In this document: piece after piece, positions 1 to 64,000 of the stretch
Layout of the letters: each line of letters begins with the position of its first letter
How positions within the stretch are numbered: position 1 is the stretch's first letter
Virus record (IMG/VR): IMGVR_UViG_3300002835_000007
Span: 1-64,000 of that record
Direction: 5' to 3' (one strand)
Length of the DNA stretch: 64,000 nt
Translations under genes and position numbers: made by a program
The notes under the pieces: model-generated
Databases searched by the model: none
What the model saw: the letters and a program-made list of their open reading frames with translations, nothing else
What the model was told of the DNA's origin: nothing

Positions 1-282
1 GAAACTGGAAGAGAGGTAGTTTTCTACCCAGAAACTGGAAAAAAATATTACATTGAGTACATCGAACCAAGAAGTTGGAGAACATCTTGGGGTGACATCG
101 ACCCAGCATCAAAAACTGTTACTGGTAGCTATGGTGATAAGTACAGAGGTGCAGTAAAAGCGGAAGAGTCTGTAATAACAAAAGAAAATGGATTTGAAGA
201 AATTGTTGAAGGTGGGGGAAGTCCTTACCACACTATTAATCAAATGCATGATAAATGGAAAAAAGAAAATGGTTATGCTTAA
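1..282 (+). CDS. 5'-truncated phage hypothetical protein
   Basis: Open frame 1 from window start (ETGREVVFYPETGKKYYIEYIEPRSWRTSWGDIDP...) to TAA at 280-282. Confidence 0.7.
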   Translation, partial: ETGREVVFYPETGKKYYIEYIEPRSWRTSWGDIDPASKTVTGSYGDKYRGAVKAEESVITKENGFEEIVEGGGSPYHTINQMHDKWKKENGYA

Positions 283-556
283 TGAAACACAAGTAAAGAA
301 AGACTTATTCAAGTCTAAAGCAATGGCTGTATTCAGTCATTATATGGGTGGTAATTTATATTATCAAGTTGATTTAGCAGATGGTGTATATCAATTTCCT
401 ATTGCAACTATTGAATCAGCTAATGATGGACAATTAAATATTCAATTATCATCAGATTTGGGTACAACAACATTCCCAGCTGAAATAAGAGGTTCTGAAT
501 TAGCAAGATGGATAAGCAAAGCCATAAAGAATGAAACATTTATAAAGCTAGGGTAA
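275..556 (+). CDS. hypothetical protein
   Basis: ATG 275 overlaps upstream stop; in frame with track ORF 188..556. Confidence 0.65.
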   Translation: MLNETQVKKDLFKSKAMAVFSHYMGGNLYYQVDLADGVYQFPIATIESANDGQLNIQLSSDLGTTTFPAEIRGSELARWISKAIKNETFIKLG

Positions 557-568
557 AACCTAGCATAT

Positions 569-640
569 TGGACTGTAACTCAGAGGCAGAGTGCTGATTT
601 TACATGTCAGAAGTCGGGATTTCGAAATTCCCCAGTCCAA
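569..640 (+). tRNA. tRNA-Val(TAC)
   Basis: TGGACTG/CAGTCCA acceptor; CTGAT-TTTACAT-GTCAG anticodon arm; TTCGAAA T loop. Confidence 0.85.
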
Positions 641-654
641 CAAAAATTAAGAAC

Positions 655-834
655 ATGGAAAACTTAGGTCATTCAATATCAGACAATATTGAACATATGA
701 AAAACATACGTGAAGAAATAATTCAGAAATGGATTGATAGTGGGTTACTGGATAATCTAAATGTAACTGGAAAGAAAAACATAGCAGAACTATATGAGGG
801 TTGTGCAACAAGTATGATTAAAGATAAAAAATAG
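655..834 (+). CDS. small protein resembling the N-terminus of gp23-type major capsid proteins
   Basis: ATG 655 after tRNA; KWIDSGLLDNL...NIAELYE pattern recalled from large-phage MCP N-termini. Confidence 0.5.
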   Translation: MENLGHSISDNIEHMKNIREEIIQKWIDSGLLDNLNVTGKKNIAELYEGCATSMIKDKK

Positions 835-905
835 GGGTATAGCTCAGCGGTAGCAGCAATTGCCTTACATGCAATAGGTCGGGGGTTCGAATCCCTCTAC
901 CCCTA
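833..905 (+). tRNA. tRNA-Val(TAC)
   Basis: AGGGGTA/TACCCCT; ATTGC-CTTACAT-GCAAT; GGTTCGAATCC. Confidence 0.93.
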
Positions 906-1034
906 CAGCAGACACACATACCTCTCGAAGAAGTACAAATTGTGTTAATTAAGAATTGATTGACGAATGCATGAACTAGTCAATGATTAATTACGGTGAC
1001 GGGATAGACCACACGGTCAAATGTCTATCCAAAT

Positions 1035-1116
1035 GCCGAGGTGGTGGAATGGTAGACACGAGGGACTTAAAATCCCTTGCCCGTAGGGCGTGAGGGTTCG
1101 AGTCCCTCTCTCGGTA
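1035..1116 (+). tRNA. tRNA-Leu(TAA)
   Basis: GCCGAGG/TCTCGGT; AGGGA-CTTAAAA-TCCCT; long variable arm. Confidence 0.95.
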
Positions 1117-1124
1117 CAACATAT

Positions 1125-1207
1125 GCGGATATGGGGGAATGGTAGACCCGTTGGTCTTAGAAACCAATGCTGAAATATGCGTGTCAGTTCGAGTCTGACT
1201 ATCCGTA
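1125..1207 (+). tRNA. tRNA-Leu(TAG)
   Basis: GCGGATA/TATCCGT; TTGGT-CTTAGAA-ACCAA; long variable arm. Confidence 0.95.
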
Positions 1208-1246
1208 CAAAAAAGTTTTTTTAATAGTGTTACTATATTTATAAGT

Positions 1247-1750
1247 ATGAAAAAACGTATAAAACAATTATTAAGAGAAAATCTAGATAATATTAATGAA
1301 ATTGGTGATTTAAGTTATTATCCACCTTATATTAAAGAAGGAGGTTTTAATATAATAAAGTATGGTGATGATTATGAGATTTCATTTGATGAAGAATCTG
1401 GATATGACGTTAAAATAGATTTTATTGACTTAGTATCAAATAAAAAAACTTATGTTTTAGCGTTTTCTGTTGGTAATAATATGATTCAAAAATTTAAAAC
1501 AACACCTAAAGCGTATTTTAAAATTTTATCTACTGTTGGTGAAGCTTTATTACAATTTTTATCAGAATACGAACCTTTCTTAATTATCATTAATGGTCAA
1601 GATAAGGAAGGTTCAAAAGGTCAAAAAGATTTTATATATAAAAACATTGTAGAAAATAATAAATCTAGACTTAATGAAAAAGGTTACGCATTTGAGGTAG
1701 GGCCTACAAGTGTTAAAATATTTAAAGAAGAAAAAAACGATAATTTATAA
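1247..1750 (+). CDS. hypothetical protein with N-terminal IKQLLRE motif
   Basis: ORF track; preceded by ATATTTAT at 1235-1242. Confidence 0.75.
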   Translation: MKKRIKQLLRENLDNINEIGDLSYYPPYIKEGGFNIIKYGDDYEISFDEESGYDVKIDFIDLVSNKKTYVLAFSVGNNMIQKFKTTPKAYFKILSTVGEALLQFLSEYEPFLIIINGQDKEGSKGQKDFIYKNIVENNKSRLNEKGYAFEVGPTSVKIFKEEKNDNL

Positions 1751-1767
1751 AAAAAAAATAAAAAAAC

Positions 1768-1796
1768 TTGACAATTAAACGAACTTTTAGTATATT
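1768..1796 (+). promoter_or_regulatory. promoter upstream of leader peptide 1
   Basis: TTGACA-N17-TATATT. Confidence 0.7.
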
Positions 1797-1825
1797 AGTG
1801 TATATTTAATTAATAAAGATAAAAA

Positions 1826-1915
1826 ATGAGAACAATTAATAACATATTTGAGTTTGACTTCTTCGCAGCCGAGGCCGATTTTAGCCTAGGGAGGTCAACC
1901 TATGTATGTAGTTAA
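1826..1915 (+). CDS. attenuator leader peptide 1 (MRTINNIFEFDFFAAEADFSLGRSTYVCS)
   Basis: 29-codon ORF with A-rich start; 12 consecutive F/E/D/A codons; overlaps antiterminator strand AGGTCAACCT 1892-1901. Confidence 0.8.
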   Translation: MRTINNIFEFDFFAAEADFSLGRSTYVCS

Positions 1916-1939
1916 TTGTAAGTAACTATACTATATTTG

Positions 1940-1970
1940 AAAGGTTGACCTAAACAGTCAACCTTTTTTT
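1940..1970 (+). terminator. intrinsic terminator of attenuator 1
   Basis: AAAGGTTGAC-CTAAACA-GTCAACCTTT then T-run; 5' arm also perfectly complementary to 1892-1901. Confidence 0.85.
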
Positions 1971-2007
1971 GTTTATATAGGTTTGAAAAAAAAAAATATT
2001 ACAAAAA

Positions 2008-2128
2008 GTTTGGAAGTTTAAAAAATAGTTCATACATTTGTAAAACAAAATTAAAGAAAACGTTCTTTGAAAGATTAAAAAAAAAAATAAAAAACATTTG
2101 CAAATTAAAAATATTATTTATACATTTG
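2008..2128 (+). promoter_or_regulatory. tandem Bacteroidota-type promoters with boxA-like element
   Basis: TTTG...TACATTTG at 2033-2040 and 2121-2128; GTTCTTTGAAAG at 2062-2073. Confidence 0.7.
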
Positions 2129-2142
2129 TAATATCAAAATAA

Positions 2143-2215
2143 GGACAGATAGCTCAGTTGGTAGAGCATCGCACTGAAGATGCGAGTGTCGGGGGTTCGA
2201 TTCCCTCTCTGTCCA
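2143..2215 (+). tRNA. tRNA-Phe(GAA)
   Basis: GGACAGA/TCTGTCC; TCGCA-CTGAAGA-TGCGA. Confidence 0.96.
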
Positions 2216-2223
2216 CAAAACAA

Positions 2224-2297
2224 CGCCCGTTGGACAAGCGGTTTAAGTCGTCTCCCTTTCACGGAGAAGAGCATGGGTTCGAATCCCATACGGGTGA
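2224..2297 (+). tRNA. tRNA-Glu(TTC)
   Basis: CGCCCGT/ACGGGTG; TCTCC-CTTTCAC-GGAGA. Confidence 0.95.
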
Positions 2298-2346
2298 CCT
2301 TGACTTTTTTGTACCTTGTCGTATATTTATTGTAAAAGATAGATAT

Positions 2347-2988
2347 ATGGCAAGAGCAGAAAAGAAAATACATTACCTATATAAAACTACTTGTTTCATA
2401 ACTGGTAGATGGTATATAGGAATGCACAGCACACATAACTTAGAAGATGGTTATATGGGTAGTGGAAAACGATTAAGGTATTCTATACGTAAGTATGGAG
2501 TTGATAATCATAAAAAAGAGATTTTAGAGTTCTTTGAGAGTAGGGAATTATTAATTGAAGCTGAAATAAAAGCAATCACTGAAGATATGGTTACAGATAA
2601 AAACTGTATGAATCTTAAATTAGGTGGCCAAGGAGGTTTTATTAATGAAGAACATAAACAAAAATTCATAAATTCAGATGGACCTAAAAATTTTGCTAAA
2701 AGGTTGATTGAGGATGAAGAATTTAGATTAAAACATTTTGCGATTATATCTGAAAGGATGAAGAAAACACATGCAAATGGTAAAATTAAATATGATACAT
2801 TCAAAGGTAAACAACATTCAGATGAAACTAAACAAAAAATGAGTGAATCATCTAAAGGTAAAGGTATTGGTGAATCAAATAGTCAATACGGTACTTGTTG
2901 GATAACCAAAGAGAGTGTTAATAAAAAAATTAAAAAAGAAGACCTTGACACATACCTAATTGAAGGATGGGTTAAAGGTAGAAGATAA
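2347..2988 (+). CDS. GIY-YIG homing endonuclease (Seg-like) with NUMOD3 motif
   Basis: YLYKTT...WYIGMHST...YMGSG; FKGKQHSDETKQKMSES; true start ATG 2347. Confidence 0.9.
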   Translation: MARAEKKIHYLYKTTCFITGRWYIGMHSTHNLEDGYMGSGKRLRYSIRKYGVDNHKKEILEFFESRELLIEAEIKAITEDMVTDKNCMNLKLGGQGGFINEEHKQKFINSDGPKNFAKRLIEDEEFRLKHFAIISERMKKTHANGKIKYDTFKGKQHSDETKQKMSESSKGKGIGESNSQYGTCWITKESVNKKIKKEDLDTYLIEGWVKGRR

Positions 2989-3056
2989 ACGCTCGCACTG
3001 ATAGTTACGTATCGGTGGAGAGGATGAGTATGACAATCTGGAAAGACAGATATTAC

Positions 3057-3131
3057 GGTCTATTGGTCCAATGGCTAGGATACGGCACTGTCTATGCTGT
3101 GGTGAGAGTTCAATTCTCTCATAGACCGCCA
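3057..3131 (+). tRNA. tRNA-Asp(GTC)
   Basis: GGTCTAT/ATAGACC-G-CCA; CGGCA-CTGTCTA-TGCTG. Confidence 0.9.
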
Positions 3132-3216
3132 ATTGTAAATACCCAGTGGTTTGGTGGGTATGGATACTAAAAGCTATTAAGAGGTTCGAAACTTGAAAAT
3201 AGTTACCAAACCATAT

Positions 3217-3290
3217 GGGGCAGCATGTACCAAGGCTGGCGTTTCTCCCTTGCAAGGAGAGAGTGGAGAGTTCGATTCTCTTCTGCTCCA
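3217..3290 (+). tRNA. tRNA-Ala(TGC), atypical D arm
   Basis: GGGGCAG/CTGCTCC with G3:U70; TCTCC-CTTGCAA-GGAGA. Confidence 0.8.
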
Positions 3291-3291
3291 C

Positions 3292-3480
3292 ATGGAAAAA
3301 TTTAGTTTTGAGGAAGGTATAGATTATTACCTAGAAAAAGGGAAGATAGTTTATACTGAACGCTATCTAAAAAAAAGAGGGACTTGCTGCGGCTCTGGTT
3401 GCAGACATTGTGTTTTCGACCCACCTTATACGAAAGGTAACAAAGTTTTAAAAGAAAACACAAACAAAAATTTGGATTAA
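3292..3480 (+). CDS. DUF5522-like Cys-rich protein
   Basis: YLKKRGTCCGSGCRHC motif; ATG 3292. Confidence 0.8.
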   Translation: MEKFSFEEGIDYYLEKGKIVYTERYLKKRGTCCGSGCRHCVFDPPYTKGNKVLKENTNKNLD

Positions 3481-3744
3481 TCAATAATTTAATGTACATT
3501 TGTAATATGAAAAAAGAAACTAAAATAAAAGTGTTACAGTTAATCGCTAACTATATAGTTAGCATGTTAGAAAATTCACGTAGTGAAGGTATGTTCTATT
3601 ATTATTTTGAAATTGGTGCAATGGTTAATGCATATGCAATTGAATACCACGACATTTATTTAGATTAAAAAAAAAATTAAAAAACATTTGGATTATTAAA
3701 ATATTATCCATACATTTGTAGTATAAATTTAAAAAGTAAATAAA

Positions 3745-4071
3745 ATGAGTAAGTTTGTAAAAACGTTATCAGCATCTAACGCTGAAATCAAAGAAGCAAG
3801 AGCTAAGATGTTAGCTGACACTACTGTATTAGAAGTAGAATCTTTCGTTCAAGCATTGAAGAAAGAAAAATTAGAGTTGCAAAACAAGTTGGCTAACCTA
3901 ACTGACTTAGCACCAGACAACACGTATAGCTTACGTCCAGGTTCAAAAGATTTTGACGCTAAATTATGGGTACGTGAATTACATTCAACTAGAATGGAAA
4001 TCACTCTTAAAGAAATGGAGTTGGAAGAAGCTCAATCAATCTTCAACGAGTGGTTTGGTGAAGAAAAGTAA
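3745..4071 (+). CDS. coiled-coil hypothetical protein
   Basis: ORF track; promoter TACATTTG 3711-3718. Confidence 0.75.
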   Translation: MSKFVKTLSASNAEIKEARAKMLADTTVLEVESFVQALKKEKLELQNKLANLTDLAPDNTYSLRPGSKDFDAKLWVRELHSTRMEITLKEMELEEAQSIFNEWFGEEK

Positions 4072-4074
4072 TCA

Positions 4075-4710
4075 ATGTATTTTAAATTAGATAAATCTAA
4101 AAAAATGAAAAGAGTTTACATTGCAAAGTCCAATAAGGCGAACCCTAACTTAGTTTCAAGAGTTCGCCAAACTCTTTCCGTGTTTGATGTTCAAATCGTT
4201 GAGTTCACTGGTGGTACTTATTCACATGACTTATTATTATCGTGTGATGAGTTGTATGTCATCCCAGATTTAAGTGGTTCTTTTGATGATGATTATACTA
4301 ATATTTGGTCTGTGTCTATCGGTAAAGGTCTGTATGAACAGATACATGCGTTTCACAATAAAACATCAAATAATGATATTTTTATTGTGACCGATTTTGA
4401 TAACAATGTGGGTGTTGGTGGTTTTTATTATGAAGAAAATGATGATGATTTCTATTCAATTTATATAGAAAATGAAAATGACTATGTTGATTATGCGTAT
4501 CTAACAATTAATACAGAAAACGCAACAATAAATCCATGGGACTTATACCATTTTGTTTTAGAATCAAATGAACTTAAAGATGAATCATGGGTATCAAATG
4601 CATTGAATGAATCAATTGCTGAACATAAAACGTGGAAAGAAAAAGCAGCAAATAAAAAATTTTTATATATTGTTGCAAAAAAACTTGCAAAGTTAAAATA
4701 TAGTTTGTAA
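4075..4710 (+). CDS. hypothetical protein
   Basis: ORF track. Confidence 0.7.
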   Translation: MYFKLDKSKKMKRVYIAKSNKANPNLVSRVRQTLSVFDVQIVEFTGGTYSHDLLLSCDELYVIPDLSGSFDDDYTNIWSVSIGKGLYEQIHAFHNKTSNNDIFIVTDFDNNVGVGGFYYEENDDDFYSIYIENENDYVDYAYLTINTENATINPWDLYHFVLESNELKDESWVSNALNESIAEHKTWKEKAANKKFLYIVAKKLAKLKYSL

Positions 4711-4729
4711 ATTTGTAAAAAAAGTAAAT

Positions 4730-5695
4730 ATGAATAATGAAAGTAAAACAGTCGATATCGATATCGACAAACAAAAATTTGAAGAGTTAATTGATTTGTT
4801 AGATGCGTACACAACTATCGGGTCAAAAGTTGGTCGTGATGTAATTGACGGTCATGAGTGTGAAGTAAGGTTTGTTTTAGTAACCCCAGATTTAGCGGCT
4901 GAAATACTAGAAAATTACAATAGCGAAAATAGACCTTTTTCACAAAGTAATGTTGCTAAATTAGTTAAAGAAATTAATTCTGGTAATTGGTCATTCAATG
5001 GAGAACCAATATCTTTCAACAGTAAAGCTAATGTGTCAAATGGTCAACACAGATTACAAGCAATTGTTTTAACTGGTATTGCATTGAGATTTTTAGTTAC
5101 AACTGGTCTTGACCCTAAAAGTTTTGCTACTATGGATAACGGTAGAAAAAGAACTGGTTCTGATGTTTTAGCTATTGCTGGTGTTGGTAATTATACAACT
5201 GCTGCATCTGTTTGTAAATTTGTTTACTCTTTTAAAAACGGAAATTTTGGTTCTGTTTATAGAGCATCAGAAAGTAGAACTTTGACAAATACTCAAATTG
5301 AAAGTTACTACACAACATTAACAAATGTTGATGAGAGCATTAAATTTGGTGCTGCTATGTCGAAAAAAAGTAATGGGTTATTGAAAGCAACTATTTTAGG
5401 TGGGTTTCATTATTTGTTATCTGAGATTGATGAAGTTTTAGCTGATGAGTTTTTAACTAAACTATCAACTGGTATCGATTTAAAACAAGGTTCACCAATT
5501 ATTTCATTAAGAAATAGATTACTTAAATCTACAACTGATGATAATTACAGAATCACTAGTGAAACTTTAATGAAATTAATCGCATATAGTTGGGAGAAAT
5601 TCGTTAAAAACGAAACTGTTAAGAATCTTAAATTACCAGAAAACTATGAAATTAATCTTTATGGTTCATCAAACCAAAAAACATTAAATTTCTAA
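4730..5695 (+). CDS. ParB/Srx-like N-terminal domain protein
   Basis: VTPDLA..NRP..W.FNGEPI..NGQHRL. Confidence 0.7.
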   Translation: MNNESKTVDIDIDKQKFEELIDLLDAYTTIGSKVGRDVIDGHECEVRFVLVTPDLAAEILENYNSENRPFSQSNVAKLVKEINSGNWSFNGEPISFNSKANVSNGQHRLQAIVLTGIALRFLVTTGLDPKSFATMDNGRKRTGSDVLAIAGVGNYTTAASVCKFVYSFKNGNFGSVYRASESRTLTNTQIESYYTTLTNVDESIKFGAAMSKKSNGLLKATILGGFHYLLSEIDEVLADEFLTKLSTGIDLKQGSPIISLRNRLLKSTTDDNYRITSETLMKLIAYSWEKFVKNETVKNLKLPENYEINLYGSSNQKTLNF

Positions 5696-5731
5696 AAAAA
5701 CGTAACCGAAGATAGTTTTTCGGTTACACTT

Positions 5732-5805
5732 GGACCTCTAGCTCATTCGGTTAGAGCAACTGACTCATAATCAGTAGGTGCTTGGTTCGATTCCAAGGTG
5801 GTCCA
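5732..5805 (+). tRNA. tRNA-CAT, probably Ile2 (lysidine type)
   Basis: GGACC.../...GGTCC-A acceptor typical of Ile2; ACTGA-CTCATAA-TCAGT. Confidence 0.85.
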
Positions 5806-5932
5806 CATTTAGGTGATTCTCAGTAATGGAGATAGTAGAATCTTTAGAGTATTGAACATGAAAAGGCTGGCAAACCGTTAAATTATTTCTCAGTAGTGCC
5901 TCACATAACCACTATGATACTCACTAAATTAC

Positions 5933-6006
5933 GGTTCCGTAGCTCAGCTGGATAGAGCCACGCACTTCTAATGCGTAGGTCACACGTTCGAATCGTGTCG
6001 GAATCA
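5933..6006 (+). tRNA. tRNA-Arg(TCT)
   Basis: GGTTCCG/CGGAATC; ACGCA-CTTCTAA-TGCGT. Confidence 0.95.
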
Positions 6007-6012
6007 CAATAA

Positions 6013-6138
6013 TGGAAGGTAGCCCAATTGGTAGAGGCAGCGGAATGCAAAAAGATTAATCTGTTTTAAAGATTAAGTTCAGCAATTTAAACGCTATTTA
6101 GGAACCGAAAAGTGTTAGTTCGAATCTAACCCTTCCGA
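6013..6138 (+). ncRNA. tRNA body with ~50-nt CAGCAA module inserted in the anticodon arm
   Basis: TGGAAGG/CCTTCCG acceptor, D arm, GTTAG-TTCGAAT-CTAAC T arm; insert TTAATCT/AGATTAA hairpin + GTTCAGCAA. Confidence 0.75.
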
Positions 6139-6446
6139 CAAAAGAAGAGTGAGCAGCATTAGCCAAGTTGGAACGAGTACCAGCGTGAAGGTCAAAAATA
6201 CTCGGCTCATGACTTCTGAAAAAAAGTTTGAAAAAAACTTGCAAATGTAAAATAAAGTTAGTACATTTGTAGTATAGAAAAAGTTCTTTGAAAAGTATTA
6301 GAAATGAGGGTGTTACATTCTTAAATTTCTTTAAAAAAGTTACTAAAAAACTTGACATTTGCTTAAAAATGTCGTATATTAGTAACATAAAAATTGGATT
6401 AATTATCATAAAATAAAAAAGTAAAAAAAAAAAGAAAAAAAAGAGT

Positions 6447-7082
6447 ATGGCAACACCAAAAAGTACACCAGCAAGAAAAGCTTCTGCAAATACAGAAGTA
6501 GTTTTAGGACAAGCAGCAGCACAAATCGCTAAGGCTGTTAACGAATTAAAAGCAGCAACTGCAACAGTTTCTACTTTATCTGACCAGTCAGAGCAATTAA
6601 CTATGTTAGTAGCTAACAAAGAGGAGTCAATCGCTTCATTAGAAGTAGAGTACGCTGAGAAACGTAGACAATATGACGTTGAGTTAGAATTGTCTTTCAA
6701 AGCTAACCAAGAAAGAGTTGTAAATGAGTGGTTACGTTCAAACGGATACACATCTATTTCAACAGCTGACTTAACAACTTTACGTTCTGATTTAGAAACT
6801 TCTAGAACAAACACTGAAGCAACAGTTAAGAAAGAAGTAGCTACTGTAGCTGCAACTTTAAAATCTCAGTACGAGAATGAAATTAAATTAATTCACTCTG
6901 AGAACAAAGCTGTTGCTGCTGAAAACGCTGCAAAAATTGGTACGTTAGCAACACAAAACTCGTTCTTACAAGAACAAGTTACTAAGTTGTACGAACAATT
7001 AGATGCTGAGCGTTCTGCTGGTATCGAAAGAGCGAAAGCTGGGTCAGTAGGTTCAATTAACGTTGCACCAGCTGGTAAGTAA
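6447..7082 (+). CDS. coiled-coil hypothetical protein
   Basis: ORF track; Ala/Glu/Lys-rich heptads. Confidence 0.8.
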   Translation: MATPKSTPARKASANTEVVLGQAAAQIAKAVNELKAATATVSTLSDQSEQLTMLVANKEESIASLEVEYAEKRRQYDVELELSFKANQERVVNEWLRSNGYTSISTADLTTLRSDLETSRTNTEATVKKEVATVAATLKSQYENEIKLIHSENKAVAAENAAKIGTLATQNSFLQEQVTKLYEQLDAERSAGIERAKAGSVGSINVAPAGK

Positions 7083-7126
7083 TTAGCAATGATATTCTAC
7101 GTGGGGAACTGCGTAGAATGTTACAA

Positions 7127-7267
7127 GGGTAAAAAGATTATTTCAGCAACCAAAAATTCAAGCCTTGTTAATGCCGTGGTCGTGGGTTCGAATCCCACAC
7201 TGTCCATGATAATGGGCGGTTAGCTCAGCTGGTTAGAGCACGTATGAAAAAAAGTTAATCTTGTCCC
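7127..7267 (+). ncRNA. circularly permuted tRNA-like RNA (T arm-acceptor-D arm) closed by CAGCAA stem
   Basis: AAGATTA(7134)/TAATCTT(7256); T arm 7182-7198; ACTGTCC(7199)/GGGCGGT(7214); D arm GCTC/GAGC. Confidence 0.8.
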
Positions 7268-7296
7268 CCAAATTGGAGTCCTCTGCTCCTTAAACA

Positions 7297-7437
7297 GAGT
7301 AATTAAAAGATTGTTTCAGCAATTAAACTCAAAAATTGTATGGATAACAAGCGGTCTGGGTTCGAATCCCAGCATGTCCTAACAGAGGTGTGGGCGTGTG
7401 GTGTAATGGTAGCACAAAAAGAGCAATCTTGATACTC
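7297..7437 (+). ncRNA. second circularly permuted tRNA-like RNA closed by CAGCAA stem
   Basis: AAGATTG(7307)/CAATCTT(7424); T arm 7356-7372; CATGTCC(7373)/GGGCGTG(7392); D arm GTG-TAATGGTAG-CAC. Confidence 0.8.
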
Positions 7438-7441
7438 AAAT

Positions 7442-7519
7442 ATGGCGTTAGCTCAGCTGGTAGAGCACTGTTGGTTTTAACTGGCAGATGGGTCGTAGGT
7501 TTGAATCCTACACGCTGTA
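7442..7519 (+). pseudogene. aberrant tRNA (Lys-like loop, 7-bp anticodon stem)
   Basis: Normal D arm and GTAGG-TTTGAAT-CCTAC T arm; CTGTTGG-TTTTAA-CTGGCAG arm; weak acceptor. Confidence 0.6.
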
Positions 7520-7681
7520 CAATGTTTCTTTGTTTTATAAAACAAAGTGGTGGTAGTCTGGGGTGTTAAAACTCTCGGTCCCAAAAAAATAAGGTTGGTA
7601 ATTTACTGTAAAGCTATGGCTTCCTTCAAAAAAGTGGCACTATCGTTTGGTAGTGTCATTTTTTATTTGTACCTTTGTCAA

Positions 7682-8164
7682 ATGAAAACAAAAAGAATTA
7701 GTTTAAATTATCAATTAGGTATGATGGTAGGTGAATACATCGTAGCACTACATTTACCAACACTTAGCACAGATATGCTAAAATCTAGAACAATTATCCA
7801 AGTATCTGAAGAAGAAACTGCTGAATGGGAAACCTTAGAGAAAAAGGAAGAACCATATTGGTTTAACGACAAAAAAAGGGAAGAAGATGAAGAAGGTTAT
7901 TTGAAATCTTTTTATGATAATCGTAAATGGTATCATAAATTGGAAGAAAAATATCTACCAGAAACAATCAAAGTTCCAGTACCTAGAGTAGTACCAACCA
8001 ATATTAATAGATTTGCTGAAGGTATCAAAGATACTTTGTGGAATTGTGATATGTCACATTATAGAATTCAAGAAGGGTTTTTTGAGCAAACAGAAGACAT
8101 TGCATGGTGTTCTTATATTATTTTAACAAGACACATAGAAAAAATTCCAGAAAAGTTTGCATAA
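7682..8164 (+). CDS. hypothetical protein
   Basis: ATG 7682 after TACCTTTG promoter-like site. Confidence 0.7.
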   Translation: MKTKRISLNYQLGMMVGEYIVALHLPTLSTDMLKSRTIIQVSEEETAEWETLEKKEEPYWFNDKKREEDEEGYLKSFYDNRKWYHKLEEKYLPETIKVPVPRVVPTNINRFAEGIKDTLWNCDMSHYRIQEGFFEQTEDIAWCSYIILTRHIEKIPEKFA

Positions 8165-8210
8165 TTGAAATATTATGTATACATTTGTATCAACATTAAA
8201 AATTTAAGAA

Positions 8211-8930
8211 ATGGGATTAAGAGATTTATTCATTGTTAGTGATGAAAACGCTAACGAACAACCAAAACAAGTGGAAACCGTAAAACCAACTAATACGGCT
8301 GCGACTACAAAGTTTCCATCATCTACTCCTCAAGTAGAAGAAAGTGGAGGGTTATTTAGTGCGTTTGGTTTTGGTAAAACAGAAACACCAACAACTAATA
8401 TACCAACACAAGTGTCTAATGAGCATTTAGAGAAAGCATTTGATTTGTACCAAAATGGTTTTGATTCATTAAACCAACCTGGGTATGACTTCTATGAGTT
8501 TTATCAAGCAGTAATGCAAGCTGGACCAACAAATCCACAAATCTATGTTATGGCATTGACTATGGCTAGTGCTATGGACAAGTCTATATCGAAAGATAAG
8601 TTGGTGCAACAATCAGAGTTTTATATTGCTGAAATTAACAAAGTTTACCAAGAATATAACTCAAAAGGTTTATCTAAGAAACAAGACTTAACAACTCAAA
8701 AACAAAATGAGAATGAATCTCTTGTAGGTGAATTATCTTTGTTAAGACAACAACTAGAAGCAATCCAAACTCAGATTGCTGACAGAGAAAACAAATTATC
8801 AGTTATCGATGTGAAGTATGCACCGATGATGAGTGAAGTAGATAGCAAATTGTCAGCAAATGACATGGCTAAAAACAAAATCGTTCAATCTATTGAACAA
8901 GTTAAAAATGGAATTATTAACAATTTATAA
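8211..8930 (+). CDS. coiled-coil protein, first gene of ABC/OmpA operon
   Basis: ORF track; LNQPGYDFYEF motif; C-terminal coiled coil. Confidence 0.75.
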   Translation: MGLRDLFIVSDENANEQPKQVETVKPTNTAATTKFPSSTPQVEESGGLFSAFGFGKTETPTTNIPTQVSNEHLEKAFDLYQNGFDSLNQPGYDFYEFYQAVMQAGPTNPQIYVMALTMASAMDKSISKDKLVQQSEFYIAEINKVYQEYNSKGLSKKQDLTTQKQNENESLVGELSLLRQQLEAIQTQIADRENKLSVIDVKYAPMMSEVDSKLSANDMAKNKIVQSIEQVKNGIINNL

Positions 8931-8941
8931 AAAGTAGAAAA

Positions 8942-10069
8942 ATGCAAACTAAAACTGAAACAGCAACATCATTTAAAGCGAATTTATCTGAGTTGCCAAT
9001 TTTAAAACACTTTGACCAAAACGAAATCTCTGCAAAGGTAGACAGTTTCCGTAAAGGTGAAAAAGGAATGTTCTGGTTCTTTAAATTAGCAGCACTTATT
9101 GGTGTGGGTTATTTAACATGGACTTATGTATTACCACCAGTTTTCCAAGCAATTGGACAATTCTTAGCTGTAGCAGCAACTGGTGTTTTGATTATAGCTG
9201 GAGTTATTATGGCACCAGTGATTGTGAAAGGGATTCGTTTATTTACACGTTCTTTACACAAAGCACTTATCAAATATGACCCATTTGCTCAGTTGGAAAT
9301 CGAAAGACAAAAAATGCTTGAAAATCAACGTACTTTCAGAACAGCTAAAGGTAACATCGCTTCATTAAAAACTGAGATGGAAGTAGAAGCTGATAAATCT
9401 GAGAAAGAAGCTGAATCTGGTCAAACACGTATCATCTCTTTACAAGGTAAAGCTGAAAAGATTAAGCATGAAATGGATGCTATGGTTCAAAAGATGGGTA
9501 TTGATGCTAAATCAGAAGATGATTATGTAAACAGAGCATCTGAATTACAAAAGATTTTGGCTGAAGCACAACGTGTAGCTAACAAATTAAACCAATCTAA
9601 AGACTTTGTTCAAAAGTATGGTTCACGTGCCGCTATCATGAAGAAAATGGGTCAAAAACTTACAATGGTTGAAACCGTTATGGATATTAAAATTCAAGAC
9701 TTTGATGCAACTATAGATATGTTGAAGAAAGACTATGAGTTCGGTCAAAAATCTAATGCTGCGACTAGTGCTGCTAAATCAGCAATGGGTTTCACAAAAG
9801 GATGGGAATTCGACTATGCATTGGATGTTGTAACATCAACTATTGCTAATGATATCGCAATTACTGCTGGTAACTTGAGAGATATCGAAACACTTACAAG
9901 TAACTACTCATTAGATTCTGATGAATTGTATGCAAACTTGAATGCTGTGGCTGATAAAATCAAAGTTGGTCAAGATATCATACCACAAGCAAAACAATAT
10001 TCAAACCCAGAATATACTCTTTCTCAATCAGATAAAGTTAAATCTGGAGGATTTGGAGAATTATTTTAA
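8942..10069 (+). CDS. membrane-anchored long coiled-coil protein (PspA-like architecture)
   Basis: Two N-terminal hydrophobic helices then ~250 aa coiled coil. Confidence 0.65.
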   Translation: MQTKTETATSFKANLSELPILKHFDQNEISAKVDSFRKGEKGMFWFFKLAALIGVGYLTWTYVLPPVFQAIGQFLAVAATGVLIIAGVIMAPVIVKGIRLFTRSLHKALIKYDPFAQLEIERQKMLENQRTFRTAKGNIASLKTEMEVEADKSEKEAESGQTRIISLQGKAEKIKHEMDAMVQKMGIDAKSEDDYVNRASELQKILAEAQRVANKLNQSKDFVQKYGSRAAIMKKMGQKLTMVETVMDIKIQDFDATIDMLKKDYEFGQKSNAATSAAKSAMGFTKGWEFDYALDVVTSTIANDIAITAGNLRDIETLTSNYSLDSDELYANLNAVADKIKVGQDIIPQAKQYSNPEYTLSQSDKVKSGGFGELF

Positions 10070-10283
10070 AAAAAGTTGCAAAATGTTTGGAGAATTAAAA
10101 TATTCTCCATACATTTGTAATATCAAATTAAATGTTTAACTAAAAAAAAAAGAAAATGTCAAAAACATCGAATCACGTAAAAATCTCTTGTTTGTTAGAG
10201 TGGATTAAATCTATTAAAAAATACAGATTTTAATCTTAGAAACAAAAATAAATTATTAAAGTAAAAAACGAAAAAAGAAAAAA

Positions 10284-12122
10284 ATGGAAAATGTTAATGG
10301 AGTACAAGGTGGTTTAGCGGCAAAATGGAATCGTTTGACCAAATTAAGTAAAATGTTAATTATGGGTGTTGGTTTAGCAATTGTTTTAGCAGTTGTGTAT
10401 ATGGCCGCACCAGGTTTAAGAGTTGCAGTGTCAAAAGAAATGAAAGCGTTAGCAATCAATTCTGACGATTTAAACAACGTAACTAAAGGTGCTGAATTAC
10501 CTTTACCATCTACGGAAGTGTCTAGTAACTTTGACGAAAGTAAGTTGATTAGAATAGCTGAGTACGCATGGAATGGTAACTCTGGTATGATTGTAGCAAA
10601 TGGTGGACCAAGAACAACTGAAGGGTCTCTTATGGAGGCTGCTGATGTAAACTTGGAAATCGTGCGACAAGATATGGTTGGTGGTTTACGTGATATGCAA
10701 ATAAAATTTGTTGATGAATTTAGCAAAGGTGTTGCTTATCCAAAATCACAAAAGTCAGCGTTTGCTGTATCTATCATGGGTGATGGTGTGCCTTTTTACA
10801 TTACAACTACTCAAAAAGCGTTAGATGAGAAGTTTGGTAAAGGTAAATATCACGTAGTTAATATCGGTGCAATCGGTTTATCATATGGGGAGGACAAATT
10901 AATTGGTCCAAAAGTATGGCAAGATAACCCACAAACACTTAGAGGTGCGGTTGTATCATCAGTAATCGGTGATGGTGACTGGGTAGTAGCTGTAAACTAT
11001 GCATCTGCGAATGGTATTCCAGTTAATCCAGACCCAACAACTTTTGATGCTAATGCATTGAACTTTGTACCGTCACAAGATGATGACTTTATCAACTCTG
11101 TAAAAGAATTGATTAAATCACAAAACACTGGATTTACTGTACCTTTGAAAGAAGTTAAAGATGGTAAATTGACTGGTAAGACAATCAACCATAAAATTGA
11201 TGGTGCAACAACATGGACTCCAGGTGATAAAATGGCTTTTGATGCGTTGACTGGGTTTACTGATGTTGTTACAACAAAAGATTTCGTTAACCAAATGGCT
11301 ACATCAATTATCGTAGTGAAAGAATGGGCGATACAACATGAAAAAGAAGTAACGAATATTTTGAAACAAACATATACTGCTTGTAACCAAATTAAACAAT
11401 ACGATAGATGGGCCCGTAAGGCTGCTGAATGTGTTGCAAAAACATACAACTTTGAAACTGCTGATTATTGGTACAAAATGTTCAAAGGACAAAAAGGTAC
11501 TAAAGGTGGTTTAGATTACAATATTGGTGGTACACGTGTATTTAACTATGCTGATGCTATGCAATACTACGGAATCACGGATGGTAATAACAGATATAAA
11601 GCGGTTTACAATCAAGTATCTATGTACTTAACTGACTTGAACCCATGTGGTTTCAACGAAACATGTAAAGATGGTGTTGTGCAATACGAAGATGCTGTTA
11701 ACTTATACTTCTTGAAATCTATTAGTGATGTTGATGCTGGAACTACTCAAAAGTTCAACTATGTTGAGAATAAAACTAAAGTGATGGCAGATGGACAATG
11801 GAACATTAGCTTTGCTACTGCAAGTACAACTATCCAAGGTTCTGAGAAAACGTTAGAGACTATCTACAACTTGTTAATTCAAGCTGAACAAACTAAATTG
11901 AAAGTGATTGGTCATACAGATAATGTTGGTAATCCACAATCTAATATGGTATTGTCTAGAGGTCGTGCTAACTCAGTTGTTGATTATTTGGTTAATCGTG
12001 GGATTCCTAAAGCACGTATTCAATTTGTGGATGGTTTAGGTGATACTAATCCAGTAGCTACAAATGCAACTGCGGCTGGTAAATCGAAAAACAGACGTGT
12101 AGAGATTACATTGTTACAATAA
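10284..12122 (+). CDS. ABC substrate-binding-like protein fused to OmpA C-terminal peptidoglycan-binding domain
   Basis: N-terminal TM; C-terminal GHTDNVG..N..LS..RA..V..YL...NRRVEI. Confidence 0.85.
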   Translation: MENVNGVQGGLAAKWNRLTKLSKMLIMGVGLAIVLAVVYMAAPGLRVAVSKEMKALAINSDDLNNVTKGAELPLPSTEVSSNFDESKLIRIAEYAWNGNSGMIVANGGPRTTEGSLMEAADVNLEIVRQDMVGGLRDMQIKFVDEFSKGVAYPKSQKSAFAVSIMGDGVPFYITTTQKALDEKFGKGKYHVVNIGAIGLSYGEDKLIGPKVWQDNPQTLRGAVVSSVIGDGDWVVAVNYASANGIPVNPDPTTFDANALNFVPSQDDDFINSVKELIKSQNTGFTVPLKEVKDGKLTGKTINHKIDGATTWTPGDKMAFDALTGFTDVVTTKDFVNQMATSIIVVKEWAIQHEKEVTNILKQTYTACNQIKQYDRWARKAAECVAKTYNFETADYWYKMFKGQKGTKGGLDYNIGGTRVFNYADAMQYYGITDGNNRYKAVYNQVSMYLTDLNPCGFNETCKDGVVQYEDAVNLYFLKSISDVDAGTTQKFNYVENKTKVMADGQWNISFATASTTIQGSEKTLETIYNLLIQAEQTKLKVIGHTDNVGNPQSNMVLSRGRANSVVDYLVNRGIPKARIQFVDGLGDTNPVATNATAAGKSKNRRVEITLLQ

Positions 12123-12139
12123 ACTAACATTATTTAATT

Positions 12140-12170
12140 AAAGTCCCTAACTTTGTTAGGGATTTTTTTT
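12140..12170 (+). terminator. intrinsic terminator
   Basis: AAAGTCCCTAAC-TTT-GTTAGGGATTTTTTTT. Confidence 0.75.
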
Positions 12171-12190
12171 GAACTTTAAAAAATAAAAAT

Positions 12191-12961
12191 ATGAAAAATT
12201 TAATTAAACCATTTCAAGAACTTAAAAGTACGTCAAGAGGTACAATCATGTTAGGTTGGTTAGTAGCTATACTTACATTTTGGACCTTGAATATGTTTGG
12301 AACATCACATATGTTTCCAACACCAACACAAGTTATCCATGGATTTGGTGACTTATGGGCTGAAGGATTAGTTGTTCACATAGTTAGTTCAATTGCGTTA
12401 TGTGCACATGCTGTATTCTTATCAGTGATTATATCATTGGTTATCGCATATTCAACAGCAATTCCAATTATGAAGCCAGTAGGTACATTTATATCTAAAT
12501 TAAGATATCTTCCATTGACTGGTATTGCTTTTTATTTAGCTATCATTATTAACGATGCTAGAAGTCTTCAAGTATGGGTGCTTGTAGTGTTCATGACAAC
12601 GTTTCTAACGACTTCTCTTATTCAAATGATACAAGATATCCCCAAAGAAGAATTGGACCACGCAAAAACGCTAGGATGCAATCGTTGGGAGATTTTATGG
12701 GAAGTAGTTATCAAAGGTAGATTAGATTACGTGTTAGAGTTGGTAAGACAAAACTTAGCAATTGTATGGATGATGCTTGTAACGGTTGAGTCTATATTAG
12801 CAGCAGCTGGTGGTATGGGATTCTTAATCAAAAATAGTGACAAGTTAGGTGACAATGGTAGAGTAATTGCATTACAAATTATAATTGTAGTTGTAGGGTT
12901 ATCATTGGACTTTATCATCACTAAATTACGTAAATTAATATTCAGATATTCAAATTATTAA
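12191..12961 (+). CDS. ABC transporter permease (TauC/SsuC-like)
   Basis: FPTP..V; EAA-loop-like DHAKTLGCNRW; WMMLVTVE...GMGFLI. Confidence 0.88.
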   Translation: MKNLIKPFQELKSTSRGTIMLGWLVAILTFWTLNMFGTSHMFPTPTQVIHGFGDLWAEGLVVHIVSSIALCAHAVFLSVIISLVIAYSTAIPIMKPVGTFISKLRYLPLTGIAFYLAIIINDARSLQVWVLVVFMTTFLTTSLIQMIQDIPKEELDHAKTLGCNRWEILWEVVIKGRLDYVLELVRQNLAIVWMMLVTVESILAAAGGMGFLIKNSDKLGDNGRVIALQIIIVVVGLSLDFIITKLRKLIFRYSNY

Positions 12962-12964
12962 GAC

Positions 12965-13786
12965 ATGAGTTATAGAGAATTAGATACAATATTATACGTT
13001 GATAAGATTAGCGTTGGGTATGAAGGAAAAACAATTCTTAAAGATATTTCAATCATTGAGAAAAATATAGTAAGAGATGGTCACGATTCCACTGGACAAA
13101 CAATTGCGGTGTTAGGTCGTTCTGGTAGAGGTAAATCTACATTGTTCAAAGCGTTGACTGGATTGGTTAAACCAATGTCTGGCCAGATTTTGATAAGTGA
13201 TATGGCTACAGAAGTTGCAGATGATGCAAAAATATTGGCTGAAGGTGATGTAGGGTTTGTTGACCAAAAATACACTTTGTTCAGACATAAAACAGTATAT
13301 CAGATTTGTCAATATGCATTAAGAAAAAGTAAAACGACAAAACAAGAGAAAGATAAGTTGATTACTGAGTTTTTAACTGAATGGGGTTTATTAGAACACA
13401 AAGATAAATACTCATGTGAGTTATCTGGTGGTCAAAGACAAAGAACTGCAATCATTGAGCAAATGTTATCATCTAAACATTTTATGATTTTGGATGAACC
13501 ATTCTCTGGATTGGACGTTGGAAACATTGAGAAAGTTAAAACATCTTTCCAAAAGATTTTGGATGCTGACGAATATAACACAATCATATTTTCAACACAC
13601 GATATCAGATTGGCTGCTGAATTGGCTGATAGTATTTATATTATTGGTAACCCAGAGGGTACAACTGAATATTCAACAGTCTTAAAACACTATGATTTAA
13701 AGAAAATGGGATTAGCTTGGACACCATATGGTGAGGGTCATAGAAAAGTGGTTGCTGACATAAAAGAAATATTATTAAAATCGTAA
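12965..13786 (+). CDS. ABC transporter ATPase (TauB/SsuB-like)
   Basis: GRSGRGKST, LSGGQRQR, ILDEPFSGLD, STHD. Confidence 0.93.
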   Translation: MSYRELDTILYVDKISVGYEGKTILKDISIIEKNIVRDGHDSTGQTIAVLGRSGRGKSTLFKALTGLVKPMSGQILISDMATEVADDAKILAEGDVGFVDQKYTLFRHKTVYQICQYALRKSKTTKQEKDKLITEFLTEWGLLEHKDKYSCELSGGQRQRTAIIEQMLSSKHFMILDEPFSGLDVGNIEKVKTSFQKILDADEYNTIIFSTHDIRLAAELADSIYIIGNPEGTTEYSTVLKHYDLKKMGLAWTPYGEGHRKVVADIKEILLKS

Positions 13787-14023
13787 CAATGATAAATTTT
13801 TTTGGTAAATTAGGTCTAATTGCACATGGTCAATTAAGATTGTTTAAAAATCTCTTCTATGAGATACAGTTGTTTGGTCGTATTAGAGATTTTAAAGATG
13901 GTATTACATTCTTTGAGTTTAAATGTAATTTAGACAGATATAAGAGTGAACATTCACCATCTTTTCAATTAGAATTAACAATATTAAACTTATATAATCA
14001 TATATGGGTTTATCAAAACAATT

Positions 14024-14350
14024 TTGAAGATGATAATAGTAAGTGATAGGTTTTTAAGGTTCTTGACATTCTTTTTAGGTGGTGGTCAATTACCAGCAGC
14101 TATGGCGTTCTACCCTTTTGTTATATTGAATAGCAAAGTGGTAGCAACGCCAGAGTTGATAAACCATGAAAGGATTCACCTAAGACAACAAATCGAAATG
14201 TTAATTATACCATTCTATATTTGGTATCTTATTGAGTATTATAGAAAGGGGTATTATAATGTTTCTTTTGAAAAAGAAGCGTATGCTAACGATAAAAACT
14301 TTAATTATCTTAAAAAAAGACGTATATTTAGTTTTATTAGATATTTATAA
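14024..14350 (+). CDS. HExxH-motif hypothetical protein
   Basis: LINHERIHLRQQ...FEKEAY. Confidence 0.7.
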   Translation: MKMIIVSDRFLRFLTFFLGGGQLPAAMAFYPFVILNSKVVATPELINHERIHLRQQIEMLIIPFYIWYLIEYYRKGYYNVSFEKEAYANDKNFNYLKKRRIFSFIRYL

Positions 14351-14468
14351 TAAAGACTTTGTTCATAAGAACAACTTTTAAGCAGAGTTAAGGTTGTTGT
14401 TTTTAATTAAAAAAAAATGGATAGTGAATGTAACAGTAAGCAGAAAAGTTGTGGGGACAGTTTGCCTC

Positions 14469-15272
14469 ATGATAGCGACTTTTCTGAACCCTTTAGGGTT
14501 CGACATACTGGTTTTCAAACTGATGCAGTTAACCAACGATTATTGGAATACAATGTACATTCTATATGGATTGGCATTTGTGTTCTTATTGCTGTCGCAC
14601 TTATTTTTTAGATTAAAAAAAAGAGTTTTAGGAAACTTATTTGTAACAATAGCATTATTTGTTAATCCATTGGGTTATGATGTTGTTGTTTACTGTATTA
14701 CGTTATTAACAAAAAATTATTGGATGACTATGGCGATTATGTATGCGTTAGCATTTGTTTTTTTTGGATTTTTTATGTACCTTTACAAAATGAATCCAAT
14801 CAAACTCATTAAAGACAAGATTATTGGGTTACATGAAAAATTTTTAAAAAAAAAAGTAAAAATGAAAACATTTGATGAACTATTTGACGAATTCTTTAAT
14901 AAAAAGAATTCTGAAGAACCAAAAAAGAAATCTAAACCTTCAAGAGAAGAATTTAGTGACGGATTATCTAAATTAATAAACATTTTATCTAGTGCTAAGC
15001 AAATAGATGATGAAGATGAAAAATTTAAAATAGACAATGAATATGGTGAACCATCTAGAGTTGAGTATTTCAATGAGGATGAATTGTATTTTAAAAAAAC
15101 AATATGGGAAGTTGAAGATGGTGAAATTGTTAAATTAGAAGTGTCAGATGCACCATTTGATGAAGACGAACACAAATCTTTAGAAGAATTATTAGAAGAA
15201 GCTATTGCTGCTGAAGAGTACGAAAAAGCTGCTGAAATAAGAGATGAATTAAATAAAATTAAAAATAATTAA
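14469..15272 (+). CDS. duplicated membrane domain in frame with a UVR-domain protein (possibly two genes; second ATG 14862)
   Basis: Two NPLG(F/Y)D...YW..M..Y.LAFVF repeats; C-terminal LEEAIAAEEYEKAAEIRDEL. Confidence 0.65.
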   Translation: MIATFLNPLGFDILVFKLMQLTNDYWNTMYILYGLAFVFLLLSHLFFRLKKRVLGNLFVTIALFVNPLGYDVVVYCITLLTKNYWMTMAIMYALAFVFFGFFMYLYKMNPIKLIKDKIIGLHEKFLKKKVKMKTFDELFDEFFNKKNSEEPKKKSKPSREEFSDGLSKLINILSSAKQIDDEDEKFKIDNEYGEPSRVEYFNEDELYFKKTIWEVEDGEIVKLEVSDAPFDEDEHKSLEELLEEAIAAEEYEKAAEIRDELNKIKNN

Positions 15273-15291
15273 AAAAAAAATTACAAAAAAC

Positions 15292-15322
15292 TTGACAAAT
15301 GTAAAAAAAGTTCGTACATTTG
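15292..15322 (+). promoter_or_regulatory. promoter upstream of leader peptide 2
   Basis: TTGACA-N17-TACATTTG. Confidence 0.75.
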
Positions 15323-15378
15323 TAGTATAATTTTGAATTTTAAAAAAAAACGATATATTTAATTAATACAAAAGCGAA

Positions 15379-15474
15379 ATGAAAACAACAGTTACTACAT
15401 ATCAACCGAAACAAACGCAAGGCGGAAAGCCTAGTGTATCGGGTATGTTATATCTGTTGAGTAACGAAGAATAA
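15379..15474 (+). CDS. attenuator leader peptide 2 (MKTTVTTYQPKQTQGGKPSVSGMLYLLSNEE)
   Basis: 31-codon ORF; K/T/Y/Q/P/G block; overlaps antiterminator strand ATCGGGT 15438-15444. Confidence 0.8.
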   Translation: MKTTVTTYQPKQTQGGKPSVSGMLYLLSNEE

Positions 15475-15498
15475 AGATTCTAAATTACAAGATATTCC

Positions 15499-15531
15499 AA
15501 ACCCGATTTCAGAAATGACATCGGGTTTTTT
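15499..15531 (+). terminator. intrinsic terminator of attenuator 2
   Basis: AAACCCGAT-T-TCA-GAAA-TGA-C-ATCGGGTTT then T-run. Confidence 0.85.
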
Positions 15532-15627
15532 GTTTTAGGTACCTATGCCTCTTAAAAAATAGGAACGTTATTTGACATGTTGGTTTATTTTGGGTTGTAC
15601 ATATACAATAGTAGGAATGTAAATTAT

Positions 15628-15701
15628 CGAGTAGTATAGGAGTGGTTTATCTAGCGGCATTTGGAATGCCGAGCACGTTGGTTCGAATCCAACCTATTCG
15701 A
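15628..15701 (+). tRNA. tRNA-Pro(TGG)
   Basis: CGAGTAG/CTATTCG; CGGCA-TTTGGAA-TGCCG. Confidence 0.92.
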
Positions 15702-15751
15702 CCCTAATGGTTTCCCATAAGCCATTAAAAAAACAAGTTATGGGAAGTTAT

Positions 15752-15825
15752 TTTCCGATAGACAAACTGGCAAAGTCACTCGCCTTTGAAGTGAGAATTT
15801 GGGGGTTCGAAGCCCTCTCGGAAAT
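15752..15825 (+). tRNA. tRNA-Gln(TTG)
   Basis: TTTCCGA/TCGGAAA; CTCGC-CTTTGAA-GTGAG. Confidence 0.9.
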
Positions 15826-15883
15826 CAAAAAAAATAAAAAAACTTGCATATGTTAAAAATAGTTCATACATTTGTAAAAGAAA

Positions 15884-15957
15884 AATAAAAGATAGCTTCA
15901 GCAATTTCACAACTATCAAACTTTTAATTTGAATCAGAAAATGCTATCTTGATTTAT
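15884..15957 (+). ncRNA. CAGCAA-stem RNA displaying a lone Lys(UUU) anticodon hairpin
   Basis: AAGATAGC(15889)/GCTATCTT(15943), TTCAGCAA, TCAAA-CTTTTAA-TTTGA 15916-15932; own promoter TACATTTG 15867. Confidence 0.7.
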
Positions 15958-16043
15958 TGGAGGGTGGCCGAGTGGTTAAAGGCGGCAGACTGTAAATCTG
16001 TTCTCGTAAGGGTACGGGGGTTCGAATCCCTCCCCTCCAACCA
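15958..16043 (+). tRNA. tRNA-Tyr(GTA)
   Basis: GCAGA-CTGTAAA-TCTGT; long variable arm; ACCA end. Confidence 0.96.
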
Positions 16044-16051
16044 AAAATTAT

Positions 16052-16124
16052 GCCTTTGTAGCACAGCTGGTAGTGCACTTCACTTGTAATGAAGGGGTCG
16101 TAGGTTCGAATCCTATCAAAGGCT
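16052..16124 (+). tRNA. tRNA-Thr(TGT)
   Basis: GCCTTTG/CAAAGGC; CTTCA-CTTGTAA-TGAAG. Confidence 0.96.
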
Positions 16125-16216
16125 CACGTGTTAACTAGGGTCGAGCCACATTTTGCCTCGGTTAACAATAGAAGAAAGAACCTAGAGGTGGCCGTGACTG
16201 TCTTTCTTCGAAATTT

Positions 16217-16289
16217 GCAGATATCGTATAATGGTTTATTATATTAGCCTTCCAAGCCTAGGATTTCAGTTCGATTCTGAATATCTGCT
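16217..16289 (+). tRNA. tRNA-Gly(TCC), imperfect anticodon stem
   Basis: GCAGATA/TATCTGC-T; loop CTTCCAA. Confidence 0.8.
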
Positions 16290-16348
16290 CAAAAAGAGGA
16301 ATAACAAGTGTGGATGCCTCAAGGTACAGCTGACCTACCACACTCTAT

Positions 16349-16420
16349 GCGAGAGTAGCTCAGTGGTAGAGCATCTGGTTACCAACCAGAGGGTCGTGGG
16401 TTCGAATCCCATCTCTCGCT
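16349..16420 (+). tRNA. tRNA-Gly(ACC)
   Basis: GCGAGAG/CTCTCGC-T Gly-type body; TCTGG-TTACCAA-CCAGA. Confidence 0.9.
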
Positions 16421-16428
16421 CAAAATAT

Positions 16429-16555
16429 GGGGGTGTTGAAATGTTAGATAAATCACATTCTGCCTTTTAGATTAAAGAATGTTTGCAGCAAAATCAAAAT
16501 TATTCACGCAAACTGTAAATTTGATAAAACGTTGGTGCAATTCCAGCCGCCCCCA
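16429..16555 (+). ncRNA. tRNA-like ends enclosing CAGCAA module and Tyr(GUA) anticodon hairpin
   Basis: GGGGGTG/CGCCCCC-A; ACATTCT/AGAATGT + TTGCAGCAA; CAAA-CTGTAAA-TTTG; GTTGG-TGCAATT-CCAGC. Confidence 0.7.
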
Positions 16556-16678
16556 CTAAAATAAAATTATAAAAAACTTAAAAAATAAAAACTATGAAAA
16601 ATTCTATCAACATTAAGCGAAAGATAAAACGATAAGGCACTCGGCCAAGCTGGTTACGAGTGTCAATGGAAAAAACAC

Positions 16679-16752
16679 GCCTTCGTAGCTCAGCTGGATA
16701 GAGCACTCCACTTTTAATGGAGGGGTCATGGGTTCGAGTCCCATCGGGGGTA
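16679..16752 (+). tRNA. tRNA-Lys(TTT)
   Basis: CTCCA-CTTTTAA-TGGAG; full cloverleaf. Confidence 0.94.
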
Positions 16753-16757
16753 CATAT

Positions 16758-16830
16758 GTACTCGTAGCTTAGTTGGTAGAGCACTCCGCTTTTAACGGAG
16801 GGGTCAAGAGTTCGAATCTCTTCGGGTACA
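16758..16830 (+). tRNA. tRNA-Lys(TTT)
   Basis: GTACTCG/CGGGTAC; CTCCG-CTTTTAA-CGGAG. Confidence 0.94.
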
Positions 16831-16861
16831 CAACTATTAATAAACCAACATGTAACGTATT

Positions 16862-17230
16862 ATGAAACCAGAACAATATAATAAATTGACTGAACTTATT
16901 GGCAAAGATAAAGCTGATGAAGTAAGAGAAAATCTAATCAAGCATAAAGAGGAAAAGAAAGTTCAGAAACAAAAAGATGCTGCTGAATTAGAAGAAATGG
17001 TTGATAGGATGATACCAAAAACAGATTTAAAAGGTGGTGTTTATTACAATGGTCATAGATGGAGAGGAAAACATGTTGCCATGTGGGATGCTGAAAAGGA
17101 AACGTTTTTAACTATCAACTATACTATGGGTAATTTCTTCTTAGAAGAATTGCAGCATTACGAAGATGTTGCTGAAACAAGAATAGATGGTTTCATACCG
17201 TTTATTGAGATAGAAAAGTTTACTTTATAA
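16862..17230 (+). CDS. hypothetical protein
   Basis: ORF track. Confidence 0.7.
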   Translation: MKPEQYNKLTELIGKDKADEVRENLIKHKEEKKVQKQKDAAELEEMVDRMIPKTDLKGGVYYNGHRWRGKHVAMWDAEKETFLTINYTMGNFFLEELQHYEDVAETRIDGFIPFIEIEKFTL

Positions 17231-17263
17231 TGTTTTTTGATATTTATAACTAAAATAGATATC

Positions 17264-18271
17264 ATGATTAAAAAACTATTAAGAGAAGGTATAATAAAAA
17301 CAAATTTAACTGAAGACTCAATTAAATTATTTGAAACAGTTAAAGATTATTATGATTTTTCTGGTGACTTACAAGAAAATATTGACGCATTAAATGAATT
17401 GACAGTTTATTTAAAAGAAGAAGAGGATTTTGACCCATATGGTCATGGAGATAAACCATCAGAACCAACGACAGATGAAAATGTGTGTTTATTAAAGTTT
17501 TCAAAATCTAACACAAAATTAGACTGGCCTTCATTATCATTACCAGCTGGTTTTACATGTCCAGCAGCAACAGCGTGTAAAAATTTTCCAGCTAAAATGG
17601 GTAAAAGATTTTCAGATGGTTCAGCTGTTAAAAAAGCTAGTGAAAAAACTAAATTTCAATGTTATGCTGCTAGAGAACAAGGTCAATATCCTTCATTAAA
17701 TAAAAATGTTTTTAGTAACTTAAATTTATTGAAGGATGCTAATAAAACTGGTGGTGTTGATGGCATGGCTAACTTAATAATTGAATCATTAGAAAATGCT
17801 AATTTTACTTCTAAAATTTTTAGAATTCATGAAGGTGGTGATTTCTTTTCTAATTCTTATTTCCAAGCTTGGATTAAAGTTTGTCAAAAATTTCCAGAAA
17901 TAACATTTTATACACATACAACATCATTAACTTTTTGGATTAATAATAAATCATCTGTACCTAACAATATGAATTTAATTGCTTCTATGGATGAAGAAAA
18001 TTATAACACAATTGTAGATAATGGGTTAAGATATTCTAAAGTTGTGTTTAGTGAAGAAGAAGCAATTAATGAAAGATTACCTATTGATTATGATGATTCA
18101 TTAGCTTGTTGTACTAACAAAAATTTTGCATTATTATTACATGGACAACAACCAGCTGGTTCAGAAGCGTCAAAAGCAGTTTCAAAAACTAAAAAACAAG
18201 GTATTCCAGATAAATTAAAAGGTTTACATAAAGCAAACAAATCAAAAAGAAAAGAATTAATGAGAAAATAA
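17264..18271 (+). CDS. GP88-like (radical-SAM-related) phage protein
   Basis: SLPAGFTCP...C...CYA...RIHEGGDFFS; N-terminal IKKLLRE. Confidence 0.7.
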   Translation: MIKKLLREGIIKTNLTEDSIKLFETVKDYYDFSGDLQENIDALNELTVYLKEEEDFDPYGHGDKPSEPTTDENVCLLKFSKSNTKLDWPSLSLPAGFTCPAATACKNFPAKMGKRFSDGSAVKKASEKTKFQCYAAREQGQYPSLNKNVFSNLNLLKDANKTGGVDGMANLIIESLENANFTSKIFRIHEGGDFFSNSYFQAWIKVCQKFPEITFYTHTTSLTFWINNKSSVPNNMNLIASMDEENYNTIVDNGLRYSKVVFSEEEAINERLPIDYDDSLACCTNKNFALLLHGQQPAGSEASKAVSKTKKQGIPDKLKGLHKANKSKRKELMRK

Positions 18272-18297
18272 AAAAAGGAGCTATTAGCTCCTTTTTT
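18271..18297. terminator. bidirectional intrinsic terminator
   Basis: AAAAAAGGAGCTA-T-TAGCTCCTTTTTT between convergent genes. Confidence 0.85.
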
Positions 18298-18301
18298 GTT
18301 T

Positions 18302-18442
18302 TTAACCTTGTCCTACGCTTTTCTTTTTATAGTTTTTAGCGTTTTTAGATACTGAAGTTTTACATTTAGAATGAACTCCTGGTCTTTTCTTTTTACCTTT
18401 ACTAATTTTAGTAGAAGATACTGTTTTAACTGCTTTTGCCAT
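18302..18442 (-). CDS. 46-aa basic protein (MAKAVKTVSS...KNYKKKSVGQG)
   Basis: Minus-strand ORF with TATTTATA upstream, ending at bidirectional terminator. Confidence 0.7.
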   Translation of the reverse strand: MAKAVKTVSSTKISKGKKKRPGVHSKCKTSVSKNAKNYKKKSVGQG

Positions 18443-18781
18443 AATATTAAGTTTTACATATATAAATACTTGATAAACCCATTTTTTATTTGTATATTTA
18501 GTAAAAAATTATTATGAAGAATCTTATTACTATTGACGTAGACACAGAAAGAGAGCAACCAATACTGATTGGTAAAGGTGCTGAAATTCCATCACCAACA
18601 AATAAAGATGAAGCACGTGAAATGATTGTAAATGACATAAAATGTGTTTGTGAAACATTATGCATTTTAATTGACGTTGCTGACCAAAATAAATACGCAT
18701 TAAAAAGCGAATTGATTACTGAATCAATCAAGCAATTAACAAAAATGCTTTAATATAACATTTAAAATAAAATAATATGAA

Positions 18782-19291
18782 ATGATTGAAATTGATATTA
18801 CTGACGACCAAAAACAAAGAGCAAAAGAATTATATGAGTTTAATGTTTTGAAAGGGTCAGTGACTGAAGGCAAAGGCAACGAAGTTGGTGCATTAGGTGA
18901 AGTGATTGTTTGGGACCAATTTAAAAAGATAACAAAATATGTTGGTTCATATGATTATGATATGATAATCAGAGGTAAAAAAGTCGATGTTAAAACAAAA
19001 TTACAAAACTTTGAACCAAAACCATATCACAGAGCTAACATATTCGCTTACAACATAAGACAGAAATGTGATTACTATTGTTTTGTTGCTATTTTATCTG
19101 ATTTATCAAAAGGTTGGATTATTGGGTGGAAAGAAAAAGATAAATTTTTCGAAGAAGCGATATTTAAGAAAAAAGGGGAAGTGGATAACGTTGGAACAAA
19201 CGAAGGTTGGGTTTTCAAAGGTGACTGCTACTGTTTAAATAATGACCAATTAGATAATAAGGTGAAAGAAAGGTCAACTAGTATTAATTAA
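18782..19291 (+). CDS. PD-(D/E)XK nuclease-like protein
   Basis: GALGE...YDMIIRGKKVDVKTK. Confidence 0.6.
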   Translation: MIEIDITDDQKQRAKELYEFNVLKGSVTEGKGNEVGALGEVIVWDQFKKITKYVGSYDYDMIIRGKKVDVKTKLQNFEPKPYHRANIFAYNIRQKCDYYCFVAILSDLSKGWIIGWKEKDKFFEEAIFKKKGEVDNVGTNEGWVFKGDCYCLNNDQLDNKVKERSTSIN

Positions 19292-19317
19292 TTAATTAAT
19301 TCGTGAAACAAGAAAAT

Positions 19318-19785
19318 ATGGAATTAGTAACAACCTATTTATGCAAGACCAGTGATGTCGGTGTACATTCAAATGTATTCGGTGGTAGGTTAATATCAAT
19401 TATTGATGAAAGCAGTGCAGCGTATGTAGCACAAATATGTGATACCCCAAGAGTTGTAACAGTTAAAATTGATGACTTGATATTTGATAAACCAGTAAAG
19501 GTAAATAACATAATTAAATTATATGCAAAAGTTTTGAATTTTGGAAAAACTTCTATAACTTTGTATGTAGAATTAAGAAAACATGATGTTTATACTGGCG
19601 ACCAAGAAATCGCAATAAAAACAAACATAAAGTTTGTTAGGATTAATGATGAAGGTAAACCAATTCCAATAACTGAAGAAGTTAAAAAAAGGTATTACGA
19701 AAGAATTGAGAAATATGGTAAAGGACTTTTAAGCACTGAGGAAAAAGAAATTGCTATAAAAAATGAAACCAAAAATCTCAATTAG
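19318..19785 (+). CDS. acyl-CoA thioesterase (HotDog, YciA-like)
   Basis: NVFGGRLISIIDE; FDKPVKV; GKTSI; FVRINDEGKP. Confidence 0.88.
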   Translation: MELVTTYLCKTSDVGVHSNVFGGRLISIIDESSAAYVAQICDTPRVVTVKIDDLIFDKPVKVNNIIKLYAKVLNFGKTSITLYVELRKHDVYTGDQEIAIKTNIKFVRINDEGKPIPITEEVKKRYYERIEKYGKGLLSTEEKEIAIKNETKNLN

Positions 19786-20056
19786 CTTTGGTGAACCAGT
19801 TGCTTTATGTAATCGTTGTGATGCTGTTATGTGTTATGTTCACTGTAAATTCGAAAAATGTAAAGTTCTTGAAGTAAGAACAAATAATGGTGTTCCTTAT
19901 ATTAACACACCAATAGGTGACGAAGCACCATTATATTGTTTAAATTGTGAATTATTAACTAATTTAAAATTAAATTAATATGAATTATAACGAAAATAAC
20001 ATTAAGTTCCTAGCTGAATACATATTCAGTTATGTGATTAGATACCCAAATTAAGA

Positions 20057-20305
20057 ATGGATTTTTATATGGAAATTTTGGCATATTTTGCCTCAGTAAT
20101 AGTATTAATATCTTTTATTGTTAAAGACATAGTATTGTTAAGATTATTGAATGTGATAGGTTGCATTTTATTTATAACGTATTCACATTATCACGGCAGA
20201 TACCCATTGGTTTTTTTAAACTTTATGGTTATCATAGTTAATTTAGTTTATATTTACAAACCAATAGTTTCATTATGGAAGGGACGTTTAAAAAAGAGAT
20301 ATTAG
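20057..20305 (+). CDS. small inner-membrane protein (YgjV-like)
   Basis: LISF...LRLLNVIGCILFITY...N. Confidence 0.65.
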   Translation: MDFYMEILAYFASVIVLISFIVKDIVLLRLLNVIGCILFITYSHYHGRYPLVFLNFMVIIVNLVYIYKPIVSLWKGRLKKRY

Positions 20306-20462
20306 GTAACGAATTGTACCTATTTAACGCAAAAGGTGAATTAATCTTTAAGCGTTGGTTGAATCAAGGTTATTCAAAAGTTTTTACACCATTTGCTTAT
20401 GGTAAGAATGATACGTATGTATCAATTACAGAACAAGATGGTAAAATAATACGCAAAGAGAA

Positions 20463-20969
20463 ATGATTAGTATTATAGTTGCTGCGTCTACCAATATGGT
20501 TATTGGTAAAGATAATCAATTGCCATGGCATATCCCAGACGATTTAAAGAACTTTAAATCACTTACTGATGGAAAGCGTGTCTACATGGGTAGAAAGTGT
20601 TGGGAATCGCTTCCAGAGAAGTTTAGACCTCTACCTAATAGAGATAATATTATTATTACCAGAGATACCACATACAAAGCAGAAGGTGCCACAGTATTGA
20701 ATGATATCGACCTTATCAAAAGAGGTTATGAATTATCATCAATTAATTTTGGTCTTACAGAACATTTTGTTATTGGTGGTGCAGAAATATATAAAGAATT
20801 ATTTCCAATCGCTCAAAAATTATATCTTACAGAAGTGTTGGCTGAAGTTGAAGGTGACACTTACCTACAAGGTTTTAACCCAGATGAATGGGTGTTGATA
20901 GATGAAAGTGCCATTTATGAAGAAAATGGTTTTAAATATCGTTTCAAATATTTTCAAAGAAAACAATAA
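20463..20969 (+). CDS. folA: dihydrofolate reductase
   Basis: VIGKDNQLPWHIPDDLKNFK, MGRKCWES, RPLPNR, IGGAEIY, GDT. Confidence 0.96.
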   Translation: MISIIVAASTNMVIGKDNQLPWHIPDDLKNFKSLTDGKRVYMGRKCWESLPEKFRPLPNRDNIIITRDTTYKAEGATVLNDIDLIKRGYELSSINFGLTEHFVIGGAEIYKELFPIAQKLYLTEVLAEVEGDTYLQGFNPDEWVLIDESAIYEENGFKYRFKYFQRKQ

Positions 20970-21344
20970 AAAAAATTTGTTTAATCAGTTTTTTGTTTGT
21001 ACATTTGTCCTATAATTAAATTATGGCACAAGAACGTAAAAAAGCTGAACCAAAACCTATTGTTAAACTTGAACCTAAGAAAAGGGTTCAAACTGCTGTT
21101 GAGGAAAAACCTAAAAAAGAGGTTAAAGTTGAACCAATAGTTGAACCAATAGTTGAAGAACAAGCTGAGGCTAAAGTTAAACGAAGTGAAAACAAATATG
21201 TTAGACTATCGTTAGAGGCTAAGGCTGATGAAAAACTTCCTTTTTTAGAAAAGGTAAAAAGTGGTGAGTTAAAATATGCGTTCTATGCTATAGATGGTGA
21301 TAAGGGTTATCACTATTATTTAGTAACTAAAAAACAAAAATAAA

Positions 21345-21740
21345 ATGAGTTTAAAAGAAAGAATCAACACAGATTTCATGGCAGCTTTTAAAGCTAAAGA
21401 AATGGAAAAGAAAAACTTTTTAGGTGTTGTAAAGGGTGAAATACAAAATGAATCTGGTCGCTCTGGTAAAGACGATGATGAAACAGTTATGGGTATTTTA
21501 AAGAAAATTGAAAAGTCTTTGAAACAAACCAATACTGCTGAATCATTAGCAGAGTTAGAATACATCAAACCATACTTACCAAAGTTAATGGATGAAATTA
21601 GTATTCGTTCAATCATCAGAACATTTAAAAAAGATGGTATTGATGATGTTGGTAAAATGATGGGTGCGTTCAATAAAGTGTATAAAGGTCAAGCAGATAA
21701 TGCAGTAGTATCTAAAATAGTTAAAGAAGTGTTAGCATGA
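21345..21740 (+). CDS. GatB/YqeY domain protein
   Basis: MSLKERINTDFMAAFKAKE...E...YLPK...GKMMG. Confidence 0.85.
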   Translation: MSLKERINTDFMAAFKAKEMEKKNFLGVVKGEIQNESGRSGKDDDETVMGILKKIEKSLKQTNTAESLAELEYIKPYLPKLMDEISIRSIIRTFKKDGIDDVGKMMGAFNKVYKGQADNAVVSKIVKEVLA

Positions 21741-22114
21741 TTTGGTATATTTTATTTATATTAGTAGTACATTGGTTTGCGGATTTTATTTTACAGACCC
21801 ATCACATGAGCACTAGAAAAAGTAGCAGTAACTACTATCTTACATTACACGTATCTGTATATACATTTGCAACAATTGTTTTATGGGCTTTTGTTTTTCC
21901 TTTTACATCTATTCATGTTACTAGTTTAGGTATTTGGACATCATTTACTTCGATATTTGCTAGTCATTGGGTTACAGATTATTTTACGAGTAGATTAACT
22001 AGTAAATTATACAAAGAAGAAAAGTATCATAACTTTTTTGTTGTGATTGGATTAGACCAAGTGCTGCATTACACACAATTATTATTAACATTTAATTATT
22101 TATTACAATTATGA
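21737..22114 (+). CDS. DUF3307-like membrane protein
   Basis: HWFADFILQ...H...SHWVTDY...GLDQVLH. Confidence 0.8.
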   Translation: MIWYILFILVVHWFADFILQTHHMSTRKSSSNYYLTLHVSVYTFATIVLWAFVFPFTSIHVTSLGIWTSFTSIFASHWVTDYFTSRLTSKLYKEEKYHNFFVVIGLDQVLHYTQLLLTFNYLLQL

Positions 22115-22707
22115 AATTAAAATTAGACCATCAACGTATTTGGTTTGCATCAGATTATCATTTTTGCCACGCAAATGTGATTAAATACGATGGAAGACCA
22201 TATAAAAATGTTGATGAGATGCATGAAGCTTTGATTGAAAACTGGAATCATTACATTGCAGAAGACGATGTGGTGTTTTATTTGGGTGATTTATCTTTTG
22301 ATAAGAATGGTAAACAAACACAAGAGTTAGTTAACCAATTAAAAGGTAAAATTCATTACATATTGGGTAACCATGACAAAGAAAAAGACATTAGAAAACT
22401 AAATCGTTTTGAAACTGTTAGTGATTATATCAATTTATCGGTAATGGATGAAGATAACCCTAGAAAATGGCAAGAGATTATGATGATGCACTACCCAATA
22501 CTATCTTGGGATAAGGCACACCATGGTGCTTGGCACTTACATGGTCATTGTCATGGGTCATTGATGAAAGATTCCAACTATGATTGGTATTATAATAAAA
22601 AAGTAATGGATGTGGGTTGCTGCATGACAGATTATCACCCACTACATTATACCGATGTGAAACAAATCATGTCACAGAAAGAAGTAGAAAAAGTAGGACA
22701 CCACTAA
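22111..22707 (+). CDS. calcineurin-like metallophosphoesterase
   Basis: SDYHFCH, LGD, GNHD, HYP, HGHCH. Confidence 0.9.
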   Translation: MKLKLDHQRIWFASDYHFCHANVIKYDGRPYKNVDEMHEALIENWNHYIAEDDVVFYLGDLSFDKNGKQTQELVNQLKGKIHYILGNHDKEKDIRKLNRFETVSDYINLSVMDEDNPRKWQEIMMMHYPILSWDKAHHGAWHLHGHCHGSLMKDSNYDWYYNKKVMDVGCCMTDYHPLHYTDVKQIMSQKEVEKVGHH

Positions 22708-22719
22708 AATTAAATTAAA

Positions 22720-24048
22720 ATGGGAAGTAAAAAGAAAGTTAAAGAGGTTGAAATTTCATTAGATGAAATTATAAAAATGACGAAAAGACGTAATCCATTA
22801 TTGGGGGAAATTGATATTAATTTACCACCTCGTGGGTTTAATATTTCTGATTTAGAATCTGATGATGATGAAGATGATGACGATGATGATAACACGTACA
22901 CTAGTCTTTCATTAGAAAGTACATTTGTTGAAATGGCGTTGATAAATAGTTATCTATATGATTGTTTTAAACGAAAACAAAAAGATGTTACAGTTACATC
23001 ATATGGTTCAACAGATTCTTTAGGTAGACTATATTTGAATGGAAGTTTTGATAATACTGCTTCTTTTTGGTATGAATGTAATATGCCAGATAATGATAAT
23101 AAATTCTTTTTTCAAACAAAAAGTTTTGTTGATAATAGAAATGAAGTACAAGTGCAGCTTCACATTACAATTCAAAATGGAGTGTCAAACGACAAGTTAC
23201 ATGAAATCATTGAGAAAATTAAACATCTTTCGTTTAATAACTCAGAATACAAAGGTAAATGTATCAAAGTTAAGTTAAGAGATGGTAGATTTAAAGGTAT
23301 TGAAATAATTGATATCGAAGAGTCATCAAATGAATTAATTTTGAATGATATTCAAATGAAATTTATTGAACATTTTATCTCACGTGTAAAGAGAGGTGGG
23401 AACGCTAGATACTTGTTAAATGGAGAACCAGGAACGGGTAAGACAGAATCTATACGTGAAATAGCTAGAAAATTGATACCTAATGTAACATTTGTTATTC
23501 CAGAATTTCTTTCAACAAATGATTTGACCATGATTATGGAAGGTTGTGAAATTTTTGATAACGCTGTAATCATTATGGATGACATCGATTTATTCTTAGG
23601 TTCACGTGATAATGGAAGTTACACATCATTGTTAGGCCAATTCTTATCATTCTTTGATGGTGTTAAGAAACGTAAAATTAGTTTATTAGCATCAACAAAT
23701 GACAAAGGGTTGGTTGATAAAGCTGCCGAAAGACCAGGTCGTTTTAACTTTACATTAGATTATAGTTTCTTAGATGAAGACCAAATAATTAAAGTTTGTA
23801 ACATTCATTTACCAGAACAATGGAGAGTTAAAGAAGTGTATGATGCACTTACTGAGAATATAAATGGTAAAAAACCAAACATCACTGGTGCATTTATTGC
23901 TAACTTATCTGATAATATTAAAGAAATGTCTGAAGATGATGAAAAATGGTCATTATCCGATACTGTTTCGTTAATCAAAGAATCTTATAAAGGATTCTAC
24001 TCAAGCCAAGTTGAGAAAGAAAAATCAACCATGGGGTTTATTAGATAA
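22720..24048 (+). CDS. AAA+ ATPase
   Basis: GEPGTGKT, IIMDDID, STN, RPGRF. Confidence 0.9.
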   Translation: MGSKKKVKEVEISLDEIIKMTKRRNPLLGEIDINLPPRGFNISDLESDDDEDDDDDDNTYTSLSLESTFVEMALINSYLYDCFKRKQKDVTVTSYGSTDSLGRLYLNGSFDNTASFWYECNMPDNDNKFFFQTKSFVDNRNEVQVQLHITIQNGVSNDKLHEIIEKIKHLSFNNSEYKGKCIKVKLRDGRFKGIEIIDIEESSNELILNDIQMKFIEHFISRVKRGGNARYLLNGEPGTGKTESIREIARKLIPNVTFVIPEFLSTNDLTMIMEGCEIFDNAVIIMDDIDLFLGSRDNGSYTSLLGQFLSFFDGVKKRKISLLASTNDKGLVDKAAERPGRFNFTLDYSFLDEDQIIKVCNIHLPEQWRVKEVYDALTENINGKKPNITGAFIANLSDNIKEMSEDDEKWSLSDTVSLIKESYKGFYSSQVEKEKSTMGFIR

Positions 24049-24113
24049 AAAAGAATCCGAATAAGTTGCTTATTCGGATTTTCTTTTGTACATTTGTATT
24101 ATAAAATTAAAAT

Positions 24114-25103
24114 ATGGAAGCAAAATCAAATATTAACCCATCCGATTATGAAATCGGTGTAGTGGTTGCTAGATTCCAAGTGCATAAATTGCATGAAGGA
24201 CAAAGAAATTTACTTAACATGGTTTATAAAAACCACAAGAAAGTAATTATATTTTTAGGTGTTTCAGTAATATCTGGAACTAAGAATAATCCATTAGACT
24301 TTGCATCACGCAAAGCAATGATACAAGAAGCTTATCCTAAAGCAGTTGTATTACCACTTAAAGACAATCGCTCAGATGCTAAATGGTCACAAGTGCTTGA
24401 TGCTGAAATCAAAACACCTTATGGTGATTTATCAGCGGTATTGTATGGTAGTCGTGACTCTTTTATTCCTTATTATAGTGGTAAAAATCCAGTAATTGAA
24501 TACACAACAGATGTATTTTATTCTGGTACTGAAGTGCGTAAAGAAGTGTCAAGAGAAATATTGGCATCAGAAGACTTTAGAGCTGGTGTAATCCACGCAA
24601 CTTATGCTGCTAGACCAGTAACATATCCAACAGTAGATATCACCGTATACAACGACAAAGGACAAATCCTTATGGCTAAAAAACCAAACGAAGAGTTTTA
24701 TCGTTTTATTGGTGGGTTTGTTGATAGAACTGATGAGTCTTGGGAACAAGCAGCTAAACGTGAGTTTAAAGAAGAAACTGGTGGAAACGCTGAAATTGAC
24801 GATATTAGATATGTTTGTAGTGCTGCTATAAATGATTGGCGTTATGGTAAAACAGAGTCTGGTATTATGACAACACTTTTCATTGGTAAGTTCTTATGGG
24901 GACGTATTGAACCATCTGATGATATTGCATCATTGCATTGGATAAACCCATCTGACGTTTATAGTAGTGAAATCATGCCAGAACACCAAGAGTTATTTGA
25001 ATCTTTGACACGTTTTTTACATAGAACTGAATTAATCAGTAAAAACACTGGTGAAGGTAAAATAAAAGAAGCAAAAGCTAAATACGGAGAAAGTATCGCA
25101 TGA
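24114..25103 (+). CDS. nadM: bifunctional NMN adenylyltransferase / Nudix ADP-ribose pyrophosphatase
   Basis: ARFQVHKLHEGQ, NPLDF..R, SGTEVR; Nudix box GGFVD...AAKREFKEETG. Confidence 0.92.
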   Translation: MEAKSNINPSDYEIGVVVARFQVHKLHEGQRNLLNMVYKNHKKVIIFLGVSVISGTKNNPLDFASRKAMIQEAYPKAVVLPLKDNRSDAKWSQVLDAEIKTPYGDLSAVLYGSRDSFIPYYSGKNPVIEYTTDVFYSGTEVRKEVSREILASEDFRAGVIHATYAARPVTYPTVDITVYNDKGQILMAKKPNEEFYRFIGGFVDRTDESWEQAAKREFKEETGGNAEIDDIRYVCSAAINDWRYGKTESGIMTTLFIGKFLWGRIEPSDDIASLHWINPSDVYSSEIMPEHQELFESLTRFLHRTELISKNTGEGKIKEAKAKYGESIA

Positions 25104-25438
25104 AATTAGCAGTAATTGGTAGCAGAGGTTTTAATGACTATGAGTTGGTTAAAGAAACTTTAAAACATCATACAATAACATTATTGGTTAGTGGTGGTGC
25201 GAAAGGTGCTGATTCATTGGGTGAAAGATATGCAAATGAAAATAACATTCAAACACTTATCTTTAAACCAGATTGGAAGAAACATGGACCAGCAGCTGGT
25301 CCACTTAGAAATACCGATATTGTTAACAATGCCGATACTATCATAGCATTTTGGGATGGTGAAAGTAAAGGAACCAAAGATAGTATCACAAAAGCTGAAA
25401 AATTAGGAAAAAATATAATAATAATAAATACAAAATAG
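25100..25438 (+). CDS. SLOG-family protein (DUF2493/YspA-like)
   Basis: IGSRGF, VSGGAKGAD, AGPLRN, AFWDGESKGT. Confidence 0.88.
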   Translation: MKLAVIGSRGFNDYELVKETLKHHTITLLVSGGAKGADSLGERYANENNIQTLIFKPDWKKHGPAAGPLRNTDIVNNADTIIAFWDGESKGTKDSITKAEKLGKNIIIINTK

Positions 25439-25439
25439 T

Positions 25440-27059
25440 ATGCAATCAGAAACTAGAAGATTAAAAAGAAGTTTAGCACTTAAAGAAGTGATTAAAACTA
25501 GATTGGCAGAAGCAATTAAAAACAAAGATTGGTCTTCAATCGAAACATTAGAAGGTCTTATCACAAAAGTATTGGATAAACCTAACAACCTTGTACTTAT
25601 GGGTGATGCGTATAAATACTCACACCATAAATTCTATGAGGATAACACAACAACAGTTTATTCATACATGGAGTCACGTGGTGGTCGTTTCCAAGAAACT
25701 GTATGGTATGGTCTTGAAATGTTCATTAAAGAATATTTAGAAGGTGTTGCAATCACACAAGAAGAATTAGATGAAGCATATGAGTACTTAGGTACTAAAC
25801 ATGGTGTATTTGGTCGTGATGATGTGTTTGATAAATCTAAATTCCAATACATTATAGATGTTCATGGTGGTAAACTACCAGTACGTATTAAAGCAGTACA
25901 AGAAGGTACAGTTGTAGGTGTTAAAAACGTTCTTATGACTATTGAGAACACTGACCCTAATTGTTATTGGTTAACTAACTTTTTAGAAACAATCATGATG
26001 CAATTATGGTATCCAATTACGGTTGCAACATTGTCACGTGAAGTTAAGAAAATTGTTATCGAATACTACCAAAAAACATCTGCGTTACCACAACACATTA
26101 TGGATACAGTTATTGAGTTCGTATTAAACGATTTCGGTTTTAGAGGTGTATCATCAGTACAATCAGCTGGTTACGGTGGTTCAGCACACTTAATTAATTT
26201 TATGGGTTCTGACACAACAGTTGCATCAAAACGTATCTGTGAATACTATAATACTGACACAATATTTGGTTTATCAGTTCCAGCAACTGAACACTCTATC
26301 ATGACAATGAAAGGTGAAGAAGGTGAAGTTGAAATGATGAGAAGAACACTTGAGAAATACCCTACTGGAATTGTAGCGTGTGTATCTGACTCTTACCACA
26401 TCTTACGTGCATGTTCTGAGAAATGGGGAACTGAGTTACGTGATTTGATTTTATCAAGACCATCAGAACCTGGAAATCAACTGGTTATTCGTCCAGATAG
26501 TGGTCACGTTGTCAACACATTAAAAGAAGTGTTTGCTATATTGTTTGATAAATTTGGTTACACTGTGAATGATAAAGGGTTCAAATTGTTACCACCACAA
26601 GTTCGTGTAATTCAAGGTGATGGTGTAAACATCAATTCAATTCGTGAGATTTACGAAGAATTATACAGATTAGGTATTTCTGCTGAGAACATCGTGTTTG
26701 GTATGGGTGGTAAATTGTTACAAGCTGATATTAATAGAGATACACAAAACTTTGCAACTAAAGCATGTTTCGCTGTCGTAAATGGTGAACAACGTGATTT
26801 GGTTAAATCACCAACAGAAGTTGATGAAAATGGTGAATTAAAACCATCATTCAAGAAATCTAAACAAGGTCGTTTGAAGTTGGTTAAACACTATACAAAT
26901 GGTCAATACTACACTGTAACATCATTGGAAGATGGATATGAATCTGCACATGATGAATTGAGAACTATTTTTGAAGATGGTAAACTATTGGTTGAAACGA
27001 AGTTTGAAGATATTCGTAGTAGAGCTAAAATTTTTAAATTAAACGTAGAATTAGTATAA
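25440..27059 (+). CDS. nadV: nicotinamide phosphoribosyltransferase
   Basis: DAYKYSH, DFGFRG, SVPATEHS, VSDSY, IRPDSG, IQGDG, FGMGG. Confidence 0.95.
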   Translation: MQSETRRLKRSLALKEVIKTRLAEAIKNKDWSSIETLEGLITKVLDKPNNLVLMGDAYKYSHHKFYEDNTTTVYSYMESRGGRFQETVWYGLEMFIKEYLEGVAITQEELDEAYEYLGTKHGVFGRDDVFDKSKFQYIIDVHGGKLPVRIKAVQEGTVVGVKNVLMTIENTDPNCYWLTNFLETIMMQLWYPITVATLSREVKKIVIEYYQKTSALPQHIMDTVIEFVLNDFGFRGVSSVQSAGYGGSAHLINFMGSDTTVASKRICEYYNTDTIFGLSVPATEHSIMTMKGEEGEVEMMRRTLEKYPTGIVACVSDSYHILRACSEKWGTELRDLILSRPSEPGNQLVIRPDSGHVVNTLKEVFAILFDKFGYTVNDKGFKLLPPQVRVIQGDGVNINSIREIYEELYRLGISAENIVFGMGGKLLQADINRDTQNFATKACFAVVNGEQRDLVKSPTEVDENGELKPSFKKSKQGRLKLVKHYTNGQYYTVTSLEDGYESAHDELRTIFEDGKLLVETKFEDIRSRAKIFKLNVELV

Positions 27060-27547
27060 TGACAACAGATAAATTTATATTCTTTTGGGGAGGGACATAC
27101 AGTCAATGGTGTCCTTCCACATTTGAAATCGGAGGTGTAAAATATAATTGCTGCGAGCAATATATGATGGCACAAAAAGCATTATTATTCAATGACATAG
27201 AAAGTCACAAGATGATTATGTATGCTACTAGTCCACGTGACCAAAAAGCATTTGGACGTAGAGTAAAAGGGTTTGACAAAGACAAATGGGAAGCTGTTTG
27301 TAGAGAAATCGTTTACGATGCAAACTATGCCAAGTTTACTCAAAACCCATCTATGATGGCTGAGTTACTGGCAACTGGTGATAGAGAAATTGTAGAAGCT
27401 AGTCCAGAGGATAAAATCTGGGGAATTGGATTGCATGAAAACGATGCTAGAGTTCACGACAAGTCAAAATGGCAAGGAACCAATTGGTTAGGTGAAGCTA
27501 TCATGCAAGTAAGAGAAAAATTAAGAACTATTAAAATAGAAATGTAA
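27059..27547 (+). CDS. NADAR (YbiA-like) protein
   Basis: SQW, EQYMMAQKA, KFTQN, EASPEDKIWGIG, GTNWLG. Confidence 0.93.
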   Translation: MTTDKFIFFWGGTYSQWCPSTFEIGGVKYNCCEQYMMAQKALLFNDIESHKMIMYATSPRDQKAFGRRVKGFDKDKWEAVCREIVYDANYAKFTQNPSMMAELLATGDREIVEASPEDKIWGIGLHENDARVHDKSKWQGTNWLGEAIMQVREKLRTIKIEM

Positions 27548-28005
27548 TGATTAGATACGTAGAAGGCGATTTAGTGAAAATGGCCAAAGAAGGAGAATTC
27601 GATGTAATAGCACACGGTTGTAACTGTTTCTGTGCTATGGGTGCTGGTATTGCACCACAAATTAAAAATGCTTTTCCAGAAGCATATGAGGCTGATTGTG
27701 CAACAGTGGCTGGTGATGAATCAAAAATGGGTACTATTACTCATACGGTTAATTCTACACCGATAGTTGTAAACATTTATTCTCAATATGACACCAAAGG
27801 TAGACGTAGTGGTAACATGGATTTAGACTATGATGCTTTACGTTCTGGTTTAAAAGAGATGAAAGCTAAATTTTCTGGTAAAACAATTGGGTTACCGATG
27901 ATTGGTGCTGGATTGGCTGGTGGTGATTGGGATATCATTGAGAAAATAATTGAAGAAGAAATGATTGGTGAGTATGTAACAATCGTTCAATACGTTCCAT
28001 GGTAA
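27547..28005 (+). CDS. Macro domain protein
   Basis: GDL, HGCNCFCAMGAGIA, PMIGAGLAGGDW. Confidence 0.93.
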   Translation: MIRYVEGDLVKMAKEGEFDVIAHGCNCFCAMGAGIAPQIKNAFPEAYEADCATVAGDESKMGTITHTVNSTPIVVNIYSQYDTKGRRSGNMDLDYDALRSGLKEMKAKFSGKTIGLPMIGAGLAGGDWDIIEKIIEEEMIGEYVTIVQYVPW

Positions 28006-28586
28006 TAATCTTTGTTAATAATCCAATGCAAGATGCAAACACTCTTGAACCGCAATTAATTGATGGTAGAGTAGTTTATTGGACTGTGGTTAGTGAGTGT
28101 ATGAAATCAAATGAAACATTCAAAGAATGGTTGGTTAGAAAGGAAGAAAGAATCAATACACATCCTAATTATAGTTCCATTGAAGGTCTTTTAATCTATG
28201 ACATGCAACCAATTGTGTCTACCCCTTACGAAGGGGTGACACATGGTGGTATGATTATTAGGTATGCTTTTTTAAAGAAAAAAGAAGAAAACATTTGATT
28301 TTTAATTTATTTTTAGTACATTTGTAACATGAAAATAGTTTTTGAAAATTTAGAAGAAGCGTTAAAAATACCATCTTCAGCATACACAATTAGAACTGAA
28401 ACTCTTAAAGTTGAAGAGACTTTATTAGAGTGGATGAATAGAAAGAATGAAATGTTATTAAATGACCCTAGATACGCTAACGTTGAAGGTGTTATTTTAT
28501 ATGACGTTGAGTCGTATTTTGATTCACCATACAAAGATAAGGTACATAGTGGGTTAATCCTAAAATATAAGTATTTAAGAAAATGA
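27999..28586 (+). CDS. two tandem paralogous hypothetical proteins (27999-28298, 28329-28586)
   Basis: Shared ET..EW..RK......P.Y..(I/V)EG...YD......PY....H.G pattern. Confidence 0.7.
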
Positions 28587-29056
28587 AAGTAATATTTTTA
28601 GATATTGATGGAGTATTAGCAACAACATCTTGTTATGGTAAAGGAAAAAACAACAAGTGGGGTGCTTATATGTTTGACCAAAAAGCTGTTGTTTATCTCA
28701 ATTTTATACTTAGTGAGACTGGTGCTGAAATCATTTTATCATCTGATTGGCGAAATCAATATACTTTGCATGAAATGCGTGAAATTTTTTGTCATAACGG
28801 AGTGTTGAAAGGTCCGATAGGGTTTACACCATCGTTAAAAACATATAAGGGTGATAATCTTGAAGGTGGTCGTGCTGATGAAATAAATGCATGGTTAGAA
28901 ATTAACGCATGGAAGAATGATATCAAATGGGTTGCCATTGATGATTTGAATATGGATGAATGGTTGTACCCTAACTTTGTTCATTGTCCTAATGAACATG
29001 AAGGAATCAAAAAACAAAACATAAAAGATAAAATAATACAAATATTAAATGGATAA
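28583..29056 (+). CDS. HAD-family protein (Swiss-Army-Knife RNA repair-like)
   Basis: FLDIDGVL, LSSDWR, R..EI..WL, AIDD. Confidence 0.85.
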   Translation: MKVIFLDIDGVLATTSCYGKGKNNKWGAYMFDQKAVVYLNFILSETGAEIILSSDWRNQYTLHEMREIFCHNGVLKGPIGFTPSLKTYKGDNLEGGRADEINAWLEINAWKNDIKWVAIDDLNMDEWLYPNFVHCPNEHEGIKKQNIKDKIIQILNG

Positions 29057-29483
29057 TTGGGATAAGAAGTTCATCAAGTTGTGTCAACACATTGCTGAAT
29101 GGAGCAAGGATAAAAATAAAAAAGTTGGTGCTGTAATAGTTGATAATGACAATGTAGTTATATCAATGGGTTATAATGGAATACCAAGAGGTTGTGATGA
29201 TACTGAAGAGTGTCGTTATGAAAGACCAACAAAATATTTGTTCACAGAGCATGCTGAACGAAATGCAATATACCATGCAGCAAGACATGGTGTATCATTG
29301 AAAGATTGTAAAATGTATGTAACTTTGTTCCCATGTGCTGATTGTGCAAGAGCAATGATTCAATCTGGAATAACAAAAATAATAGCACCAGAACCAAATT
29401 TAGACCACGAAGTATGGGGTGTACACTTCAAGGCTGCGATTCAAATGATGGAGGAAGCTAATATCGAAATAATTTTAATTTAA
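29049..29483 (+). CDS. dCMP deaminase
   Basis: GYNG, HAERNAI, PCADC. Confidence 0.93.
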   Translation: MDNWDKKFIKLCQHIAEWSKDKNKKVGAVIVDNDNVVISMGYNGIPRGCDDTEECRYERPTKYLFTEHAERNAIYHAARHGVSLKDCKMYVTLFPCADCARAMIQSGITKIIAPEPNLDHEVWGVHFKAAIQMMEEANIEIILI

Positions 29484-29662
29484 TGGAAACAGTTAAAGTA
29501 GGCTTGGCCAATGTTGGTGAAAAATTAATGCCAGTTGATATTGTCATCAAATGGATGCCAACTGATATTGTATATGCTGGTGATACAGTGTTTTTTAAAA
29601 ATGAAAAGTCCTATTATTCAATGAATTATATGGACTTTATGAGAATATTTAATTTATAAAAT

Positions 29663-30106
29663 ATGAGTATAGTAAGGTCAATAAAAATTAATCATTATGA
29701 ACACATGGTTAATAGAAATTGGGATAAAACATATTGGGCGTTTGACATCCATGGTACAATCCTAAAACCAAATTACGAGTATGGAAACATACCTAAAGAG
29801 TTTTACCCATTTGCTAAAGAAACACTTCAGTTTATTAGCAAGATGGAAGATGTTGTAATGATTCTTTACACATGTTCACATCCACATGAGATTGAACAAT
29901 ATATTGAGTATTTCAAAGAGAATGATATTCATTTTGATTACATAAATGAAAACCCAGAGATAGCTACAAACCTAGAAGGTTATGGTAACTACGATAAAAA
30001 ACCTTACATGAATGTATTATTTGAAGACAAAGCTGGATTCGATGGTGACAGTGATTGGGATAGTGTTTTATGGTTATTAACTAGTAAAAATGGCGAGAAT
30101 ATCTGA
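29663..30106 (+). CDS. HAD-like hydrolase
   Basis: AFDIHGTI, LYTCS, INENPE, FEDKAG. Confidence 0.75.
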   Translation: MSIVRSIKINHYEHMVNRNWDKTYWAFDIHGTILKPNYEYGNIPKEFYPFAKETLQFISKMEDVVMILYTCSHPHEIEQYIEYFKENDIHFDYINENPEIATNLEGYGNYDKKPYMNVLFEDKAGFDGDSDWDSVLWLLTSKNGENI

Positions 30107-30448
30107 CATACAAAGATACAATAAAGGTAGAAAAGATTTAACTAGGGATAATGCCGATTTTGAAACATTAAGGTTTAAAAATGAAAATGGTGATGTTATG
30201 GTTATTAAACCACAAGAGGTTAGAGAAGTTTTACATGATTTTATTGATAGTGAGATAGGTTTTTTGGGTGATGCAATGAAAACTCAAATAAAAGAAAGAT
30301 TAGAGTTCAAAATTAAACAAGTTGAAAGAACTTTAATTGAACATTTAGATGATAAAATAAATAAAATTGCAGAATCAATATTAGAAAAAACTATTGATAG
30401 AATAGCAGAAGAAGAAATAAATAGAAGGGTTTTAGAAAAAATTAAAAA

Positions 30449-30766
30449 ATGTTTATGAAAAGAAGAAGAAGAATTGGTTTAATTATTTTTGCAATTGTAA
30501 TTGCAATATTTTTGTTAAGTAGTTGTGCCGACACATCACATGTTAAACAATGTTTACCACCAACAGAACACACTTATGGTTTCTGGGGTGGTACATGGCA
30601 TGGTATGATAACAGTTCCATCATTTATTGGTAGTCTTATTTGGGACGATGTTGCTGTATACGCAGTAAATAATAATGGTGGATGGTATGATTTTGGATTT
30701 GTAGGTGGATTATTTTTCATGCTAAAATTAGTTGGGATTGGTAATAAAAAAGTTAAAGAAAAATGA
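30449..30766 (+). CDS. putative lipoprotein/membrane protein
   Basis: LLSSC lipobox; GFWGGTWHG...NNGGWYDFGF. Confidence 0.7.
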   Translation: MFMKRRRRIGLIIFAIVIAIFLLSSCADTSHVKQCLPPTEHTYGFWGGTWHGMITVPSFIGSLIWDDVAVYAVNNNGGWYDFGFVGGLFFMLKLVGIGNKKVKEK

Positions 30767-31527
30767 AAAAGAAAGTAGTAGTATTTAGTGGTGCTGGATT
30801 AGATAGAGAATCTGGTATCTTAACGTTTCGTGACTCTAAAGATGGGTTATGGAACAATTATAAAGTTGATGAAGTTGCGACAAAAGAAGGATGGTCTAAA
30901 AACCGTGAAAAAGTTTTGGCGTTTTACAACGAAAGACGTAGAGAATTACCTAGTGTTGAACCAAACGATGCTCACAGAGCATTGGTGCGTTTAGAAGAAG
31001 GATATAGTGTATTAAACGTGACGCAAAACGTAACTGATTTGTTAGAACGTGCTGGTGCAAGTGATATTATTCATTTACATGGTGAGTTAACCAAAGCAAG
31101 AGGTTGCTTCCATAAATCAGAAGGTTTTGACACTAATTACATTGTTAAAGAAATTGGTTATAACGACATTAACATCGGTGATAAATGTGAACATACTGAT
31201 TCACAATTAAGACCACATGTTTGTTGGTTTGGTGAATGGCCTTATGACACAGATAGAGCTTATGATGAAGTTCCATTTGCAGACATTCTTATCATTGTTG
31301 GTACAAGTTTAGAGATAACTTATACGTTATCAATGTTAGGTCAATTAAGACATAAAGTTTTAAGTGGTGAATGTGAAGTTTATTATGTTGACCCAAATCC
31401 ATCAACTCACATGGAAGCTTATGGGATTAAACCTAATTACATTAGAAAAGTTGCTAGTGAAGGGTTAAATGAATTAGTTGACGAATTATTAAAAAGAGAA
31501 GAAAATCAAAAAAATATTGCTAATTAA
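30763..31527 (+). CDS. Sir2/CobB NAD-dependent deacylase
   Basis: SGAGL..ESG..TFR, TQNV.DL.ERAG, HLHG, LRPHV.WFGE, GTSL. Confidence 0.93.
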   Translation: MKKKVVVFSGAGLDRESGILTFRDSKDGLWNNYKVDEVATKEGWSKNREKVLAFYNERRRELPSVEPNDAHRALVRLEEGYSVLNVTQNVTDLLERAGASDIIHLHGELTKARGCFHKSEGFDTNYIVKEIGYNDINIGDKCEHTDSQLRPHVCWFGEWPYDTDRAYDEVPFADILIIVGTSLEITYTLSMLGQLRHKVLSGECEVYYVDPNPSTHMEAYGIKPNYIRKVASEGLNELVDELLKREENQKNIAN

Positions 31528-31569
31528 TAATTTATTTAGTATATTTGAATTAATAAAATAAAAATAGAT

Positions 31570-31941
31570 ATGGAATATTACACGTTTGAAGGAGTTATCA
31601 AAGAGATTTTTGATACTCAAGAATTTAAAAACAATTTCAAGAAAAGAGAAGTTGTATTAGAAACAGAAGAGGATTATCCTCAATTAATAAAATTTGAGTT
31701 TACCGATGAAAATGGTATTAACAAATTAGATGACCATGCTGCTGGTGAAAAAGTTAAGATTGCTTTCTTACTAAAAGGTAGTGAATGGCAAGGTAAATAT
31801 TTTACTAATTTAAGAGGTGTTGCAATTGCTTCATCAGAAGAACCAACTTCTACTGATAAACCTAAAAAAGACACTAAGAAAGATGTTTTGTCTTCAATGA
31901 CAAAAGTTAACAATAACGAAGAAGATGAATTACCATTCTAA
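31570..31941 (+). CDS. DUF3127 OB-fold protein (SSB-like)
   Basis: FKKREVVL..YPQ..FEF...G.EW.GKYF; acidic EDELPF tail. Confidence 0.85.
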   Translation: MEYYTFEGVIKEIFDTQEFKNNFKKREVVLETEEDYPQLIKFEFTDENGINKLDDHAAGEKVKIAFLLKGSEWQGKYFTNLRGVAIASSEEPTSTDKPKKDTKKDVLSSMTKVNNNEEDELPF

Positions 31942-32557
31942 TCATGAGTGTAGTTAAATTTGAATTGAAAGAAGAACACGTAAAGTTGTTAAAATATTTA
32001 CGTTGGAGTAAATCAAAAGAACTTATTGTTAATATTTCTGATGATGAAGATTCTGTTCCATTTGGTTTTGATACTATCTATGAAGCAATAGATACAATAT
32101 TAAACGGTAAACCAGAAGGGTTTGACCCATTTGAAGCAGATGATGTTATTGAATATAGTGATGAACAAAAAGCTGAATGGGATAAATTATATGATGAGTT
32201 GCCAACAGCATTAGATGTCATATTACATAATCAATCATTTGATTTGGGGCGTTATAAGACCAAGTATCATGACAGAAACTGGAAAAAGATGAATTAATTT
32301 TCATCTTTTTTTGTTTATATGAAATATTATTCATACATTTGTAGAAACTAAAAAATAAATAAATATGAAAAATGTAAAAAGTTACTGTATCATAAAGAAA
32401 GTGGTACAATCAAATGGGAAAACATTAAACGTGCTAATGTTAGATATTAACACTGAAGTATTGGAATTCGATAATTTACAAGATGCTGAAAAATTTGCTG
32501 CATTGATGACACAAAACTCTGACTCTGGTTGGGAATACATCGTAAAAGAAATATAAT

Positions 32558-33604
32558 ATGAATCAATCGTTATTATTTACCTTAGATGGTAAAACAGAAT
32601 TGGCTGAAGCCATTATTGACTCTGCTAATTTATTTAGCACGGAACATGAAATTAGTTTAGGTTATTTAAACAAACAAAAATTCTCCGATGGTGAGTTATG
32701 TGTTGATTTCACTGACTCAGTTAGAGGTAAATCAGTGTTTTTGTTATCTAGTCCAAACACATCAGATGCAATCATCAACTTAGCATTGGCTATTGATGCT
32801 GCAAAACGTGGTGGTGCTAAAGAGATTATACCTATCTTACCATATTTCCCATATGCTAGACAAGATAAGAAAGACCAAAGCAGAGGACCAATTGGTGCTA
32901 AGGTTATGGCTGAAATTATTGAACAACGTGGTGCAACATCAGTAATCACTTTTGATTTACACGCTGACCAGATACAAGGGTTCTTTAATATACCAGTTAC
33001 ACACATTGAAGGTAAGCATGTTTTCGACAGTTACATCAACGATACTATCAAAAACTTTACTGGTGGTGAAGTTGTATTGTGTGGACCAGATGCTGGTTCT
33101 GGTAAACGTGTTAAACGTATGCGTGACCAAATCAATAAAAGATATGGTGTTAACCTAAACATTGTCATGATTGACAAAACTAGGAAAAAAGCCAACGTGA
33201 TTGATGAAATGATTATTATTGGTGATGTTAAAGGTAAACATGTTATCATATTGGATGATATGGTTGATACTGCTGGTACGTTATGTAAAGCTGCTGAAGT
33301 ATTGAAAGATGCTGGTGCGTTGACTGTAAGGGCGATAATTGCACATGGTGTGTTATCTGGGCCAGCAGTTGAACGAATTGGTGAAAGTAAATTAGCTGAA
33401 TTAGTAATAAGTGATTCATTACCAATGAAAGATGCTAAAGAATTATGTCATAAAGAATTTAATGAAACAAAATGTCATCATATTATAAAAGGGTGCGAGA
33501 AAACAACTGTTATTAGTGTAGCACAACAAATTGGGATGGGAGTTTCTGCATCAATCAATAAACTAAGCTACGAAGCATTAAAATCAATTAAAGCAGTATA
33601 TTAA
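32558..33604 (+). CDS. prs: ribose-phosphate pyrophosphokinase
   Basis: FSDGE, PYFPYARQDK, DLHADQIQGFF, PDAG, DDMVDTAGT, HGVLSG. Confidence 0.93.
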   Translation: MNQSLLFTLDGKTELAEAIIDSANLFSTEHEISLGYLNKQKFSDGELCVDFTDSVRGKSVFLLSSPNTSDAIINLALAIDAAKRGGAKEIIPILPYFPYARQDKKDQSRGPIGAKVMAEIIEQRGATSVITFDLHADQIQGFFNIPVTHIEGKHVFDSYINDTIKNFTGGEVVLCGPDAGSGKRVKRMRDQINKRYGVNLNIVMIDKTRKKANVIDEMIIIGDVKGKHVIILDDMVDTAGTLCKAAEVLKDAGALTVRAIIAHGVLSGPAVERIGESKLAELVISDSLPMKDAKELCHKEFNETKCHHIIKGCEKTTVISVAQQIGMGVSASINKLSYEALKSIKAVY

Positions 33605-33743
33605 TGAGTAAAAATAATTTTGACAACACAACGCTATTACAAATAGCATTGGTTGGTGGTATTGTAACCCTAGCAGCATTGGGTGTGAATGGTTGGGGTT
33701 GGTTAGTTTTCGCACTAGTATTAACATTATAAAAAATAAAAAT

Positions 33744-34631
33744 ATGTCACATTTCGCAGTATTAGTTATCGGTGATAACGTTGAAGAACAATTGGCTAAA
33801 TACGATGAAAGCATTGAAATGCCAAGGTATGTTAAACATACAAAAGAAGAATTGATTGTTGAAGAAAAACAATCAATTGAAGAGTATAAGAATGGTACTT
33901 ATGCTCAATATTTAGCAGACCCAGTTAAGTATGCTGAGAATGTTAATAATGAAAATCATTTGAAGTATGTATCAGAAGAGTTTCCTAAGAAATTGGAAAT
34001 GAATGATGAGGAAATTTACCAACAAGCTATCAAATACTATGAAGAAGAATATTTAGGTCCAGATGGTGAAGTATATTCAACATATAACCCAGATTCTAAA
34101 TGGGATTGGTATGAAGTAGGTGGTCGTTATGCTGGTCGTATTGCAGTGAAAGATGGTGTTGAAATTGATGAACCTAATTTCTCATGGGGTTGGCAAGAAG
34201 AAGATAAAGAAAAAGTAATTGCTGAAGGTTATAAAACTGATTCAGCATACGTTGGAGATATTGATTTCTCTAAAATGCACAGAACTGAAGAAGATTACAA
34301 TGAAGCTTTGCGTTATTGGGAACTAATTGTTGAAGGTGCTAAACCTAAAAACGAAGATGAAACAAACCAAGTTAAATGGAATTGGTATAAACCAGAGTAT
34401 TACACTGAAAGATACAAAGATAAAGAAACGTATGCTAAATGTAATTCTTCATTCTCTATGTGGGCTGTTGTGAAAGATGGTGTGTGGTATGAGAAAGGTC
34501 AAATGGGTTGGTGGGCTATGTCCAATGAAACGCATGATGAAGCTTTGGATTGGGAAATGAATTTCTATGATAGATTCATCAAAGATTTACCAGAAGATAC
34601 ATTAATCACAGTTGTTGATTGTCACATTTAA
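33744..34631 (+). CDS. conserved phage hypothetical protein
   Basis: MSHFAVLV...NPDSKWDWYEVGGR...VVDCHI. Confidence 0.75.
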   Translation: MSHFAVLVIGDNVEEQLAKYDESIEMPRYVKHTKEELIVEEKQSIEEYKNGTYAQYLADPVKYAENVNNENHLKYVSEEFPKKLEMNDEEIYQQAIKYYEEEYLGPDGEVYSTYNPDSKWDWYEVGGRYAGRIAVKDGVEIDEPNFSWGWQEEDKEKVIAEGYKTDSAYVGDIDFSKMHRTEEDYNEALRYWELIVEGAKPKNEDETNQVKWNWYKPEYYTERYKDKETYAKCNSSFSMWAVVKDGVWYEKGQMGWWAMSNETHDEALDWEMNFYDRFIKDLPEDTLITVVDCHI

Positions 34632-34876
34632 AAAAAAAACATTATGAGTGAAGAAAAAGAATATAAAGACGAAACATTCGTTTTGAGTGCTGCACAACAC
34701 AAAAAGTACGATGAATGGAGGAAAGAAAAGAATGAAAAGGATGGGGAAGTATATGTAGGTGCCATTGGTGGTGCCTACTCCTTTTGTTTCACACCAACTG
34801 GATTGGGTGATATGGTAGTTGTTAAGTGTGCTGATGGTACACAATTAGATTTAACAGAATACGAATATTGGTGATT

Positions 34877-35419
34877 ATGAATGATAATGAATTATTTTGT
34901 GCTTGTGTAAAAGGTAATACACAAGCACAAGGTTTATTATATGAAAAATATAATAAACATCTATTTAACATTTGTTTAAGATACCTAGGTAATGAATATG
35001 ACGCTGATGATTGTCTTCAAGATGGGTTTTTACATATTTTAAACAAGTTAACTAAAATGGATGCCACAACTAATATTAAATTAAATGGTTGGTTAAGTGT
35101 GGTAATGAAAAACTATACATTAGATGTGTTAAGAAAGAAAAAGAATGAAATGTCATTTGAATCAGTTGAATATTTTACAACTGAAGTAGTTGATGAAGAG
35201 GAGTTTATGGTTTCTATTTCGCAAAATACATTATTAGAATTAATAAATAATTTATCACCACAATTTAAGAAAGTGTTTGAAATGTATGCTATTGATGAAT
35301 TACCACATAAAGATATTGCAAAAGAATTAGGTATTAGTGAGAGTACATCTAAGACTAATTACCATAGAGCAAGAAAAAAATTAAAAAAAGCTTTATTTCA
35401 TTTGGATATTATAAATTAA
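34877..35419 (+). CDS. ECF RNA polymerase sigma factor
   Basis: LYEKY...DADDCLQDGF...GWL..N...D; region 4 HKDIAKELGISESTSK..YHRAR. Confidence 0.9.
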   Translation: MNDNELFCACVKGNTQAQGLLYEKYNKHLFNICLRYLGNEYDADDCLQDGFLHILNKLTKMDATTNIKLNGWLSVVMKNYTLDVLRKKKNEMSFESVEYFTTEVVDEEEFMVSISQNTLLELINNLSPQFKKVFEMYAIDELPHKDIAKELGISESTSKTNYHRARKKLKKALFHLDIIN

Positions 35420-35448
35420 ATTAGTATTTTAGGGTAAAATATTTAATT

Positions 35449-37029
35449 ATGAAATTTAAAGAATTAACGGATGAAGTAATCGAAAAAGCAAGACAAATCT
35501 ACACTGATAAAAGTATCAGTTGGGACAATAGAATGTCACTGTTAACAAATTTACTTGGTCGTTCAGAAAGAACTGTTCGCAAATGGTGTTCAGAGAAACT
35601 AGGGTTTAAAGAAAAAGCTGAAGTAGAACCAGAACAATACACCCAAGCAAAAAGCAAAGTGTTTGATAAAGAAAAGAAAAGATTTATCATTACATGGGCC
35701 CAAAACAACACTCCAATACATGCTAAATTTCTTAAAAACATTGAGAAATATGCTGAATTTATTGAAGCTGACATTCATGTTATTGCTGGACGATATAAAA
35801 ACCCTACTAGTGTATGGTCTGCTGAACAAGAAAATGAAGAGTTTTGGGATGAAAGAGTTGTAAAATACTTAGATGCTAACAGACATGATATACACAAATA
35901 TTTGTCTATATTATCTGATATTAAAATACCACCTACAGCGGTTAACCCTATGACTGGTATGCAAGCATTAAGTGGTGTCAATTCATGTGTTTTTGGTAGC
36001 CCTAAAGTGCAAATGGAGATGATTCCAGTGTTAGATGGTAACGCACCTAAAATGATGTTAACAACTGGTGCTGTAACGATGCAAAACTATACTGATTCAA
36101 AATCTGGTAAAGTTGGTGAGTTCCACCATACATTTGGGTTTGTTGTTGTTGAAATCAAAGATAATGAAATTTTCTTTGTTAGACAAGTAACTGCTGATGA
36201 TAAGAATGGTAACTTTTCAGACCTATATTATAGAGTTGAAAATGGGTTAATCAAACCTATTAAAACAATGGAAGCCATCATATTAGGTGATTTACATTGT
36301 GGTCATCATGACATAGATGTGTTGAACACAACAATTAATATGATGTATAAAATATTACCTAAACACGTAATATTACATGACGTATTTGATGGAGATTCTA
36401 TTAGTCATCACCAAATGAAAGACCCATTTGTTCAATATGGTAAAGAAGTGCAAGGTACTAATGATTTAGGTAAGGAAATCGATGATATGATGGTTATATT
36501 AGATAACTTTAAAGAGTTTGAAAATGTAGTTATTGTTCGTTCAAACCATGATGACTTTGTTGACCGATGGTTAAAGAATGAAGATTGGAAAAAACAACCT
36601 ACATTTAAAAACGCACCATTGTATATGGACTTGAGTGCTAGACTTTTAAGACAATATGCAACTGGTGATGAAGTGATTGGTGTTATTCCAGAATTAATCA
36701 AAGAAAGATTCCCTAAGTTTAAAACATTGGGTAGAAGTGCTTCTTATAGAGTTAAAGATTGGGAGTTGGGACAGCATGGTGATATTGGTTCTAACGGAAG
36801 TAGAGGTTCTTTGTTACAGTTTAGAAAATTGAACACAAAGATTGTAGTTGGACATTACCATTCTCCAGGTCGTAAAGATGGTGCATTAGCAGTAGGAACT
36901 ACGACAAGACTTAGAGTTGGGTACAATAATGGACCTAGTACATGGTTACAAAGTCACGTTATTATACACAATGATGGTAGAGCACAACATATTAATTTTA
37001 TTAATGGTGAATTTACAACATTTGGGTAA
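35449..37029 (+). CDS. N-terminal HTH + calcineurin-like phosphoesterase
   Basis: GRSERTVRKW; GDLHCG, HDVFDG, SNHD, QHGD, GHYHS. Confidence 0.8.
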   Translation: MKFKELTDEVIEKARQIYTDKSISWDNRMSLLTNLLGRSERTVRKWCSEKLGFKEKAEVEPEQYTQAKSKVFDKEKKRFIITWAQNNTPIHAKFLKNIEKYAEFIEADIHVIAGRYKNPTSVWSAEQENEEFWDERVVKYLDANRHDIHKYLSILSDIKIPPTAVNPMTGMQALSGVNSCVFGSPKVQMEMIPVLDGNAPKMMLTTGAVTMQNYTDSKSGKVGEFHHTFGFVVVEIKDNEIFFVRQVTADDKNGNFSDLYYRVENGLIKPIKTMEAIILGDLHCGHHDIDVLNTTINMMYKILPKHVILHDVFDGDSISHHQMKDPFVQYGKEVQGTNDLGKEIDDMMVILDNFKEFENVVIVRSNHDDFVDRWLKNEDWKKQPTFKNAPLYMDLSARLLRQYATGDEVIGVIPELIKERFPKFKTLGRSASYRVKDWELGQHGDIGSNGSRGSLLQFRKLNTKIVVGHYHSPGRKDGALAVGTTTRLRVGYNNGPSTWLQSHVIIHNDGRAQHINFINGEFTTFG

Positions 37030-37434
37030 TGAAAAAGAAATTTAAGAAGTATACAGAACTTACTAACATTAGAAAAAAAGAGTTAAATAAGTTGTTTAAA
37101 TCTAAAATTGAATTATATGAATGGCAGCATCCAATTAGATGGTGCCATAAGTATAGTGTTTCAAAAGAAGAGTGTAAGTTATGGTTGGCAGAATTAATTG
37201 CCAACCATGCTAAAACTCCAAAGAACACATTAGATTACGTACAATACTGTTTAGGTGCTTGGGGTAAACATTTTGAAATGACTACTCAACAATTCGATGT
37301 GATTAAAGAATGTATTGATACTGGTGATGACGCTAAACAAATAGCTTTCAATGTCTTAAACACCGTTAAGTTTGACCAAATAGAATTAATTAGTACTGAT
37401 GAACATTATTTTTTAGCTAAAGAATTAAAATAAT

Positions 37435-37887
37435 ATGATTAAAACAATAGCAGCTGGTGTATTTATTATTAATAAAAATAATAAAGTATTGATTTGTCAC
37501 CCAACAAATCATAAACCAAATACATGGAGCATACCAAAAGGTAAGATTGAAGCATTAGAAACTTTTGCTGAAGCTTGTATAAGAGAAACTTTTGAAGAAA
37601 CAAACATAGATTTATCAGATTATAAAGATAAATTGATTATGTTGGATAGTGTGAACTATTCACATAAAAAGAAAATGTTAATTCCTTTTGTTTTATTTGA
37701 GAATGATTGTGAGTTATTAGATTTAACTATGGTAACTTTACAATGTAACTCAAATGTTCCAGAAGATAGAGGTGGATTTCCAGAAATGGATGGTTATGAT
37801 TGGGTTACAATTGATGAAGCAAGAAAACTATTACATCCAACACAAGTTGCATGTTTAGATAAGGTTAAACAATTATTTTCAAGATGA
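37435..37887 (+). CDS. Nudix hydrolase
   Basis: WSIPKG...ACIRETFEETN; FPEMD. Confidence 0.9.
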   Translation: MIKTIAAGVFIINKNNKVLICHPTNHKPNTWSIPKGKIEALETFAEACIRETFEETNIDLSDYKDKLIMLDSVNYSHKKKMLIPFVLFENDCELLDLTMVTLQCNSNVPEDRGGFPEMDGYDWVTIDEARKLLHPTQVACLDKVKQLFSR

Positions 37888-38102
37888 TGAGATTAGATTT
37901 ACATGGGGTTAAACACCACGAAGTTTCCAGAAAAGTAGATGAATTTATCTGGGAAACTATTCAGAAGAAGAAGACACAAGCTGTTATTATAACTGGCAAG
38001 TCTACACCAATGAAACAATTAGTTAAAGATTGTTTAAAAGATTATGACGCTAAATGTTTTGATTTGTTTGATGGTGGAAGTTTAGTTGTAGATTTATTTT
38101 AA
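37884..38102 (+). CDS. stand-alone Smr domain protein
   Basis: LDLHGV...IITGKS. Confidence 0.8.
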   Translation: MMRLDLHGVKHHEVSRKVDEFIWETIQKKKTQAVIITGKSTPMKQLVKDCLKDYDAKCFDLFDGGSLVVDLF

Positions 38103-38164
38103 AATAAATTTGCAAAATAGAAAAAAAGTTAGTACATTTGAGTATATAATTAAAAAGTAAATAA

Positions 38165-39406
38165 ATGAGTGATGTAAAAAAAGTATGGAATGAAGATGAT
38201 AGTAGATTATATCTTTCTTTTCCATCAAAAGAATTTGACCTATTAGATAATGGTGCTGTTTACAGTATTGGTATTGATGAAATGGGCCGTTTCTTCTTAA
38301 CGAAGAAAAGTGATGGTTATAAGTTTGATTACAAACTTTATGGTTTGGAAACAGATTTTGTTAACCGAGTTATTAAAACATACGGTAAAACACAAGGAAA
38401 CTTGGGTATTTTATTGAATGGTATCAAAGGTACTGGTAAAACAGTTAGTTCTAAATTGATTGCAACAAAAATCAATTTGCCAATTATCGTAGTTGATAGA
38501 AAAATAGATGGTGTTCATACTTTCTTAAACACTATCACACAAGACATCACAGTTTTTATTGATGAGTATGAAAAGATTTATGGTGAATCTTCTCAAATGT
38601 TAACCATTATGGATGGTGCGTTAAACTCAACATACAGACGTTTGTTTTTGTTAACTACCAACGAGTTATATGTTGATAGAAACATCATTGAACGTCCAAG
38701 TCGTGTACGTTATTTGAAAGTGTTTGGTAATCTTAAACCAGATGTAGTTGAAGAAATTGTTGATGATATTTTAGAATACACACAATTCAAAAAAGAATGC
38801 ATTTCATTTATTTCTAGTCTTGAAACAATTACAATTGATATTGTAAAAGCAGTATTGAATGAAGTAAACATCCATGAAGAAGCTCCGTCTGCATTTGAAA
38901 ACGTGTTCAACGTTAAGAAAATCAAAGGTAACTACAATGTTAACCTTGTTGAAGATGGAAGTTTAAGCAAATTGGCTAAAAACGTTAGAGTTTATCCAAA
39001 ACCAACTTATGCTGATAATTCAATCGGTTACCACTTTGAAATTGATGGTCAATCAATCGGTATGATTACTAGAATCATTAACTGGACAACTATCGAGGTG
39101 TCACCATACACTGATAGAAAAGGTAAACTAGTAGGTTTTGATGAACCAATTATCTTAAAAATTGAAGATGCTGATACTGTTAACTACGCATACAGCTATG
39201 GTTCATTTGATGAGTTTGGTATTCCAACAAATGCAGCAGCAGTATCTACAACAAAAGAAGTTTCACCAATTGCTAATAGAATTTTAAAAGCAATTGAAAA
39301 ATCTGATGAAGAAGAAGATGAATCAGACAATGATGTTGTTGAAATGAAAGTATCATCTATACCATTAGTTGATGATAGTTTTGAATCTAAAACAATATGT
39401 GAATAA
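38165..39406 (+). CDS. AAA+ ATPase
   Basis: GIKGTGKT, FIDEYEK, TTN, RPSR. Confidence 0.9.
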   Translation: MSDVKKVWNEDDSRLYLSFPSKEFDLLDNGAVYSIGIDEMGRFFLTKKSDGYKFDYKLYGLETDFVNRVIKTYGKTQGNLGILLNGIKGTGKTVSSKLIATKINLPIIVVDRKIDGVHTFLNTITQDITVFIDEYEKIYGESSQMLTIMDGALNSTYRRLFLLTTNELYVDRNIIERPSRVRYLKVFGNLKPDVVEEIVDDILEYTQFKKECISFISSLETITIDIVKAVLNEVNIHEEAPSAFENVFNVKKIKGNYNVNLVEDGSLSKLAKNVRVYPKPTYADNSIGYHFEIDGQSIGMITRIINWTTIEVSPYTDRKGKLVGFDEPIILKIEDADTVNYAYSYGSFDEFGIPTNAAAVSTTKEVSPIANRILKAIEKSDEEEDESDNDVVEMKVSSIPLVDDSFESKTICE

Positions 39407-39451
39407 AAAATAAATAAGGGGACAATTGTCCCCTTATAAATTTAAAATTAA

Positions 39452-39832
39452 ATGACTAATAAAGTTAAAATAAAATTAAAAGACATAGTTCAATCTAAAA
39501 AACAGATTCATTGGTCCAAAAAACAATTAAATATGATTGATGGGATTTCTGATAATTATGATGAGGATATAAGTTTAATATGGGTCACAAAATTTAACGA
39601 AATTATTGATGGACATCATAGATATGAAATATTGATTAATAAATTTGGTGGTGAACATGAGATAACGGTAAGACAATTTAATGTGTCAAAAAAAATATTT
39701 AAAACAATAGTTTATATTTTTTTACCATTATCTTTAATTATTTTATTACCTTTGTATTTAATTATTGAACGTTTTAAATTTAAAAAATGGCAAAGAAAAA
39801 AAGAGAACATAGAATTAATGATGAAATCATAG
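39452..39832 (+). CDS. ParB/Srx-like domain with C-terminal TM helix
   Basis: IIDGHHRY. Confidence 0.55.
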   Translation: MTNKVKIKLKDIVQSKKQIHWSKKQLNMIDGISDNYDEDISLIWVTKFNEIIDGHHRYEILINKFGGEHEITVRQFNVSKKIFKTIVYIFLPLSLIILLPLYLIIERFKFKKWQRKKENIELMMKS

Positions 39833-40284
39833 CAAGAACTGTAAGAGTTGATGGTGTTATTATGTCTATTCAAGAAGCATTACATAAAGCTGAACAATCT
39901 GAAATGGATTTGGTTTTAATTAATGATAATGCTGAACCTAAAATATGTCGCATATTAAACTATCAAAAGTTTTTATACGAACAAAAAAGAAAAGACAAAG
40001 AAAAGAGTAAATCACTTGAACTTAAAGAAATAAAGTTAGGACCAAACACATCTGAAAATGATTTATCTTATCGTTCTAAACACATTATTGAGTTTTTGGA
40101 TAAAGGACATAAAGTAAAACTTACTATGCAGTTCAGAGGTCGTGAAATGGCCTTTGTTTCCAAAGGTGAGTTGATTATGTTAAAATTGATTGATTCGATT
40201 TCAGAACATGGGTTGCCAGAAAGTATGCCAAAGATGGAGGGTAAAAGAATGCAATGTCTTCTAAAACCAAAAGTTAAGAAATAA
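39787..40284 (+). CDS. infC: translation initiation factor IF-3
   Basis: INDEI, DLVLI..A.P.ICRI.NY.KF.YE, KEIKL, GHKVK..FRGRE. Confidence 0.93.
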   Translation: MAKKKREHRINDEIIARTVRVDGVIMSIQEALHKAEQSEMDLVLINDNAEPKICRILNYQKFLYEQKRKDKEKSKSLELKEIKLGPNTSENDLSYRSKHIIEFLDKGHKVKLTMQFRGREMAFVSKGELIMLKLIDSISEHGLPESMPKMEGKRMQCLLKPKVKK

Positions 40285-40320
40285 CCTTGACACTTTAAGA
40301 AAAAATACTTATTGTTGTGT

Positions 40321-40959
40321 ATGATTTTATTTATACAACAATATTTGTCGGAATACTACTATATTAAAACCAGTGAAGTTGGTAATGATGGAATTTATTC
40401 CATTATTGATGAAAGACGTATTCCGATACCATTCAATGGTGGCAAACTCATAAAAGAGATTGTTACCATTTTTGGTTTAGAAGAAGATGTTTTAAAATCA
40501 TATATAGAAAGTTGGGCTGTTTCAATAAAACCAGATGTAGATTTGGAATTTTATTGGAAAACAACAGAAGACTTATTTGGTTTTCCAATTGCACACCAAA
40601 TAGCAGCAACCACTATTGCTATGGATTTGGTTGCAGTACAACCGATGGACGGACCAAGAGGTGAGTTATTATATATGGATTTCCAATATGGTGTTGACAC
40701 AGCAACTGGTGATTCACAAACAGTTACAGCAACAACTAGAAATGGTCGTGTTTATAATGAAGAAATATATAGACAGAGTTGGGGTGATATGGTAGCACAA
40801 TTATCTGAAAACCAACAAAATCATATATTTGGAGAATTAGACCACCCAACACCAGCTATAAACATAACTGTAAATGATAGAGATGATTCGATAGTGTATA
40901 GTGCATTAAATAAATGGAAAGATATTATTGGGATATCTAGTAGAAAATTTGGAGAATAG
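40321..40959 (+). CDS. chimeric protein: paralog N-domain + Gol-like capsid segment + prohead-protease-like segment
   Basis: IAMDLVAVQPMDGPRG; RNGRVY...GELDHP. Confidence 0.7.
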   Translation: MILFIQQYLSEYYYIKTSEVGNDGIYSIIDERRIPIPFNGGKLIKEIVTIFGLEEDVLKSYIESWAVSIKPDVDLEFYWKTTEDLFGFPIAHQIAATTIAMDLVAVQPMDGPRGELLYMDFQYGVDTATGDSQTVTATTRNGRVYNEEIYRQSWGDMVAQLSENQQNHIFGELDHPTPAINITVNDRDDSIVYSALNKWKDIIGISSRKFGE

Positions 40960-41323
40960 AAAAGTTTTGTGTACATTTGTAGATATTTACTAATATGAAC
41001 GTTATGAATATGTTTAAAAGTAGGAAAGGTAAGATAAAAAGTGTTTTAGAATATAAACTTGGTAATAAGTTAGATGATAATGATATCAATGACATATTAG
41101 AAGTTTTTGATGTGTATCAAAAAGATAATTTAGATAGCATTGATAAATTAAAGCGAGATAAAGTTTACGAAACAAAAAGAATTAGTGGTGCATTGAAACA
41201 AACAATCAATGCTCATGGACCAATTACTAAACAATTCATTGGTTCAGCAACCAAAAGGGTTTATGGGTCATTGTTAAACAACGAAAAGAAAGAAAGTTTT
41301 ATAATAAGATTATGGAAAAAGAT

Positions 41324-41842
41324 ATGGAAAAAACAAAAATAGCAATATTTGATTTTGATGGGACATTGGTTAACACACCGATGCCAGATGAAGGTAAAGA
41401 TTTATACAAAGAAAAGACTGGCAAAGAATGGCCGCATAAAGGTTGGTGGTCTAAACCAGAATCATTAGACTTAGATGTTTTTGAAATGCCTACAGTTGAT
41501 GATGTAATTGTTGATTACGTATTAGAAGCAGCAACAAAAGATACAATCATTGTTATGTTGACTGGTCGTATGCAAAACTTATCAGATAGTGTTAAAAAAA
41601 TATTAGATGCACATGGTCTTATGTTTCACGAATACCATTTCAACAGAGGTGGCAGCACTGAATATGCTAAAATGAATACTATGGATGATTTACTTAATAA
41701 ATACCCATCAGTTAGAGAAATAAAAATGTGGGATGATAGAGATGAACACATTCCAATCTTCAAAGAATGGGGAGATAAAAAAGTATCATCTGGTAGATTA
41801 GACAAGTTTAAAATTAAACATGTTATTCAAAATAGACATTGA
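41324..41842 (+). CDS. HAD-family protein (RNA repair-like)
   Basis: FDFDGTLVNTP, GWWS, LTGR, WDDR. Confidence 0.8.
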   Translation: MEKTKIAIFDFDGTLVNTPMPDEGKDLYKEKTGKEWPHKGWWSKPESLDLDVFEMPTVDDVIVDYVLEAATKDTIIVMLTGRMQNLSDSVKKILDAHGLMFHEYHFNRGGSTEYAKMNTMDDLLNKYPSVREIKMWDDRDEHIPIFKEWGDKKVSSGRLDKFKIKHVIQNRH

Positions 41843-41929
41843 AAATGAACCCACTAAGAAATTAGTGGGTTTTTTATTTGTAATTTAAGAATATTATACA
41901 TACATTTGTAATAATTAATAATAAGAGTT

Positions 41930-42487
41930 ATGTTAAAAGAAAATTTTAAAAATAAGTTAATAGAAAGTTTCAATGATAATCAACATGATAATTTAAACGT
42001 TGGTGGGTTAATTTCATTTATGGAAAATTCAGATGTTAATTATTATATGGCTGATTTGAATGGCCCTATGGGTATGGCAACTATTAATGGTGTTTATATA
42101 GATATTAACAATATATTATCTAAATTTGGGTTCCCAATTGGAACAAACACTATGCTGCTTTATTTTATCATACTACACGAGACAGCTCATATGAAAAGAA
42201 TAATTAAATTAGGTAAGGATAAAGTGTTAGAGAAATTATCATTAACAGACTTTAATGATTTTTTTGAACATATTATTAATGAAGAATTAATTGCTGATAA
42301 TTATGGTTGTTTAATTTATTATCTTTTAAACAAAAAGAAATATCCTTCTTATTACACACAGAATTTAGGTGACGCAAAAAATAAAGAAAGATACAAACAA
42401 ACTGCCAGAGGTTTTTACGGGCAAATACAAAATGATGAGACAAAATATAACAAACTTGTCAATAGATTTATAAAAAAAATATATTAA
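41930..42487 (+). CDS. HExxH metallopeptidase-like protein
   Basis: ILHETAH...EELIAD. Confidence 0.6.
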   Translation: MLKENFKNKLIESFNDNQHDNLNVGGLISFMENSDVNYYMADLNGPMGMATINGVYIDINNILSKFGFPIGTNTMLLYFIILHETAHMKRIIKLGKDKVLEKLSLTDFNDFFEHIINEELIADNYGCLIYYLLNKKKYPSYYTQNLGDAKNKERYKQTARGFYGQIQNDETKYNKLVNRFIKKIY

Positions 42488-44473
42488 ATGATTAAAATAA
42501 ATGATATAATAGAAGGGAAGTTAAGTATGAACGCAAGTGGTTCTGCTTATTTGGTGAGTGAGAATATACCAAAAGATATTTACATACACAAATCTAAAAC
42601 AAACAAAGCGTTACATTTAGATAAAGTTAAAATAGAGGTAATCCATGGACAAGGACGTTCTATAGAAGGTAAAGTAATTGAAATTGTAGAACGATTTAGA
42701 ACAGAATTTGTAGGTACAATACAAATAAGTGAGAAGTTCGCTTTCTTTGTACCAGATTCAAATAAAATAATAATTGATTTCTTTATACCTTTGAATAAAT
42801 TAAATGGTGCTATACATGGTCAAAAGGTTGTTGCAGCATTGACTGAATGGAAAGAAGACGCTAAGAACCCTAATGGTAAAATAGTTAGAGTTATTGGTAA
42901 TTCTGGTGAACACGAAACGGAAATACATTCAATCTTAGAAGAATACGGATTACCTTATGATTTCCCAGATGATGTAATAGCAGAGTCTGAAGCAATATCA
43001 GAAGAAATACTACAATCTGAAATAGAGAAACGTATAGATATGCGTGATGTGTTGACATTTACCATTGACCCACATGATGCAAAAGATTTTGATGATGCGT
43101 TGAGTGTTAGATGGGTTGATGGAGTATTGGAAGTTGGTGTTCATATCGCTGATGTGGCACACTACATGCGACCAGAAACTGAATTGGATAGAGAAGCGTT
43201 TGCTAGAGGAACTAGTGTTTACCTAGTGGATAGATGCGTGCCAATGATACCAGAGAAGCTTTCTAACGGACTTTGTTCACTAAGACCACACGAAGATAAG
43301 CTTTGCTTTTCAGTGGTGTTTAAAATCGACCAAAATGGACGTGTGATGGATGAGTGGTTTGGTAGAACAGTAATACATTCTGACCATAGATTTACATATG
43401 AAGAAGCACAATCGATAATTGAGGTAGGTAAACTACCTAAAGATGCTATCGCTGAAGGTGAAACCTTAATATTTGAAAAATCTGGGTTAGGTTCTGTTGT
43501 TGGATGGGATAAAGCAACCAATTTAGGTAATGCTATATTGGTGTTGGATAAATACGCTAAGAAAATGCGTAAGGTAAGATTTAGCAAAGGTTCTATTTCA
43601 TTTGACAAACATGAAGTTAGGTTCAAGTTAGATGAAAACAACAAACCAATTGATATTATATTCAAGATTGGTAAGGATTCCAACAAATTGATTGAAGAAT
43701 ACATGTTATTGGCTAACAGACATGTTGCTCAGTTTATTAATCAAAAAGGTTTACCAATGGTTAACAGAGCTCATGATAAGCCAGATGAAGCTAAATTAGA
43801 AAGTCTTAAAGATTTCATTCATCAATTTGGTTATGAGATTAAAGTTGACACACCAGAAGAAACAACTAAATCTTTGAATAAGTTGCTGCGTGATGTAAGA
43901 GGTACTAGTGAAGAAGAAATGATTACTAATCTTGTAGTTAGAACAATGCAGAAAGCTGATTATAGAACAAAGAATATTGGTCACTATGGTTTAGGTTTCA
44001 AACATTATGCTCACTTTACAAGTCCAATCAGACGTTATCCAGATGTTATTGTACATAGATTGTTAGCGTTGTATTTAGATGATACTAGAAAGACTAACCC
44101 TAACATTGCTAAATTAGATGGTAAGTGTACACATTTATCTGAAAGAGAGAAGAAAGCACAAAAAGCTGAACGTGATAGCATTAAGTTCATGCAATGTGTT
44201 TATATGTCAGATAAGGTAGGTAAAGTTTACAAAGGTATGGTAACTAGTGTTGCTGAATTTGGGTTGTTTATTACTATCGAAGAGAATGGTTGTGATGGGT
44301 TAGTTAAATTATCTGACATAATGGGTGACACATTTGTTGCGGATACTGAAAATTACCGAGTTAAAGGTACTAAAACTGGTGCTTATTTACGTTTGGGGGA
44401 TGAAGTTCATGTAGTCGTAACGTCTGTTGATATTGAAAAAAAGAACATTAATTTATCATTAATTAACCTATAG
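42488..44473 (+). CDS. rnr: ribonuclease R
   Basis: TIDPHDAKDFDDA, RGTSVYL, IEEYMLLAN, HFTSPIRRYPD, C-terminal S1. Confidence 0.95.
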   Translation: MIKINDIIEGKLSMNASGSAYLVSENIPKDIYIHKSKTNKALHLDKVKIEVIHGQGRSIEGKVIEIVERFRTEFVGTIQISEKFAFFVPDSNKIIIDFFIPLNKLNGAIHGQKVVAALTEWKEDAKNPNGKIVRVIGNSGEHETEIHSILEEYGLPYDFPDDVIAESEAISEEILQSEIEKRIDMRDVLTFTIDPHDAKDFDDALSVRWVDGVLEVGVHIADVAHYMRPETELDREAFARGTSVYLVDRCVPMIPEKLSNGLCSLRPHEDKLCFSVVFKIDQNGRVMDEWFGRTVIHSDHRFTYEEAQSIIEVGKLPKDAIAEGETLIFEKSGLGSVVGWDKATNLGNAILVLDKYAKKMRKVRFSKGSISFDKHEVRFKLDENNKPIDIIFKIGKDSNKLIEEYMLLANRHVAQFINQKGLPMVNRAHDKPDEAKLESLKDFIHQFGYEIKVDTPEETTKSLNKLLRDVRGTSEEEMITNLVVRTMQKADYRTKNIGHYGLGFKHYAHFTSPIRRYPDVIVHRLLALYLDDTRKTNPNIAKLDGKCTHLSEREKKAQKAERDSIKFMQCVYMSDKVGKVYKGMVTSVAEFGLFITIEENGCDGLVKLSDIMGDTFVADTENYRVKGTKTGAYLRLGDEVHVVVTSVDIEKKNINLSLINL

Positions 44474-44511
44474 ACTTTATTTTTTAAGTTTTATTTAGTA
44501 TATTAGGGATT

Positions 44512-45315
44512 ATGAATGATGTTATATTTATTAATCAATATTTAGATAAAAACTATACTGTTATTACTGGCAACCTTGATTATTTAATCAAGGATACTAT
44601 AGATGATAAATCTATGGGGTTTTTAGATTTTAAAAAAGTTTTTATAAAAATATTTGGTGATTTTAAGTCAAGTGAAGAATCATCAACATCTATTATCATT
44701 TTAAATTCATGGTTTAATAATAAAAAAAGAATTTTAAATAAAAAACTATTTGATTTATTTGATGAAGTTGATGATGGTAGTCTGAAAAGTCTTTTCCTAT
44801 TAAATAAAATAAAAACTGTTTGTGATTCAGATTATAAATATGAATTTCACCATGATTTTATCACAAATGTGTTTATTGAATATTATAAAGATAAATACAT
44901 GTTGCATAAATTAGAGAATTATGTTAAGACATTCAATACTGATTTTGGAAGTGTTAAAATGATGAACGATTTTCAAGATGATTTTATTTTAGAACATGAA
45001 AAAATAATATCATTCGCAAAAGAATATCTAAATAATTGGTATAGTGAAACTGTTATTGGTAGTAAAGTTAAAGATTTACTATCACAATTAGTATTGACAC
45101 TAGGTTCTAGAAACTGGGTAGTGACTTGGATTGGTCATGGACCATTCAGCAAAAAAAGATTATTAGAAAAATTCATAAACGAAAGTACATATCATCATGA
45201 TTACATATTAAATATGTATGACAAATGGTATGGAGATGCAGTTATTGACGCATCTGAAAGAGTCATGGGAAGAAATCTAGGTATCTTTTCAAGTGGCAGA
45301 ATAACATTACAATAA
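44512..45315 (+). CDS. hypothetical protein (paralog family with 40321 and 53718)
   Basis: FINQYLDKNY...KIFG. Confidence 0.65.
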   Translation: MNDVIFINQYLDKNYTVITGNLDYLIKDTIDDKSMGFLDFKKVFIKIFGDFKSSEESSTSIIILNSWFNNKKRILNKKLFDLFDEVDDGSLKSLFLLNKIKTVCDSDYKYEFHHDFITNVFIEYYKDKYMLHKLENYVKTFNTDFGSVKMMNDFQDDFILEHEKIISFAKEYLNNWYSETVIGSKVKDLLSQLVLTLGSRNWVVTWIGHGPFSKKRLLEKFINESTYHHDYILNMYDKWYGDAVIDASERVMGRNLGIFSSGRITLQ

Positions 45316-45324
45316 AACTAAAAT

Positions 45325-45657
45325 ATGAAAACTATTATTAAAAAATTATTAATTATAACCTTATCAATAGCATTACTATCATTTGATAATAAATCTGAAC
45401 ATCATTGCAAAGCAACGTGGTATGACACAGCACCACATCCAAGAGTACATAGAAGCTATTCAACAGCAGCATTTAACATTTATCCAAGAGGAACATATTT
45501 ATCAGTAACCAATAAAACCAATGGTAAAGTTGATACTGTTATGATAACTGATATTCATGGTAAAGGTATTAACCACATTGATTTAAGTTTGAATTCATTT
45601 AAAAAGATTGCAAACCCAAAGGTTGGTGTAATAAACGTTGTAGTTAAAAAGTTATAA
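45325..45657 (+). CDS. RlpA-like DPBB protein
   Basis: ATWY, TAA...P.GT...VTN..NGK...ITD, IDLS..SF..IA. Confidence 0.8.
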   Translation: MKTIIKKLLIITLSIALLSFDNKSEHHCKATWYDTAPHPRVHRSYSTAAFNIYPRGTYLSVTNKTNGKVDTVMITDIHGKGINHIDLSLNSFKKIANPKVGVINVVVKKL

Positions 45658-45658
45658 A

Positions 45659-46024
45659 ATGAAACATTTTCTAATCGATATCGATGGAACTATATGTGAT
45701 GATATAAAGAATGAAGATTCACATTTATACATAATAGCAAAGCCGATAGAAGGTTCTATTGAACAAATAAATAAATGGTATGATGAAGGTCATACCATTA
45801 CTTTTTTCACTGCACGTGAAGAAAAAGATAGAGGTCTGACAACATTTTGGTTAGATAAATATAAAATTAAATACCATGGTCTTATAATGGACAAACCTAG
45901 ATGCGTCAACGATGATGATGAATACGTTTGGATTGACAACAGACCAGTTAGAGGTATTACCTATAAAGGTATCTGGGGTAATCTTAAAGAAGTTGTAAAA
46001 AAGATTTTAACTTTTGGTGATTAA
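45659..46024 (+). CDS. HAD phosphatase
   Basis: DIDGTIC, FFTAR, T..WL, KP, WIDN. Confidence 0.8.
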   Translation: MKHFLIDIDGTICDDIKNEDSHLYIIAKPIEGSIEQINKWYDEGHTITFFTAREEKDRGLTTFWLDKYKIKYHGLIMDKPRCVNDDDEYVWIDNRPVRGITYKGIWGNLKEVVKKILTFGD

Positions 46025-46628
46025 AAATTGTTTTATTAAAAATTTATTCATACATTTGTAGAAACTAAATTATATTATATGAAGTATTCAATTAGAATTA
46101 GCGGATATGGTTCTGAGATAACCATAGGTGCCGTTTCAGAAGAAGAAAAAGCAATCCTTTCAAATACAGAAAAGGACTTACAAGAACTTGTATTTGAAGA
46201 CCTAGAAGAAGTTTGTGGTTGGAGTGAGATTGATGACCAATTCCATTGCTTTGGTGCAACAACACCTTTTACAATTACAATTGAAGATGAAGAAGGTAAA
46301 GAGTTATATAAAATAGATGAAGAAAATATCTATGAATATGACACAGAAGAATTCTCATTGGTTGAGAATGAGTATCCAGAAATCGATGCAACACAAGACT
46401 TATTGATTTGTTACAGTGGTGAGAAAGGTTCTTTCTTCCTAGGGTATGTTGAATTAGAAGGTGAGTTTGACATAACAAAATTAAAAATAGTTTTCTCCGA
46501 TGTTGAAGTTGGTGATTTTTTCTATTTTGGCGATATCATTTCCAACGTTCTTTACGATGGTGAGGAATTAGATAACTGGGGTGGTGATACTAGTGGTAAA
46601 TCATTTGACGTTCTTAAAAATTTTTAAC

Positions 46629-47888
46629 ATGAGTTTATTAGATAGTTTTAAAAATACTTTTTTGTATTGTGATAAATACAAAACACATTCAGAAGCAGTA
46701 ATTATTGCTTGTTATTTTAACCCACAAGGTAATCCTTATAGGAAAATAGCGTTCAATAAGTTTTATGAATCAATTAAACATTTGAACCATAGAATAATTG
46801 AGTGCGTGATTGGTGATGCTGAAGCAGAATTACCAGAGAACAAATACATAAGTAGAGTTCATACATCTAATTTACTTTGGCATAAAGAATCTTTATTGAA
46901 TAAAATCATATCTGAATTACCTAAGAAGTTTAAATACGTATTTTGGTTAGACACTGATGTATTGTTCACAAACAAAAAATGGTTAGTTGAAAGTGTTGAA
47001 TCATTAAAAACTAACAAAATATTACAACCATTTGAATATTGTGTTCATTTAGAAAAAGATTTGTATCAACCATTGTTTGATGTGGAAAAAGAAAAGAAAT
47101 TTGTGGGTAATCCTACAACTAGACATCCAAAGATGTGGAGAAGTTTCTGTGCAAACCACAATACATCAAAATATATTTCATGTGACACAAACTATGACAA
47201 ACATGGTCATGTTGGTTTTGCGTGGGGTGCTAGACGTGAAGTGTTAGATGAAATGCCATTATACGATAAAGCACTTATAGGTGGTGCTGACCATATTATG
47301 GCACATGCTGCCGCTGGACAAATTGGTCACTCATGTATTACAAAAGCATTTACTGATGACATTAAAGCAATTAATGATTGGTCTGTGTTGTTTTATAATG
47401 TAATCAATGGTGAGATTGGTTATGTTAAAGGTGAGTTGTACCATATTTGGCACGGTGATTTGGGTAAAAGACAATATTTAAAACGTATTCAAGACTTTAC
47501 ATCAAAAGCTAAAACTATTACTGAACGTGATGAAAATGGTTTGTTTATCACAAAGAATGGTGATGATGAATATGTAAAACAATATTTTAATCATCGTGAA
47601 GATACAACTGAAGAAACATTAGTTGATGACGAAAGTAAGAATAAAATAAGAGAAGAAGTACGCAAAAAACAAGCTCGTAATGTTCTTAGACAACAATACC
47701 CAGATGCTGATAATTCATTTATCGAATCTATGATTGTTGGTTATTTGAGTGATTCAACAATGTTGGGTACAGCAATAGGTGGTGATTTAACTGGTGCTAT
47801 TATAGGAGACATGTTAAATTCCAATGATGATACTGATAAGTACAGCGGTGGTGATTTAAGTGAACATAACGAAGAAAACTTTTCATAA
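46629..47888 (+). CDS. glycosyltransferase-like protein
   Basis: WHKESLLN, WLDTD (DxD), GFAWG, GGAD, HIWHG. Confidence 0.6.
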   Translation: MSLLDSFKNTFLYCDKYKTHSEAVIIACYFNPQGNPYRKIAFNKFYESIKHLNHRIIECVIGDAEAELPENKYISRVHTSNLLWHKESLLNKIISELPKKFKYVFWLDTDVLFTNKKWLVESVESLKTNKILQPFEYCVHLEKDLYQPLFDVEKEKKFVGNPTTRHPKMWRSFCANHNTSKYISCDTNYDKHGHVGFAWGARREVLDEMPLYDKALIGGADHIMAHAAAGQIGHSCITKAFTDDIKAINDWSVLFYNVINGEIGYVKGELYHIWHGDLGKRQYLKRIQDFTSKAKTITERDENGLFITKNGDDEYVKQYFNHREDTTEETLVDDESKNKIREEVRKKQARNVLRQQYPDADNSFIESMIVGYLSDSTMLGTAIGGDLTGAIIGDMLNSNDDTDKYSGGDLSEHNEENFS

Positions 47889-47891
47889 TAA

Positions 47892-48578
47892 ATGAATATA
47901 ACATTCATAAGCGATACGCACAATCAACATAATCTTATCCCCAAAGACTATTTGTCTGGTGGGGATATGATTATTCATGCTGGTGACATGACATCAAGAG
48001 GTGGTGAACATGAAATCGTAGCATTTTTAAATTGGTATAACGAATTACCATATACATATAAAATACTGATAGCTGGTAATCATGATTTCTTTTTTGAAAG
48101 ACCAGATAAAAAGATGATAACAAAACTATTATCCAAATACCCAAACATTACTTATCTAAATGATAGTGGTGTTGAGATTGAAGGTATAAAGATTTGGGGT
48201 AGTCCAGTGCAACCTTATTTTGGTGGTTGGGCTTTTAATAGAGTTGGTGAAGAGATAAAGAAACATTGGGATTTGATTCCAAAAGACACAAACATCATTG
48301 TAACACATGGACCAATCTTTGGTTATTTGGATATGACGTTGGAAGGTGTTAGGACTGGTTGCGAGTATCTAAGAGAAATGTTACCAACGTTCACTGATTT
48401 AAAAATACATGTGTGTGGTCACATACATGAGCATTATGGTAGACATGAGTTTGCTGATGGTCAGTTGTTTCTTAACGCTAGTGTATTAAACAGACGTTAT
48501 GAGATGCAGAATAGACCAATATTTTTAGAATATGGAAATAATTCTTCGTTAGAACTTGGTTATATTAAAAAAAATTAA
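47892..48578 (+). CDS. metallophosphoesterase
   Basis: SDTH, HAGD, AGNHD, THGP, GHIHE. Confidence 0.9.
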   Translation: MNITFISDTHNQHNLIPKDYLSGGDMIIHAGDMTSRGGEHEIVAFLNWYNELPYTYKILIAGNHDFFFERPDKKMITKLLSKYPNITYLNDSGVEIEGIKIWGSPVQPYFGGWAFNRVGEEIKKHWDLIPKDTNIIVTHGPIFGYLDMTLEGVRTGCEYLREMLPTFTDLKIHVCGHIHEHYGRHEFADGQLFLNASVLNRRYEMQNRPIFLEYGNNSSLELGYIKKN

Positions 48579-50247
48579 TACATTTGTAAAAATAAATTAT
48601 TATGATGAATAACAAATACAAAGGGTTGCCTAGTGTTGTTCTATTGAACTCTGAAGGTGACATACTAAAAGCATTTAAAACCGAACAAGGGTTTATGATT
48701 ATGGACGAATATAAAGAAATCATTGCAACATTGAATCAAGATGAGTTGTTTGATTTTACACGTGGTAAATTAACACTTACAAACTCTAAGGATGAGTTCT
48801 TTGACTATACAACATTTTCTGGTGACATGAAACCAAATTTAAAGATGTTAGACGAGTTCATAGGAATAGATACTAATGGTTTAACTTATTAAAAATAGAA
48901 TAATGAAACAAAGAAGAAAAGCAATTGAAGGAAAATTGATAGGTGAGAGCAAGACCTCGCCTGGTTATTTTAAATACCAATTCACTATCTTAGAGTTAGA
49001 TGGTACTACACATGAAATACCAGCATATGGTAAAGATATGGAAGATGCATTAGAACGTCTTGTATGGGTAGAAAGAACTGAAAAGAAACCATTCAACATT
49101 ATGGTTATCACAGCATTGCTAACTATTATAGTCGTACCATCAATCATTGCAGCGTTGACAAGTAATCCAGTTTGGGTATTGGGTGCATTAGGGTTGGCAA
49201 TACTTTATGGTATTGTTATGGTAAGAGTTGATAAATACTTTAATAAGAAATAATATGTTTGACGGGTTAGCTACTTTACTTTTCGTAGGATTGGTATCCT
49301 TTGGTTTGTTGCTTATGGTAGGAGGGTATTTTTTGATTAATTATTTTTTTATAGAAGACACATATGAAGTATCAACACCCATAAAACCACAAATAAAATT
49401 GGTAACAGACGGAAAGACCGTTGACACCGTTTACGTATATAAATTTAATTAAGATGAAATTAAGTAATAAAGTTTCGATTTGGGTATATTTCCTTGCTAT
49501 GATTGCTGGTGTTTTTAATGCGTACCTATCTTATAAAGAAGGCAACGGTGATGCTGCATTCGCATGGATGGTATCAGCTGGTTTAGCTGGTGGTGCACTG
49601 GGTGCACATTTAGAAATTAAAGAAAATAAAGAAAACTATGACAAGTAGAGATTTTGCATTCTGGTTGCAAGGCTTCTTTGAAGTTGCAAACCCAAGTACT
49701 ATCGGCTCAAAAGAAACTGAATCGATTAAGAATCATTTAGCGTTAGTATTTAAACATGAAATAGACCCAAGCATGGGTGATGAAAAACATCAGCAAATAT
49801 TGAATGAAATTCATACTCCTAATAAATTTGATGGTTATTTAAGACCACCTAATGAAGATGGTGTAATGCGTTGCTAATATGGATAAGGTTGAAGTTATTG
49901 GATGTGAGGGTAAGATTTTTACACCTCACATCTTTTTAGATAGATTGGATACTAACATTACTAAAGGTGATTGGGTTGTATATTACGATGTTTTATATAA
50001 GTTTGATGATTCTTTCTTTTTGAGTAGACCAATAGTTGATTATAAACAATTAATTAAAGTTAAATATGAGTGAATTTCAAGTACACAATACTGCCGAATG
50101 TTCCGATGGACCAAAGTCTGGTGGTATAGTTTTAAAAGAATTTATCATACGTTGGGATTACAACGGTGATGGAAAGATATTAGTTACATTGAATAATGAA
50201 AATGATAAACTAATACAAAGTATTGAACATGTAAAATCAAAAGCATA

Positions 50248-51294
50248 ATGGGAATCTGGGGTTTAATTGGAATGATAAGCGGTGCATTGGTATCAATATG
50301 GGCTGCATTTAAATTTATTATTGGTCAAAGTTTTAGATTAGATGATAATCTTAGTAAGAATGTGCTGCCAATAGTACAAGGGTTAAAGTATAAGTTTGAG
50401 TTGAATAATGAAATTTCAATCAACAAAAGATACCCTAGCACATATAGTGCTTTTGCTTTCTTGGGTGGTATACCAATATACTTTACTAGAACTGAAAGGT
50501 TGTTAACTGCTGGTTGGCAATCAAAAGAATTAATTTCTGAAGTATATTATTTCAGATGGCATCGTAAAAAGATTGAGAAAGTAATCAAAGATATTGCTGT
50601 TAATAAGAAACACACAAACGTTATGGCACTTATGCCATGGGGTTCTGACAAGTTAGGTCAGATGACTAGGGAAAGTAACCCTAAAGTTTATATAGATGAT
50701 AAACAATACAAGGATATTGAAAAGGATATTGAAGGTATCTTGGAAAGAAAGTCTGGTAAAACAAGTGCTTTATTACACGGAAAACCTGGTACTGGTAAGA
50801 CAAGACTAATAAAATATCTGTCTTTGAAGTATGATTTACCTATATATTCAATATTTTTGAATCCAGAGTACAATAACTTTGATATTTTAAGTATGTTTGC
50901 TGATGTACCAGAGAGATGTATTGTATTATTTGAAGATTTTGATAACTATTTTAACAAAAGAGAATGCATAATGAAACATAATGAAGTTAAATTTACGTTC
51001 GATGTGTTACTTTCTGTGTTGGATGGCGTTTATAATGAATACAACCAAGTGTTTTTCGCTATGACATGCAACGATATTGAAAAAATAGATGATTCTTTGA
51101 AAGATAGACCATCAAGATTCAAGTTTGTAAGAGAAATTACTGGCCCATCATACGCAAAACGATTAGAAATATTAGATGGGGATATAGAATTAGCCGAATT
51201 AACTGAAGGTTTAACTACTGATAAGGTATTCTTCGCTAAATCAATGTCTGGTTTATATAAAAATACTGAAATATTAGATAAAATAAAGGTATGA
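50248..51294 (+). CDS. membrane-anchored AAA+ ATPase (BCS1-like)
   Basis: N-terminal TM; GKPGTGKT, FEDFD, LDG, RPSRF. Confidence 0.85.
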   Translation: MGIWGLIGMISGALVSIWAAFKFIIGQSFRLDDNLSKNVLPIVQGLKYKFELNNEISINKRYPSTYSAFAFLGGIPIYFTRTERLLTAGWQSKELISEVYYFRWHRKKIEKVIKDIAVNKKHTNVMALMPWGSDKLGQMTRESNPKVYIDDKQYKDIEKDIEGILERKSGKTSALLHGKPGTGKTRLIKYLSLKYDLPIYSIFLNPEYNNFDILSMFADVPERCIVLFEDFDNYFNKRECIMKHNEVKFTFDVLLSVLDGVYNEYNQVFFAMTCNDIEKIDDSLKDRPSRFKFVREITGPSYAKRLEILDGDIELAELTEGLTTDKVFFAKSMSGLYKNTEILDKIKV

Positions 51295-51465
51295 AGATAT
51301 TGAAAATAGAAGACCACAACTATAAAATCATCTATATAAACAATAATGAAGTTTATAATGTGTATAGAAGATTAAGCAGCACTGGATGGGAAAAGTTTTC
51401 AGTTAATAGAAACAAATGGTACGCTGTTGAAGATAAAACAGATGTACAAGAATTAGAAAAAGCAT

Positions 51466-52170
51466 ATGAAAATAGTAGCATTGGGTGATACCCACGGAAG
51501 AGATAAATGGAAAGATATTGTAGCGAAAGAACTAGAATCTAGTGATAGGATAGTTTTTATTGGTGATTACTTTGATACACATGATGACGTTACACCAGAA
51601 CAACAATTATCTAACTTCAATGAGATAATTGAATTCAAGAAAGCAAACATAGATAAGGTTATCCTTTTAATAGGTAACCATGACTTCCATTATTTAAGTG
51701 GCATTAACGAAAGTTATTCTGGTTTTCAGTATGGTTGGTCTAAACAATTTAATGAAGTTTTAGAGTCTGCATTAGCTGACGGGTTGATGCAGATGTGTTA
51801 TGTATATGATAAGTATGTATTCACGCATGCTGGTGTTACCAACACATGGTGTGTAACTTATAGTGTAAACAGATTACCTAACAAGATAGAAGATTCCATC
51901 AACAATTTGTTTAAAACTAATAAGTATGCGTTTTATTTCCAAATGGGTGAGAACTATAGTCAAAGTGGTAATGATGTAACGCAGTCACCTATATGGGTAA
52001 GAATTCCATCATTGTTCAGAGATGGAGTGGATGACTTTACGTTTGTAGTTGGTCATAGCACACTTAAAGAGCTGACTATCACTGATAGATTAATTGGTAT
52101 TGACACATTGGGTGTGACTGGAGAATACTTAGTTATTAACAACGAAAAAATTACGGCAGAAATGCCGTAA
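51466..52170 (+). CDS. metallophosphoesterase
   Basis: GDTHG, GDYFD, GNHD, THAG, VGHS. Confidence 0.9.
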   Translation: MKIVALGDTHGRDKWKDIVAKELESSDRIVFIGDYFDTHDDVTPEQQLSNFNEIIEFKKANIDKVILLIGNHDFHYLSGINESYSGFQYGWSKQFNEVLESALADGLMQMCYVYDKYVFTHAGVTNTWCVTYSVNRLPNKIEDSINNLFKTNKYAFYFQMGENYSQSGNDVTQSPIWVRIPSLFRDGVDDFTFVVGHSTLKELTITDRLIGIDTLGVTGEYLVINNEKITAEMP

Positions 52171-52394
52171 AAAATTTGTTTTAATCATTTTAATCTATTA
52201 CATTTGCACTATGGAAGAAAAAGATGAGATAGAATTATTACTAAAAACACAATCGTTAGATATTGAAACCTTACGTAGGTTAAAATGTAGGTGTTTAAGT
52301 TTACGTGAATATGAATTAGCAGCAAAAATAATATTTGAGGAACGAAGGCTAAATGTTAGTAGATTAGAGAAGTTAGGACTAAATATAAAATCAA

Positions 52395-52835
52395 ATGAAA
52401 ACGATAGTAAAAAATAAGCGTGGGTACTATGAGTACACCATATTGGAGAAGTATGTTGCTGGAATCAAATTACAAGGTTCAGAAGTTAAATCTATTCGTT
52501 CTGGAAAGGTATCGATAGTTGAAGCATATTGTTTTATTGCCAACGATGAAATCTTTATCAAAGGTATGCACATCGCAGAACACAAAGAGGGTGGTAAACA
52601 TAACAACCACATACCAATTAGGGATAGAAAACTCCTTATGAATAAGAAAGAAATTGTTAAATTAAAACAACAAATTTCACAAAAAGGCTTGACTATTGTA
52701 CCGTTAGAGGTTATATTAACTAATATTGGATTCATAAAGTTAGAGTTAGGTTTAGCCAAAGGTAAAAACTTACATGACAAAAGGGAGACAATAAAAGAAA
52801 AGGATTTAAAAAGAGAATTAGAACGTAATTTATAA
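52395..52835 (+). CDS. smpB: SsrA-binding protein
   Basis: AGIKLQGSEVKSIR, RKLLMNKKEI, GLTIVPL, AKGK..HDKR..IK. Confidence 0.95.
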   Translation: MKTIVKNKRGYYEYTILEKYVAGIKLQGSEVKSIRSGKVSIVEAYCFIANDEIFIKGMHIAEHKEGGKHNNHIPIRDRKLLMNKKEIVKLKQQISQKGLTIVPLEVILTNIGFIKLELGLAKGKNLHDKRETIKEKDLKRELERNL

Positions 52836-52857
52836 AAGTAAACTAAAAATAGAGAGT

Positions 52858-53718
52858 ATGAAACAAATTAAAATCGTAACAACAATTGCTAACATTGATG
52901 AAAATTCACTTAAATTTTATTTAAGAGATATCTATCAAGCAAAACCATTCACAGTTGAAGAAGAATATGAATGTGCGTTAAGAGCACATAATGGTGATGA
53001 AAACGCTAGAGCTGAATTAATTTACCGAAACCTAAGATTTGTTGTTACAGTTGCTAAACAATATTTAACTACAAATTTACATCTTGCTGATTTAATAAAT
53101 GAGGGTAACATTGGATTGATATTGGCTGCCGATAGATTCCAACCAGAAAGAAATCTAAAGTTTATCTCTTATGCTGTTTGGTGGGTTAGAAAACTTATCG
53201 TTGAGTATATTGGTAAGAACGGTAAAATGATTAGATTACCATTCAACAAAGTTCAATCAATGATTAAACTTAATAAAGTTTTATCTGAATTAGAACAAAA
53301 GAATGGTTACCATGTTAACGAATATGAAGCAGCAATCGAAACTAATGATGAATCATTTAAATTGTTAGGTGAAATCAATTCAGTTAGAATGTTATCAATG
53401 GATAATCCATTGAGTGATGATGGTGATGGTTTAACGTTACATGAACTAATTAATGACCCAACAGCACAAACAACAGATTATTTAACAGTTAACTCTGATT
53501 TTAAAAGAGAAGTTAGAGAAAGTTTAAATATACTTAAACCTAATGAGAAAATAATAATTGAAGCTTTATTTGGTTTAGATGGTGGTGAACCTAAAACCTT
53601 AAAAGAGGTTAGTGAAATTGTTTTATTAACAAGAGAAAGAGTTAGACAAATCAAAGAGAAATGTTTAATAAAACTCAGAGATAACAAAAAAATAATGGCA
53701 GCATATACTGATATTTAA
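52858..53718 (+). CDS. RpoD/SigA-family sigma factor (Bacteroidota-like)
   Basis: NLRFVVTVAKQY, DLINEGNIGL, KFISYAVWW, TRERVRQIKEK. Confidence 0.93.
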   Translation: MKQIKIVTTIANIDENSLKFYLRDIYQAKPFTVEEEYECALRAHNGDENARAELIYRNLRFVVTVAKQYLTTNLHLADLINEGNIGLILAADRFQPERNLKFISYAVWWVRKLIVEYIGKNGKMIRLPFNKVQSMIKLNKVLSELEQKNGYHVNEYEAAIETNDESFKLLGEINSVRMLSMDNPLSDDGDGLTLHELINDPTAQTTDYLTVNSDFKREVRESLNILKPNEKIIIEALFGLDGGEPKTLKEVSEIVLLTRERVRQIKEKCLIKLRDNKKIMAAYTDI

Positions 53719-54094
53719 TGAAACAAATTGTTTTAAAATACTTAAATGAAAATTATCTTATGACCCTTTCAACTTATGTTTCTTATAAGTTGAAGGACAA
53801 ACATAAGAACGAAGATGTTTCATTAAAAGAGGTTTTAATTCAAATAGAAACCATTTTCGCATTAAATGAAGAAGAGCAGCGAATAATATTTGATGAATGG
53901 GCTGATTCAAAATCAGTTGAGTTAAATAACATCATTGTTGAAATTCAAGAAAAAATATACAGATTAACTGGTAAAGAAATATCTATTAACCCATCAGAAA
54001 TGAATGGGTTAATAGATACACCAGATAATTTGGATAATTTCATTAGAAATTATATAGTTTTATAGTTTTTGTAATATTTATAATAAAAAGAACT

Positions 54095-54478
54095 ATGAAC
54101 AAGGAAGATATAAAAAAAATACTTAGAGAATCTATTTTTAGTTTAGGTGAAGCTGAAGAGCAATCACAAGGTGGTGATGATAAAGAAGTAGGACCTAAGA
54201 AAAAGAAAAAATTGGATGCTCAAGCTGTTGAGATTAAAAACAATGTCGGTCCAGGCAAGCCACTAAAATACACTCAAGTGTTAAGAGCTGCAAAGATTAT
54301 AAAACCTGGTGATAGTGAAACTGATGTTGATACAAAGGTTAGTTTATACAGAAAAAAAATATTAAATAAGAGTGAAAAAATTGAAGGTAGTAAAGTAACT
54401 AGAAGTTTAAATCCTAAAGAAGCTGATAGTATTTACAAGGTAATTAAAAACCCAACTGCATTTAAAACTGCTGGTTAA
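54095..54478 (+). CDS. hypothetical protein with IKKILRE motif
   Basis: ATATTTAT at 54074; terminator AAAACTGCTGGTTAA/TTAACCAGCAGTTTT. Confidence 0.7.
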   Translation: MNKEDIKKILRESIFSLGEAEEQSQGGDDKEVGPKKKKKLDAQAVEIKNNVGPGKPLKYTQVLRAAKIIKPGDSETDVDTKVSLYRKKILNKSEKIEGSKVTRSLNPKEADSIYKVIKNPTAFKTAG

Positions 54479-54577
54479 TTATTAACCAGCAGTTTTTTTG
54501 TAAAAAAAATTAAAAAATATTTGTTTTATTCTAGGTTTATCCATACATTTGTCATATAAATATTAAAACTAAAAGAT

Positions 54578-55231
54578 ATGGCAACTGAAATCAAGAAAAT
54601 AGCAGAATTAGATTTTTCATCAACAATAACATTAGGTGTTATTGATAGAGATGAAGTCCTAAAAGAAATCTTTACAGATGAAATCAAATTACCTTTCTCA
54701 GTTTTATATAAACTATCAGAAGAAGGTCAGTTAAATGAACGCACACTTGAATTACTAACTGAAATCTTTGAAGGGTTAATCCTAACCAAAAAAGATTTGA
54801 TTGACAAATACCTTAGAATCGCTAAAGCCAGCGACATAAATATTAGTTACCATAGAGAAGTCGAAATAGAGGTCGAAGAACCTAATTTAGAGGAAGAGGA
54901 AGAAGATAAAGTGGTTGTACCAACCATTGAGTCGCCAAAGCCAAAAAAGTCCGTTAAAAAGGAGAAAACTGGTAAAGAATTACCAAAGTGGTATGGTAAA
55001 GACAAAATCAACAAAGACATAGAAAGACAAGGTGGTAAACCAACCTCAGTGCAACGTGCAATGCTTAAATTAAACGATTTAAAGAACCTTTATTTTAATT
55101 TGAATACAAGGGGTATCAAAGATATGTTAGCTGATTCTAATACGTTATCTGATGAAGATTGTCGTAAGATTGCTGCTGCTGTCACTACATTTGAAAGACA
55201 AATGGAAGATATTTTAAAAAATAAAAAATAA
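54578..55231 (+). CDS. hypothetical protein
   Basis: ORF track; TACATTTG promoter 54544. Confidence 0.75.
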   Translation: MATEIKKIAELDFSSTITLGVIDRDEVLKEIFTDEIKLPFSVLYKLSEEGQLNERTLELLTEIFEGLILTKKDLIDKYLRIAKASDINISYHREVEIEVEEPNLEEEEEDKVVVPTIESPKPKKSVKKEKTGKELPKWYGKDKINKDIERQGGKPTSVQRAMLKLNDLKNLYFNLNTRGIKDMLADSNTLSDEDCRKIAAAVTTFERQMEDILKNKK

Positions 55232-56377
55232 TTTCATTGAAAGTTTGTATAATTAAAATATTATTTATACATTTGTAATATAAATTTAAAAACCAGGAAT
55301 TATGTCAAATTCATTAAAAACACCAAAAGAGATGACGAGTGATATTTTATCATCGTTAAGAGACGAAAACAACCCATTAGCTATATTGATTGAGAGCTAT
55401 TTGGAGAAATGCATCAAAGACCACGTTAGAGCTGCTAAAAACGAGTTAAAAGTTGGTATTTTACCTTTAATTGAAAACGAAAATGGTGAGTCTGTTATTT
55501 ACGATGTTAAAACATTAAGTGAATTACTTGATTAAAAAATTTGTTTTTGTCAAAAAAAATCCGTACCTTTATTAAAAATTAATTATAATGGATAAAATAA
55601 ATAAAAAATTATTTGATTTAAATCAAGTTTATATGAAATTTTCACATGGTGAAATTTGGAATAACTTAATCAAATTAAGAAACACTAGATTAGCATTTAA
55701 TGAAATAATTAATGAAACTAATGATATTTTAGAGAAAAAAATATTAAAAGAACAATTAATTTATGTTATTAAAAACATAAGAACATTTGAAGATGCATTA
55801 CTTTGTCATGAAACAAAGTTTACTGAAAAAAGAACATCGTTAGGTGAATTAGGAATATTCATATTAAATTAAATCAATCATGAAAGGAATAAATTTTGTG
55901 CTACTTAATATATTAGCATTTACTGGTGGAATTATTGTTTCATCTATTTTAATAACTAAATCAAATAGTTGGGTGTATACATCACCTATATTTTTAACAG
56001 CGTTAATTATTTTAATTATTAATTTAATTAAAACCAAACGTAGTGTTGCTAAAATAAACAACATAGAAAAAGTGAGAATTGAATATAATCAAAATGATGG
56101 TAATTTTCATTTCAATGATATAACTAATATTAAATTAGGTGTTGGTTATAAATTAGTATGTCCAAATGTTAACTTAGATAAAGCAATTGAGTTTACTCAT
56201 CATTTATCAAATAAGTTTGACGCATTCAACAGTGGTAATAAGCCTTACCCAACATATTCAACAGTTTTAAAAGAATTTAATGATTTTGTTAGAAAATAAT
56301 AGTTTATTAAAATTATCATTTAGTTAATTATTAACTTAAAAACAAAAATAATTTAATATTTATATATAAAAGAAACT

Positions 56378-56878
56378 ATGAGCGAAGATATAAGAAAAAT
56401 GATTGATAAAGTTAAGAACTTTAAACAATTTGTAAATGAAAATTTAGAATTAACAAAATTCATAAATCTAAGTGAAAATGACATTGAAACCATGATTGAT
56501 AAACATACAGAATTAGATGAATATCAATTTGATAATTCTAAAAATGCATTATTAAATTTACAAAAAGTTTTAAAAACAAATACTAATCTTAAATTATATA
56601 GAGTTTTATCTGTAGCAAATATAGATGATATTAATACTAATGAACTTGGTAATCACTACACATTATCGTTGGATAATTTAGATGATGTCACTTTATTTGA
56701 TATAGGTATTAATAAAGATGATAAATTATATTCTGTAGAAATAACTTCACCAATTAATAATATTGATGTTGAAGAAACTATAGATGCTAATATAAATTAT
56801 CCTTTTGAACAAGAAATTTTTTTAAAAAGTTATGATAATATTAAAATAATAACTGTATCACCATTTAAAAATGTTTAA
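56378..56878 (+). CDS. possible ADP-ribosyltransferase-fold protein
   Basis: LYRV...LGNHYT...EQEI; N-terminal FKQFVNE. Confidence 0.4.
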   Translation: MSEDIRKMIDKVKNFKQFVNENLELTKFINLSENDIETMIDKHTELDEYQFDNSKNALLNLQKVLKTNTNLKLYRVLSVANIDDINTNELGNHYTLSLDNLDDVTLFDIGINKDDKLYSVEITSPINNIDVEETIDANINYPFEQEIFLKSYDNIKIITVSPFKNV

Positions 56879-57365
56879 AAGTTAATGAATAATTTATTTT
56901 AGATAAAATTGAAATTTGTCCATTTTAAATTAGGAATATCTAAATAAGATTCTTACATTTGTCAAATCTAATTAAAACTTTATATCATGTCAAGAAAGAA
57001 AAAAACATTTGATGTATTAGCATTTAAAGAATACGTCAACATTCAACTAGCAAGAACTGATGAACATGCAACAGAAGACTTTAAATGTGGTTTGTCTGTC
57101 GCTTTGGGAGAAGTGTTGCATCGTACTGGTAACTATAATGGGTTTACCCATTTGTATTGGAACGAAATTGGTTGGCAAGAGTGGAGAACTATTGGTAAAG
57201 AAACCGAAGTTTGGGAAGAAAAGAAATTGTTTATCTACGGAACACCAGACAGCAAATATAAAGGAAGTAGATACGCTTTAAGATATTATTAATGATAATA
57301 GGGGACGCTGAAAACCTAGACAGAGTAGGCAAATAATAAAAGTTAAATAAAAAAAAAAGAAAAAA

Positions 57366-58148
57366 ATGAGAAAAGTTTTAGGATTAGTAATGTTAGTAGT
57401 TGTATTAGCATCATGTTCAAGAGTGGAACCAAATTATGAAGGTATCCTTATGGAAAATTATGGTAGAAATGGAAAGTCTGATTTCCATATTGTTACTGGT
57501 AAACAATGGACAATGGCTCCAGGTACGCAATTGTATCAAGTGCCTATGTTTGAGGCAAGTGGTGATGCAGAAGCTGTTAATATTAGTGCTTTGGATGCTG
57601 GTCAGTTCTCTGTAGACCCAGTTTATCAATACCAACCATTACGAGGAAAAGGTATTGACATCGTGTTCAACTATAAACACTTGGGTGTTGATGAACCAGA
57701 AGTTATGTTGAATAATGTTGAAGCAAGTATTTTAAATCGATTAGTAGTTAATGCATATAGAGAAGAAGCACGTAATTATACTACTGATAGTCTTATGACA
57801 AACTTGAATAAATTTGAAGCTCAAGTACAAGCAAGACTTAAACGTGAGTTTGCTGAGAAATATTTTGATTTGAATGAAGTTACATCTGGGTTAACACCTC
57901 CAGAGTCTATGAGAAAAGCTATCGAAACTCGTAACAACGCAATTCAAGAAGCTAACACAGTTCAGAATGAGTTAAGAGTATCTAAGATGAAGTTAGAGAA
58001 AGCAAAGATTGACGCTGAAGCAAACAAAATACGTTCAGTTGGTTTGACTAAGGAAGTGTTAACTAAACAATGGATTGAAGCAGTTCGTTATTCTAAGAAC
58101 AAAGTTATTATCACTGATGGTAAAACACCAATGATTTATAATAACTAA
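57366..58148 (+). CDS. SPFH/band 7 lipoprotein
   Basis: LASC lipobox; PPES..KAI; C-terminal coiled coil AEAN. Confidence 0.85.
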   Translation: MRKVLGLVMLVVVLASCSRVEPNYEGILMENYGRNGKSDFHIVTGKQWTMAPGTQLYQVPMFEASGDAEAVNISALDAGQFSVDPVYQYQPLRGKGIDIVFNYKHLGVDEPEVMLNNVEASILNRLVVNAYREEARNYTTDSLMTNLNKFEAQVQARLKREFAEKYFDLNEVTSGLTPPESMRKAIETRNNAIQEANTVQNELRVSKMKLEKAKIDAEANKIRSVGLTKEVLTKQWIEAVRYSKNKVIITDGKTPMIYNN

Positions 58149-58653
58149 TGAGAAATACCATAACAAAAATGCTAGGATTTATACTTATGAACCTAGCATT
58201 TGTTTGGATTCATAGAGTATGTTTCCAATTCGAACCAATCATGGCTTTAATAAGTGTATTAATACACATATTAATATTAATTTATTTCCCTTACAAAGGA
58301 TTAAAACCAAAAGAGGATTAATTTCCTCTTTTTTTTTTTACAAAAAGTTTGCATAATTAAAAAACATTAACTACATTTGTATTATAAATAAAAATAATAG
58401 TTATGGAAACAACATTTAACAACAGAGTATTGAATAATGACATTAGAGAACTTATGTCTAATTTAGAGAATTTTGAATTCTCAGTAGGTAAAGTTAGCGG
58501 CAACTCAATTGAAGTATACGATAAAAGTAATCAATCACAAGGTAGTTATGTTTATAATAAAAACATTAAACACAGAGATGAAGATTATAATACTTTATTA
58601 GAAGTTATCGAAAATAATTTGGTTAATTAAAAAATTTTACATACATTTGTACT

Positions 58654-59124
58654 ATGAATATATTTGTTTTAGATACCGACCCAAGAACATGTGCTGTTTA
58701 TCACAATGACAAGCACGTTGTTAAAATGATACTTGAGACAGCACAGTTATTATGTGGTGTACATCATGCGACTGATAGTCAATATGACATACCATACAAG
58801 TTATCACATAAAAATCATCCATGTGCTATTTGGGCTCGTGAGTGTTATGAGAATTACATTTGGTTATGTGATTTAGGTTTAGAATTGTGTGCTGAATACA
58901 CATATCGTTATGGTAAACGTCACAAATCAGAAGACATCATTGAATGGTGCTTGCTGCATAAACCAAACATACCAGAGAAAGGTGATATTACACCATTTGC
59001 ATTGGCAATGCCAGACGAATGCAAGGTAGGTGATGCAGTTGCATCATACAGAGCATACTATATGGTAGAGAAACGTGGGTTTGCTGTATGGAAGAATAGA
59101 GAAGTACCACAATGGTTTAATTAA
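58654..59124 (+). CDS. pyrimidine-dimer glycosylase-like protein (DenV-related)
   Basis: MNIFVLD...HVVKMILETAQLL...HKNHPC..W...EYTYRYGKRH. Confidence 0.8.
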   Translation: MNIFVLDTDPRTCAVYHNDKHVVKMILETAQLLCGVHHATDSQYDIPYKLSHKNHPCAIWARECYENYIWLCDLGLELCAEYTYRYGKRHKSEDIIEWCLLHKPNIPEKGDITPFALAMPDECKVGDAVASYRAYYMVEKRGFAVWKNREVPQWFN

Positions 59125-59368
59125 AAATAGAATAATGAATGATATATTTTACGTTATTTTTATTGCATTGTTCACATTATTGGGTGCTTGGTATGCACCT
59201 AAAATGACATTGGCAATGTATTTGTTTGGTATTGGTTTAACTCCAATAGCTATTGTTGTTATGATTATGAGTCTTATGACTGAAATAACAATAAAATTTG
59301 ATAAAAAAGATTTGGATAATCTAAATTAATTTTATACCTTTGTATTATAAATTTTAAAACTAAAAAAA

Positions 59369-59689
59369 ATGGAAGCGAAAATTTTTAAATTCGAAAAAGA
59401 AAAGAATAATAAATGGTACATTGTGTTACCAGAATGGCAAGGCGACAAAGAAGAACTAGAAATGGTTGCTGGTGCTGACAAATTGTTAGATATCTTATCT
59501 AACAAAACAAACGAAGTTGATGTTAAGTTTGGTGCAGAACCATTTGATGGTTGCAACACATTAACGCATGATAGCAACGGTAACTATTTGAACGATGCTG
59601 AACATGGACCTAACAAGGTTTGGTTATGCCACGTTACTAAGTTCGTTTTTGGTGATTACCCAGATAACATTTATTACTCTAAAAACTAA
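59369..59689 (+). CDS. conserved hypothetical protein
   Basis: WYIVLPEW..L.MVAGAD.LLD...WLC.VT.FVFG.YP. Confidence 0.7.
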   Translation: MEAKIFKFEKEKNNKWYIVLPEWQGDKEELEMVAGADKLLDILSNKTNEVDVKFGAEPFDGCNTLTHDSNGNYLNDAEHGPNKVWLCHVTKFVFGDYPDNIYYSKN

Positions 59690-59693
59690 AATT

Positions 59694-62600
59694 ATGAAAA
59701 AATATCTAATTAGTTCGTTTGTTTGGTACCTTATTTTATCTTTTGGTATGTTTGTAATCTGGTTGTTAACTGGTATAACTGGTCTTATTTTAATCAGAGT
59801 TATTGTGTCATTGATACTAGGTTATTTTAAACCAATACAAAATTTAAATTTACCTTTTAAATAAAATGGAAAAATATAGAATTATATCAGAGAATCCTAG
59901 TGATGTAACAAAAACTGAATGGTTCATTCAACGCAAAAAGTTTTGGGGTTGGAGAACTATTGAAGTAAATGAAAACAATAGGTCAACAGAATTATCTTTT
60001 GGTTCATTGGGTGAAGCTGAATTCTATATGTATAAAAATTATTTCAGAGATGGGTGGGTTTATCAACCAACACCTAACGAATATCGGTATGAACGTAACA
60101 CTTATTATGGTTATTAATTATGAAGACATTAAACGTAAACGGTAGAGAATTTCAATATGAAGTTGAAACTTATATGGGGGAGTTTGGTACTTTCGAAGAA
60201 ACTGTATTTTATGAGGGTTTTAAAACTTATAGTAGAAAGAGATATTTTTTATTTGGTGATATGATAACCATATCAAAACCAATATGGGTTTTTACTATCC
60301 ATTGTAATATTGAAAGTGAAGGATATACTAAATCTGAAATCAAAGAAAAAATAGATAGACAGATACAATTGTTGGAACGTAAAAAACAAATAGAAAATGG
60401 AGAAATCATTTAACTTTGAAACACTGGAAGAACGTTATTTAAAACAAATGGCTAACTCCATTACAGTTTCAGTGGAAGACTTAACAGACAACGAAAGAAC
60501 TCTTATAAGAGAATCTTTTGATTTGTTTGAAGCAAAATTGGAAGAGATTAAAACGCTGCAAGATGATGTTAAACGTTTGTCAATTGATTTAGCTAACATC
60601 AAAGTGATGCATGAGGATGCTTATAAACCTAGACATAAAGATGATTATGATGATAGTACATTTGATTCACACGACTTAGATTATAAATAATATGGAAAAT
60701 TTTAAAGAAGAAAATTTTTTTGAAAGAATATCTAATTCATTTAAAAAGAAATTAGTATTAAAAATAGGTCAATTAGGTGTTTATCACGATAAGTTAGCGT
60801 TTTACACTGAGAACGATGGGTCTGATGTCATTAAGCATAATATTTATGTAAAGATAAAGATTGTGGAGGTATACGACCAACTGGTTGAAATTGAAGTATT
60901 GGATTTTACTATATCAGATTCAGCTAGTCAAGACATAATAAACTTAGTTAAAAACAACATGCCTAAATATGTTAATCCAAGAATAGTTAGGTGGCAAAAA
61001 TTAGATTAATATGGTAGCAATTGGCATTATAACATTGATTGGTTTCTCATTGGTAGCATGGTGGATTATTGATGGTGAACGTAAACTTAGAAAAAATGAT
61101 TAACTGGGAACATTATGAATTCAATGATGAACAAGAAGTTCAGATTATTGATGGAGATAAAACTTTTACATTGAAAGTTAAACTAATCGAATATGAATGG
61201 TCGCTGCACAGAGAACCTTATCTTGCAGACTTAAAGGTTATTGATACTACCAATGAAGAAGAATATCCATTAGAAAGCATAATGCGTTTGCCAATAGAAA
61301 CAAAAGATTATGTTAATTTCTTATTGTTTGCACCAACTGATAAAGCACCTGGACGTGAGTTAAAAAGAAAAGGTAACATTACATTGTTAAACTTATGATT
61401 AAACAAGAAGCAACTTACTATGATAACTATAACATTAAAACATCTTCAGAATATAATGAAGGTGTTTTAGTTGCTTATGCAAAATACAACGAGAAAGGTA
61501 ATGTAATCTTAAATAATGTTATTGATGAATACGAAGAAAGATTTGAGTATGATAAGAAAAATAGATTGGTAAGATGGTCTTGTATTTATTCTACAAAAGA
61601 AAATTCATGGAAAACATTTTCTTATTCAAAAGATAAAATGACAATTCTACATAGAAGGATAGGAAACCCACCAGTTATACATAAAATGGTATTTGGACCA
61701 GAAGAAAACGGTATGCGAGATATGATTTCTGAAAAATTTCTATAATTTTATTTGGTGGATTAAAAAAGAATTTGTACATTTGTTAAAAATAAAACAATAT
61801 GAAAAAGGTTTCAATTAAAACTGGTATGTTAGCCACAGATTTAGGTTATCGTGACTCTAATGATATGTGGTTGTTTAAAACAGAAAAGGGTAGTTTGTAT
61901 GGTACTAACACTAGAGGTGGTATCAGTGGCAAAGAAAAGACATTCAAACAACCTACTCAAACTGAATTACAATCATGGTTAAGAAAGAAAGGTATCGATG
62001 TATATGCTATCCCAACAACTTATGAAGGTGATAAGACATATGCAGCAGTGTTGCATACTGGAGATAAAATGGAGTATGTTAAGACTGGTGTTAAATCATA
62101 TGAAAAAGCAATTGAGTTAGGTTTGAAGGACGCATTACTAATCTTAAAACAAAAGAAAAATGGATAATAGTAGAAGAATAGTATTTGTTGTGATTTTTAT
62201 AGTGGCAGTACTCACGTTACTTGGTATTGTTAGTAAATCACATAGACAGAATAATATTGTAATCAGAACAGCAACACAAGAATTTATTGTTAATGATTAT
62301 TATCAAGATGAAAATTGTATTGAGTTTAATTATGATGGTGAATTGAGAACCATTTGTGGTGACTACGAAATAATAGAATGAGTAGGTGTGATGAATGGAA
62401 TGGGACATATGGTCACATTGCTAATTACCTTATAGACAAAAAAGGTATGCCAGATAGAAAAGCATTTGCTGCCGCTAAAACATTGGTGTATAAATACACT
62501 GATTCAGTTAAGTTCAAAGGTTCTTTCAGCGACAGAGTTATGTATGTCAGAAAGAATTATAGTAGTTTTATGAATTATTTAAATAATAATTTGGTTGTTT

Positions 62601-64000
62601 AAATTATTATTAGTACATTTGTTTTATGAAAAGATTTATAATTTTATTGTTTTTAATTTCAACGAATTTTTCTTTTACTCAAGTATCAAAAGGAAAAATA
62701 ATTGACAGCGTATATTCTTATGTTAAAATAACAAAGATTGATGAAGGTAAGTATACTAAAATCGAAGGTATAGGAAAATACAAAGACAAAGATATCACAG
62801 TTTACAATAATTGGTATGAACCACTTTGGCCAATATACAGTTTAAGTGTAGGAATATATATTTATCGTAAGATTTATATTGTAAAAGAAACAAAAAATGG
62901 TAAAACGATAAAATTTGGAAGAACTAATTATATTGATTTTATAGTTCCAGCAGAATAATTAAAAATAAATTTTATGAAGTTAACATTATTAATGATATTA
63001 CTATCATTCACATTATTTGGTCAAGATTCTATTGAAGTTGTAGAAAGAACTTATTTAGATAAAAACACATTAACTTTTAGTGATTTTAAAGGTTGTGACT
63101 CTAATCAAACAATTAGAGTTGTTTATGATTATGATATATCAACTGCTGTTTCTTCTATTTTATCTGAAAGATATAAAAAATTTGAAGTCTTTCATGAAGA
63201 TATCGTTGAAGGTAACTATTATTTTATTAAACGAGCAGCAATTGATTCTAATAAAAATGTTTTAGCTATAAACATATTCTCAAATGGTCTTGAAGATTTT
63301 ATTCAATACGTTATATGTAATGTTGAAAGCGATAATGAAATCATGACTGATTTGCTAAGACGCAGAACAAAAAAGATTTATGTTAATTACTTTCAAGTGA
63401 TATCGAAAAACAATGAGCAAAGTGAGTTTGTTGCTGTTACTATTGAAAGAAGAATGTCAATAGAAAAGTATTTACTGTTTAATAAAAAAGAATGAATATG
63501 ATATTAGTTTGGACACTTAGAATTATAACTTTTATATTAGGTATAGTACCTCTTATATTAGCAATACCAGCTGGATTGTTATATGTAATCTCAGAAGGTT
63601 TAGAGGATTATCTTTACTTTAAGGAGATTAAAGATAAAGATAGATTTCAAAAAGAAATGTTAGATAACATAAAAGAAAAATCAAAAAACCTATGAAGTGG
63701 TTAATTGTGTTTTTATTATTGGTTAGTTTTAAAAGTGTTGGTCAGACTTATAATTTGAGCAACACTTTAGGTTTTAACTATACCGATAATCAAGTTAAAG
63801 CTTATTCTGGTTCTTTCATTTCATCTAATGGTTATGAAAAAAAATGGTTTTCTATTAATAATTCATTGAATGAAAACATTACATACGTAGGTAAAATAAC
63901 ACAACATGAATTCGCTAATAAACTAACGTTGGCTTTATCACAAGGAAAACATAGTGCGTTCATTAACTATCAGACAAACTATTCGTTGACCAGAAATTTA
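59694..64000 (+). other. run of small plus-strand hypothetical genes
   Basis: Tightly packed ORFs of 60-175 aa with no recognisable motifs; several TACATTTG promoters. Confidence 0.6.

What the first reader, a model, noticed from the sequence alone, without database searches (positions are those of the whole stretch)
7127..7437. Two tandem circularly permuted tRNA-like RNAs closed by a conserved CAGCAA stem (Y-RNA/YrlA-like architecture)
Seen in sequence: in each unit the tRNA 3' half (T arm with GGTTCGAATCC, then acceptor strand) comes before the 5' half (acceptor strand, D arm). The acceptor stems pair fully (ACTGTCC/GGGCGGT; CATGTCC/GGGCGTG) but are closed by 8- and 12-nt loops, so they cannot be charged unless processed. 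The ends pair as AAGATTA/TAATCTT and AAGATTG/CAATCTT (compensatory change), each followed by TTTCAGCAA, with an outer stem beyond an internal loop. Established knowledge: bacterial YrlA Y RNAs have a terminal Ro60-binding stem plus a T-acceptor-D permuted tRNA domain. Inference: these are a Y-RNA-like family with a different protein-binding motif, tRNA decoys, or permuted tRNA genes. No Ro60/TROVE gene is visible in the window.
Basis: partly seen in the sequence, partly recalled or inferred. Interest (0 to 1): 0.88.

Follow-up and report, generated by a model that had tools for sequence, protein, structure and literature searches.

The report
Permuted, capped tRNA mimics in phage
Two adjacent ~150-nt genes in a large uncultured phage encode RNAs that fold like complete tRNAs, except that the amino-acid-accepting end is sealed by a loop and the RNA's own ends leave through an extra conserved stem; they belong to a conserved RNA family found only in phage-like DNA, matching no catalogued family, with an unknown partner.

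Summary
Window 7120-7276 and 7292-7444 (+) are two homologous structured RNAs.

- **Order of parts:** outer stem, inner stem AAGAUUN/NAAUCUU, invariant UUUCAGCAA, a short anticodon-like hairpin, T arm, 7-bp acceptor stem closed by a loop, D arm, then back to the stems.
- **Family size:** a covariance model built from unit-1 homologs finds 56 distinct family sequences in viral and metagenome contigs.
- **Covariation:** 97-98% of cells are paired against about 75% when shuffled and 32-48% when slid; 23 of 29 pairs show double changes. The tertiary 15:48 pair also covaries.
- **Complete tRNA body:** removing the stem module in silico makes ARAGORN call a full tRNA (Asn-GUU for unit 1).
- **Not YrlA:** 39 bits against a gathering score of 69, no GNCGAAN0-1G Ro60 motif, and no TROVE gene in the window.
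- **Not likely decoding tRNAs:** some caps are UUCG or GNRA tetraloops, the discriminator base is not conserved, and the anticodon-like triplets differ between orthologs.
- **Other topologies:** the same stem and UUCAGCA module occurs unpermuted inside tRNA-like genes and in a mini form.

Best reading: a new family of non-chargeable tRNA mimics, restricted to phage-like contigs, with a Y-RNA-like modular design, acting as decoy or scaffold. The mechanism is inferred.

The parts
7120..7276 (+). Unit 1, whole RNA as matched by the family covariance model
   Evidence: R1 scores it at 169.6 bits, E 1e-34. Homologs are aligned in A1, A4 and A6.
7127..7129 (+). Unit 1 outer stem, 5' strand (GGG). 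It pairs with 7265-7267 across an internal loop: UAAA 7130-7133 on one side, GU 7263-7264 on the other.
   Evidence: All 3 modelled pairs show double changes, e.g. UAGACA/UGUCUA, UAGGUA/UACCUA, AAAGGA/UCCUUU.
7134..7140 (+). Unit 1 inner stem, 5' strand AAGAUUA. It pairs with UAAUCUU 7256-7262.
   Evidence: Paired in 98-99% of cells. Variants are AAGCUUA/UAAGCUU and AAGAUUG/CAAUCUU.
7141..7149 (+). Conserved single-stranded motif UUUCAGCAA in unit 1. It faces the A-rich linker 7243-7255.
   Evidence: Identical in 54 of the 55 parsed family sequences; the exception is UUCAGCAU. Most members were fetched by a pattern containing the motif, so this invariance is partly built in.
7162..7176 (+). 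Unit 1 anticodon-arm mimic: GCC, 7-nt loop UUGUUAA, UGC, then CG pairing with CG 7241-7242 (tRNA positions 27-28/42-43)
   Evidence: The 3-bp hairpin covaries: AGC/GCU, AGG/CCU, GCU/AGC. Joining position 28 to 29 in silico gives tRNA-Asn(gtt) by ARAGORN.
7182..7198 (+). Unit 1 T arm: GUGGG, UUCGAAU, CCCAC
   Evidence: 4 of 5 pairs show double changes.
7199..7220 (+). Unit 1 capped acceptor stem: ACUGUCC, cap AUGAUAAU, GGGCGGU
   Evidence: All 7 pairs show double changes. Caps are 4-16 nt and include UUCG, cUUCGg and cGUAAg.
7223..7239 (+). Unit 1 D arm: GCUC, AGCUGGUUA, GAGC
   Evidence: GG is present in the D loop in 52 of 52 sequences. The 15:48 pair is G:C in 28 and A:U in 20 of 52.
7256..7267 (+). 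Unit 1 3' strands: inner stem UAAUCUU, then GU, then outer stem CCC
7280..7299 (+). Spacer hairpin CCUCUG...CAGAG between the units. CCUCUG is also complementary to the unit 2 cap box CAGAGG (7383-7388).
   Evidence: Three co-varying versions exist in relatives. Which of the two pairings forms is undecided.
7292..7444 (+). Unit 2, whole RNA as matched by the model built from unit-1 homologs
   Evidence: 74.3 bits, E 5e-14.
7297..7322 (+). Unit 2 5' module: outer stem GAGUA, loop AUUAA, inner stem AAGAUUG, motif UUUCAGCAA
   Evidence: Outer stem variants are GAGCA/UGCUC and GAGAA/UUCUC.
7336..7350 (+). Unit 2 anticodon-arm mimic: UUGU, loop AUGGAUA, ACAA
   Evidence: Among the aligned unit-2 orthologs the stem is constant except in one diverged member (L138), while the loop triplet varies: GGA, AGA, GGU, GUA, UUA.
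7356..7415 (+). Unit 2 T arm (7356-7372), capped acceptor (CAUGUCC 7373-7379, cap 7380-7391, GGGCGUG 7392-7398), and D arm (7401-7415)
   Evidence: The MFE fold recovers all three helices. The cap box NAGAGGU is conserved.
7424..7437 (+). Unit 2 3' strands: inner stem CAAUCUU, then GA, then outer stem UACUC
6013..6138 (+). Related tRNA-like gene with an open acceptor end. It carries the same module unpermuted: hairpin 6056-6062 / 6070-6076 with loop GUUUUAA, followed by AG-UUCAGCAA 6077-6085.
   Evidence: Rfam tRNA scores 34 bits with a 61-nt insert. In homologs the hairpin covaries (UAAUCU/AGAUUA against UAACUU/AAGUUA), as does the anticodon stem (GCGGU/ACCGC against GCAGU/ACUGC). Fold.
15885..15952 (+). 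Related mini element: AAGAUAGC, UUCAGCAA, linker, anticodon-stem-loop mimic UCAAA-CUUUUAA-UUUGA, then GCUAUCUU. It has no T, acceptor or D arms.
   Evidence: The ortholog at L214:10666 keeps the stems and the loop while the linkers differ.

Best explanation
Each unit is a roughly 150-nt non-coding RNA made by a large uncultured phage. It is a circularly permuted but otherwise complete tRNA body.

Shown:
- The T arm, 7-bp acceptor stem, D arm and a short anticodon-like hairpin with a 7-nt loop are all present and covary.
- The tRNA elbow signature is present: GG in the D loop, a UUCGAAU T loop, and a covarying 15:48 pair.
- The acceptor end is closed by a loop. In some relatives that loop is a UUCG or GNRA tetraloop.
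- The RNA's 5' and 3' ends leave the body beside the anticodon stem, at about tRNA position 28/29 in unit 1 and 26/27 in unit 2.
- The ends leave through a conserved module: a 7-bp stem AAGAUUN/NAAUCUU, an internal loop, a covarying outer stem, and the motif UUUCAGCAA facing an A-rich strand.
- The same module occurs in unpermuted tRNA-like genes and in a mini form that keeps only an anticodon-stem-loop mimic.

Inferred:
- The RNAs are transcribed on the + strand, probably together with ORF 6447-7082.
- They are released at the outer stem and fold into an L shape that tRNA-recognising proteins can bind.
- They cannot be aminoacylated.
- They work as tRNA mimics with a Y-RNA-like two-module logic. 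The tRNA-like body and its variable anticodon-like loop engage a tRNA-binding enzyme. The most likely target is a tRNA-directed nuclease or modifier used in host defence, which the RNA titrates as a decoy. The invariant stem/UUUCAGCAA module binds a second factor or provides stability and processing.
For: Structure:
- RNAalifold on 16 unit-1 homologs recovers all six helices; 16 of 29 pairs have compensatory changes.
- On 25 and 45 distinct model-aligned sequences, 96.7% and 97.8% of cells pair. Shuffled controls give 74.6% and 76.3%; slid controls give 32-48%. 23 of 29 pairs show double changes, and 0 of 500 shuffles reach the observed value on any measure.
- A parse with fixed tRNA offsets, not fitted to pairing, gives the same helices.
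- The 15:48 tertiary pair is G:C in 28 and A:U in 20 of 52 sequences.
- Rejoining position 28 to 29 in silico yields ARAGORN tRNA calls.

The cap is selected closure:
- Caps include UUCG, cUUCGg, cGUAAg and helix-extending versions.

Module:
- UUUCAGCAA is invariant, and the module recurs in other topologies with covarying stems.

Loop variability on a constant body.

Distribution:
- The family occurs in IMG/VR contigs of 16-369 kb and in metagenome contigs.
- The 11 matches of the one exact pattern in 185,579 reference genomes have no closing stem and look like chance.
- GenBank phages hold none.

Context:
- The units sit among tRNA genes, next to a tRNA with an aberrant anticodon loop in every relative.
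- The window also encodes HAD domains of RNA-repair proteins, NAMPT, NADAR, Macro, SIR2, Nudix and an RNase R-like protein.
- The literature shows tRNAs are frequent targets of anti-phage defence and that phage tRNAs evade it through anticodon-loop changes (PMC10264068, PMC11555353).
Against: - There are no expression data and no mapped RNA ends.
- No partner protein has been identified.
- The decoy or scaffold function is an inference from architecture and genomic context only.
- The conserved module has no assigned role. A simple decoy would not obviously need it.
- Invariance of UUUCAGCAA is partly built in, because most members were fetched with a pattern containing it. Two members found by the model alone deviate: L145 has UUCAGCAU, and L018 unit 1 lacks the motif.
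- MFE z-scores are weak.
- A Ro60 gene elsewhere in the 206-kb genome has not been excluded.
Confidence: 0.5

Rival explanations
1. These are true Y RNAs of the YrlA type. The stem module binds a Ro60/Rsr ortholog encoded elsewhere in the phage or by the host, and the tRNA-like domain tethers it to an exoribonuclease, as in the Rsr-Y RNA-PNPase machine.
For: - The topology matches YrlA, and Rfam YrlA is the best non-tRNA hit at 39.3 bits (41.2 bits in L138).
- A conserved motif sits on the 5' strand of the terminal stem, where YrlA carries its Ro60 motif (PMC4201824).
- The window encodes an RNase II/R-type exoribonuclease at 42488-44473.
Against: - The score is below the gathering score of 69, and the cmscan alignment does not use the real terminal stem.
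- GNCGAAN0-1G is absent from all 56 sequences.
- None of the 50 window ORFs scanned has a TROVE or vWA domain, including every ORF within 4 kb.
- The 526-aa ORF without a Pfam hit is a phrog_1745 'DNA transfer protein'.
- YrlA has no anticodon hairpin; these RNAs do.
Confidence: 0.1
2. These are genuine permuted or split tRNA genes. The cap is opened by RNase P and 3' processing, CCA is added, and a two-piece or re-ligated tRNA decodes Asn, Lys and similar codons. This would supply tRNAs such as tRNA-Asn that the phage otherwise lacks.
For: - Rejoining in silico gives complete cloverleaves with canonical 7-nt anticodon loops; unit 1 becomes Asn-GUU.
- No tRNA-Asn was found in the window or in any related locus.
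- G3:U70 is present in 36 of 56 sequences.
Against: - Caps include the stable tetraloops UUCG and GUAA and helix extensions.
- The base at the discriminator position is U, A, C or G with no conservation, even among GUU-loop members.
- The anticodon-like triplet switches between orthologs (Asn, Lys, Arg; Ser, Tyr, Phe) while the acceptor stays the same.
- Unit 2 'Ser' has no long variable arm.
- By inspection there is no bulge-helix-bulge motif at the ends. The stem is 7 bp with a 4-5/2-nt internal loop.
- A large extra helix leaving the anticodon stem would be expected to clash in the ribosome (my inference).
Confidence: 0.12
3. These are cis-acting processing or stability elements of a polycistronic transcript. 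tRNA-like punctuation plus a double-stranded stalk would be cut by RNase P, Z or III, or would protect the upstream mRNA's 3' end. There is no function in trans.
For: - The units lie between ORF 6447-7082 and a tRNA, with no separate promoter-like site directly upstream. The nearest is at 6352-6380.
- The arrangement of outer stem, internal loop and inner stem resembles RNase III processing stalks (my knowledge).
- The mini element sits at the start of a tRNA operon, downstream of a TTG...TAcaTTTG promoter-like sequence.
Against: - Full tRNA tertiary signatures, a covarying anticodon-like hairpin and an invariant 9-nt motif are far more than punctuation needs.
- Two different units are kept in tandem across many relatives.
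- The module also sits inside tRNA-like bodies, where cutting it would destroy them.
Confidence: 0.13
4. These are decayed remnants of tandem tRNA genes: the 3' half of one gene next to the 5' half of the next, with no function.
For: - Tandem tRNAs give partial hits to the same models, e.g. window 16708-16784 at 52 bits covering model positions 43-124 only.
- In L018 the unit-1 position is occupied by an intact tRNA-Arg plus a 5' half.
Against: - Acceptor strands covary within a unit, not between neighbours. All 7 pairs show double changes.
- The terminal stems covary.
- The family is conserved in phages whose neighbouring proteins are only 45-65% identical.
Confidence: 0.02

Closest known systems
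YrlA (Y RNA-like, Rfam RF02553) of bacteria and mycobacteriophages
   Same: - Both have a permuted T arm / loop-capped acceptor stem / D arm domain with tRNA tertiary signatures, including the G15:C48 or A15:U48 alternative.
- Both are closed by a stem formed by the RNA's 5' and 3' ends, with a conserved motif on the 5' strand.
- Both are often present in more than one copy.
- Both occur in phages.
   Different: - This family has no GNCGAAN0-1G motif and no adjacent Ro60/TROVE gene.
- It scores 39-41 bits against a gathering score of 69.
- It has an extra anticodon-like hairpin, so the whole cloverleaf is present.
- Its module is different: AAGAUUN stem plus UUUCAGCAA.
- The module also occurs in unpermuted and mini forms.
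Circularly permuted tRNA genes (Cyanidioschyzon merolae, some Archaea)
   Same: - The 3' half is encoded upstream of the 5' half.
- The acceptor strands are joined by an intervening loop.
- The leader and trailer pair with each other.
- The same flanking structure appears as an insertion in unpermuted relatives.
   Different: - No bulge-helix-bulge motif.
- The setting is bacterial-type phage.
- Some caps are stable tetraloops.
- The discriminator and the anticodon are not conserved, so maturation to a decoding tRNA is unlikely.
Two-piece (permuted) tmRNA
   Same: - The T arm and 3' acceptor strand precede the 5' acceptor strand.
- G3:U70 is present in both window units.
   Different: - No tag reading frame and no pseudoknots.
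- A full D arm is present.
- Rfam tmRNA_permuted scores 14.6 bits against a gathering score of 47.
- G3:U70 is found in only 36 of 56 members.
Phage tRNAs with altered anticodon loops that evade tRNA-targeting defences (PMC10264068; PMC11555353)
   Same: - Encoded in phage tRNA clusters.
- Variation is concentrated in the anticodon loop.
- Aberrant-loop tRNAs lie right next to the units.
   Different: Those are ordinary chargeable tRNAs. These RNAs are capped, permuted, and carry an extra conserved module.

Membership tests
YrlA / bacterial Y RNA (RF02553) | Reaches the Rfam gathering score (69 bits) | tested here: not met
   Unit 1 scores 39.3 bits, unit 2 18.1 bits, and the L138 homolog 41.2 bits. 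Nothing reaches the gathering threshold.
YrlA / bacterial Y RNA (RF02553) | tRNA-like domain in the order T arm, capped acceptor-like stem, D arm | tested here: met
YrlA / bacterial Y RNA (RF02553) | GNCGAAN0-1G motif near the 5' end, the proposed Ro60/Rsr contact (PMC4201824) | tested here: not met
   A regular-expression search finds it in 0 of 56 family sequences.
YrlA / bacterial Y RNA (RF02553) | Encoded within about 4 kb of a Ro60 (TROVE) gene on the same strand (PMC4201824) | tested here: not met
   Pfam scans of 50 window ORFs, including all ORFs between 3745 and 12122, find no TROVE or vWA domain. The rest of the 206-kb contig was not available.
YrlA / bacterial Y RNA (RF02553) | Bound by Ro60/Rsr in vivo | not testable with these tools
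   Needs immunoprecipitation.
Canonical tRNA gene (RF00005) | Contiguous cloverleaf with an open acceptor end and a discriminator base | tested here: not met
   ARAGORN and Rfam tRNA call nothing in 7127-7437. The acceptor is capped and the discriminator position is not conserved.
Canonical tRNA gene (RF00005) | All four arms plus the elbow signature (G18G19, T loop, 15:48 pair) | tested here: met
   ARAGORN calls a tRNA after in-silico rejoining.
Permuted tRNA genes (algal/archaeal type) | 3' half upstream of 5' half, with an intervening sequence between the acceptor strands | tested here: met
Permuted tRNA genes (algal/archaeal type) | Bulge-helix-bulge motif formed by leader and trailer | tested here: not met
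   By inspection of the covarying structure: a 7-bp stem flanked by a 4-5/2-nt internal loop, with no pattern of 3-nt bulge, 4-bp helix, 3-nt bulge.
Permuted tRNA genes (algal/archaeal type) | Matures into a chargeable tRNA with a fixed identity | tested here: inconclusive
   Sequence argues against it: tetraloop caps, a variable discriminator, and switching anticodon-like triplets. Maturation itself cannot be tested here.
Two-piece tmRNA (RF04321) | Tag reading frame with pseudoknots; Rfam gathering score 47 | tested here: not met
   14.6 bits. No short tag frame: the reading frames opened from GCA run through the T arm without a stop (read).

The most novel reading that the evidence does not exclude
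These RNAs are a phage counter-defence of a new kind: non-chargeable, nuclease-resistant tRNA decoys. They display a rapidly changing anticodon stem-loop on a constant tRNA body, or in the mini form on the stem module alone. Their job would be to soak up or mis-trigger host tRNA-targeting immune nucleases. The invariant UUUCAGCAA module would recruit a phage factor. A still bolder reading, less likely but not excluded: they are the first permuted or split tRNA genes outside eukaryotes and archaea, opened by RNase P to give two-piece tRNAs.
Probability: 0.3. Interest if true: 0.9.

Novelty: new variant of a known kind. Interest (0 to 1): 0.72.

Why it matters
- tRNA mimicry by capped, permuted RNAs has so far been tied to Ro60 and its YrlA partners. 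This family shows the same design evolved, or was kept, without the Ro60 motif or a nearby Ro60 gene, in a clade of large uncultured phages with a different invariant module.
- It gives a clean entry point to the open question of what the tRNA-like domain of such RNAs does.
- It may reveal an RNA-based layer in the conflict over tRNAs between phages and bacterial immunity.
- The family is well defined: a covariance model, 56 variants, and coexisting permuted, unpermuted and mini forms. It could be added to RNA family databases and tested directly.

Tried and rejected
- **Antisense regulation by the motif.** Its complement TTGCTGAA occurs 8 times on the mRNA strand, but always in phase as xTT-GCT-GAA. 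A synonymous-codon shuffle gives 3.8 +/- 1.7, with 10 of 300 shuffles reaching 8. Codon usage explains most of it, so I dropped the idea.
- **GenBank phages.** Megablast found nothing. Distant blastn found only tRNA similarity.
- **Nearest deposited relative by protein.** LR756500.1 (462 kb, 60% identity) has neither tRNAs nor the RNA in the 41 kb around the match.
- **Reference bacterial and archaeal genomes.** The 11 pattern matches all lack the closing stem, so they are chance.
- **The loose pattern AAGNTTNTTTCAGCAA.** It returned mostly chance matches.
- **More distant phage relatives.** L177 and L180, at 56-60% identity for the upstream ORF, lack the RNA.
- **Other permuted T-acceptor-D matches in unrelated viral contigs.** L001, L003, L005, L008, L014 and L016 are tandem tRNAs or other elements and do not reach YrlA.
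- **Window ORF 35449-37029 (526 aa, no Pfam hit) as a hidden Ro60.** No PDB relative; PHROGs assigns it to phrog_1745, 'DNA transfer protein'.
- **TTCAGCAA at 41243 and 45145.** The 41243 site lies in what reads as coding sequence and the 45145 site lies inside listed ORF 44512-45315; I treated both as chance.
- **Unit 2 cap as a Shine-Dalgarno site for ORF 7390-7569.** Rejected because relatives differ by indels that are not multiples of three.

Full report
**Setting.** The window is low in G+C (28-35%) and all long ORFs lie on the + strand. It carries 19 ARAGORN tRNAs.

Its genes are typical of large phages:
- GP88, a Gp23-like fragment and a phrog_1745 DNA transfer protein
- NAMPT, PRPP synthetase, two Nudix proteins, NADAR, Macro and SIR2
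- two HAD domains of 'Swiss Army Knife' RNA-repair proteins
- an RNase II/R-type enzyme, IF3 and two sigma factors

By coordinates the window is the first 64 kb of IMG/VR contig UViG_3300002835_000007, which is 205,931 bp. Sequences of the form TTG...TAnnTTTG upstream of genes suggest a Bacteroidota host. That is my inference from known promoter consensus, read.

**The observation.** ARAGORN and Rfam tRNA call nothing between 7127 and 7437.
- A permissive Rfam scan gives YrlA as the only substantial non-tRNA hit: unit 1 at 39.3 bits, E 1.5e-6 for 2.4 kb, against a gathering score of 69. Unit 2 scores 18.1 bits.
- In that alignment the T arm, acceptor and D arm fit, but the model's Ro60 stem is placed on unrelated bases, not on AAGAUUA/UAAUCUU.
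- MFE folding alone is not persuasive for unit 1 (z -1.0). For unit 2 (z -2.6) it recovers the terminal stem, T arm, acceptor and D arm.

**Homologs.** Pattern scans of IMG/VR found the same architecture in many contigs of 16-369 kb, often as the same tandem pair.
- The one metagenome scan added more; the model matched 50 places in 51 loci.
- Flanking proteins are 45-100% identical to the window's. The RNA usually follows the homolog of ORF 6447-7082 (phrog_9325, unknown function).
- Relatives at 56-60% identity for that ORF lack the RNA.
- The same pattern in 185,579 reference genomes gave 11 matches, none with a closing stem.
- GenBank phages have no homolog.

So the family is restricted, as far as these collections show, to one clade of large uncultured phages.

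**Structure.** RNAalifold on 16 unit-1 homologs recovers six helices: outer stem, inner stem, a 3-bp hairpin with a 7-nt loop, T arm, 7-bp acceptor and D arm. Sixteen of 29 pairs have compensatory changes.
- The covariance model R1, built from these sequences, scores unit 2 at 74 bits although no unit-2 sequence was used to build it.
- On the model alignments, 96.7% of cells pair across 25 distinct sequences and 97.8% across 45. Shuffled controls give 74.6% and 76.3%; partners slid by 1-3 columns give 32-48%. Twenty-three of 29 pairs show changes on both sides.
- Those alignments are fitted to the model, so I also parsed every sequence with fixed tRNA offsets from the T loop and D arm. The same pairings appear.
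- The tertiary 15:48 pair is G:C in 28 and A:U in 20 of 52 sequences, and GG is in every D loop.

This argues for a tRNA-like three-dimensional fold and excludes decayed gene fragments.

Just 5' of the variable loop there is an anticodon-arm mimic.
- In unit 1 the CG after the D arm pairs with the CG before the variable loop (positions 27-28/42-43). The next three pairs come from the upstream strand: AGC/GCU, AGG/CCU or GCU/AGC. They close a loop of the form CUNUUAA.
- If the module is removed in silico by joining position 28 to 29, ARAGORN calls unit 1 a tRNA-Asn(gtt). Relatives come out as Asn, Lys(ctt, ttt) or Arg(cct). Unit 2 comes out as 'Ser(gga)', Tyr(gta) or Phe(gaa).

The whole cloverleaf is therefore present, and the RNA's ends leave beside the anticodon stem.

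**The module in other topologies.**
- The tRNA-like gene at 6013-6138 has an open acceptor end. It carries a 7-bp hairpin followed by AG-UUCAGCAA as a 61-nt insert. In relatives both the hairpin and the anticodon stem covary.
- At 15885-15952 a mini element has the stem AAGAUAGC/GCUAUCUU, UUCAGCAA, and only an anticodon-stem-loop mimic (UCAAA-CUUUUAA-UUUGA). An ortholog keeps exactly these parts.
- A metagenome relative (L219:505) has the module plus an anticodon-like hairpin plus a T arm only.

The constant elements across all forms are the stem, UUCAGCA and an anticodon-like loop.

**Are these decoding tRNAs?** Probably not.
- Unit-1 caps range from 4 to 16 nt. They include UUCG, cUUCGg, cGUAAg and versions that extend the helix. 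This looks like selection for closure.
- The base after the acceptor 3' strand is U, A, C or G without pattern.
- Anticodon-like triplets change between orthologs while the acceptor stays the same.
- There is no bulge-helix-bulge motif.

Points in favour of a decoding role are the absence of any tRNA-Asn in the sampled loci and the 7-bp acceptor. That is the length at which M. smegmatis YrlA is cut by RNase P and receives CCA (PMC4201824).

**Is it YrlA?** It works like one on paper but fails membership.
- The score is below threshold.
- GNCGAAN0-1G is found in none of the 56 sequences.
- No TROVE domain appears in the 50 ORFs scanned, including all ORFs within 4 kb.

**Most likely function (inferred).** A non-chargeable tRNA mimic with two modules.
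- The L-shaped body and its variable loop would engage a tRNA-recognising protein.
- The invariant module would bind a second factor or confer processing and stability.
- The setting points to the conflict over tRNAs. Every relative has an aberrant-loop tRNA immediately downstream, and the window holds RNA-repair and NAD/ADP-ribose genes. Published work shows many defence systems cut tRNAs and that phage tRNAs escape through loop changes (PMC10264068, PMC11555353).

I found no paper describing this family.

**Verdict.** This is a real, conserved, previously uncatalogued RNA family. It is a new variant of the capped, permuted tRNA-mimic design known from YrlA. Its mechanism is unproven.

Noticed in passing
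window 7442-7520 (+); L002:4180-4258 and 4601-4672; L004:437-509; L149:192-269; L053:184-255: The tRNA directly downstream of the units has a non-canonical anticodon loop in every relative. ARAGORN reports 'ttta' in the window (stem of up to 7 bp with loop UUUUAA), and 'ttat', 'ttcg', 'tg' or Tyr(ata) elsewhere. L002 also has a tRNA-Stop(tta). These could be suppressor, quadruplet-reading or defence-evading tRNAs.
   Followed up: partly
window 6013-6138 (+): A tRNA-like gene with a 61-nt insert that is the same stem and UUCAGCAA module in unpermuted form. It is conserved with covariation in L002, L006, L007, L017 and L044.
   Followed up: yes
window 15885-15952 (+); L214:10640-10730: A mini element consisting of the module plus a Lys-type anticodon-stem-loop mimic. 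It lies just downstream of a TTG...TAcaTTTG promoter-like sequence and upstream of tRNA-Tyr.
   Followed up: partly
window 16427-16553 (+): A possible further tRNA-like RNA. It has an acceptor GGGGGUG/CGCCCCC, a T-arm-like GUUGG-UGCAAUU-CCAGC, and the hairpin ACAUUCU/AGAAUGU followed by UUGCAGCAA. ARAGORN does not call it, and the family model gives only a weak hit (25.7 bits).
   Followed up: partly
window 7280-7299 and 7383-7388: The unit 2 cap box NAGAGG is conserved, unlike the unit 1 caps. It is complementary to the spacer CCUCUN upstream of unit 2, and three co-varying versions exist in relatives. The same spacer can also form a hairpin with NAGAG at unit 2's 5' flank, so this may be alternative pairing or a pseudoknot.
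   Followed up: partly
window units 1 and 2, acceptor stems: G3:U70, the alanine identity pair that is also found in tmRNA, is present in both window units and in 36 of 56 family members, even though the acceptor end is capped.
   Followed up: partly
window 24114-33604, 37435-37887: A dense set of NAD/ADP-ribose genes: Nudix, NAMPT, NADAR, Macro, HAD_SAK_2, SIR2, PRPP synthetase and a second Nudix. This is suggestive of counter-defence against NAD-depleting or ADP-ribosylating systems.
   Followed up: no
window 41312-41842 and 42488-44473: A stand-alone HAD_SAK_1 RNA-repair domain protein sits next to an RNase II/R-type exoribonuclease (RNB, CSD and S1 domains). A phage-encoded IF3 is at 39787-40284.
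   Followed up: no
window 2302-2988 (+): A GIY-YIG/NUMOD3 homing-endonuclease-like ORF lies among the tRNA genes. Its homologs sit at different places, sometimes twice, in related loci (L139-L142, L150), as expected for a mobile gene.
   Followed up: partly
window 57298-57331 (+): An Rfam DUF805b RNA motif just reaches its gathering score (35.8 against 35.6). It lies upstream of the SPFH/Band 7 ORF 57366-58148.
   Followed up: no
window 7520-7680 (+): A conserved non-coding stretch follows the odd tRNA. By eye it has a 10-bp palindromic hairpin at about 7528-7551 and a terminator-like hairpin with a U run at about 7637-7672. Parts are conserved in L002, L004, L007, L017, L138 and L140. The listed ORF 7547-8164 probably starts at ATG 7682.
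   Followed up: partly

What the first reader, a model, noticed from the sequence alone, without database searches (positions are those of the whole stretch)
15292..16830. Second attenuator: K/T/Y/Q/P/G leader in front of the Pro-Gln-Tyr-Thr-Gly-Gly-Lys-Lys tRNA array
Seen in sequence: promoter TTGACA-N17-TACATTTG, then ORF MKTTVTTYQPKQTQGGKPSVSGMLYLLSNEE (15379-15474). Of codons 2-18, 16 of 17 encode K, T, Y, Q, P or G, which is exactly the amino-acid set of the eight downstream tRNAs. Codons AAA, ACA, CAA and GGA match the encoded anticodons directly. ATCGGGT (15438-15444) in the ORF can pair with ACCCGAT (15501-15507), the 5' arm of the terminator at 15499-15531. Inference: one leader integrates six tRNA pools. 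The match recurs independently with a non-overlapping amino-acid set, which makes chance unlikely.
Basis: partly seen in the sequence, partly recalled or inferred. Interest (0 to 1): 0.95.

Follow-up and report, generated by a model that had tools for sequence, protein, structure and literature searches.

The report
Leader-peptide attenuators controlling phage tRNA operons
A large uncultured phage puts a tiny "test" gene, spelled with exactly the amino acids whose tRNAs lie downstream, and a switchable terminator in front of its tRNA gene cluster, so it probably makes its own tRNAs only when those tRNAs run short; related phages use four such switches that together cover all 20 amino acids.

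Summary
Window 15292-15538 holds a Bacteroidota-type promoter, a 31-codon ORF and a hairpin with a U-run. Codons 2-18 are 16/17 K/T/Y/Q/P/G, and the eight tRNAs downstream are Pro, Gln, Tyr, Thr, Gly x2 and Lys x2.

In the whole 64-kb window, in six frames, this is the only 17-residue stretch that rich in that set. A blind scan of short ORFs upstream of tRNA arrays returns only this leader and its paralogue at 1826 (core FEFDFFAAEADF, followed by Phe/Glu/Asp/Ala tRNAs).

The RNA folds as a textbook four-region attenuator: a 1:2 hairpin over the regulatory codons, a 2:3 antiterminator and a 3:4 terminator.

Related metagenomic phage contigs carry 66 distinct leaders in four classes: {F,E,D,A}, {P,Q,Y,T,G,K}, {C,V,L} and {S,H,W,I,M,N,R}. 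These sets do not overlap and add up to all 20 amino acids. Each class precedes an array of the same isotypes. Of the array anticodons, 96% have a readable codon in their own leader.

The most likely mechanism is ribosome-mediated attenuation that senses the supply of the very tRNAs encoded downstream. No experiment exists, and nine literature searches found no prior description. One caveat: the window lineage has extra promoters downstream of its attenuators.

The parts
15292..15322 (+). Promoter of the leader transcript: -33 TTGACA (15292-15297), 17-nt spacer, -7 element TACATTTG (15315-15322), Bacteroidota type
   Evidence: Sequence. The motif TTG-N17-22-TAnnTTTG occurs 37 times on the + strand and 8 times on the - strand of the window. 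The GTTCRTACATTTGTA core has 17 copies, all on +, against 0.8 expected.
15323..15378 (+). A-rich 5' UTR without a Shine-Dalgarno sequence; contains TATATTTAATTAATA (15354-15368), which is shared exactly with the paralogue at 1801-1815
15379..15474 (+). Leader ORF, 31 codons plus TAA
   Evidence: The ORF is intact in all 13 distinct orthologues.
15382..15432 (+). Regulatory codons 2-18: T x5, K x3, Q x3, G x2 (GGC + GGA), P x2, Y x1, plus one Val
15386..15409 (+). Region 1: 5' strand of the 1:2 hairpin, lying inside the regulatory codons (codons 3-11)
   Evidence: MFE and centroid structure. The fold of 15379-15480 has z = -4.2.
15415..15437 (+). Small inner hairpin (GGCG..GCC) at the tip of the 1:2 structure
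   Evidence: It is conserved in the RNAalifold consensus of 13 orthologues.
15438..15459 (+). Region 2: pairs either with region 1 or with region 3 (antiterminator strand; core ATCGGGT at 15438-15444 plus ATATCT at 15450-15455)
   Evidence: The cognate duplex is -10.8 kcal/mol against a mean of -6.6 for non-cognate pairs, and 0 of 20 non-cognates is as good.
15461..15488 (+). Middle hairpin that contains the stop codon and forms the loop of the antiterminator; a ribosome waiting at the stop codon would occupy it
   Evidence: the ribosome footprint is an inference.
15490..15507 (+). Region 3: AGATAT (15490-15495) plus the terminator 5' arm AAACCCGAT (15499-15507)
15520..15538 (+). Region 4: terminator 3' arm ATCGGGTTT (15520-15528) and the U-run
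   Evidence: hairpin -14.8 kcal/mol, z = -4.1. Compensatory changes occur in 6 of the 12 predicted consensus pairs (9 in the terminator, 3 in the inner hairpin) across orthologues.
15542..15583 (+). Conserved post-terminator hairpin (CCTAT..ATAGG, 15542-15563) and motif TTTGACATGTTGG (15571-15583); role unknown
15627..15826 (+). tRNA-Pro(tgg) at 15627-15704 and tRNA-Gln(ttg) at 15752-15826: the genes that can be reached only through the attenuator
15844..15874 (+). Internal consensus promoter, specific to the window lineage, between tRNA-Gln and tRNA-Tyr
   Evidence: Absent in L006 and L019, where the Gln-Tyr spacer is only 67-77 nt.
15958..16831 (+). tRNA-Tyr(gta), Thr(tgt), Gly(tcc), Gly(acc), Lys(ttt), Lys(ttt)
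1768..1970 (+). Paralogous attenuator (class {F,E,D,A}): promoter TTGACA at 1768-1773 and TATATTAG at 1791-1798; leader ORF at 1826-1915 with core FEFDFFAAEADF; region 2 near 1893-1902; terminator at 1939-1967 plus U-run
2010..3291 (+). Two extra consensus promoters (2010-2040 and 2098-2128), then tRNA-Phe and Glu (2143-2299), a homing-endonuclease ORF (2347-2988), and tRNA-Asp and Ala (3057-3291)

Best explanation
The element is a ribosome-mediated (leader-peptide) transcription attenuator placed in front of a phage tRNA operon.

Transcription starts at the promoter at 15292-15322. A ribosome then translates the 31-codon leader.

If the aminoacyl-tRNAs for Lys, Thr, Tyr, Gln, Pro and Gly are plentiful, the ribosome runs to the stop codon. 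There it sits in what would be the loop of the antiterminator. Once the ribosome has passed or been released, region 2 (15438-15459) re-pairs with region 1. The hairpin 15499-15528 plus U-run then forms and transcription stops before tRNA-Pro.

If any of these tRNAs is scarce, the ribosome stalls on codons 2 to about 15 and covers region 1. Region 2 is then free to pair with region 3 (15490-15507). The terminator cannot form, and RNA polymerase reads into the tRNA genes.

The regulatory codons are read by the very isoacceptors encoded downstream, so the products of the operon switch it off again. This is demand-driven negative feedback.

What is shown: the parts, their alternative pairings, their co-variation, and the codon/tRNA correspondence in four independent classes. 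What is inferred: translation of the leader, stalling, termination and read-through.
For: 1. Composition. The leader core is the only such stretch in the window and sits directly upstream of the matching array.

2. Four paralogous classes have disjoint sets that sum to all 20 amino acids. Each precedes tRNAs of its own set. There are 66 distinct leaders: 8 in C1, 13 in C2, 9 in C3 and 36 in C4. The fraction of residues 2-20 that fall in the class's own set is 0.62/0.89/0.56/0.92, against a background of 0.24/0.31/0.16/0.30 (first 29 leaders).

3. The match holds at the isoacceptor level. Of 391 array anticodons, 375 have a readable codon in their own leader. Examples: Arg(acg) 25/25, Arg(tct) 29/29, Ser(gct) 21/21, Ser(tga) 22/22, Gly(acc) 8/8, Gly(tcc) 12/12. 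In the window, GGC + GGA serve Gly(acc) + Gly(tcc).

4. Structure. The leader RNA folds with z = -5.9. In the 28 instances from all classes examined so far:
- all 28 have a hairpin with U-run 21-32 nt after the stop codon;
- in 27 of 28 that hairpin forms in the full-length minimum-energy fold;
- 28 of 28 form the 2:3 antiterminator when the first 43 nt are masked;
- 27 of 28 show 1:2 pairing with region 1 in codons 3-14.

5. Co-variation. Cognate region 2 / terminator-arm duplexes average -11.1 kcal/mol against -7.2 for non-cognate pairs. Terminator pairs carry compensatory changes.

6. Orthologues that are only 30-58% identical in the core keep the composition. In C2, 22 of 35 minority residue types stay in the set, against 31% expected (P 9e-5).

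7. The third codon position is the most variable. Entropy by codon position is 0.17/0.40/0.60 in C4 and 0.18/0.31/0.68 in C1. Every variant keeps an intact ORF.

8. In relatives L006, L019 and L050 the only consensus promoter for the array is the one upstream of the leader.
Against: - There are no expression data. Translation of the leader, termination at about 15530 and read-through are all unobserved.
- In the window lineage consensus promoters lie downstream of both attenuators (15844; 2010 and 2098). Much of each array can therefore be transcribed without passing the switch.
- A few arrays hold tRNAs that are not represented in their leader: His in two C2 arrays, Thr/Gln/Pro/Ala in some C4 arrays, Phe in one C3 array, and Arg(cct) 0/7.
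- Three class-1 instances show only weak direct region 2 / terminator-arm pairing in the simple duplex test.
- A stall at the last regulatory codons (16-18) would itself cover the start of region 2.
- The host is unknown. It is inferred to be Bacteroidota from the promoter type and from protein matches. Transcription-translation coupling in such hosts is assumed, not known.
Confidence: 0.8

Rival explanations
1. The hardware is the same attenuator, but the signal it evolved to read is amino-acid starvation or general translation stress of the host rather than shortage of particular tRNAs. Making more tRNA would then be a by-product or a timing device, for example to switch tRNA genes on late when the infected cell is exhausted.
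For: Classical attenuators respond to charging level, which depends on both the amino acid and the tRNA. Nothing in the sequence separates the two. The extra unregulated promoters in the window lineage suggest the switch only modulates expression.
Against: Extra tRNA does not cure amino-acid starvation. The codons match the operon's own isoacceptors, including both members of the Arg, Ser, Leu and Gly pairs. That pattern is what product feedback predicts and is not needed for an amino-acid sensor.
Confidence: 0.13
2. The leader is not translated. The codon-like triplets act as an RNA sensor that binds tRNA anticodons directly (T-box-like) or binds a protein, and this switches the terminator.
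For: The alternative 2:3 and 3:4 pairings could in principle be driven by any ligand. Bacteroidota mRNAs lack Shine-Dalgarno sequences, so ribosome loading cannot be read from the sequence.
Against: - An ATG, an open frame of 24-35 codons and a stop 21-32 nt before the terminator are kept in every variant.
- Variability peaks at the third codon position.
- Substitutions keep amino-acid set membership rather than nucleotide identity.
- No T-box or other Rfam family matches 15292-15626.
- Between 3 and 7 different specificities in one leader has no precedent for a direct tRNA binder.
Confidence: 0.03
3. The ORF is an ordinary small phage gene or a chance ORF, the hairpin is simply its terminator, the tRNA arrays are driven by their own promoters, and the composition match is coincidence.
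For: The window lineage does have promoters downstream of both terminators. Small ORFs are common in phage tRNA regions such as that of T5.
Against: - The probability per leader is about 1e-7 to 1e-10.
- The match recurs in four classes with disjoint sets.
- It is kept in diverged orthologues with reshuffled order.
- Relatives lack internal promoters.
- The same test gives no signal in T5.
Confidence: 0.02

Closest known systems
Leader-peptide transcription attenuators of amino-acid biosynthesis operons in Proteobacteria (trp, his, phe, leu, thr, ilvGMEDA, ilvBN)
   Same: - A short translated leader rich in regulatory codons.
- Four RNA regions with mutually exclusive 1:2, 2:3 and 3:4 pairings.
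- An intrinsic terminator before the structural genes.
- Multi-amino-acid leaders already exist: thr has Thr + Ile, and ilv has Leu + Val + Ile.
(Established knowledge; model discussed in PMC1183508.)
   Different: - The regulated genes are tRNAs, not enzymes.
- The element is in a phage.
- One leader carries 3-7 amino-acid specificities.
- Four leaders partition the whole code.
- Codons are matched to individual isoacceptors.
- The promoter and translation signals are of the Bacteroidota type.
- There is no sequence or Rfam similarity to the known leader families.
pheM leader attenuator of the pheST (phenylalanyl-tRNA synthetase) operon of E. coli
   Same: A leader-peptide attenuator that controls a component of the translation apparatus in response to the charged-tRNA level (established knowledge).
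   Different: It controls a synthetase, has one amino-acid specificity, and is a cellular gene.
T-box riboswitches of Gram-positive bacteria
   Same: They sense the supply of specific tRNAs and switch a terminator/antiterminator pair. Functionally they are the nearest tRNA-sensing transcription switch.
   Different: A T-box binds uncharged tRNA directly, without a ribosome, through a specifier codon and the T-box sequence, and it controls synthetase, transport and biosynthesis genes. Here there is an ORF, no T-box motif and no Rfam match.
Phage-encoded tRNAs as counter-defence or supply for translation (mycobacteriophage tRNAs; T5 tRNAs against retron Eco7 and PARIS)
   Same: They give a reason why a phage would need to top up particular tRNAs such as Lys and Tyr when the host depletes them (PMC10264068, PMC11555353, PMC11464382).
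   Different: Those studies concern the tRNAs themselves. No regulatory sensor was described, and the T5 tRNA region shows no leader/array match in my scan.

Membership tests
Ribosome-mediated (leader-peptide) transcription attenuator | Short ORF with a start codon in the 5' leader of the operon | tested here: met
   ATG 15379 to TAA 15474. The ORF is intact in 66 distinct variants of four classes. Variation shows coding-type third-position bias. Actual translation was not observed.
Ribosome-mediated (leader-peptide) transcription attenuator | Regulatory codons for the amino acid(s) connected with the operon's product | tested here: met
   16/17 codons, unique in the window. A blind scan gives P 7.8e-7. 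The 4x4 class/set matrix is diagonal. The isoacceptor match is 375/391.
Ribosome-mediated (leader-peptide) transcription attenuator | Intrinsic terminator between the leader ORF and the structural genes | tested here: met
   9-bp G+C-rich stem at 15499-15528 plus U-run, z = -4.1. Present 21-32 nt after the stop codon in 28/28 instances. Compensatory pairs are seen.
Ribosome-mediated (leader-peptide) transcription attenuator | Antiterminator (2:3) that uses the terminator's 5' arm and excludes the terminator | tested here: met
   15438-15455 pairs with 15490-15507. It forms in 28/28 instances when region 1 is masked. Cognate duplexes are stronger than non-cognate ones.
Ribosome-mediated (leader-peptide) transcription attenuator | Region 1 overlapping the regulatory codons and sequestering region 2 (1:2) | tested here: met
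   15386-15409 pairs with 15439-15459, z = -4.2. Seen in 27/28 instances.
Ribosome-mediated (leader-peptide) transcription attenuator | Structural genes depend on read-through (no promoter of their own) | tested here: inconclusive
   In the window this is true for tRNA-Pro and tRNA-Gln only, because a consensus promoter at 15844 precedes Tyr-Lys. No internal consensus promoter is found in L006, L019 or L050.
Ribosome-mediated (leader-peptide) transcription attenuator | Read-through rises when the cognate aminoacyl-tRNA is limiting | not testable with these tools
   Needs reporter, in-vitro or infection experiments.
Curated Rfam leader families (His, Trp, Thr, Leu, Leu/Phe leaders) and T-box (RF00230) | Match to the family covariance model | tested here: not met
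   cmscan of window 1-20000 at E up to 1 lists only tRNAs and weak unrelated hits. Nothing is found in 15292-15626 or 1768-2140.

The most novel reading that the evidence does not exclude
A lineage of large phages, probably infecting Bacteroidota, runs a complete, self-regulating tRNA supply. Four leader-peptide sensors divide the 20 amino acids between them and carry a codon for almost every isoacceptor. Each switches on its own tRNA operon when any of its tRNAs becomes limiting, for instance after host shut-off or attack by tRNA-cleaving defence nucleases, and switches it off again once the phage tRNAs have refilled the pool. This would be the first tRNA genes known to be controlled by translational attenuation, and the first built-in sensor of tRNA depletion in a virus.
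Probability: 0.45. Interest if true: 0.95.

Novelty: new variant of a known kind. Interest (0 to 1): 0.9.

Why it matters
Why phages carry tRNA genes, and how they use them, has been debated for fifty years. The proposed answers include codon compensation, replacement of degraded host tRNAs, and escape from tRNA-cleaving defences. How phage tRNA genes are regulated was not described in any paper my searches found.

These leaders are a readable record of what the phage itself monitors: the supply of each isoacceptor it encodes, grouped in four operons that span the genetic code.

If the mechanism is confirmed, three things follow.
- Leader-peptide attenuation extends from metabolic operons to tRNA genes and to viruses.
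- There is a direct, testable link between tRNA depletion and phage tRNA expression.
- The elements offer compact natural sensors for individual tRNA pools.

The finding also gives a simple computational signature, a leader composition equal to the downstream isotypes, for finding further cases.

Tried and rejected
- Cultured relatives. Megablast and blastn of the region against cultured and GenBank phages, and tblastn of a class-4 leader, gave no match. No cultured phage with these elements was found.
- Neighbour-gene searches. The GP88-like neighbour gene found only six IMG/VR loci and five metagenome loci. The productive step was a DNA pattern taken from the shared promoter and UTR, followed by an alignment of class-4 leaders.
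- Class-2 leader alignment. A degenerate DNA pattern worked but brought about 75 chance loci and five false "leaders" without tRNAs, which were discarded.
- RNAalifold on a MAFFT alignment of 13 orthologues recovered only the terminator and the inner hairpin. The 1:2 and 2:3 helices shift with codon indels, so they were tested sequence by sequence instead.
- The sigma-70 scan is uninformative here. It found 49 sites against 49.8 expected, and the relevant promoters are of the Bacteroidota type.
- Leaders in front of the Met/Arg tRNAs at 5732-6007, and a class-4 leader anywhere in the window: none found. The class-4 element of a near-identical phage (99% in a neighbouring protein) lies outside the window.
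- The bacterial genome collection gave only two MAG contigs, both phage-like. This is not a host feature.
- Phage T5, used as a control, shows no leader/array match.
- Nine literature searches found no prior description. Subscription-only papers are not covered.
Full report
**What is in the window**

The 64-kb window is the first 64 kb of a 206-kb IMG/VR contig. It has about 30% G+C, and nearly all of its long ORFs lie on the + strand.

It carries 19 tRNA genes. Its proteins resemble those of phages of Flavobacteriia; the A1-like DNA transfer protein is 44-45% identical to those of Maribacter and Flavobacterium phages.

Its recurrent promoter motif, TTG-N17-22-TAnnTTTG, is the known consensus of Bacteroidota (my own knowledge of the Bacteroides and Flavobacterium promoter literature). 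The motif occurs 37 times on the + strand and 8 times on the - strand. The host is therefore probably a member of the Bacteroidota, but this is inferred.

**Check of the observation**

- Promoter at 15292-15322.
- A 31-codon ORF at 15379-15474.
- Hairpin 15499-15528 with a U-run.
- The heptamer 15438-15444 is complementary to 15501-15507.
- Eight tRNAs follow at 15627-16831: Pro, Gln, Tyr, Thr, Gly, Gly, Lys, Lys.

Codons 2-18 are 16/17 from {K,T,Y,Q,P,G}. In all six frames of the window this is the only 17-residue stretch that reaches 16/17 for that set. The other leader, at 1826-1915, is the only stretch with 12/12 from {F,E,D,A}.

A scan that knows nothing about the leaders took every 14-50-codon ORF upstream of at least two tRNAs and scored it against the isotypes of those tRNAs. 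It ranks these two ORFs first, at P 2.9e-8 and 7.8e-7. The third-ranked ORF scores 1.2e-2, and the tRNA region of phage T5 gives nothing better than 1.1e-2.

**Anatomy of the switch**

The leader RNA (15379-15538) folds far better than shuffled controls: -46.4 kcal/mol, z = -5.9. In the full-length fold:
- region 1 (15386-15409, codons 3-11) pairs with region 2 (15439-15459) around a small inner hairpin;
- a middle hairpin (15461-15488) holds the stop codon;
- regions 3 and 4 form the terminator.

When the 5' part is removed, as a ribosome stalled on the regulatory codons would do, region 2 pairs with region 3 instead. The pairs are 15438-15444 with 15501-15507 and 15450-15455 with 15490-15495. 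The terminator's 5' arm is then taken.

A ribosome waiting at the stop codon would fill the 34-nt loop of that antiterminator. This explains how uninterrupted translation favours termination, but it is an inference.

The paralogue at 1768-1970 has the same four regions built from unrelated helix sequences. It shares an exact 15-mer in the 5' UTR with the class-2 element.

**Relatives**

Close and distant relatives were collected through several routes.
- A neighbouring gene.
- Walking along one metagenome contig.
- A DNA pattern from the shared promoter and UTR.
- An alignment of leaders.
- A degenerate pattern.

This gave 66 distinct leaders on many contigs of up to 368 kb. They fall into four classes.

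| Class | Core example | Downstream tRNAs |
|---|---|---|
| 1 | FEFDFFAAEADF | Phe, Glu, Asp, Ala |
| 2 (the finding) | KTTVTTYQPKQTQGGKP | Pro, Gln, Tyr, Thr, Gly, Lys |
| 3 | VVVLLVLCLLV | Cys, Val, Leu |
| 4 | INIHMISISNWRRNSHH | Ser, His, Trp, Ile, Met, Asn, Arg |

The four sets are disjoint and add up to all 20 amino acids.

Classes 3 and 4 lie just outside the window. In a contig whose neighbouring protein is 99% identical to the window's, class 3 sits about 450 bases before window position 1 and class 4 about 19 kb further upstream.

The fraction of residues 2-20 that belong to the class's own set is 0.62, 0.89, 0.56 and 0.92. Background is 0.24, 0.31, 0.16 and 0.30, and off-diagonal values are 0-0.24.

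**Finer correspondence**

The match holds at the level of isoacceptors. Of 391 array anticodons within the class sets, 375 have at least one codon in their own leader that they can read by standard wobble.
- The two Arg codons of class 4 are AGA and CGY, for Arg(tct) and Arg(acg).
- Its Ser codons are TCG and AGY, for Ser(tga) and Ser(gct).
- In the window, the two Gly codons are GGC and GGA, for Gly(acc) and Gly(tcc).

There are exceptions: Arg(cct) is never represented (0/7), and about a dozen foreign tRNAs such as His in two class-2 arrays.

**Evolutionary behaviour**

Class-2 orthologues are as little as 30% identical in the core (mean 58%), with residues in a different order. They still stay 74-100% within the set. 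Of the minority residue types in the core, 22 of 35 remain in the set, against 31% expected (P 9e-5).

Variation is greatest at the third codon position, and no variant has a broken frame.

The helices change sequence between orthologues but keep pairing.
- All 28 instances examined have a hairpin with U-run 21-32 nt after the stop codon; it forms in the full-length minimum-energy fold in 27 of 28.
- 28 of 28 form the antiterminator when region 1 is masked.
- 27 of 28 show the 1:2 pairing.
- Cognate region 2 / terminator-arm duplexes average -11.1 kcal/mol against -7.2 for non-cognate combinations.
- Six of the 12 predicted consensus pairs (9 of them in the terminator) show double changes.

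**Mechanism and its limits**

The best reading is classical ribosome-mediated attenuation applied to tRNA genes. Shortage of any aminoacyl-tRNA named in the leader stalls the ribosome, frees region 2, prevents the terminator and lets RNA polymerase enter the array. The new tRNAs then relieve the stall. I put this at 0.8.

The physiological trigger is open. Candidates are host tRNA loss after shut-off, tRNA-cleaving defence systems such as those countered by phage tRNAs (PMC10264068, PMC11555353, PMC11464382), or amino-acid starvation.

The window lineage has consensus promoters downstream of both attenuators: 2010 and 2098 before tRNA-Phe, and 15844 between Gln and Tyr. The switch therefore controls only part of the transcription there. 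In L006, L019 and L050 no such internal promoter exists.

Nothing here shows that the leader is translated or that termination occurs.

**Comparison with the known**

The architecture meets every testable defining feature of leader-peptide attenuators. It matches no curated Rfam leader family and no T-box. It differs from all known cases in three ways:
- what it controls (tRNA genes);
- where it occurs (a phage);
- the number of specificities per leader, and the partition of the whole code among four leaders.

Nine full-text searches found no description of such a system. Only two hits turned up in about 186,000 bacterial and archaeal genomes, both on phage-like MAG contigs. No cultured phage carries it.

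I rate it a new variant of a known kind, with high interest.

Noticed in passing
Rfam scores the region as a tRNA at 34 bits. It could be a suppressor tRNA or a mis-call.
   Followed up: partly
window 7442-7520 and 7153-7265: A tRNA-like gene with a four-base anticodon (ttta), and next to it a Y-RNA-like (YrlA) match at 39 bits, below the Rfam threshold of 69.
   Followed up: no
window 15542-15583; also L006 1630-1671, L040 2614-2626, L048: A small hairpin lies after the terminator, with compensatory changes between relatives. It is followed by the motif TTTGACATNTTGR. The motif occurs once per locus, just before the first tRNA of class-2 and class-4 operons. Its function is unknown; it is too close to the tRNA in some relatives to be a promoter.
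   Followed up: partly
window 2347-2988; L025 6280-6920 and 8009-8590: Homing-endonuclease-like ORFs (NUMOD3 plus a weak GIY-YIG match) are inserted at different places inside or next to the tRNA arrays in different relatives. This suggests they shuffle array content.
   Followed up: partly
window 15885-15950, 6060-6090, 7300-7320; L025 6925-6945: A recurring short motif (GATAGYTTCAGCAA-like) in the spacers next to tRNA genes, possibly an intron or mobile-element remnant.
   Followed up: no
window 16427-16556: The 258-nt gap between tRNA-Gly and tRNA-Lys contains a stretch whose ends are complementary (GGGGGTG..CGCCCCC) and which has a T-arm-like segment. It may be a degenerate or intron-containing tRNA-like gene that the tRNA finders miss.
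   Followed up: no
L040 2400-2620, L048, L049, L050 (outside the window): In class-4 operons a conserved ORF of about 57-80 codons (it starts MGELV.. or MTEER..) sits between the terminator and the first tRNA, so the attenuator there also controls a small protein.
   Followed up: no
window 10284-13786: The phage carries an OmpA-domain protein and an ABC-transporter-like permease/ATPase pair between the tRNA operons. This is unusual cargo for a phage.
   Followed up: no
L019 7098-7173; L176: Two class-2 arrays have gained a tRNA-His that is not represented in their leaders. Array content can therefore change faster than the sensor.
   Followed up: partly

What the first reader, a model, noticed from the sequence alone, without database searches (positions are those of the whole stretch)
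15884..15957. Minimal CAGCAA-stem RNA displaying a bare tRNA-Lys(UUU) anticodon stem-loop
Seen in sequence: right after its own promoter, AAGATAGC-TTCAGCAA...GCTATCTTG encloses TCAAA-CTTTTAA-TTTGA. This 5-bp stem has the same 7-nt loop as the two real tRNA-Lys genes, with no other tRNA parts. Established knowledge: tRNA-Lys(UUU) anticodon loops are targets of anti-phage nucleases such as PrrC and the PARIS effector AriB. Inference: a decoy substrate for anticodon nucleases, or a donor fragment for repair.
Basis: partly seen in the sequence, partly recalled or inferred. Interest (0 to 1): 0.8.

Follow-up and report, generated by a model that had tools for sequence, protein, structure and literature searches.

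The report
Phage mini-RNA displaying a lysine anticodon loop
A 63-base RNA gene in a freshwater jumbo phage folds into a closing stem with a conserved CAGCAA motif that holds out a copy of the tRNA-Lys anticodon hairpin; it is the smallest member of a previously undescribed, phage-only family of tRNA mimics whose function (possibly bait for tRNA-cutting host defences) is still unproven.

Summary
At 15889-15951 an 8-bp stem (AAGAUAGC/GCUAUCUU, then G) follows a phage promoter, is followed by UUCAGCAA, and encloses UCAAA-CUUUUAA-UUUGA. That 7-nt loop is identical to the loop of both tRNA-Lys genes 700 nt downstream.

Nineteen distinct relatives from at least 9 phage lineages keep this architecture. 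Pairing holds in 94.7% of cells, and 11 of 13 pairs change on both sides. Orthologues found by synteny have unrelated stem sequences but keep UUCAGCAA and CUUUUAA.

Other "minis" carry Glu-, Arg-, Tyr-, Trp-, Asn-, Thr- and Ile-type loops. U33 is kept in 18 of 19 and A37 in 19 of 19.

The same handle also flanks or interrupts larger tRNA-like RNAs. Four more lie in this window, one of them resembling YrlA.

I found no match in Rfam or in the papers searched. The one reference-genome scan, which targeted only the T-arm-bearing forms with one stem sequence, found the handle only in a misbinned megaphage.

The function is inferred. The best guess is a stable anticodon-arm mimic that engages a protein reading anticodon loops, perhaps a defence nuclease. 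Rivals are a Y-RNA-like scaffold, an excision or circularisation signal, and a pre-tRNA leader. No expression data were obtained for the element.

The parts
15844..15876 (+). Bacteroidota-type promoter (TTG ... TACATTTGTA) 13 nt upstream of the stem
   Evidence: There are 20 exact TACATTTGTA boxes in the window, all on the + strand, many of them just upstream of an ORF start. Relatives L011, L027 and L054 keep the box at the same distance.
15889..15896 (+). P1 5' strand (AAGAUAGC), preceded by A
   Evidence: It pairs 8/8 with 15943-15950. All 8 pairs are supported, and 7 of them change on both sides across 19 homologues.
15897..15904 (+). Conserved single-stranded motif UUCAGCAA (family consensus U-N-C-A-G-C-A-A)
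   Evidence: It is kept in synteny-derived orthologues whose P1 is unrelated: L006, L014, L015 and L016. Variants seen are UGCAGCAA, UACAGCAA and UUCCGCAA.
15905..15908 (+). P2 5' strand (UUUC). This is an optional short helix with 15937-15940 (GAAA).
   Evidence: It appears in the MFE fold. Relatives have UUAC/GUAA, UUUAC/GUAAA, UUUAC/GUGAA or UAUC/GAUA, with register shifts. It is absent in L006 and L015.
15916..15932 (+). Anticodon-stem-loop mimic UCAAA-CUUUUAA-UUUGA (loop 15921-15927)
   Evidence: The loop is identical to tRNA-Lys 16679-16753 and 16758-16831. The stem covaries: UUCA/UGAA, UUAGA/UCUAA, UGAA/UUCA.
15937..15940 (+). P2 3' strand (GAAA) within the A-rich 3' linker
15943..15951 (+). 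P1 3' strand (GCUAUCUU) plus the invariant trailing G
   Evidence: All 19 minis end ...CU(U)G.
15952..16043 (+). 6-nt spacer and tRNA-Tyr(GUA). RNase P cleavage at its 5' end would set the mini's 3' end (inferred).
   Evidence: Most minis lie 5-10 nt upstream of a tRNA.
6013..6138 (+). Sibling: tRNA-like RNA with the handle closed as a hairpin (6055-6085) inside its anticodon arm
   Evidence: Rfam tRNA, 34 bits, with a 61-nt insertion. Sequence. Homologues are L011, L081 and L123.
7134..7263 (+). Sibling: an open handle enclosing a short anticodon-like hairpin, T arm, closed acceptor stem-loop and D arm (YrlA-like order)
   Evidence: Rfam YrlA 39.3 bits at 7153-7265, below the gathering score of 69. 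The acceptor stem-loop is wholly replaced in a 98% relative, L009.
7307..7431 (+). Sibling: second open-handle permuted tRNA-like RNA (hairpin UUGU-AUGGAUA-ACAA)
   Evidence: 24.7 bits with the mini model. One metatranscriptome contig of a relative covers 7304-7468.
16429..16555 (+). Sibling: degenerate tRNA-like RNA with a Tyr-type stem-loop CAAA-CUGUAAA-UUUG and a closed handle 16455-16491 (UUGCAGCAA)
   Evidence: Orthologues in L006, L014 and L085 keep CUGUAAA while the stem changes.

Best explanation
The element is a gene for a small stable RNA of about 63-75 nt. It is the minimal member of a phage-specific family of tRNA mimics.

The family shares a constant 'handle'. This is an 8-bp stem formed by the two ends of the RNA, opening with A and closing with G. 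The single-stranded motif UNCAGCAA sits on the 5' side and an A-rich strand on the 3' side.

The handle carries a variable cargo that includes an anticodon stem-loop with a canonical U33/A37 loop. Here the cargo is only that hairpin, and its loop is that of tRNA-Lys(UUU).

Shown: the structure, its conservation and covariation, purifying selection on the loop, restriction to large phages in the collections scanned, and redundancy with canonical tRNAs nearby.

Inferred biogenesis: transcription from the promoter at 15844-15876. In relatives without a promoter, the 5' end comes from release after the upstream tRNA-Gln. RNase P cleavage at the downstream tRNA-Tyr sets the 3' end, and the near-blunt stem protects against 3' exonucleases.

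Inferred function, the weakest step: the RNA offers a tRNA-Lys-like anticodon loop to a protein that reads anticodon loops. The most plausible target is a host anticodon nuclease or another tRNA-targeting defence. The RNA would act as competitive bait or inhibitor while the phage's own tRNA-Lys genes sustain translation.
For: Structure and selection:
- P1 and the hairpin pair in 94.7% of cells over 19 distinct sequences. Eleven of 13 pairs change on both sides, and 0 of 500 shuffles reach this.
- Orthologues at the same Gln-[x]-Tyr position have P1 AGAAUGGU, AGGGUGGU or AGAGUGAU, yet keep UUCAGCAA and CUUUUAA.
- Minis with other loops exist: UUUUCAU, CUUCUAA, AUCCAAA, CUGUAAC, CCGUUAA, UUUGUAA and CUUAUAA. 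In L024, four sit in tandem, three of them each followed by a U-run, so they are separate sRNA genes.

Mimic rather than tRNA:
- No D or T arm is present.
- Canonical tRNAs with the same anticodon are usually in the same cluster.
- In a 98% relative, the acceptor stem-loop of a sibling RNA is completely swapped.

Phage-only: the reference-genome scan gave one true hit, a misbinned 425-kb phage contig.

Context: the window holds HAD_SAK RNA-repair domains, an RNase R-like protein, SmpB, NAMPT, PRPP synthetase, Nudix, NADAR, Macro and SIR2. Published work shows that host nucleases target Lys, Tyr and Thr tRNAs and that phages answer with their own tRNAs (PMC10264068, PMC11464382, PMC11555353, PMC12445682).
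Against: - No binding partner, cleavage product or expression data exist for this element. My single read-laying run went to 5900-7600. It showed only the neighbouring mRNA and one low-depth contig over a sibling RNA.
- The hairpin is thermodynamically marginal: 5 AU-rich pairs, about 0.08 pairing probability.
- A stoichiometric decoy is a poor answer to a multiple-turnover nuclease unless it binds tightly without being cut.
- Nothing explains why a decoy needs the conserved UNCAGCAA motif.
- The anticodon types seen cover many amino acids, not only known nuclease targets.
- Much of the sampling used sequence patterns that fixed AAGAT and TTCAGCAA, so conservation of those letters is partly by construction.
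Confidence: 0.35

Rival explanations
1. Y-RNA-like ribonucleoprotein scaffold. The handle is the binding site of a dedicated protein, as Ro60/Rsr binds the Y RNA stem. The anticodon hairpin or tRNA-like domain would recruit a second, tRNA-binding factor, for RNA repair, quality control or degradation rather than for decoying.
For: The sibling RNA at 7134-7263 has the YrlA order of T arm, closed acceptor stem-loop and D arm inside a terminal stem. It scores 39.3 bits on Rfam YrlA. A constant handle with variable cargo is the Y RNA logic (PMC4201824). The window encodes an RNase R-like protein, HAD_SAK repair domains and SmpB.
Against: The Rsr-binding motif GNCGAAN0-1G is absent; UNCAGCAA is different. 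I found no TROVE protein among the window ORFs scanned, whereas known YrlA genes sit next to rsr. The score is below the Rfam threshold. The mini has no tRNA-like elbow.
Confidence: 0.2
2. The handle is an RNA-processing signal. It would be excised as an intron when closed, or joined when open in a permuted gene. The minis would then become small circular RNAs or be by-products.
For: The same motif occurs closed inside normal-order tRNA-like genes: Asp and Glu types between positions 26 and 27, and at 6013-6138 in the anticodon loop. It also occurs open at the ends of permuted ones. This duality is known for permuted tRNA genes and BHB introns in Cyanidioschyzon and archaea (own knowledge). 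Lak megaphages have unexplained tRNA 'introns' (PMC6784885).
Against: No known ribozyme or intron family matches, even at E up to 10. No BHB geometry is evident. The closed acceptor loops are as short as 4-6 nt, with no conserved discriminator base. Canonical tRNAs with the same anticodon lie nearby, so no spliced product is needed. No skipping or back-joining contigs were seen over the sibling loci, though this is weak evidence from contigs only. It also does not explain selection on the mini's loop.
Confidence: 0.12
3. Cis-acting structured leader of the tRNA operon. It would guide or time RNase P or RNase E processing, protect the transcript's 5' end, or sense damage to tune tRNA output.
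For: The element sits between the promoter and tRNA-Tyr with a fixed 5-6 nt spacer in this phage group. Most minis are 5-10 nt upstream of a tRNA.
Against: L220 and three of the four tandem L024 minis are not followed by a tRNA and end in U-runs. A processing signal would not need a conserved anticodon-type loop, nor loops that differ in the anticodon triplet between paralogues.
Confidence: 0.12
4. A decayed remnant of a handle-bearing tRNA-like gene with no function of its own.
For: It lacks most tRNA parts. Folding energy alone is not significant.
Against: There are compensatory changes in both helices. The loop and motif are conserved across lineages whose flanking protein is only about 56-70% identical. 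The element has its own promoters and terminators.
Confidence: 0.05
5. A working 'armless' tRNA-Lys. P1 would be the acceptor stem, G the discriminator, UUCAGCAA would replace the D arm, and the RNA would be used in translation.
For: The layout recalls armless mitochondrial tRNAs (own knowledge). UUCAGCAA resembles positions 8-15 of a tRNA (U8, A14, R15).
Against: There is no T arm for the CCA-adding enzyme, EF-Tu or the ribosome. No CCA is encoded. Two normal tRNA-Lys genes are present. No bacterial precedent is known.
Confidence: 0.03

Closest known systems
YrlA / bacterial Y RNAs (Rfam RF02553; Chen et al. 2014, PMC4201824)
   Same: Both are modular non-coding RNAs. A stem made by the 5' and 3' ends, with a conserved single-stranded motif beside it, carries a tRNA-mimicking domain. 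The sibling RNA at 7134-7263 has the same T arm, closed acceptor stem-loop and D arm order.
   Different: The handle motif is UNCAGCAA, not GNCGAAN0-1G. No Ro60/TROVE gene is nearby. An anticodon-type hairpin is present, which YrlA lacks. The mini has no elbow at all. The score is below the family threshold.
'Enigmatic' tRNA introns of Lak megaphages (Devoto et al. 2019, PMC6784885, Table S6)
   Same: Both are unexplained insertions in tRNA genes of large phages of Bacteroidota. The Lak insertions contain a closing stem around partial tRNA-like parts (a T arm).
   Different: Lak insertions sit at 37/38, are 80-115 nt long and contain no CAGCAA. No free-standing minis were described there.
Phage tRNAs that counter tRNA-targeting defences (T5 tRNA-Lys vs PARIS, PMC11464382; tRNA-Tyr vs retron effectors, PMC11555353; tRNA-Thr vs P2 OLD, PMC12445682; anticodon-loop variants, PMC10264068)
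   Same: These also lie in phage tRNA clusters, and the same anticodons are at stake (Lys UUU, Tyr GUA, Thr UGU).
   Different: Those are complete, decoding tRNAs that replace cleaved host tRNAs. This RNA cannot decode, and its loop is unchanged rather than mutated.
Permuted tRNA genes and BHB introns (Cyanidioschyzon merolae, archaea; own knowledge)
   Same: One junction motif is found both closed (as an intron) and open (at the ends of a permuted gene).
   Different: There is no bulge-helix-bulge. The setting is a bacterial virus. The acceptor loops look structural, not processed. No splicing enzyme was identified.
Anticodon-arm mimics in regulation (thrS operator; own knowledge) and RNA decoys of immune proteins (RNA anti-CRISPRs; own knowledge)
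   Same: In these cases a hairpin that copies part of a cellular RNA captures the protein that normally reads that RNA.
   Different: None has this handle. None is encoded as a family with interchangeable anticodon triplets.

Membership tests
tRNA (RF00005) | Cloverleaf with acceptor, D, anticodon and T arms | tested here: not met
   ARAGORN and Rfam (gathering threshold, and E up to 10) give no tRNA at 15889-15951. Only a terminal stem and one hairpin are present.
YrlA / Y RNA (RF02553) | Terminal stem formed by the 5' and 3' ends | tested here: met
   P1 is 8 bp and covaries.
YrlA / Y RNA (RF02553) | Ro60/Rsr-binding motif GNCGAAN0-1G on the 5' strand | tested here: not met
   The motif is defined in PMC4201824. 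The element has UUCAGCAA instead.
YrlA / Y RNA (RF02553) | tRNA-like domain (T arm, acceptor-like stem-loop, D arm) and a score above the Rfam gathering score | tested here: not met
   There is no hit on the element. The sibling at 7153-7265 reaches 39.3 bits against a threshold of 69.
YrlA / Y RNA (RF02553) | Gene adjacent to a Ro60/TROVE protein gene | tested here: not met
   No TROVE domain was reported for any window ORF scanned. In one search only 25 of 34 matched families were listed. The remaining 142 kb of the contig was not examined.
CAGCAA-handle RNAs (family defined here) | A, then an 8-bp covarying end-to-end stem, then G | tested here: met
CAGCAA-handle RNAs (family defined here) | UNCAGCAA immediately 3' of the stem's 5' strand, with an A-rich opposite strand | tested here: met
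CAGCAA-handle RNAs (family defined here) | Cargo includes a hairpin with a 7-nt loop carrying U at position 2 and A at position 6 | tested here: met
   CUUUUAA here. Across the 19 minis, U is kept in 18 and A in 19.
Known self-cleaving ribozymes and group I/II introns (Rfam) | Match to a curated covariance model | tested here: not met
   No such hit at E up to 10 over 15780-16900 and 5900-7650, nor at E up to 0.05 over the whole window.
Permuted tRNA / BHB intron | Bulge-helix-bulge at the junction, and processing to a mature tRNA | tested here: inconclusive
   No BHB was seen by inspection. RNA contigs showed no joints over the sibling loci, but contigs cannot show absence. No data exist for the element itself.
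Anticodon-nuclease decoy (functional class) | Binds or is cut by an anticodon nuclease and protects the phage | not testable with these tools
   This needs biochemistry and genetics.

The most novel reading that the evidence does not exclude
The CAGCAA handle is a portable RNA module of large phages. It couples any chosen anticodon stem-loop, or a whole tRNA-like body, to one dedicated partner: either a protein or a self-processing reaction.

This would give phages a programmable set of anticodon-specific RNA baits or inhibitors against tRNA-targeting immunity. Alternatively, it would be the first protein-assisted excision or circularisation system for tRNA-like RNAs in bacterial viruses.

In both cases the minis would be the pure form of a new class of viral counter-defence RNA.
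Probability: 0.2. Interest if true: 0.88.

Novelty: new variant of a known kind. Interest (0 to 1): 0.72.

Why it matters
tRNA cleavage is emerging as a major route of bacterial immunity. The known phage answers are replacement tRNAs and RNA repair enzymes.

A conserved family of small phage RNAs that present only the anticodon arm, with interchangeable anticodon triplets on a constant handle, would be a third kind of answer. If the handle instead recruits a protein, it would be a new type of Y-RNA-like particle.

The family is compact and easy to synthesise, so it can be tested directly. It also marks many tRNA-cluster 'spacers' and oversized 'pseudo-tRNAs' in jumbo-phage genomes as real genes. 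It may shed light on the unexplained tRNA 'introns' of megaphages.

Tried and rejected
1. Known RNA families. Rfam was run at gathering thresholds and at permissive E-values on the element, both tRNA clusters and the whole window. Nothing hit the element. The only lead was a sub-threshold YrlA hit on a sibling.

2. True permuted tRNA genes. This was my first idea, because the 3' and 5' halves around 7205/7212 and 7380/7392 pair 7/7. I set it aside for three reasons. The acceptor loops are short and vary freely. A 98% relative replaces one acceptor stem-loop wholesale. Canonical tRNAs with the same anticodon lie nearby.

3. Ro60 partner. No TROVE domain was found in the window ORFs. Three large unannotated ORFs gave nothing against PDB sequences.

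4. tmRNA or SmpB link. The phage encodes SmpB, but the tmRNA model matches only generic T arms.

5. Expression and processing. Metatranscriptomes exist only as contigs, and they cover the neighbouring ORF 6450-7075. One low-depth contig of a relative spans 7304-7468. There were no joints.

6. Near-identical known phages. None was found in the GenBank phage collection.

7. Literature. Six full-text searches found no description of the motif. The Lak phage introns lack CAGCAA.

8. Automatic hairpin tabulation over all handle hits was too noisy to quote. Loop statistics are therefore given only for the curated 19 minis.

Full report
**The sequence**

The window is the first 64 kb of a 206-kb IMG/VR contig from lake water. 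All genes lie on the + strand. ARAGORN finds 19 tRNA genes in two clusters.

The 7-nt loop is identical to the anticodon loops of the two tRNA-Lys(UUU) genes at 16679-16753 and 16758-16831. Their stems are unrelated and GC-rich. Neither ARAGORN nor Rfam sees a tRNA or any curated family in the element, even at E up to 10.

The promoter claim holds. TACATTTGTA at 15867-15876 is one of 20 exact copies in the window, all on the coding strand. It fits the Bacteroidota TTG...TAnnTTTG promoter type, which is my own knowledge.

**Is it more than chance?**

Thermodynamics alone says little. The MFE is -9.7 kcal/mol with z = -1.15, and the AU-only hairpin has only about 0.08 pairing probability. The case is comparative.

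Close relatives keep the element with compensatory changes. In P1, C-G becomes U-A. In P2, UUUC/GAAA becomes UUAC/GUAA.

More telling, more distant phages with the same tRNA order (Gln-[x]-Tyr-Thr-Gly) have an RNA at the same place. Their end-to-end stems are unrelated in sequence: AGAAUGGU/GCCAUUCU, AGGGUGGU/ACCACCCU and AGAGUGAU/AUCACUCU. Yet UUCAGCAA, the trailing G and the loop CUUUUAA are kept. The hairpin stem can change to UUCA/UGAA.

On an alignment of 19 distinct minis, the two helices pair in 94.7% of cells. Slid controls give 31-47%. Eleven of 13 pairs change on both sides, and 0 of 500 shuffles reach the observed values.

A covariance model built from them finds one mini in the window (76.6 bits, though this sequence is in the model by construction). 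It weakly recognises four siblings. It also picks up further minis in other loci.

**The loops**

The result is positive.

- Orthologues of this element carry CUUUUAA or CUUUUAU.
- Other minis carry UUUUCAU (Glu-type), CUUCUAA (Arg), AUCCAAA (Trp), CUGUAAC (Tyr), CCGUUAA (Asn), UUUGUAA (Thr) and CUUAUAA (Ile).
- These often sit on the same UCAAA/UUUGA stem.
- Loop position 2 is U in 18 of 19, and position 6 is A in 19 of 19, as in tRNA.
- One contig (L024) has four minis in tandem; three of them are each followed by a U-run. So minis are separate small RNA genes.
- Most others lie 5-10 nt upstream of a tRNA. RNase P would therefore set their 3' end (an inference).

**A wider family**

The same handle occurs in larger RNAs.

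- An intermediate form adds a T arm. Its loops differ mostly in the anticodon triplet between close relatives: CUCAUAA, CUCAAAC, CUUACAC, CUUAUAC.
- An open form encloses an anticodon-like hairpin, a T arm, a closed acceptor stem-loop and a D arm.
- A closed form is inserted into otherwise ordinary-looking tRNA-like genes: Asp GUC, and Glu UUC or CUC.

The window itself has four such siblings:

- 6013-6138, a tRNA-like RNA with a closed handle;
- 7134-7263, an open-handle permuted tRNA-like RNA;
- 7307-7431, a second open-handle permuted RNA;
- 16429-16555, with a Tyr-type loop CUGUAAA that is again conserved across lineages while its stem changes.

The 7134-7263 RNA scores 39.3 bits on Rfam YrlA, against a threshold of 69. 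The match comes from its permuted tRNA-like domain.

A scan of one genome per 185,579 species used the handle-plus-T-arm pattern. It returned a single true instance, a 425-kb contig that is also in IMG/VR as a phage. This scan fixed AAGAT in the stem and required a T arm. It therefore understates the family, did not sample the minis, and cannot prove absence.

**What it is not**

It is not a tRNA. It is not a member of YrlA in the strict sense: the Rsr-binding motif GNCGAAN0-1G (PMC4201824) is absent, and no TROVE protein was found in the window.

I first read the open forms as permuted tRNA genes. That reading is weakened on three counts:

- The closed acceptor loops can be 4-6 nt long.
- They have no conserved discriminator base, and one is swapped wholesale in a 98% relative.
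- Canonical tRNAs of the same anticodon sit in the same clusters.

No known ribozyme or intron model matches.

**Expression**

Only contig-level metatranscriptomes were available, and only one laying call was allowed. I used it on 5900-7600. It showed strong coverage of the neighbouring ORF 6450-7075. One low-depth contig of a relative covered 7304-7468 and ended 3 nt before the handle of the second sibling. No joints were seen. Nothing was learned about the element itself.

**Mechanism**

What is shown: a selected structure that presents a tRNA-Lys-type loop, on a handle shared by many tRNA mimics of large phages.

The inference rests on these points:

- The loop, rather than its stem, is under selection.
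- Paralogues differ mainly in the anticodon triplet.
- The mimics duplicate canonical tRNAs (Lys and Tyr in this cluster).
- The window is full of RNA-repair and NAD-salvage functions: HAD_SAK domains, an RNase R-like protein, SmpB, NAMPT, PRPP synthetase, Nudix, NADAR, Macro and SIR2.

From these, the most economical reading is a bait for a protein that reads anticodon loops. Host nucleases directed at Lys, Tyr and Thr tRNAs are documented (PMC11464382, PMC11555353, PMC12445682, PMC10264068).

The near-blunt terminal stem would also shield the RNA from 3' exonucleases, which is an inference. The role of UNCAGCAA is unexplained. It argues that a specific partner binds the handle, which keeps the Y-RNA-like scaffold model alive. 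I give the bait model 0.35, the scaffold 0.2, processing signal 0.12 and leader 0.12.

**Novelty**

I found no Rfam family and no paper describing the motif. The nearest published observation is the 'enigmatic' tRNA introns of Lak megaphages. These are nested stem-plus-T-arm elements at 37/38 without CAGCAA.

I rate the element a new variant of a known kind (viral or bacterial tRNA mimicry). There is a real chance that the handle defines something new.

Noticed in passing
window 6013-6138, 7134-7263, 7307-7431, 16429-16555: Four further RNAs carry the same CAGCAA handle. Two have it closed, inside tRNA-like genes. Two have it open, around permuted tRNA-like domains. ARAGORN calls none of them.
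   Followed up: partly
window 7281-7299 and 7383-7388: CCUCUG (7281-7286) can pair either with a local CAGAG (7294-7298) or with CAGAGG in the closed acceptor loop of the next RNA. The pairing covaries in relatives (CCUCUA/UAGAGG, CCUCUU/AAGAGG). This suggests a long-range contact or a switch.
   Followed up: partly
window 52395-52832: The phage encodes SmpB (Pfam E = 1e-52), but no tmRNA gene was found anywhere in the window by ARAGORN or Rfam.
   Followed up: partly
window 39787-40281, 41312-41839, 42488-44473: The window encodes translation initiation factor IF3, a HAD_SAK_1 'RNA repair' domain protein and an RNase R/II-like exoribonuclease (RNB, CSD and S1 domains).
   Followed up: no
window 24114-27059 and 32558-33604: Nudix, NAMPT-like and PRPP synthetase genes are present. 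NADAR, Macro and SIR2 domains occur elsewhere in the window. Together these look like an NAD-salvage and ADP-ribose counter-defence set.
   Followed up: no
window 3036-3051: A perfect hairpin, ATCTG-GAAAGA-CAGAT, lies just upstream of tRNA-Asp. The same motif precedes tRNAs in relatives L019 and L054.
   Followed up: partly
window 7442-7520: This is a tRNA with an 8-nt anticodon loop (ARAGORN anticodon 'ttta'; Rfam 40.5 bits). A close relative has a different loop at the same gene.
   Followed up: no
window 6447-7082: This coiled-coil ORF (phrog_9325, function unknown) has two promoters upstream. It is the only part of 5900-7600 well covered by lake and river metatranscriptome contigs.
   Followed up: partly
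window 57298-57331: A match to the Rfam DUF805b RNA motif lies right at its gathering score (35.8 vs 35.6 bits).
   Followed up: no
L024:3940-4299 (minus strand): Four tandem minis have Trp-, Tyr-, Lys- and Asn-type loops. The Tyr- and Lys-type ones are each followed by a long U-run, the Trp-type by a short spacer, and the last (Asn-type) by a tRNA after 7 nt. ARAGORN also calls a doubtful tmRNA nearby (5583-5965).
   Followed up: partly

Follow-up and report, generated by a model that had tools for sequence, protein, structure and literature searches.

A conserved tRNA-Gly gene with the anticodon ACC recurs in AT-rich phages

Introduction

A phage tRNA-Gly gene with the anticodon ACC raises the question of whether a glycine tRNA with adenosine at position 34 can be a natural and working molecule, and what such a tRNA could offer to a phage. 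Bacterial tRNAs with A-starting (ANN) anticodons other than ACG are very rare (bioRxiv 10.64898/2026.05.15.725136), and the first-pass annotation of this locus agrees with the literature in calling A34 rare in bacteria outside tRNA-Arg(ACG). Among the four-codon boxes, Gly-tRNA(ACC) is the only ANN tRNA described as universally absent, which has been ascribed to poor deamination together with an anticodon loop intolerant of A34 (bioRxiv 10.64898/2026.05.15.725136; PMC4928997). We found no earlier description of a natural phage Gly(ACC) in the literature, and neither of these two sources mentions phages in this connection. The gene described here is a phage tRNA with an anticodon thought non-existent in nature, and it is both conserved within its lineage and recurrent among other phages.

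The gene, its phage and its tRNA array

The window analysed, meaning the whole stretch of 64,000 nucleotides, corresponds to the opening 64 kb of an IMG/VR contig 205,931 nt in length, which identifies the source as a jumbo phage. The features needed below are as follows.

569..7520, + strand, upstream tRNA cluster (ARAGORN)
15627..16831, + strand, tRNA array with Pro(UGG), Gln(UUG), Tyr(GUA), Thr(UGU), Gly(UCC), Gly(ACC) and two Lys(UUU) (ARAGORN)
16217..16290, + strand, tRNA-Gly(UCC), the sole other Gly isoacceptor of the window (ARAGORN; Rfam 51.2 bits)
16349..16420, + strand, tRNA-Gly(ACC) gene, 72 nt including the discriminator U73, with no encoded CCA (ARAGORN and Rfam RF00005)
16381..16383, + strand, anticodon ACC, in which A34 is base 16381 (ARAGORN anticodon offset 33)

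ARAGORN called tRNA-Gly(acc) at 16349-16421, and the Rfam tRNA model RF00005 matched with 73.6 bits (E 3e-14; gathering score 29), the top score among the 19 tRNA matches of the window, which has 20 Rfam matches including one DUF805b RNA. The cloverleaf comprises a 7-bp acceptor stem (GCGAGAG/CTCTCGC), a D stem (GCTC/GAGC), an anticodon stem (TCTGG/CCAGA), a variable loop of 5 nt and a T stem (GTGGG/CCCAT), and together with the score this structure places the gene within the RF00005 family. The anticodon loop is TTACCAA (U32, U33, A34, C35, C36, A37, A38), and the discriminator is T (U73) at 16420. Compared with the list of bacterial tRNA-Gly identity elements in PMC9976931, the set is complete in the sequence: U73, G1-C72, C2-G71, C35, C36 and the (G10-Y25):G45 triple, here with G10-C25. 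Position 34 is not among the determinants of GlyRS, and human GlyRS charges a tRNA-Gly(ACC) mutant (PMC4928997). The gene is thus confirmed as a canonical, well-formed tRNA-Gly with the anticodon ACC. The Gly-type cloverleaf, U73 and the TT-ACC-AA loop named in the first-pass annotation were borne out by the sequence and by both programs, as were all its other factual statements.

The window has 31% GC with every gene on the + strand. Deposited phages include no close relative at the nucleotide level; the proteins of the window reach at best ~45% identity to those of Flavobacteriia phages (Maribacter phage Panino, Flavobacterium elemo phages), via a T5 A1-like DNA transfer protein, and such indirect hints point to Flavobacteriia as the host group. 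The window also encodes a 661-aa RNase R-like exoribonuclease (42488-44473; phrog_13933), whose nearest relatives, at 47% identity, belong to uncultured phages of >600 kb, as well as a nicotinamide phosphoribosyltransferase (25440-27059; phrog_448, E 1e-147) and a dCMP deaminase (29049-29483), genes of nucleotide and NAD metabolism such as large phages typically carry. The DUF805b RNA motif (RF02914) was matched at 57298-57331 with 35.8 bits against a gathering score of 35.6. Two irregular tRNA-like sequences lie in the region of the upstream cluster. At 7442-7520, a tRNA-like gene (Rfam 40.5 bits) has an anticodon arm with a long stem and a short U-rich loop, for which ARAGORN gives a four-base anticodon (ttta), making it a candidate Lys-like, suppressor or frameshift-type tRNA. 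At 6013-6138, a 126-nt Rfam tRNA match (34 bits) without an ARAGORN call has tRNA-like ends and an insert of ~50 nt in the anticodon region, with a GCA (Cys) triplet at the would-be anticodon site. Scanning the tRNA array for promoters and terminators gave matches no more frequent than in shuffled sequence.

The order of the array at 15627..16831 is kept in relatives (ARAGORN, loci L004-L018), including the order Gly(UCC), Gly(ACC), Lys, Lys. Across both clusters, the four-codon boxes represented (Val, Ala, Pro, Thr and Leu-CUN) have U34 tRNAs only (ARAGORN), and glycine, with UCC plus ACC, is the exception. In well-studied bacteria, U34 of tRNA-Gly bears an mnm5-type modification and reads A and G only; in other four-codon boxes, U34 tRNAs have a broader reading. 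The restricted U34 of tRNA-Gly might explain why glycine alone has a second isoacceptor, with tRNA-Gly(UCC) as the presumed reader of GGA and GGG. We also observed that tRNA-Gly(UCC) at 16217-16290 has C32 (loop CTTCCAA by the ARAGORN anticodon offset) and an irregular anticodon stem; C32 has been linked to the reading of all four Gly codons by the tRNA-Gly(UCC) of Mycoplasma.

A34 is conserved within the lineage

A sequencing error or a private mutation would be expected to show itself in relatives with GCC. We scanned IMG/VR and a metagenome collection with the 31-nt anticodon arm, leaving position 34 open. A34 was found on this backbone in 8 contigs in IMG/VR, where one further match was an Erwinia-phage-like Gly(CCC), and in 10 contigs in the metagenome collection, where 17 more matches had C34, another acceptor and T arm, and contigs of 49-67% GC. 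Neither scan with this arm returned G34 or T34 on the backbone. After removal of duplicates, ~15 independent contigs carry an identical or near-identical tRNA-Gly(ACC), and A34 is retained in relatives from 100% down to ~47-56% amino-acid identity (AAI) of shared ORFs. The stems of these relatives contain compensatory changes, as in L008 and L012, where G7A is matched by C66U.

A34 is therefore neither an error nor a private mutation: the check for GCC relatives left the first-pass call standing, as every contig with this backbone has A34. An artefact or a dead copy could be imagined, since several cellular Gly(ACC) calls, such as a Shewanella copy described below, resemble private single-base changes. 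The same base in independent assemblies from many metagenomes, the best tRNA score of the window, and intact, covarying stems refute this reading for the phage gene.

Two relatives depart from this pattern. In L018 (58% AAI), a Gly(GCC) gene occupies the same slot, after Gly-UCC and before Lys-UUU; we rejected it as a simple point-mutant ortholog of the ACC tRNA, as its anticodon stem differs. In L050 (73% AAI), a decayed Gly(ACC) at 7156-7240 retains the 5' part through the T arm with the 3' acceptor strand missing and without an ARAGORN call, so the tRNA-Gly(ACC) gene can be lost.

With C34, though never with G34, the identical 31-nt anticodon arm is found in the Gly(CCC) genes of 17 loci within L204-L229 and of Erwinia phage Asesino. 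The latter is the best deposited match to the ACC tRNA (89%; L001:1501-1576), and the 17 C34 contigs (49-67% GC), mostly GC-rich, are presumably bacterial. Judging from the shared arm, the ACC gene may descend from a tRNA of CCC type and not of GCC type.

Gly(ACC) recurs in other phages and is sporadic in cells

For a wider search we used a generic Gly(ACC) pattern consisting of GGTAGAGC, six free bases, TTACCAA, 12-14 free bases and RGTTCRA. The counts that follow are lower bounds because the pattern requires GGTAGAGC, TTACCAA and RGTTCRA; it leaves the stems free but fixes the loop as well as some D-arm and T-arm positions, whose invariance is therefore uninformative. In all, the pattern matches 63 of 2.9 million viral contigs, 62 of which ARAGORN confirmed as Gly(acc), with 29 distinct sequences. 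When the 29 sequences were aligned on the cloverleaf, 99.3% of cells paired, and double changes were found in 13 of the 21 pairs, including all five pairs of the anticodon stem, far above shuffled and slid controls. Because their stems pair and covary far above the controls, the recurrent phage Gly(ACC) genes are, to judge from their sequences, working tRNAs. No viral match was found for the C32 loop variant (CTACCAA), and the two most frequent ACC tRNA types besides this one have no near-identical copy among deposited sequences.

When tRNAs are masked and loci are joined by no fewer than three shared ORFs, the ACC loci fall into at least six multi-member protein-sharing groups plus singletons. 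Grouping by any one shared ORF proved misleading, since a mobile GIY-YIG homing endonuclease then supplies the link. Members of this endonuclease family (~212-232 aa) lie beside the tRNA arrays in 15 otherwise unrelated Gly(ACC) loci (for example L004, L007, L008 and L029), and the enzyme could move tRNA genes between phages. Many ACC contigs have one or two tRNAs only in the stretch fetched, Gly(ACC) among them. Other A34 tRNAs were also seen in these loci: Thr(AGU) stands directly before Gly(ACC), besides Thr(UGU), at L008:5283-5356 (+) and L012:108-181 (-), and ARAGORN called Ser(AGA) in L044 and Pro(AGG) in L066, all of four-codon boxes. The use of A34 in AT-rich phages may thus extend beyond glycine.

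In cellular genomes, the same pattern matched only sporadically, in 10 of 32.2 million contigs across 185,579 bacterial and archaeal species (one genome each), in keeping with the rarity in bacteria that the first-pass annotation had stated. With its 63 matches in 2.9 million contigs, the viral collection is thereby ~70 times richer per contig. One cellular match is a fragment of a Flavobacteriales MAG, which is probably a binned phage piece because its tRNA is identical to a viral one. The Shewanella Gly(ACC) differs from two tandem GCC copies at position 34 only, and most other cellular matches are singletons in contigs of 41-64% GC. In Clostridium sp. K13 (L194, NZ_JAASHM010000008.1), a Gly(ACC) at 4837-4908 lies in the tRNA cluster of a 30% GC contig (Leu, Gly-ACC, Gly-UCC, Gly-UCC, Lys), with no GCC within the 8 kb fetched, and may be a genuine chromosomal case.

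ACC replaces GCC in AT-rich, GGT-rich genomes

The 78 + strand ORFs of at least 100 aa in the window contain 690 GGT (71%), 176 GGA (18%), 84 GGG (9%) and 25 GGC (3%) codons for glycine, which agrees with the first-pass statement that GGT dominates, and GGT makes up 62-77% of Gly codons in the loci of relatives (counted where there are at least 100 Gly codons). The ACC tRNA is hence cognate to a heavily used phage codon, GGT, as codon compensation demands. Not one of 55 viral ACC loci has ACC and GCC together; in 30 of them ACC is the sole Gly tRNA, and 25 have UCC besides. We compared these loci with 98 GCC loci that share the same tRNA frame and are among the first 120 matches listed. Median GC is 0.335 in the ACC loci and 0.413 in the GCC loci (p 7e-19), and the median GGT/GGC ratio is 7.2 and 1.7, respectively (p 1.5e-11), or 7.4 and 4.2 when only loci below 40% GC are taken (p 0.007). 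These statistics use crude codon counts taken from raw ORFs, and shared ancestry makes the loci non-independent. Almost all ACC contigs have 27-38% GC.

The first-pass annotation had proposed adaptation to phage codon bias. This proposal gains correlative support: ACC replaces GCC, almost only in AT-rich contigs in which GGT is far above GGC. As a sufficient cause it fails, because L018 has the same bias (GGT 64%, GGC 4%) yet keeps GCC, so that codon bias alone is insufficient to force ACC.

Proposed decoding and the possibility of drift

The phage tRNA-Gly(ACC) fills the place that tRNA-Gly(GCC) takes in other phage tRNA sets, and we infer that it would be functional, with its genomically encoded A34 kept by selection. 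It would read GGU through a Watson-Crick A34:U3 pair and GGC only weakly, the neighbouring tRNA-Gly(UCC) would cover GGA and GGG, and A34 would most likely stay unmodified. Because 71% of the phage glycines are GGU and 3% are GGC, the change to A34 might be beneficial, or at least free of cost. Taken as one explanation, these steps form the account that we favour with moderate confidence. Experimental precedents fit this pattern: in Boren 1993, as cited in PMC11066159, an E. coli Gly-tRNA(ACC) was a strong reader of GGU and a weak one of GGC, with some competition on GGA and GGG, and an orthogonal tRNA(ACC) in E. coli has a U:C preference of 76:24 and no inosine (PMC11066159). Against the account stand L018, which has GCC under the same bias, and L050, with its decayed copy; moreover, overexpression of Gly-tRNA(ACC) slowed the growth of E. 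coli (bioRxiv 10.64898/2026.05.15.725136), and molecular dynamics suggested that A34 destabilises the anticodon loop of tRNA-Gly (PMC4928997).

The main rival is tolerated drift under AT pressure, in which AT-biased mutation would have turned G34 (or C34) into A34 with no advantage, and the change would persist since GGC is so rare. The near confinement of ACC to contigs of 27-38% GC fits such drift, as do L018, which functions with GCC under the same codon bias, the loss of the gene in L050, and the finding that genomic B34A substitutions in E. coli are mostly neutral (bioRxiv 10.64898/2026.05.15.725136). However, A34 is invariant in ~15 contigs of the lineage, to ~50% AAI, without any G/A polymorphism, and it sits on 29 diverged backbones with compensatory stem evolution. 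It is also hard to square a valueless gene with phages that carry only one or two tRNAs and have Gly(ACC) among them. We therefore consider drift unlikely, if still a serious competitor.

Is A34 converted to inosine?

A34 could instead be converted to inosine by a deaminase of undescribed specificity, either a relaxed variant of the host TadA or a phage enzyme encoded beyond the window. As ICC, the anticodon would read GGU, GGC and GGA, ~92% of the Gly codons. If true, the phage would have the first inosine-34 glycine tRNA described from nature, in the one four-codon box thought never to have I34. There are precedents for a widened specificity, as the use of TadA has extended to Leu(AAG) in some bacteria, a TadA homologue is present in 88% of the species with non-ACG ANN tRNAs (bioRxiv 10.64898/2026.05.15.725136), and human ADAT partly deaminates tRNA-Gly(ACC) in vitro (PMC4928997). 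The window covers 64 kb, and another 142 kb of the genome lies beyond it.

The known specificity of the enzyme argues otherwise. E. coli TadA is very specific for the Arg2 loop: it left an ACC anticodon unedited also when this was placed in an Arg2-type loop, and other anticodons were no longer edited once position 32, 37 or 38 was changed (PMC11066159). The phage loop differs from the TadA substrate loop (C32, U33, A34, C35, G36, A37, A38) at position 32 (U instead of C) and position 36 (C instead of G). Boren 1993, as cited in bioRxiv 10.64898/2026.05.15.725136, found Gly-tRNA(ACC) unmodified. No deaminase motif was found in 803 kb around the ACC tRNAs. The window contains one zinc-deaminase ORF, at 29049-29483, with an HAE...PCxxC motif; we rejected it as a tRNA deaminase, as it matches Pfam dCMP_cyt_deam_1 (7e-27) and its best solved relatives are dCMP deaminases (5e-35), with TadA at 1e-5. 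Because E. coli TadA spares ACC and no tRNA deaminase is encoded nearby, A34 is probably unmodified, and we regard conversion to inosine as improbable.

Possible escape from a tRNA-targeting defence

The first-pass annotation had offered escape from a nuclease as its second possibility: a toxin or nuclease of the host or of a competitor would read the GCC loop, and the A34 version would go unrecognised and still decode the main Gly codon. Anticodon-loop variants that evade tRNA-targeting defences are documented for other phage tRNAs (PMC10264068, PMC11555353, PMC11464382), and tRNA-Gly(ACC) belongs to a large array, a setting that has been linked to counter-defence. On the other hand, an anticodon nuclease specific for Gly(GCC) is absent from the literature searched, and no case of Gly or of position 34 is found in the eLife paper. 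Escape would also give no reason for ACC to be confined to AT-rich, GGT-skewed genomes, and the relative L018 has GCC. We rate this explanation as very doubtful, slightly below the conversion to inosine.

The natural Gly(ACC) genes provide material for testing the decoding by A34 in a native backbone, its editing and the conditions that permit it, for which an extreme usage of NNU over NNC and a short-lived expression during infection are candidates. For annotators, the findings are a caution that Gly(ACC) calls in phage genomes should not be treated as errors.

Comparison with known systems

The nearest counterparts are the phage tRNA-Gly(GCC) genes, such as those of L018 and Ruegeria phage RpAliso, which share the gene type and the Gly identity elements with the ACC gene, and in L018 also the array slot. 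The Gly(GCC) of RpAliso even has an anticodon arm nearly identical to that of the ACC tRNA. They differ in having G34 instead of A34, and the two types are mutually exclusive in viral loci.

Among bacterial tRNAs, tRNA-Arg(ACG) and the tRNA-Leu(AAG) of Lactobacillales resemble Gly(ACC) in that an A-starting anticodon replaces the G34 isoacceptor of a four-codon box. Both are TadA substrates whose A34 becomes I34, whereas ACC is not edited by E. coli TadA; the Arg2 loop departs from the phage loop at the two positions, 32 and 36, given above. The defence-evading phage tRNAs (van den Berg et al. 2023, PMC10264068) are likewise found in a large array and have an anticodon loop unlike that of the usual cellular isoacceptor. 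In Gly(ACC), however, the change lies in the anticodon itself and alters decoding, and a nuclease targeting tRNA-Gly(GCC) is absent from the literature searched.

Another parallel is the tRNA-Thr(AGU) of Mycoplasma, which has a natural unmodified A34, serves a four-codon box in an AT-rich genome and is accompanied by a U34 isoacceptor. The Mycoplasma pair of Thr(AGU) and Thr(UGU) is mirrored by the same two tRNAs in L008 and L012. The differences are the amino acid and the setting in a reduced cellular genome; furthermore, Thr(AGU) is conserved in bacteria but Gly(ACC) is not.

An E. coli Gly-tRNA(ACC) was engineered by Boren et al. (1993) and Raval et al. (2026 preprint), and an orthogonal tRNA(ACC) is described in PMC11066159; these have the same anticodon as the phage gene, on a bacterial-type Gly or test backbone. 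The engineered tRNAs have been shown to be charged and active in elongation, with an unmodified A34 and a preference for GGU over GGC. They are laboratory mutants, whereas the phage tRNA is natural, conserved and recurrent. Overexpression of the Gly-tRNA(ACC) mutant harmed E. coli, but these phages maintain their gene.
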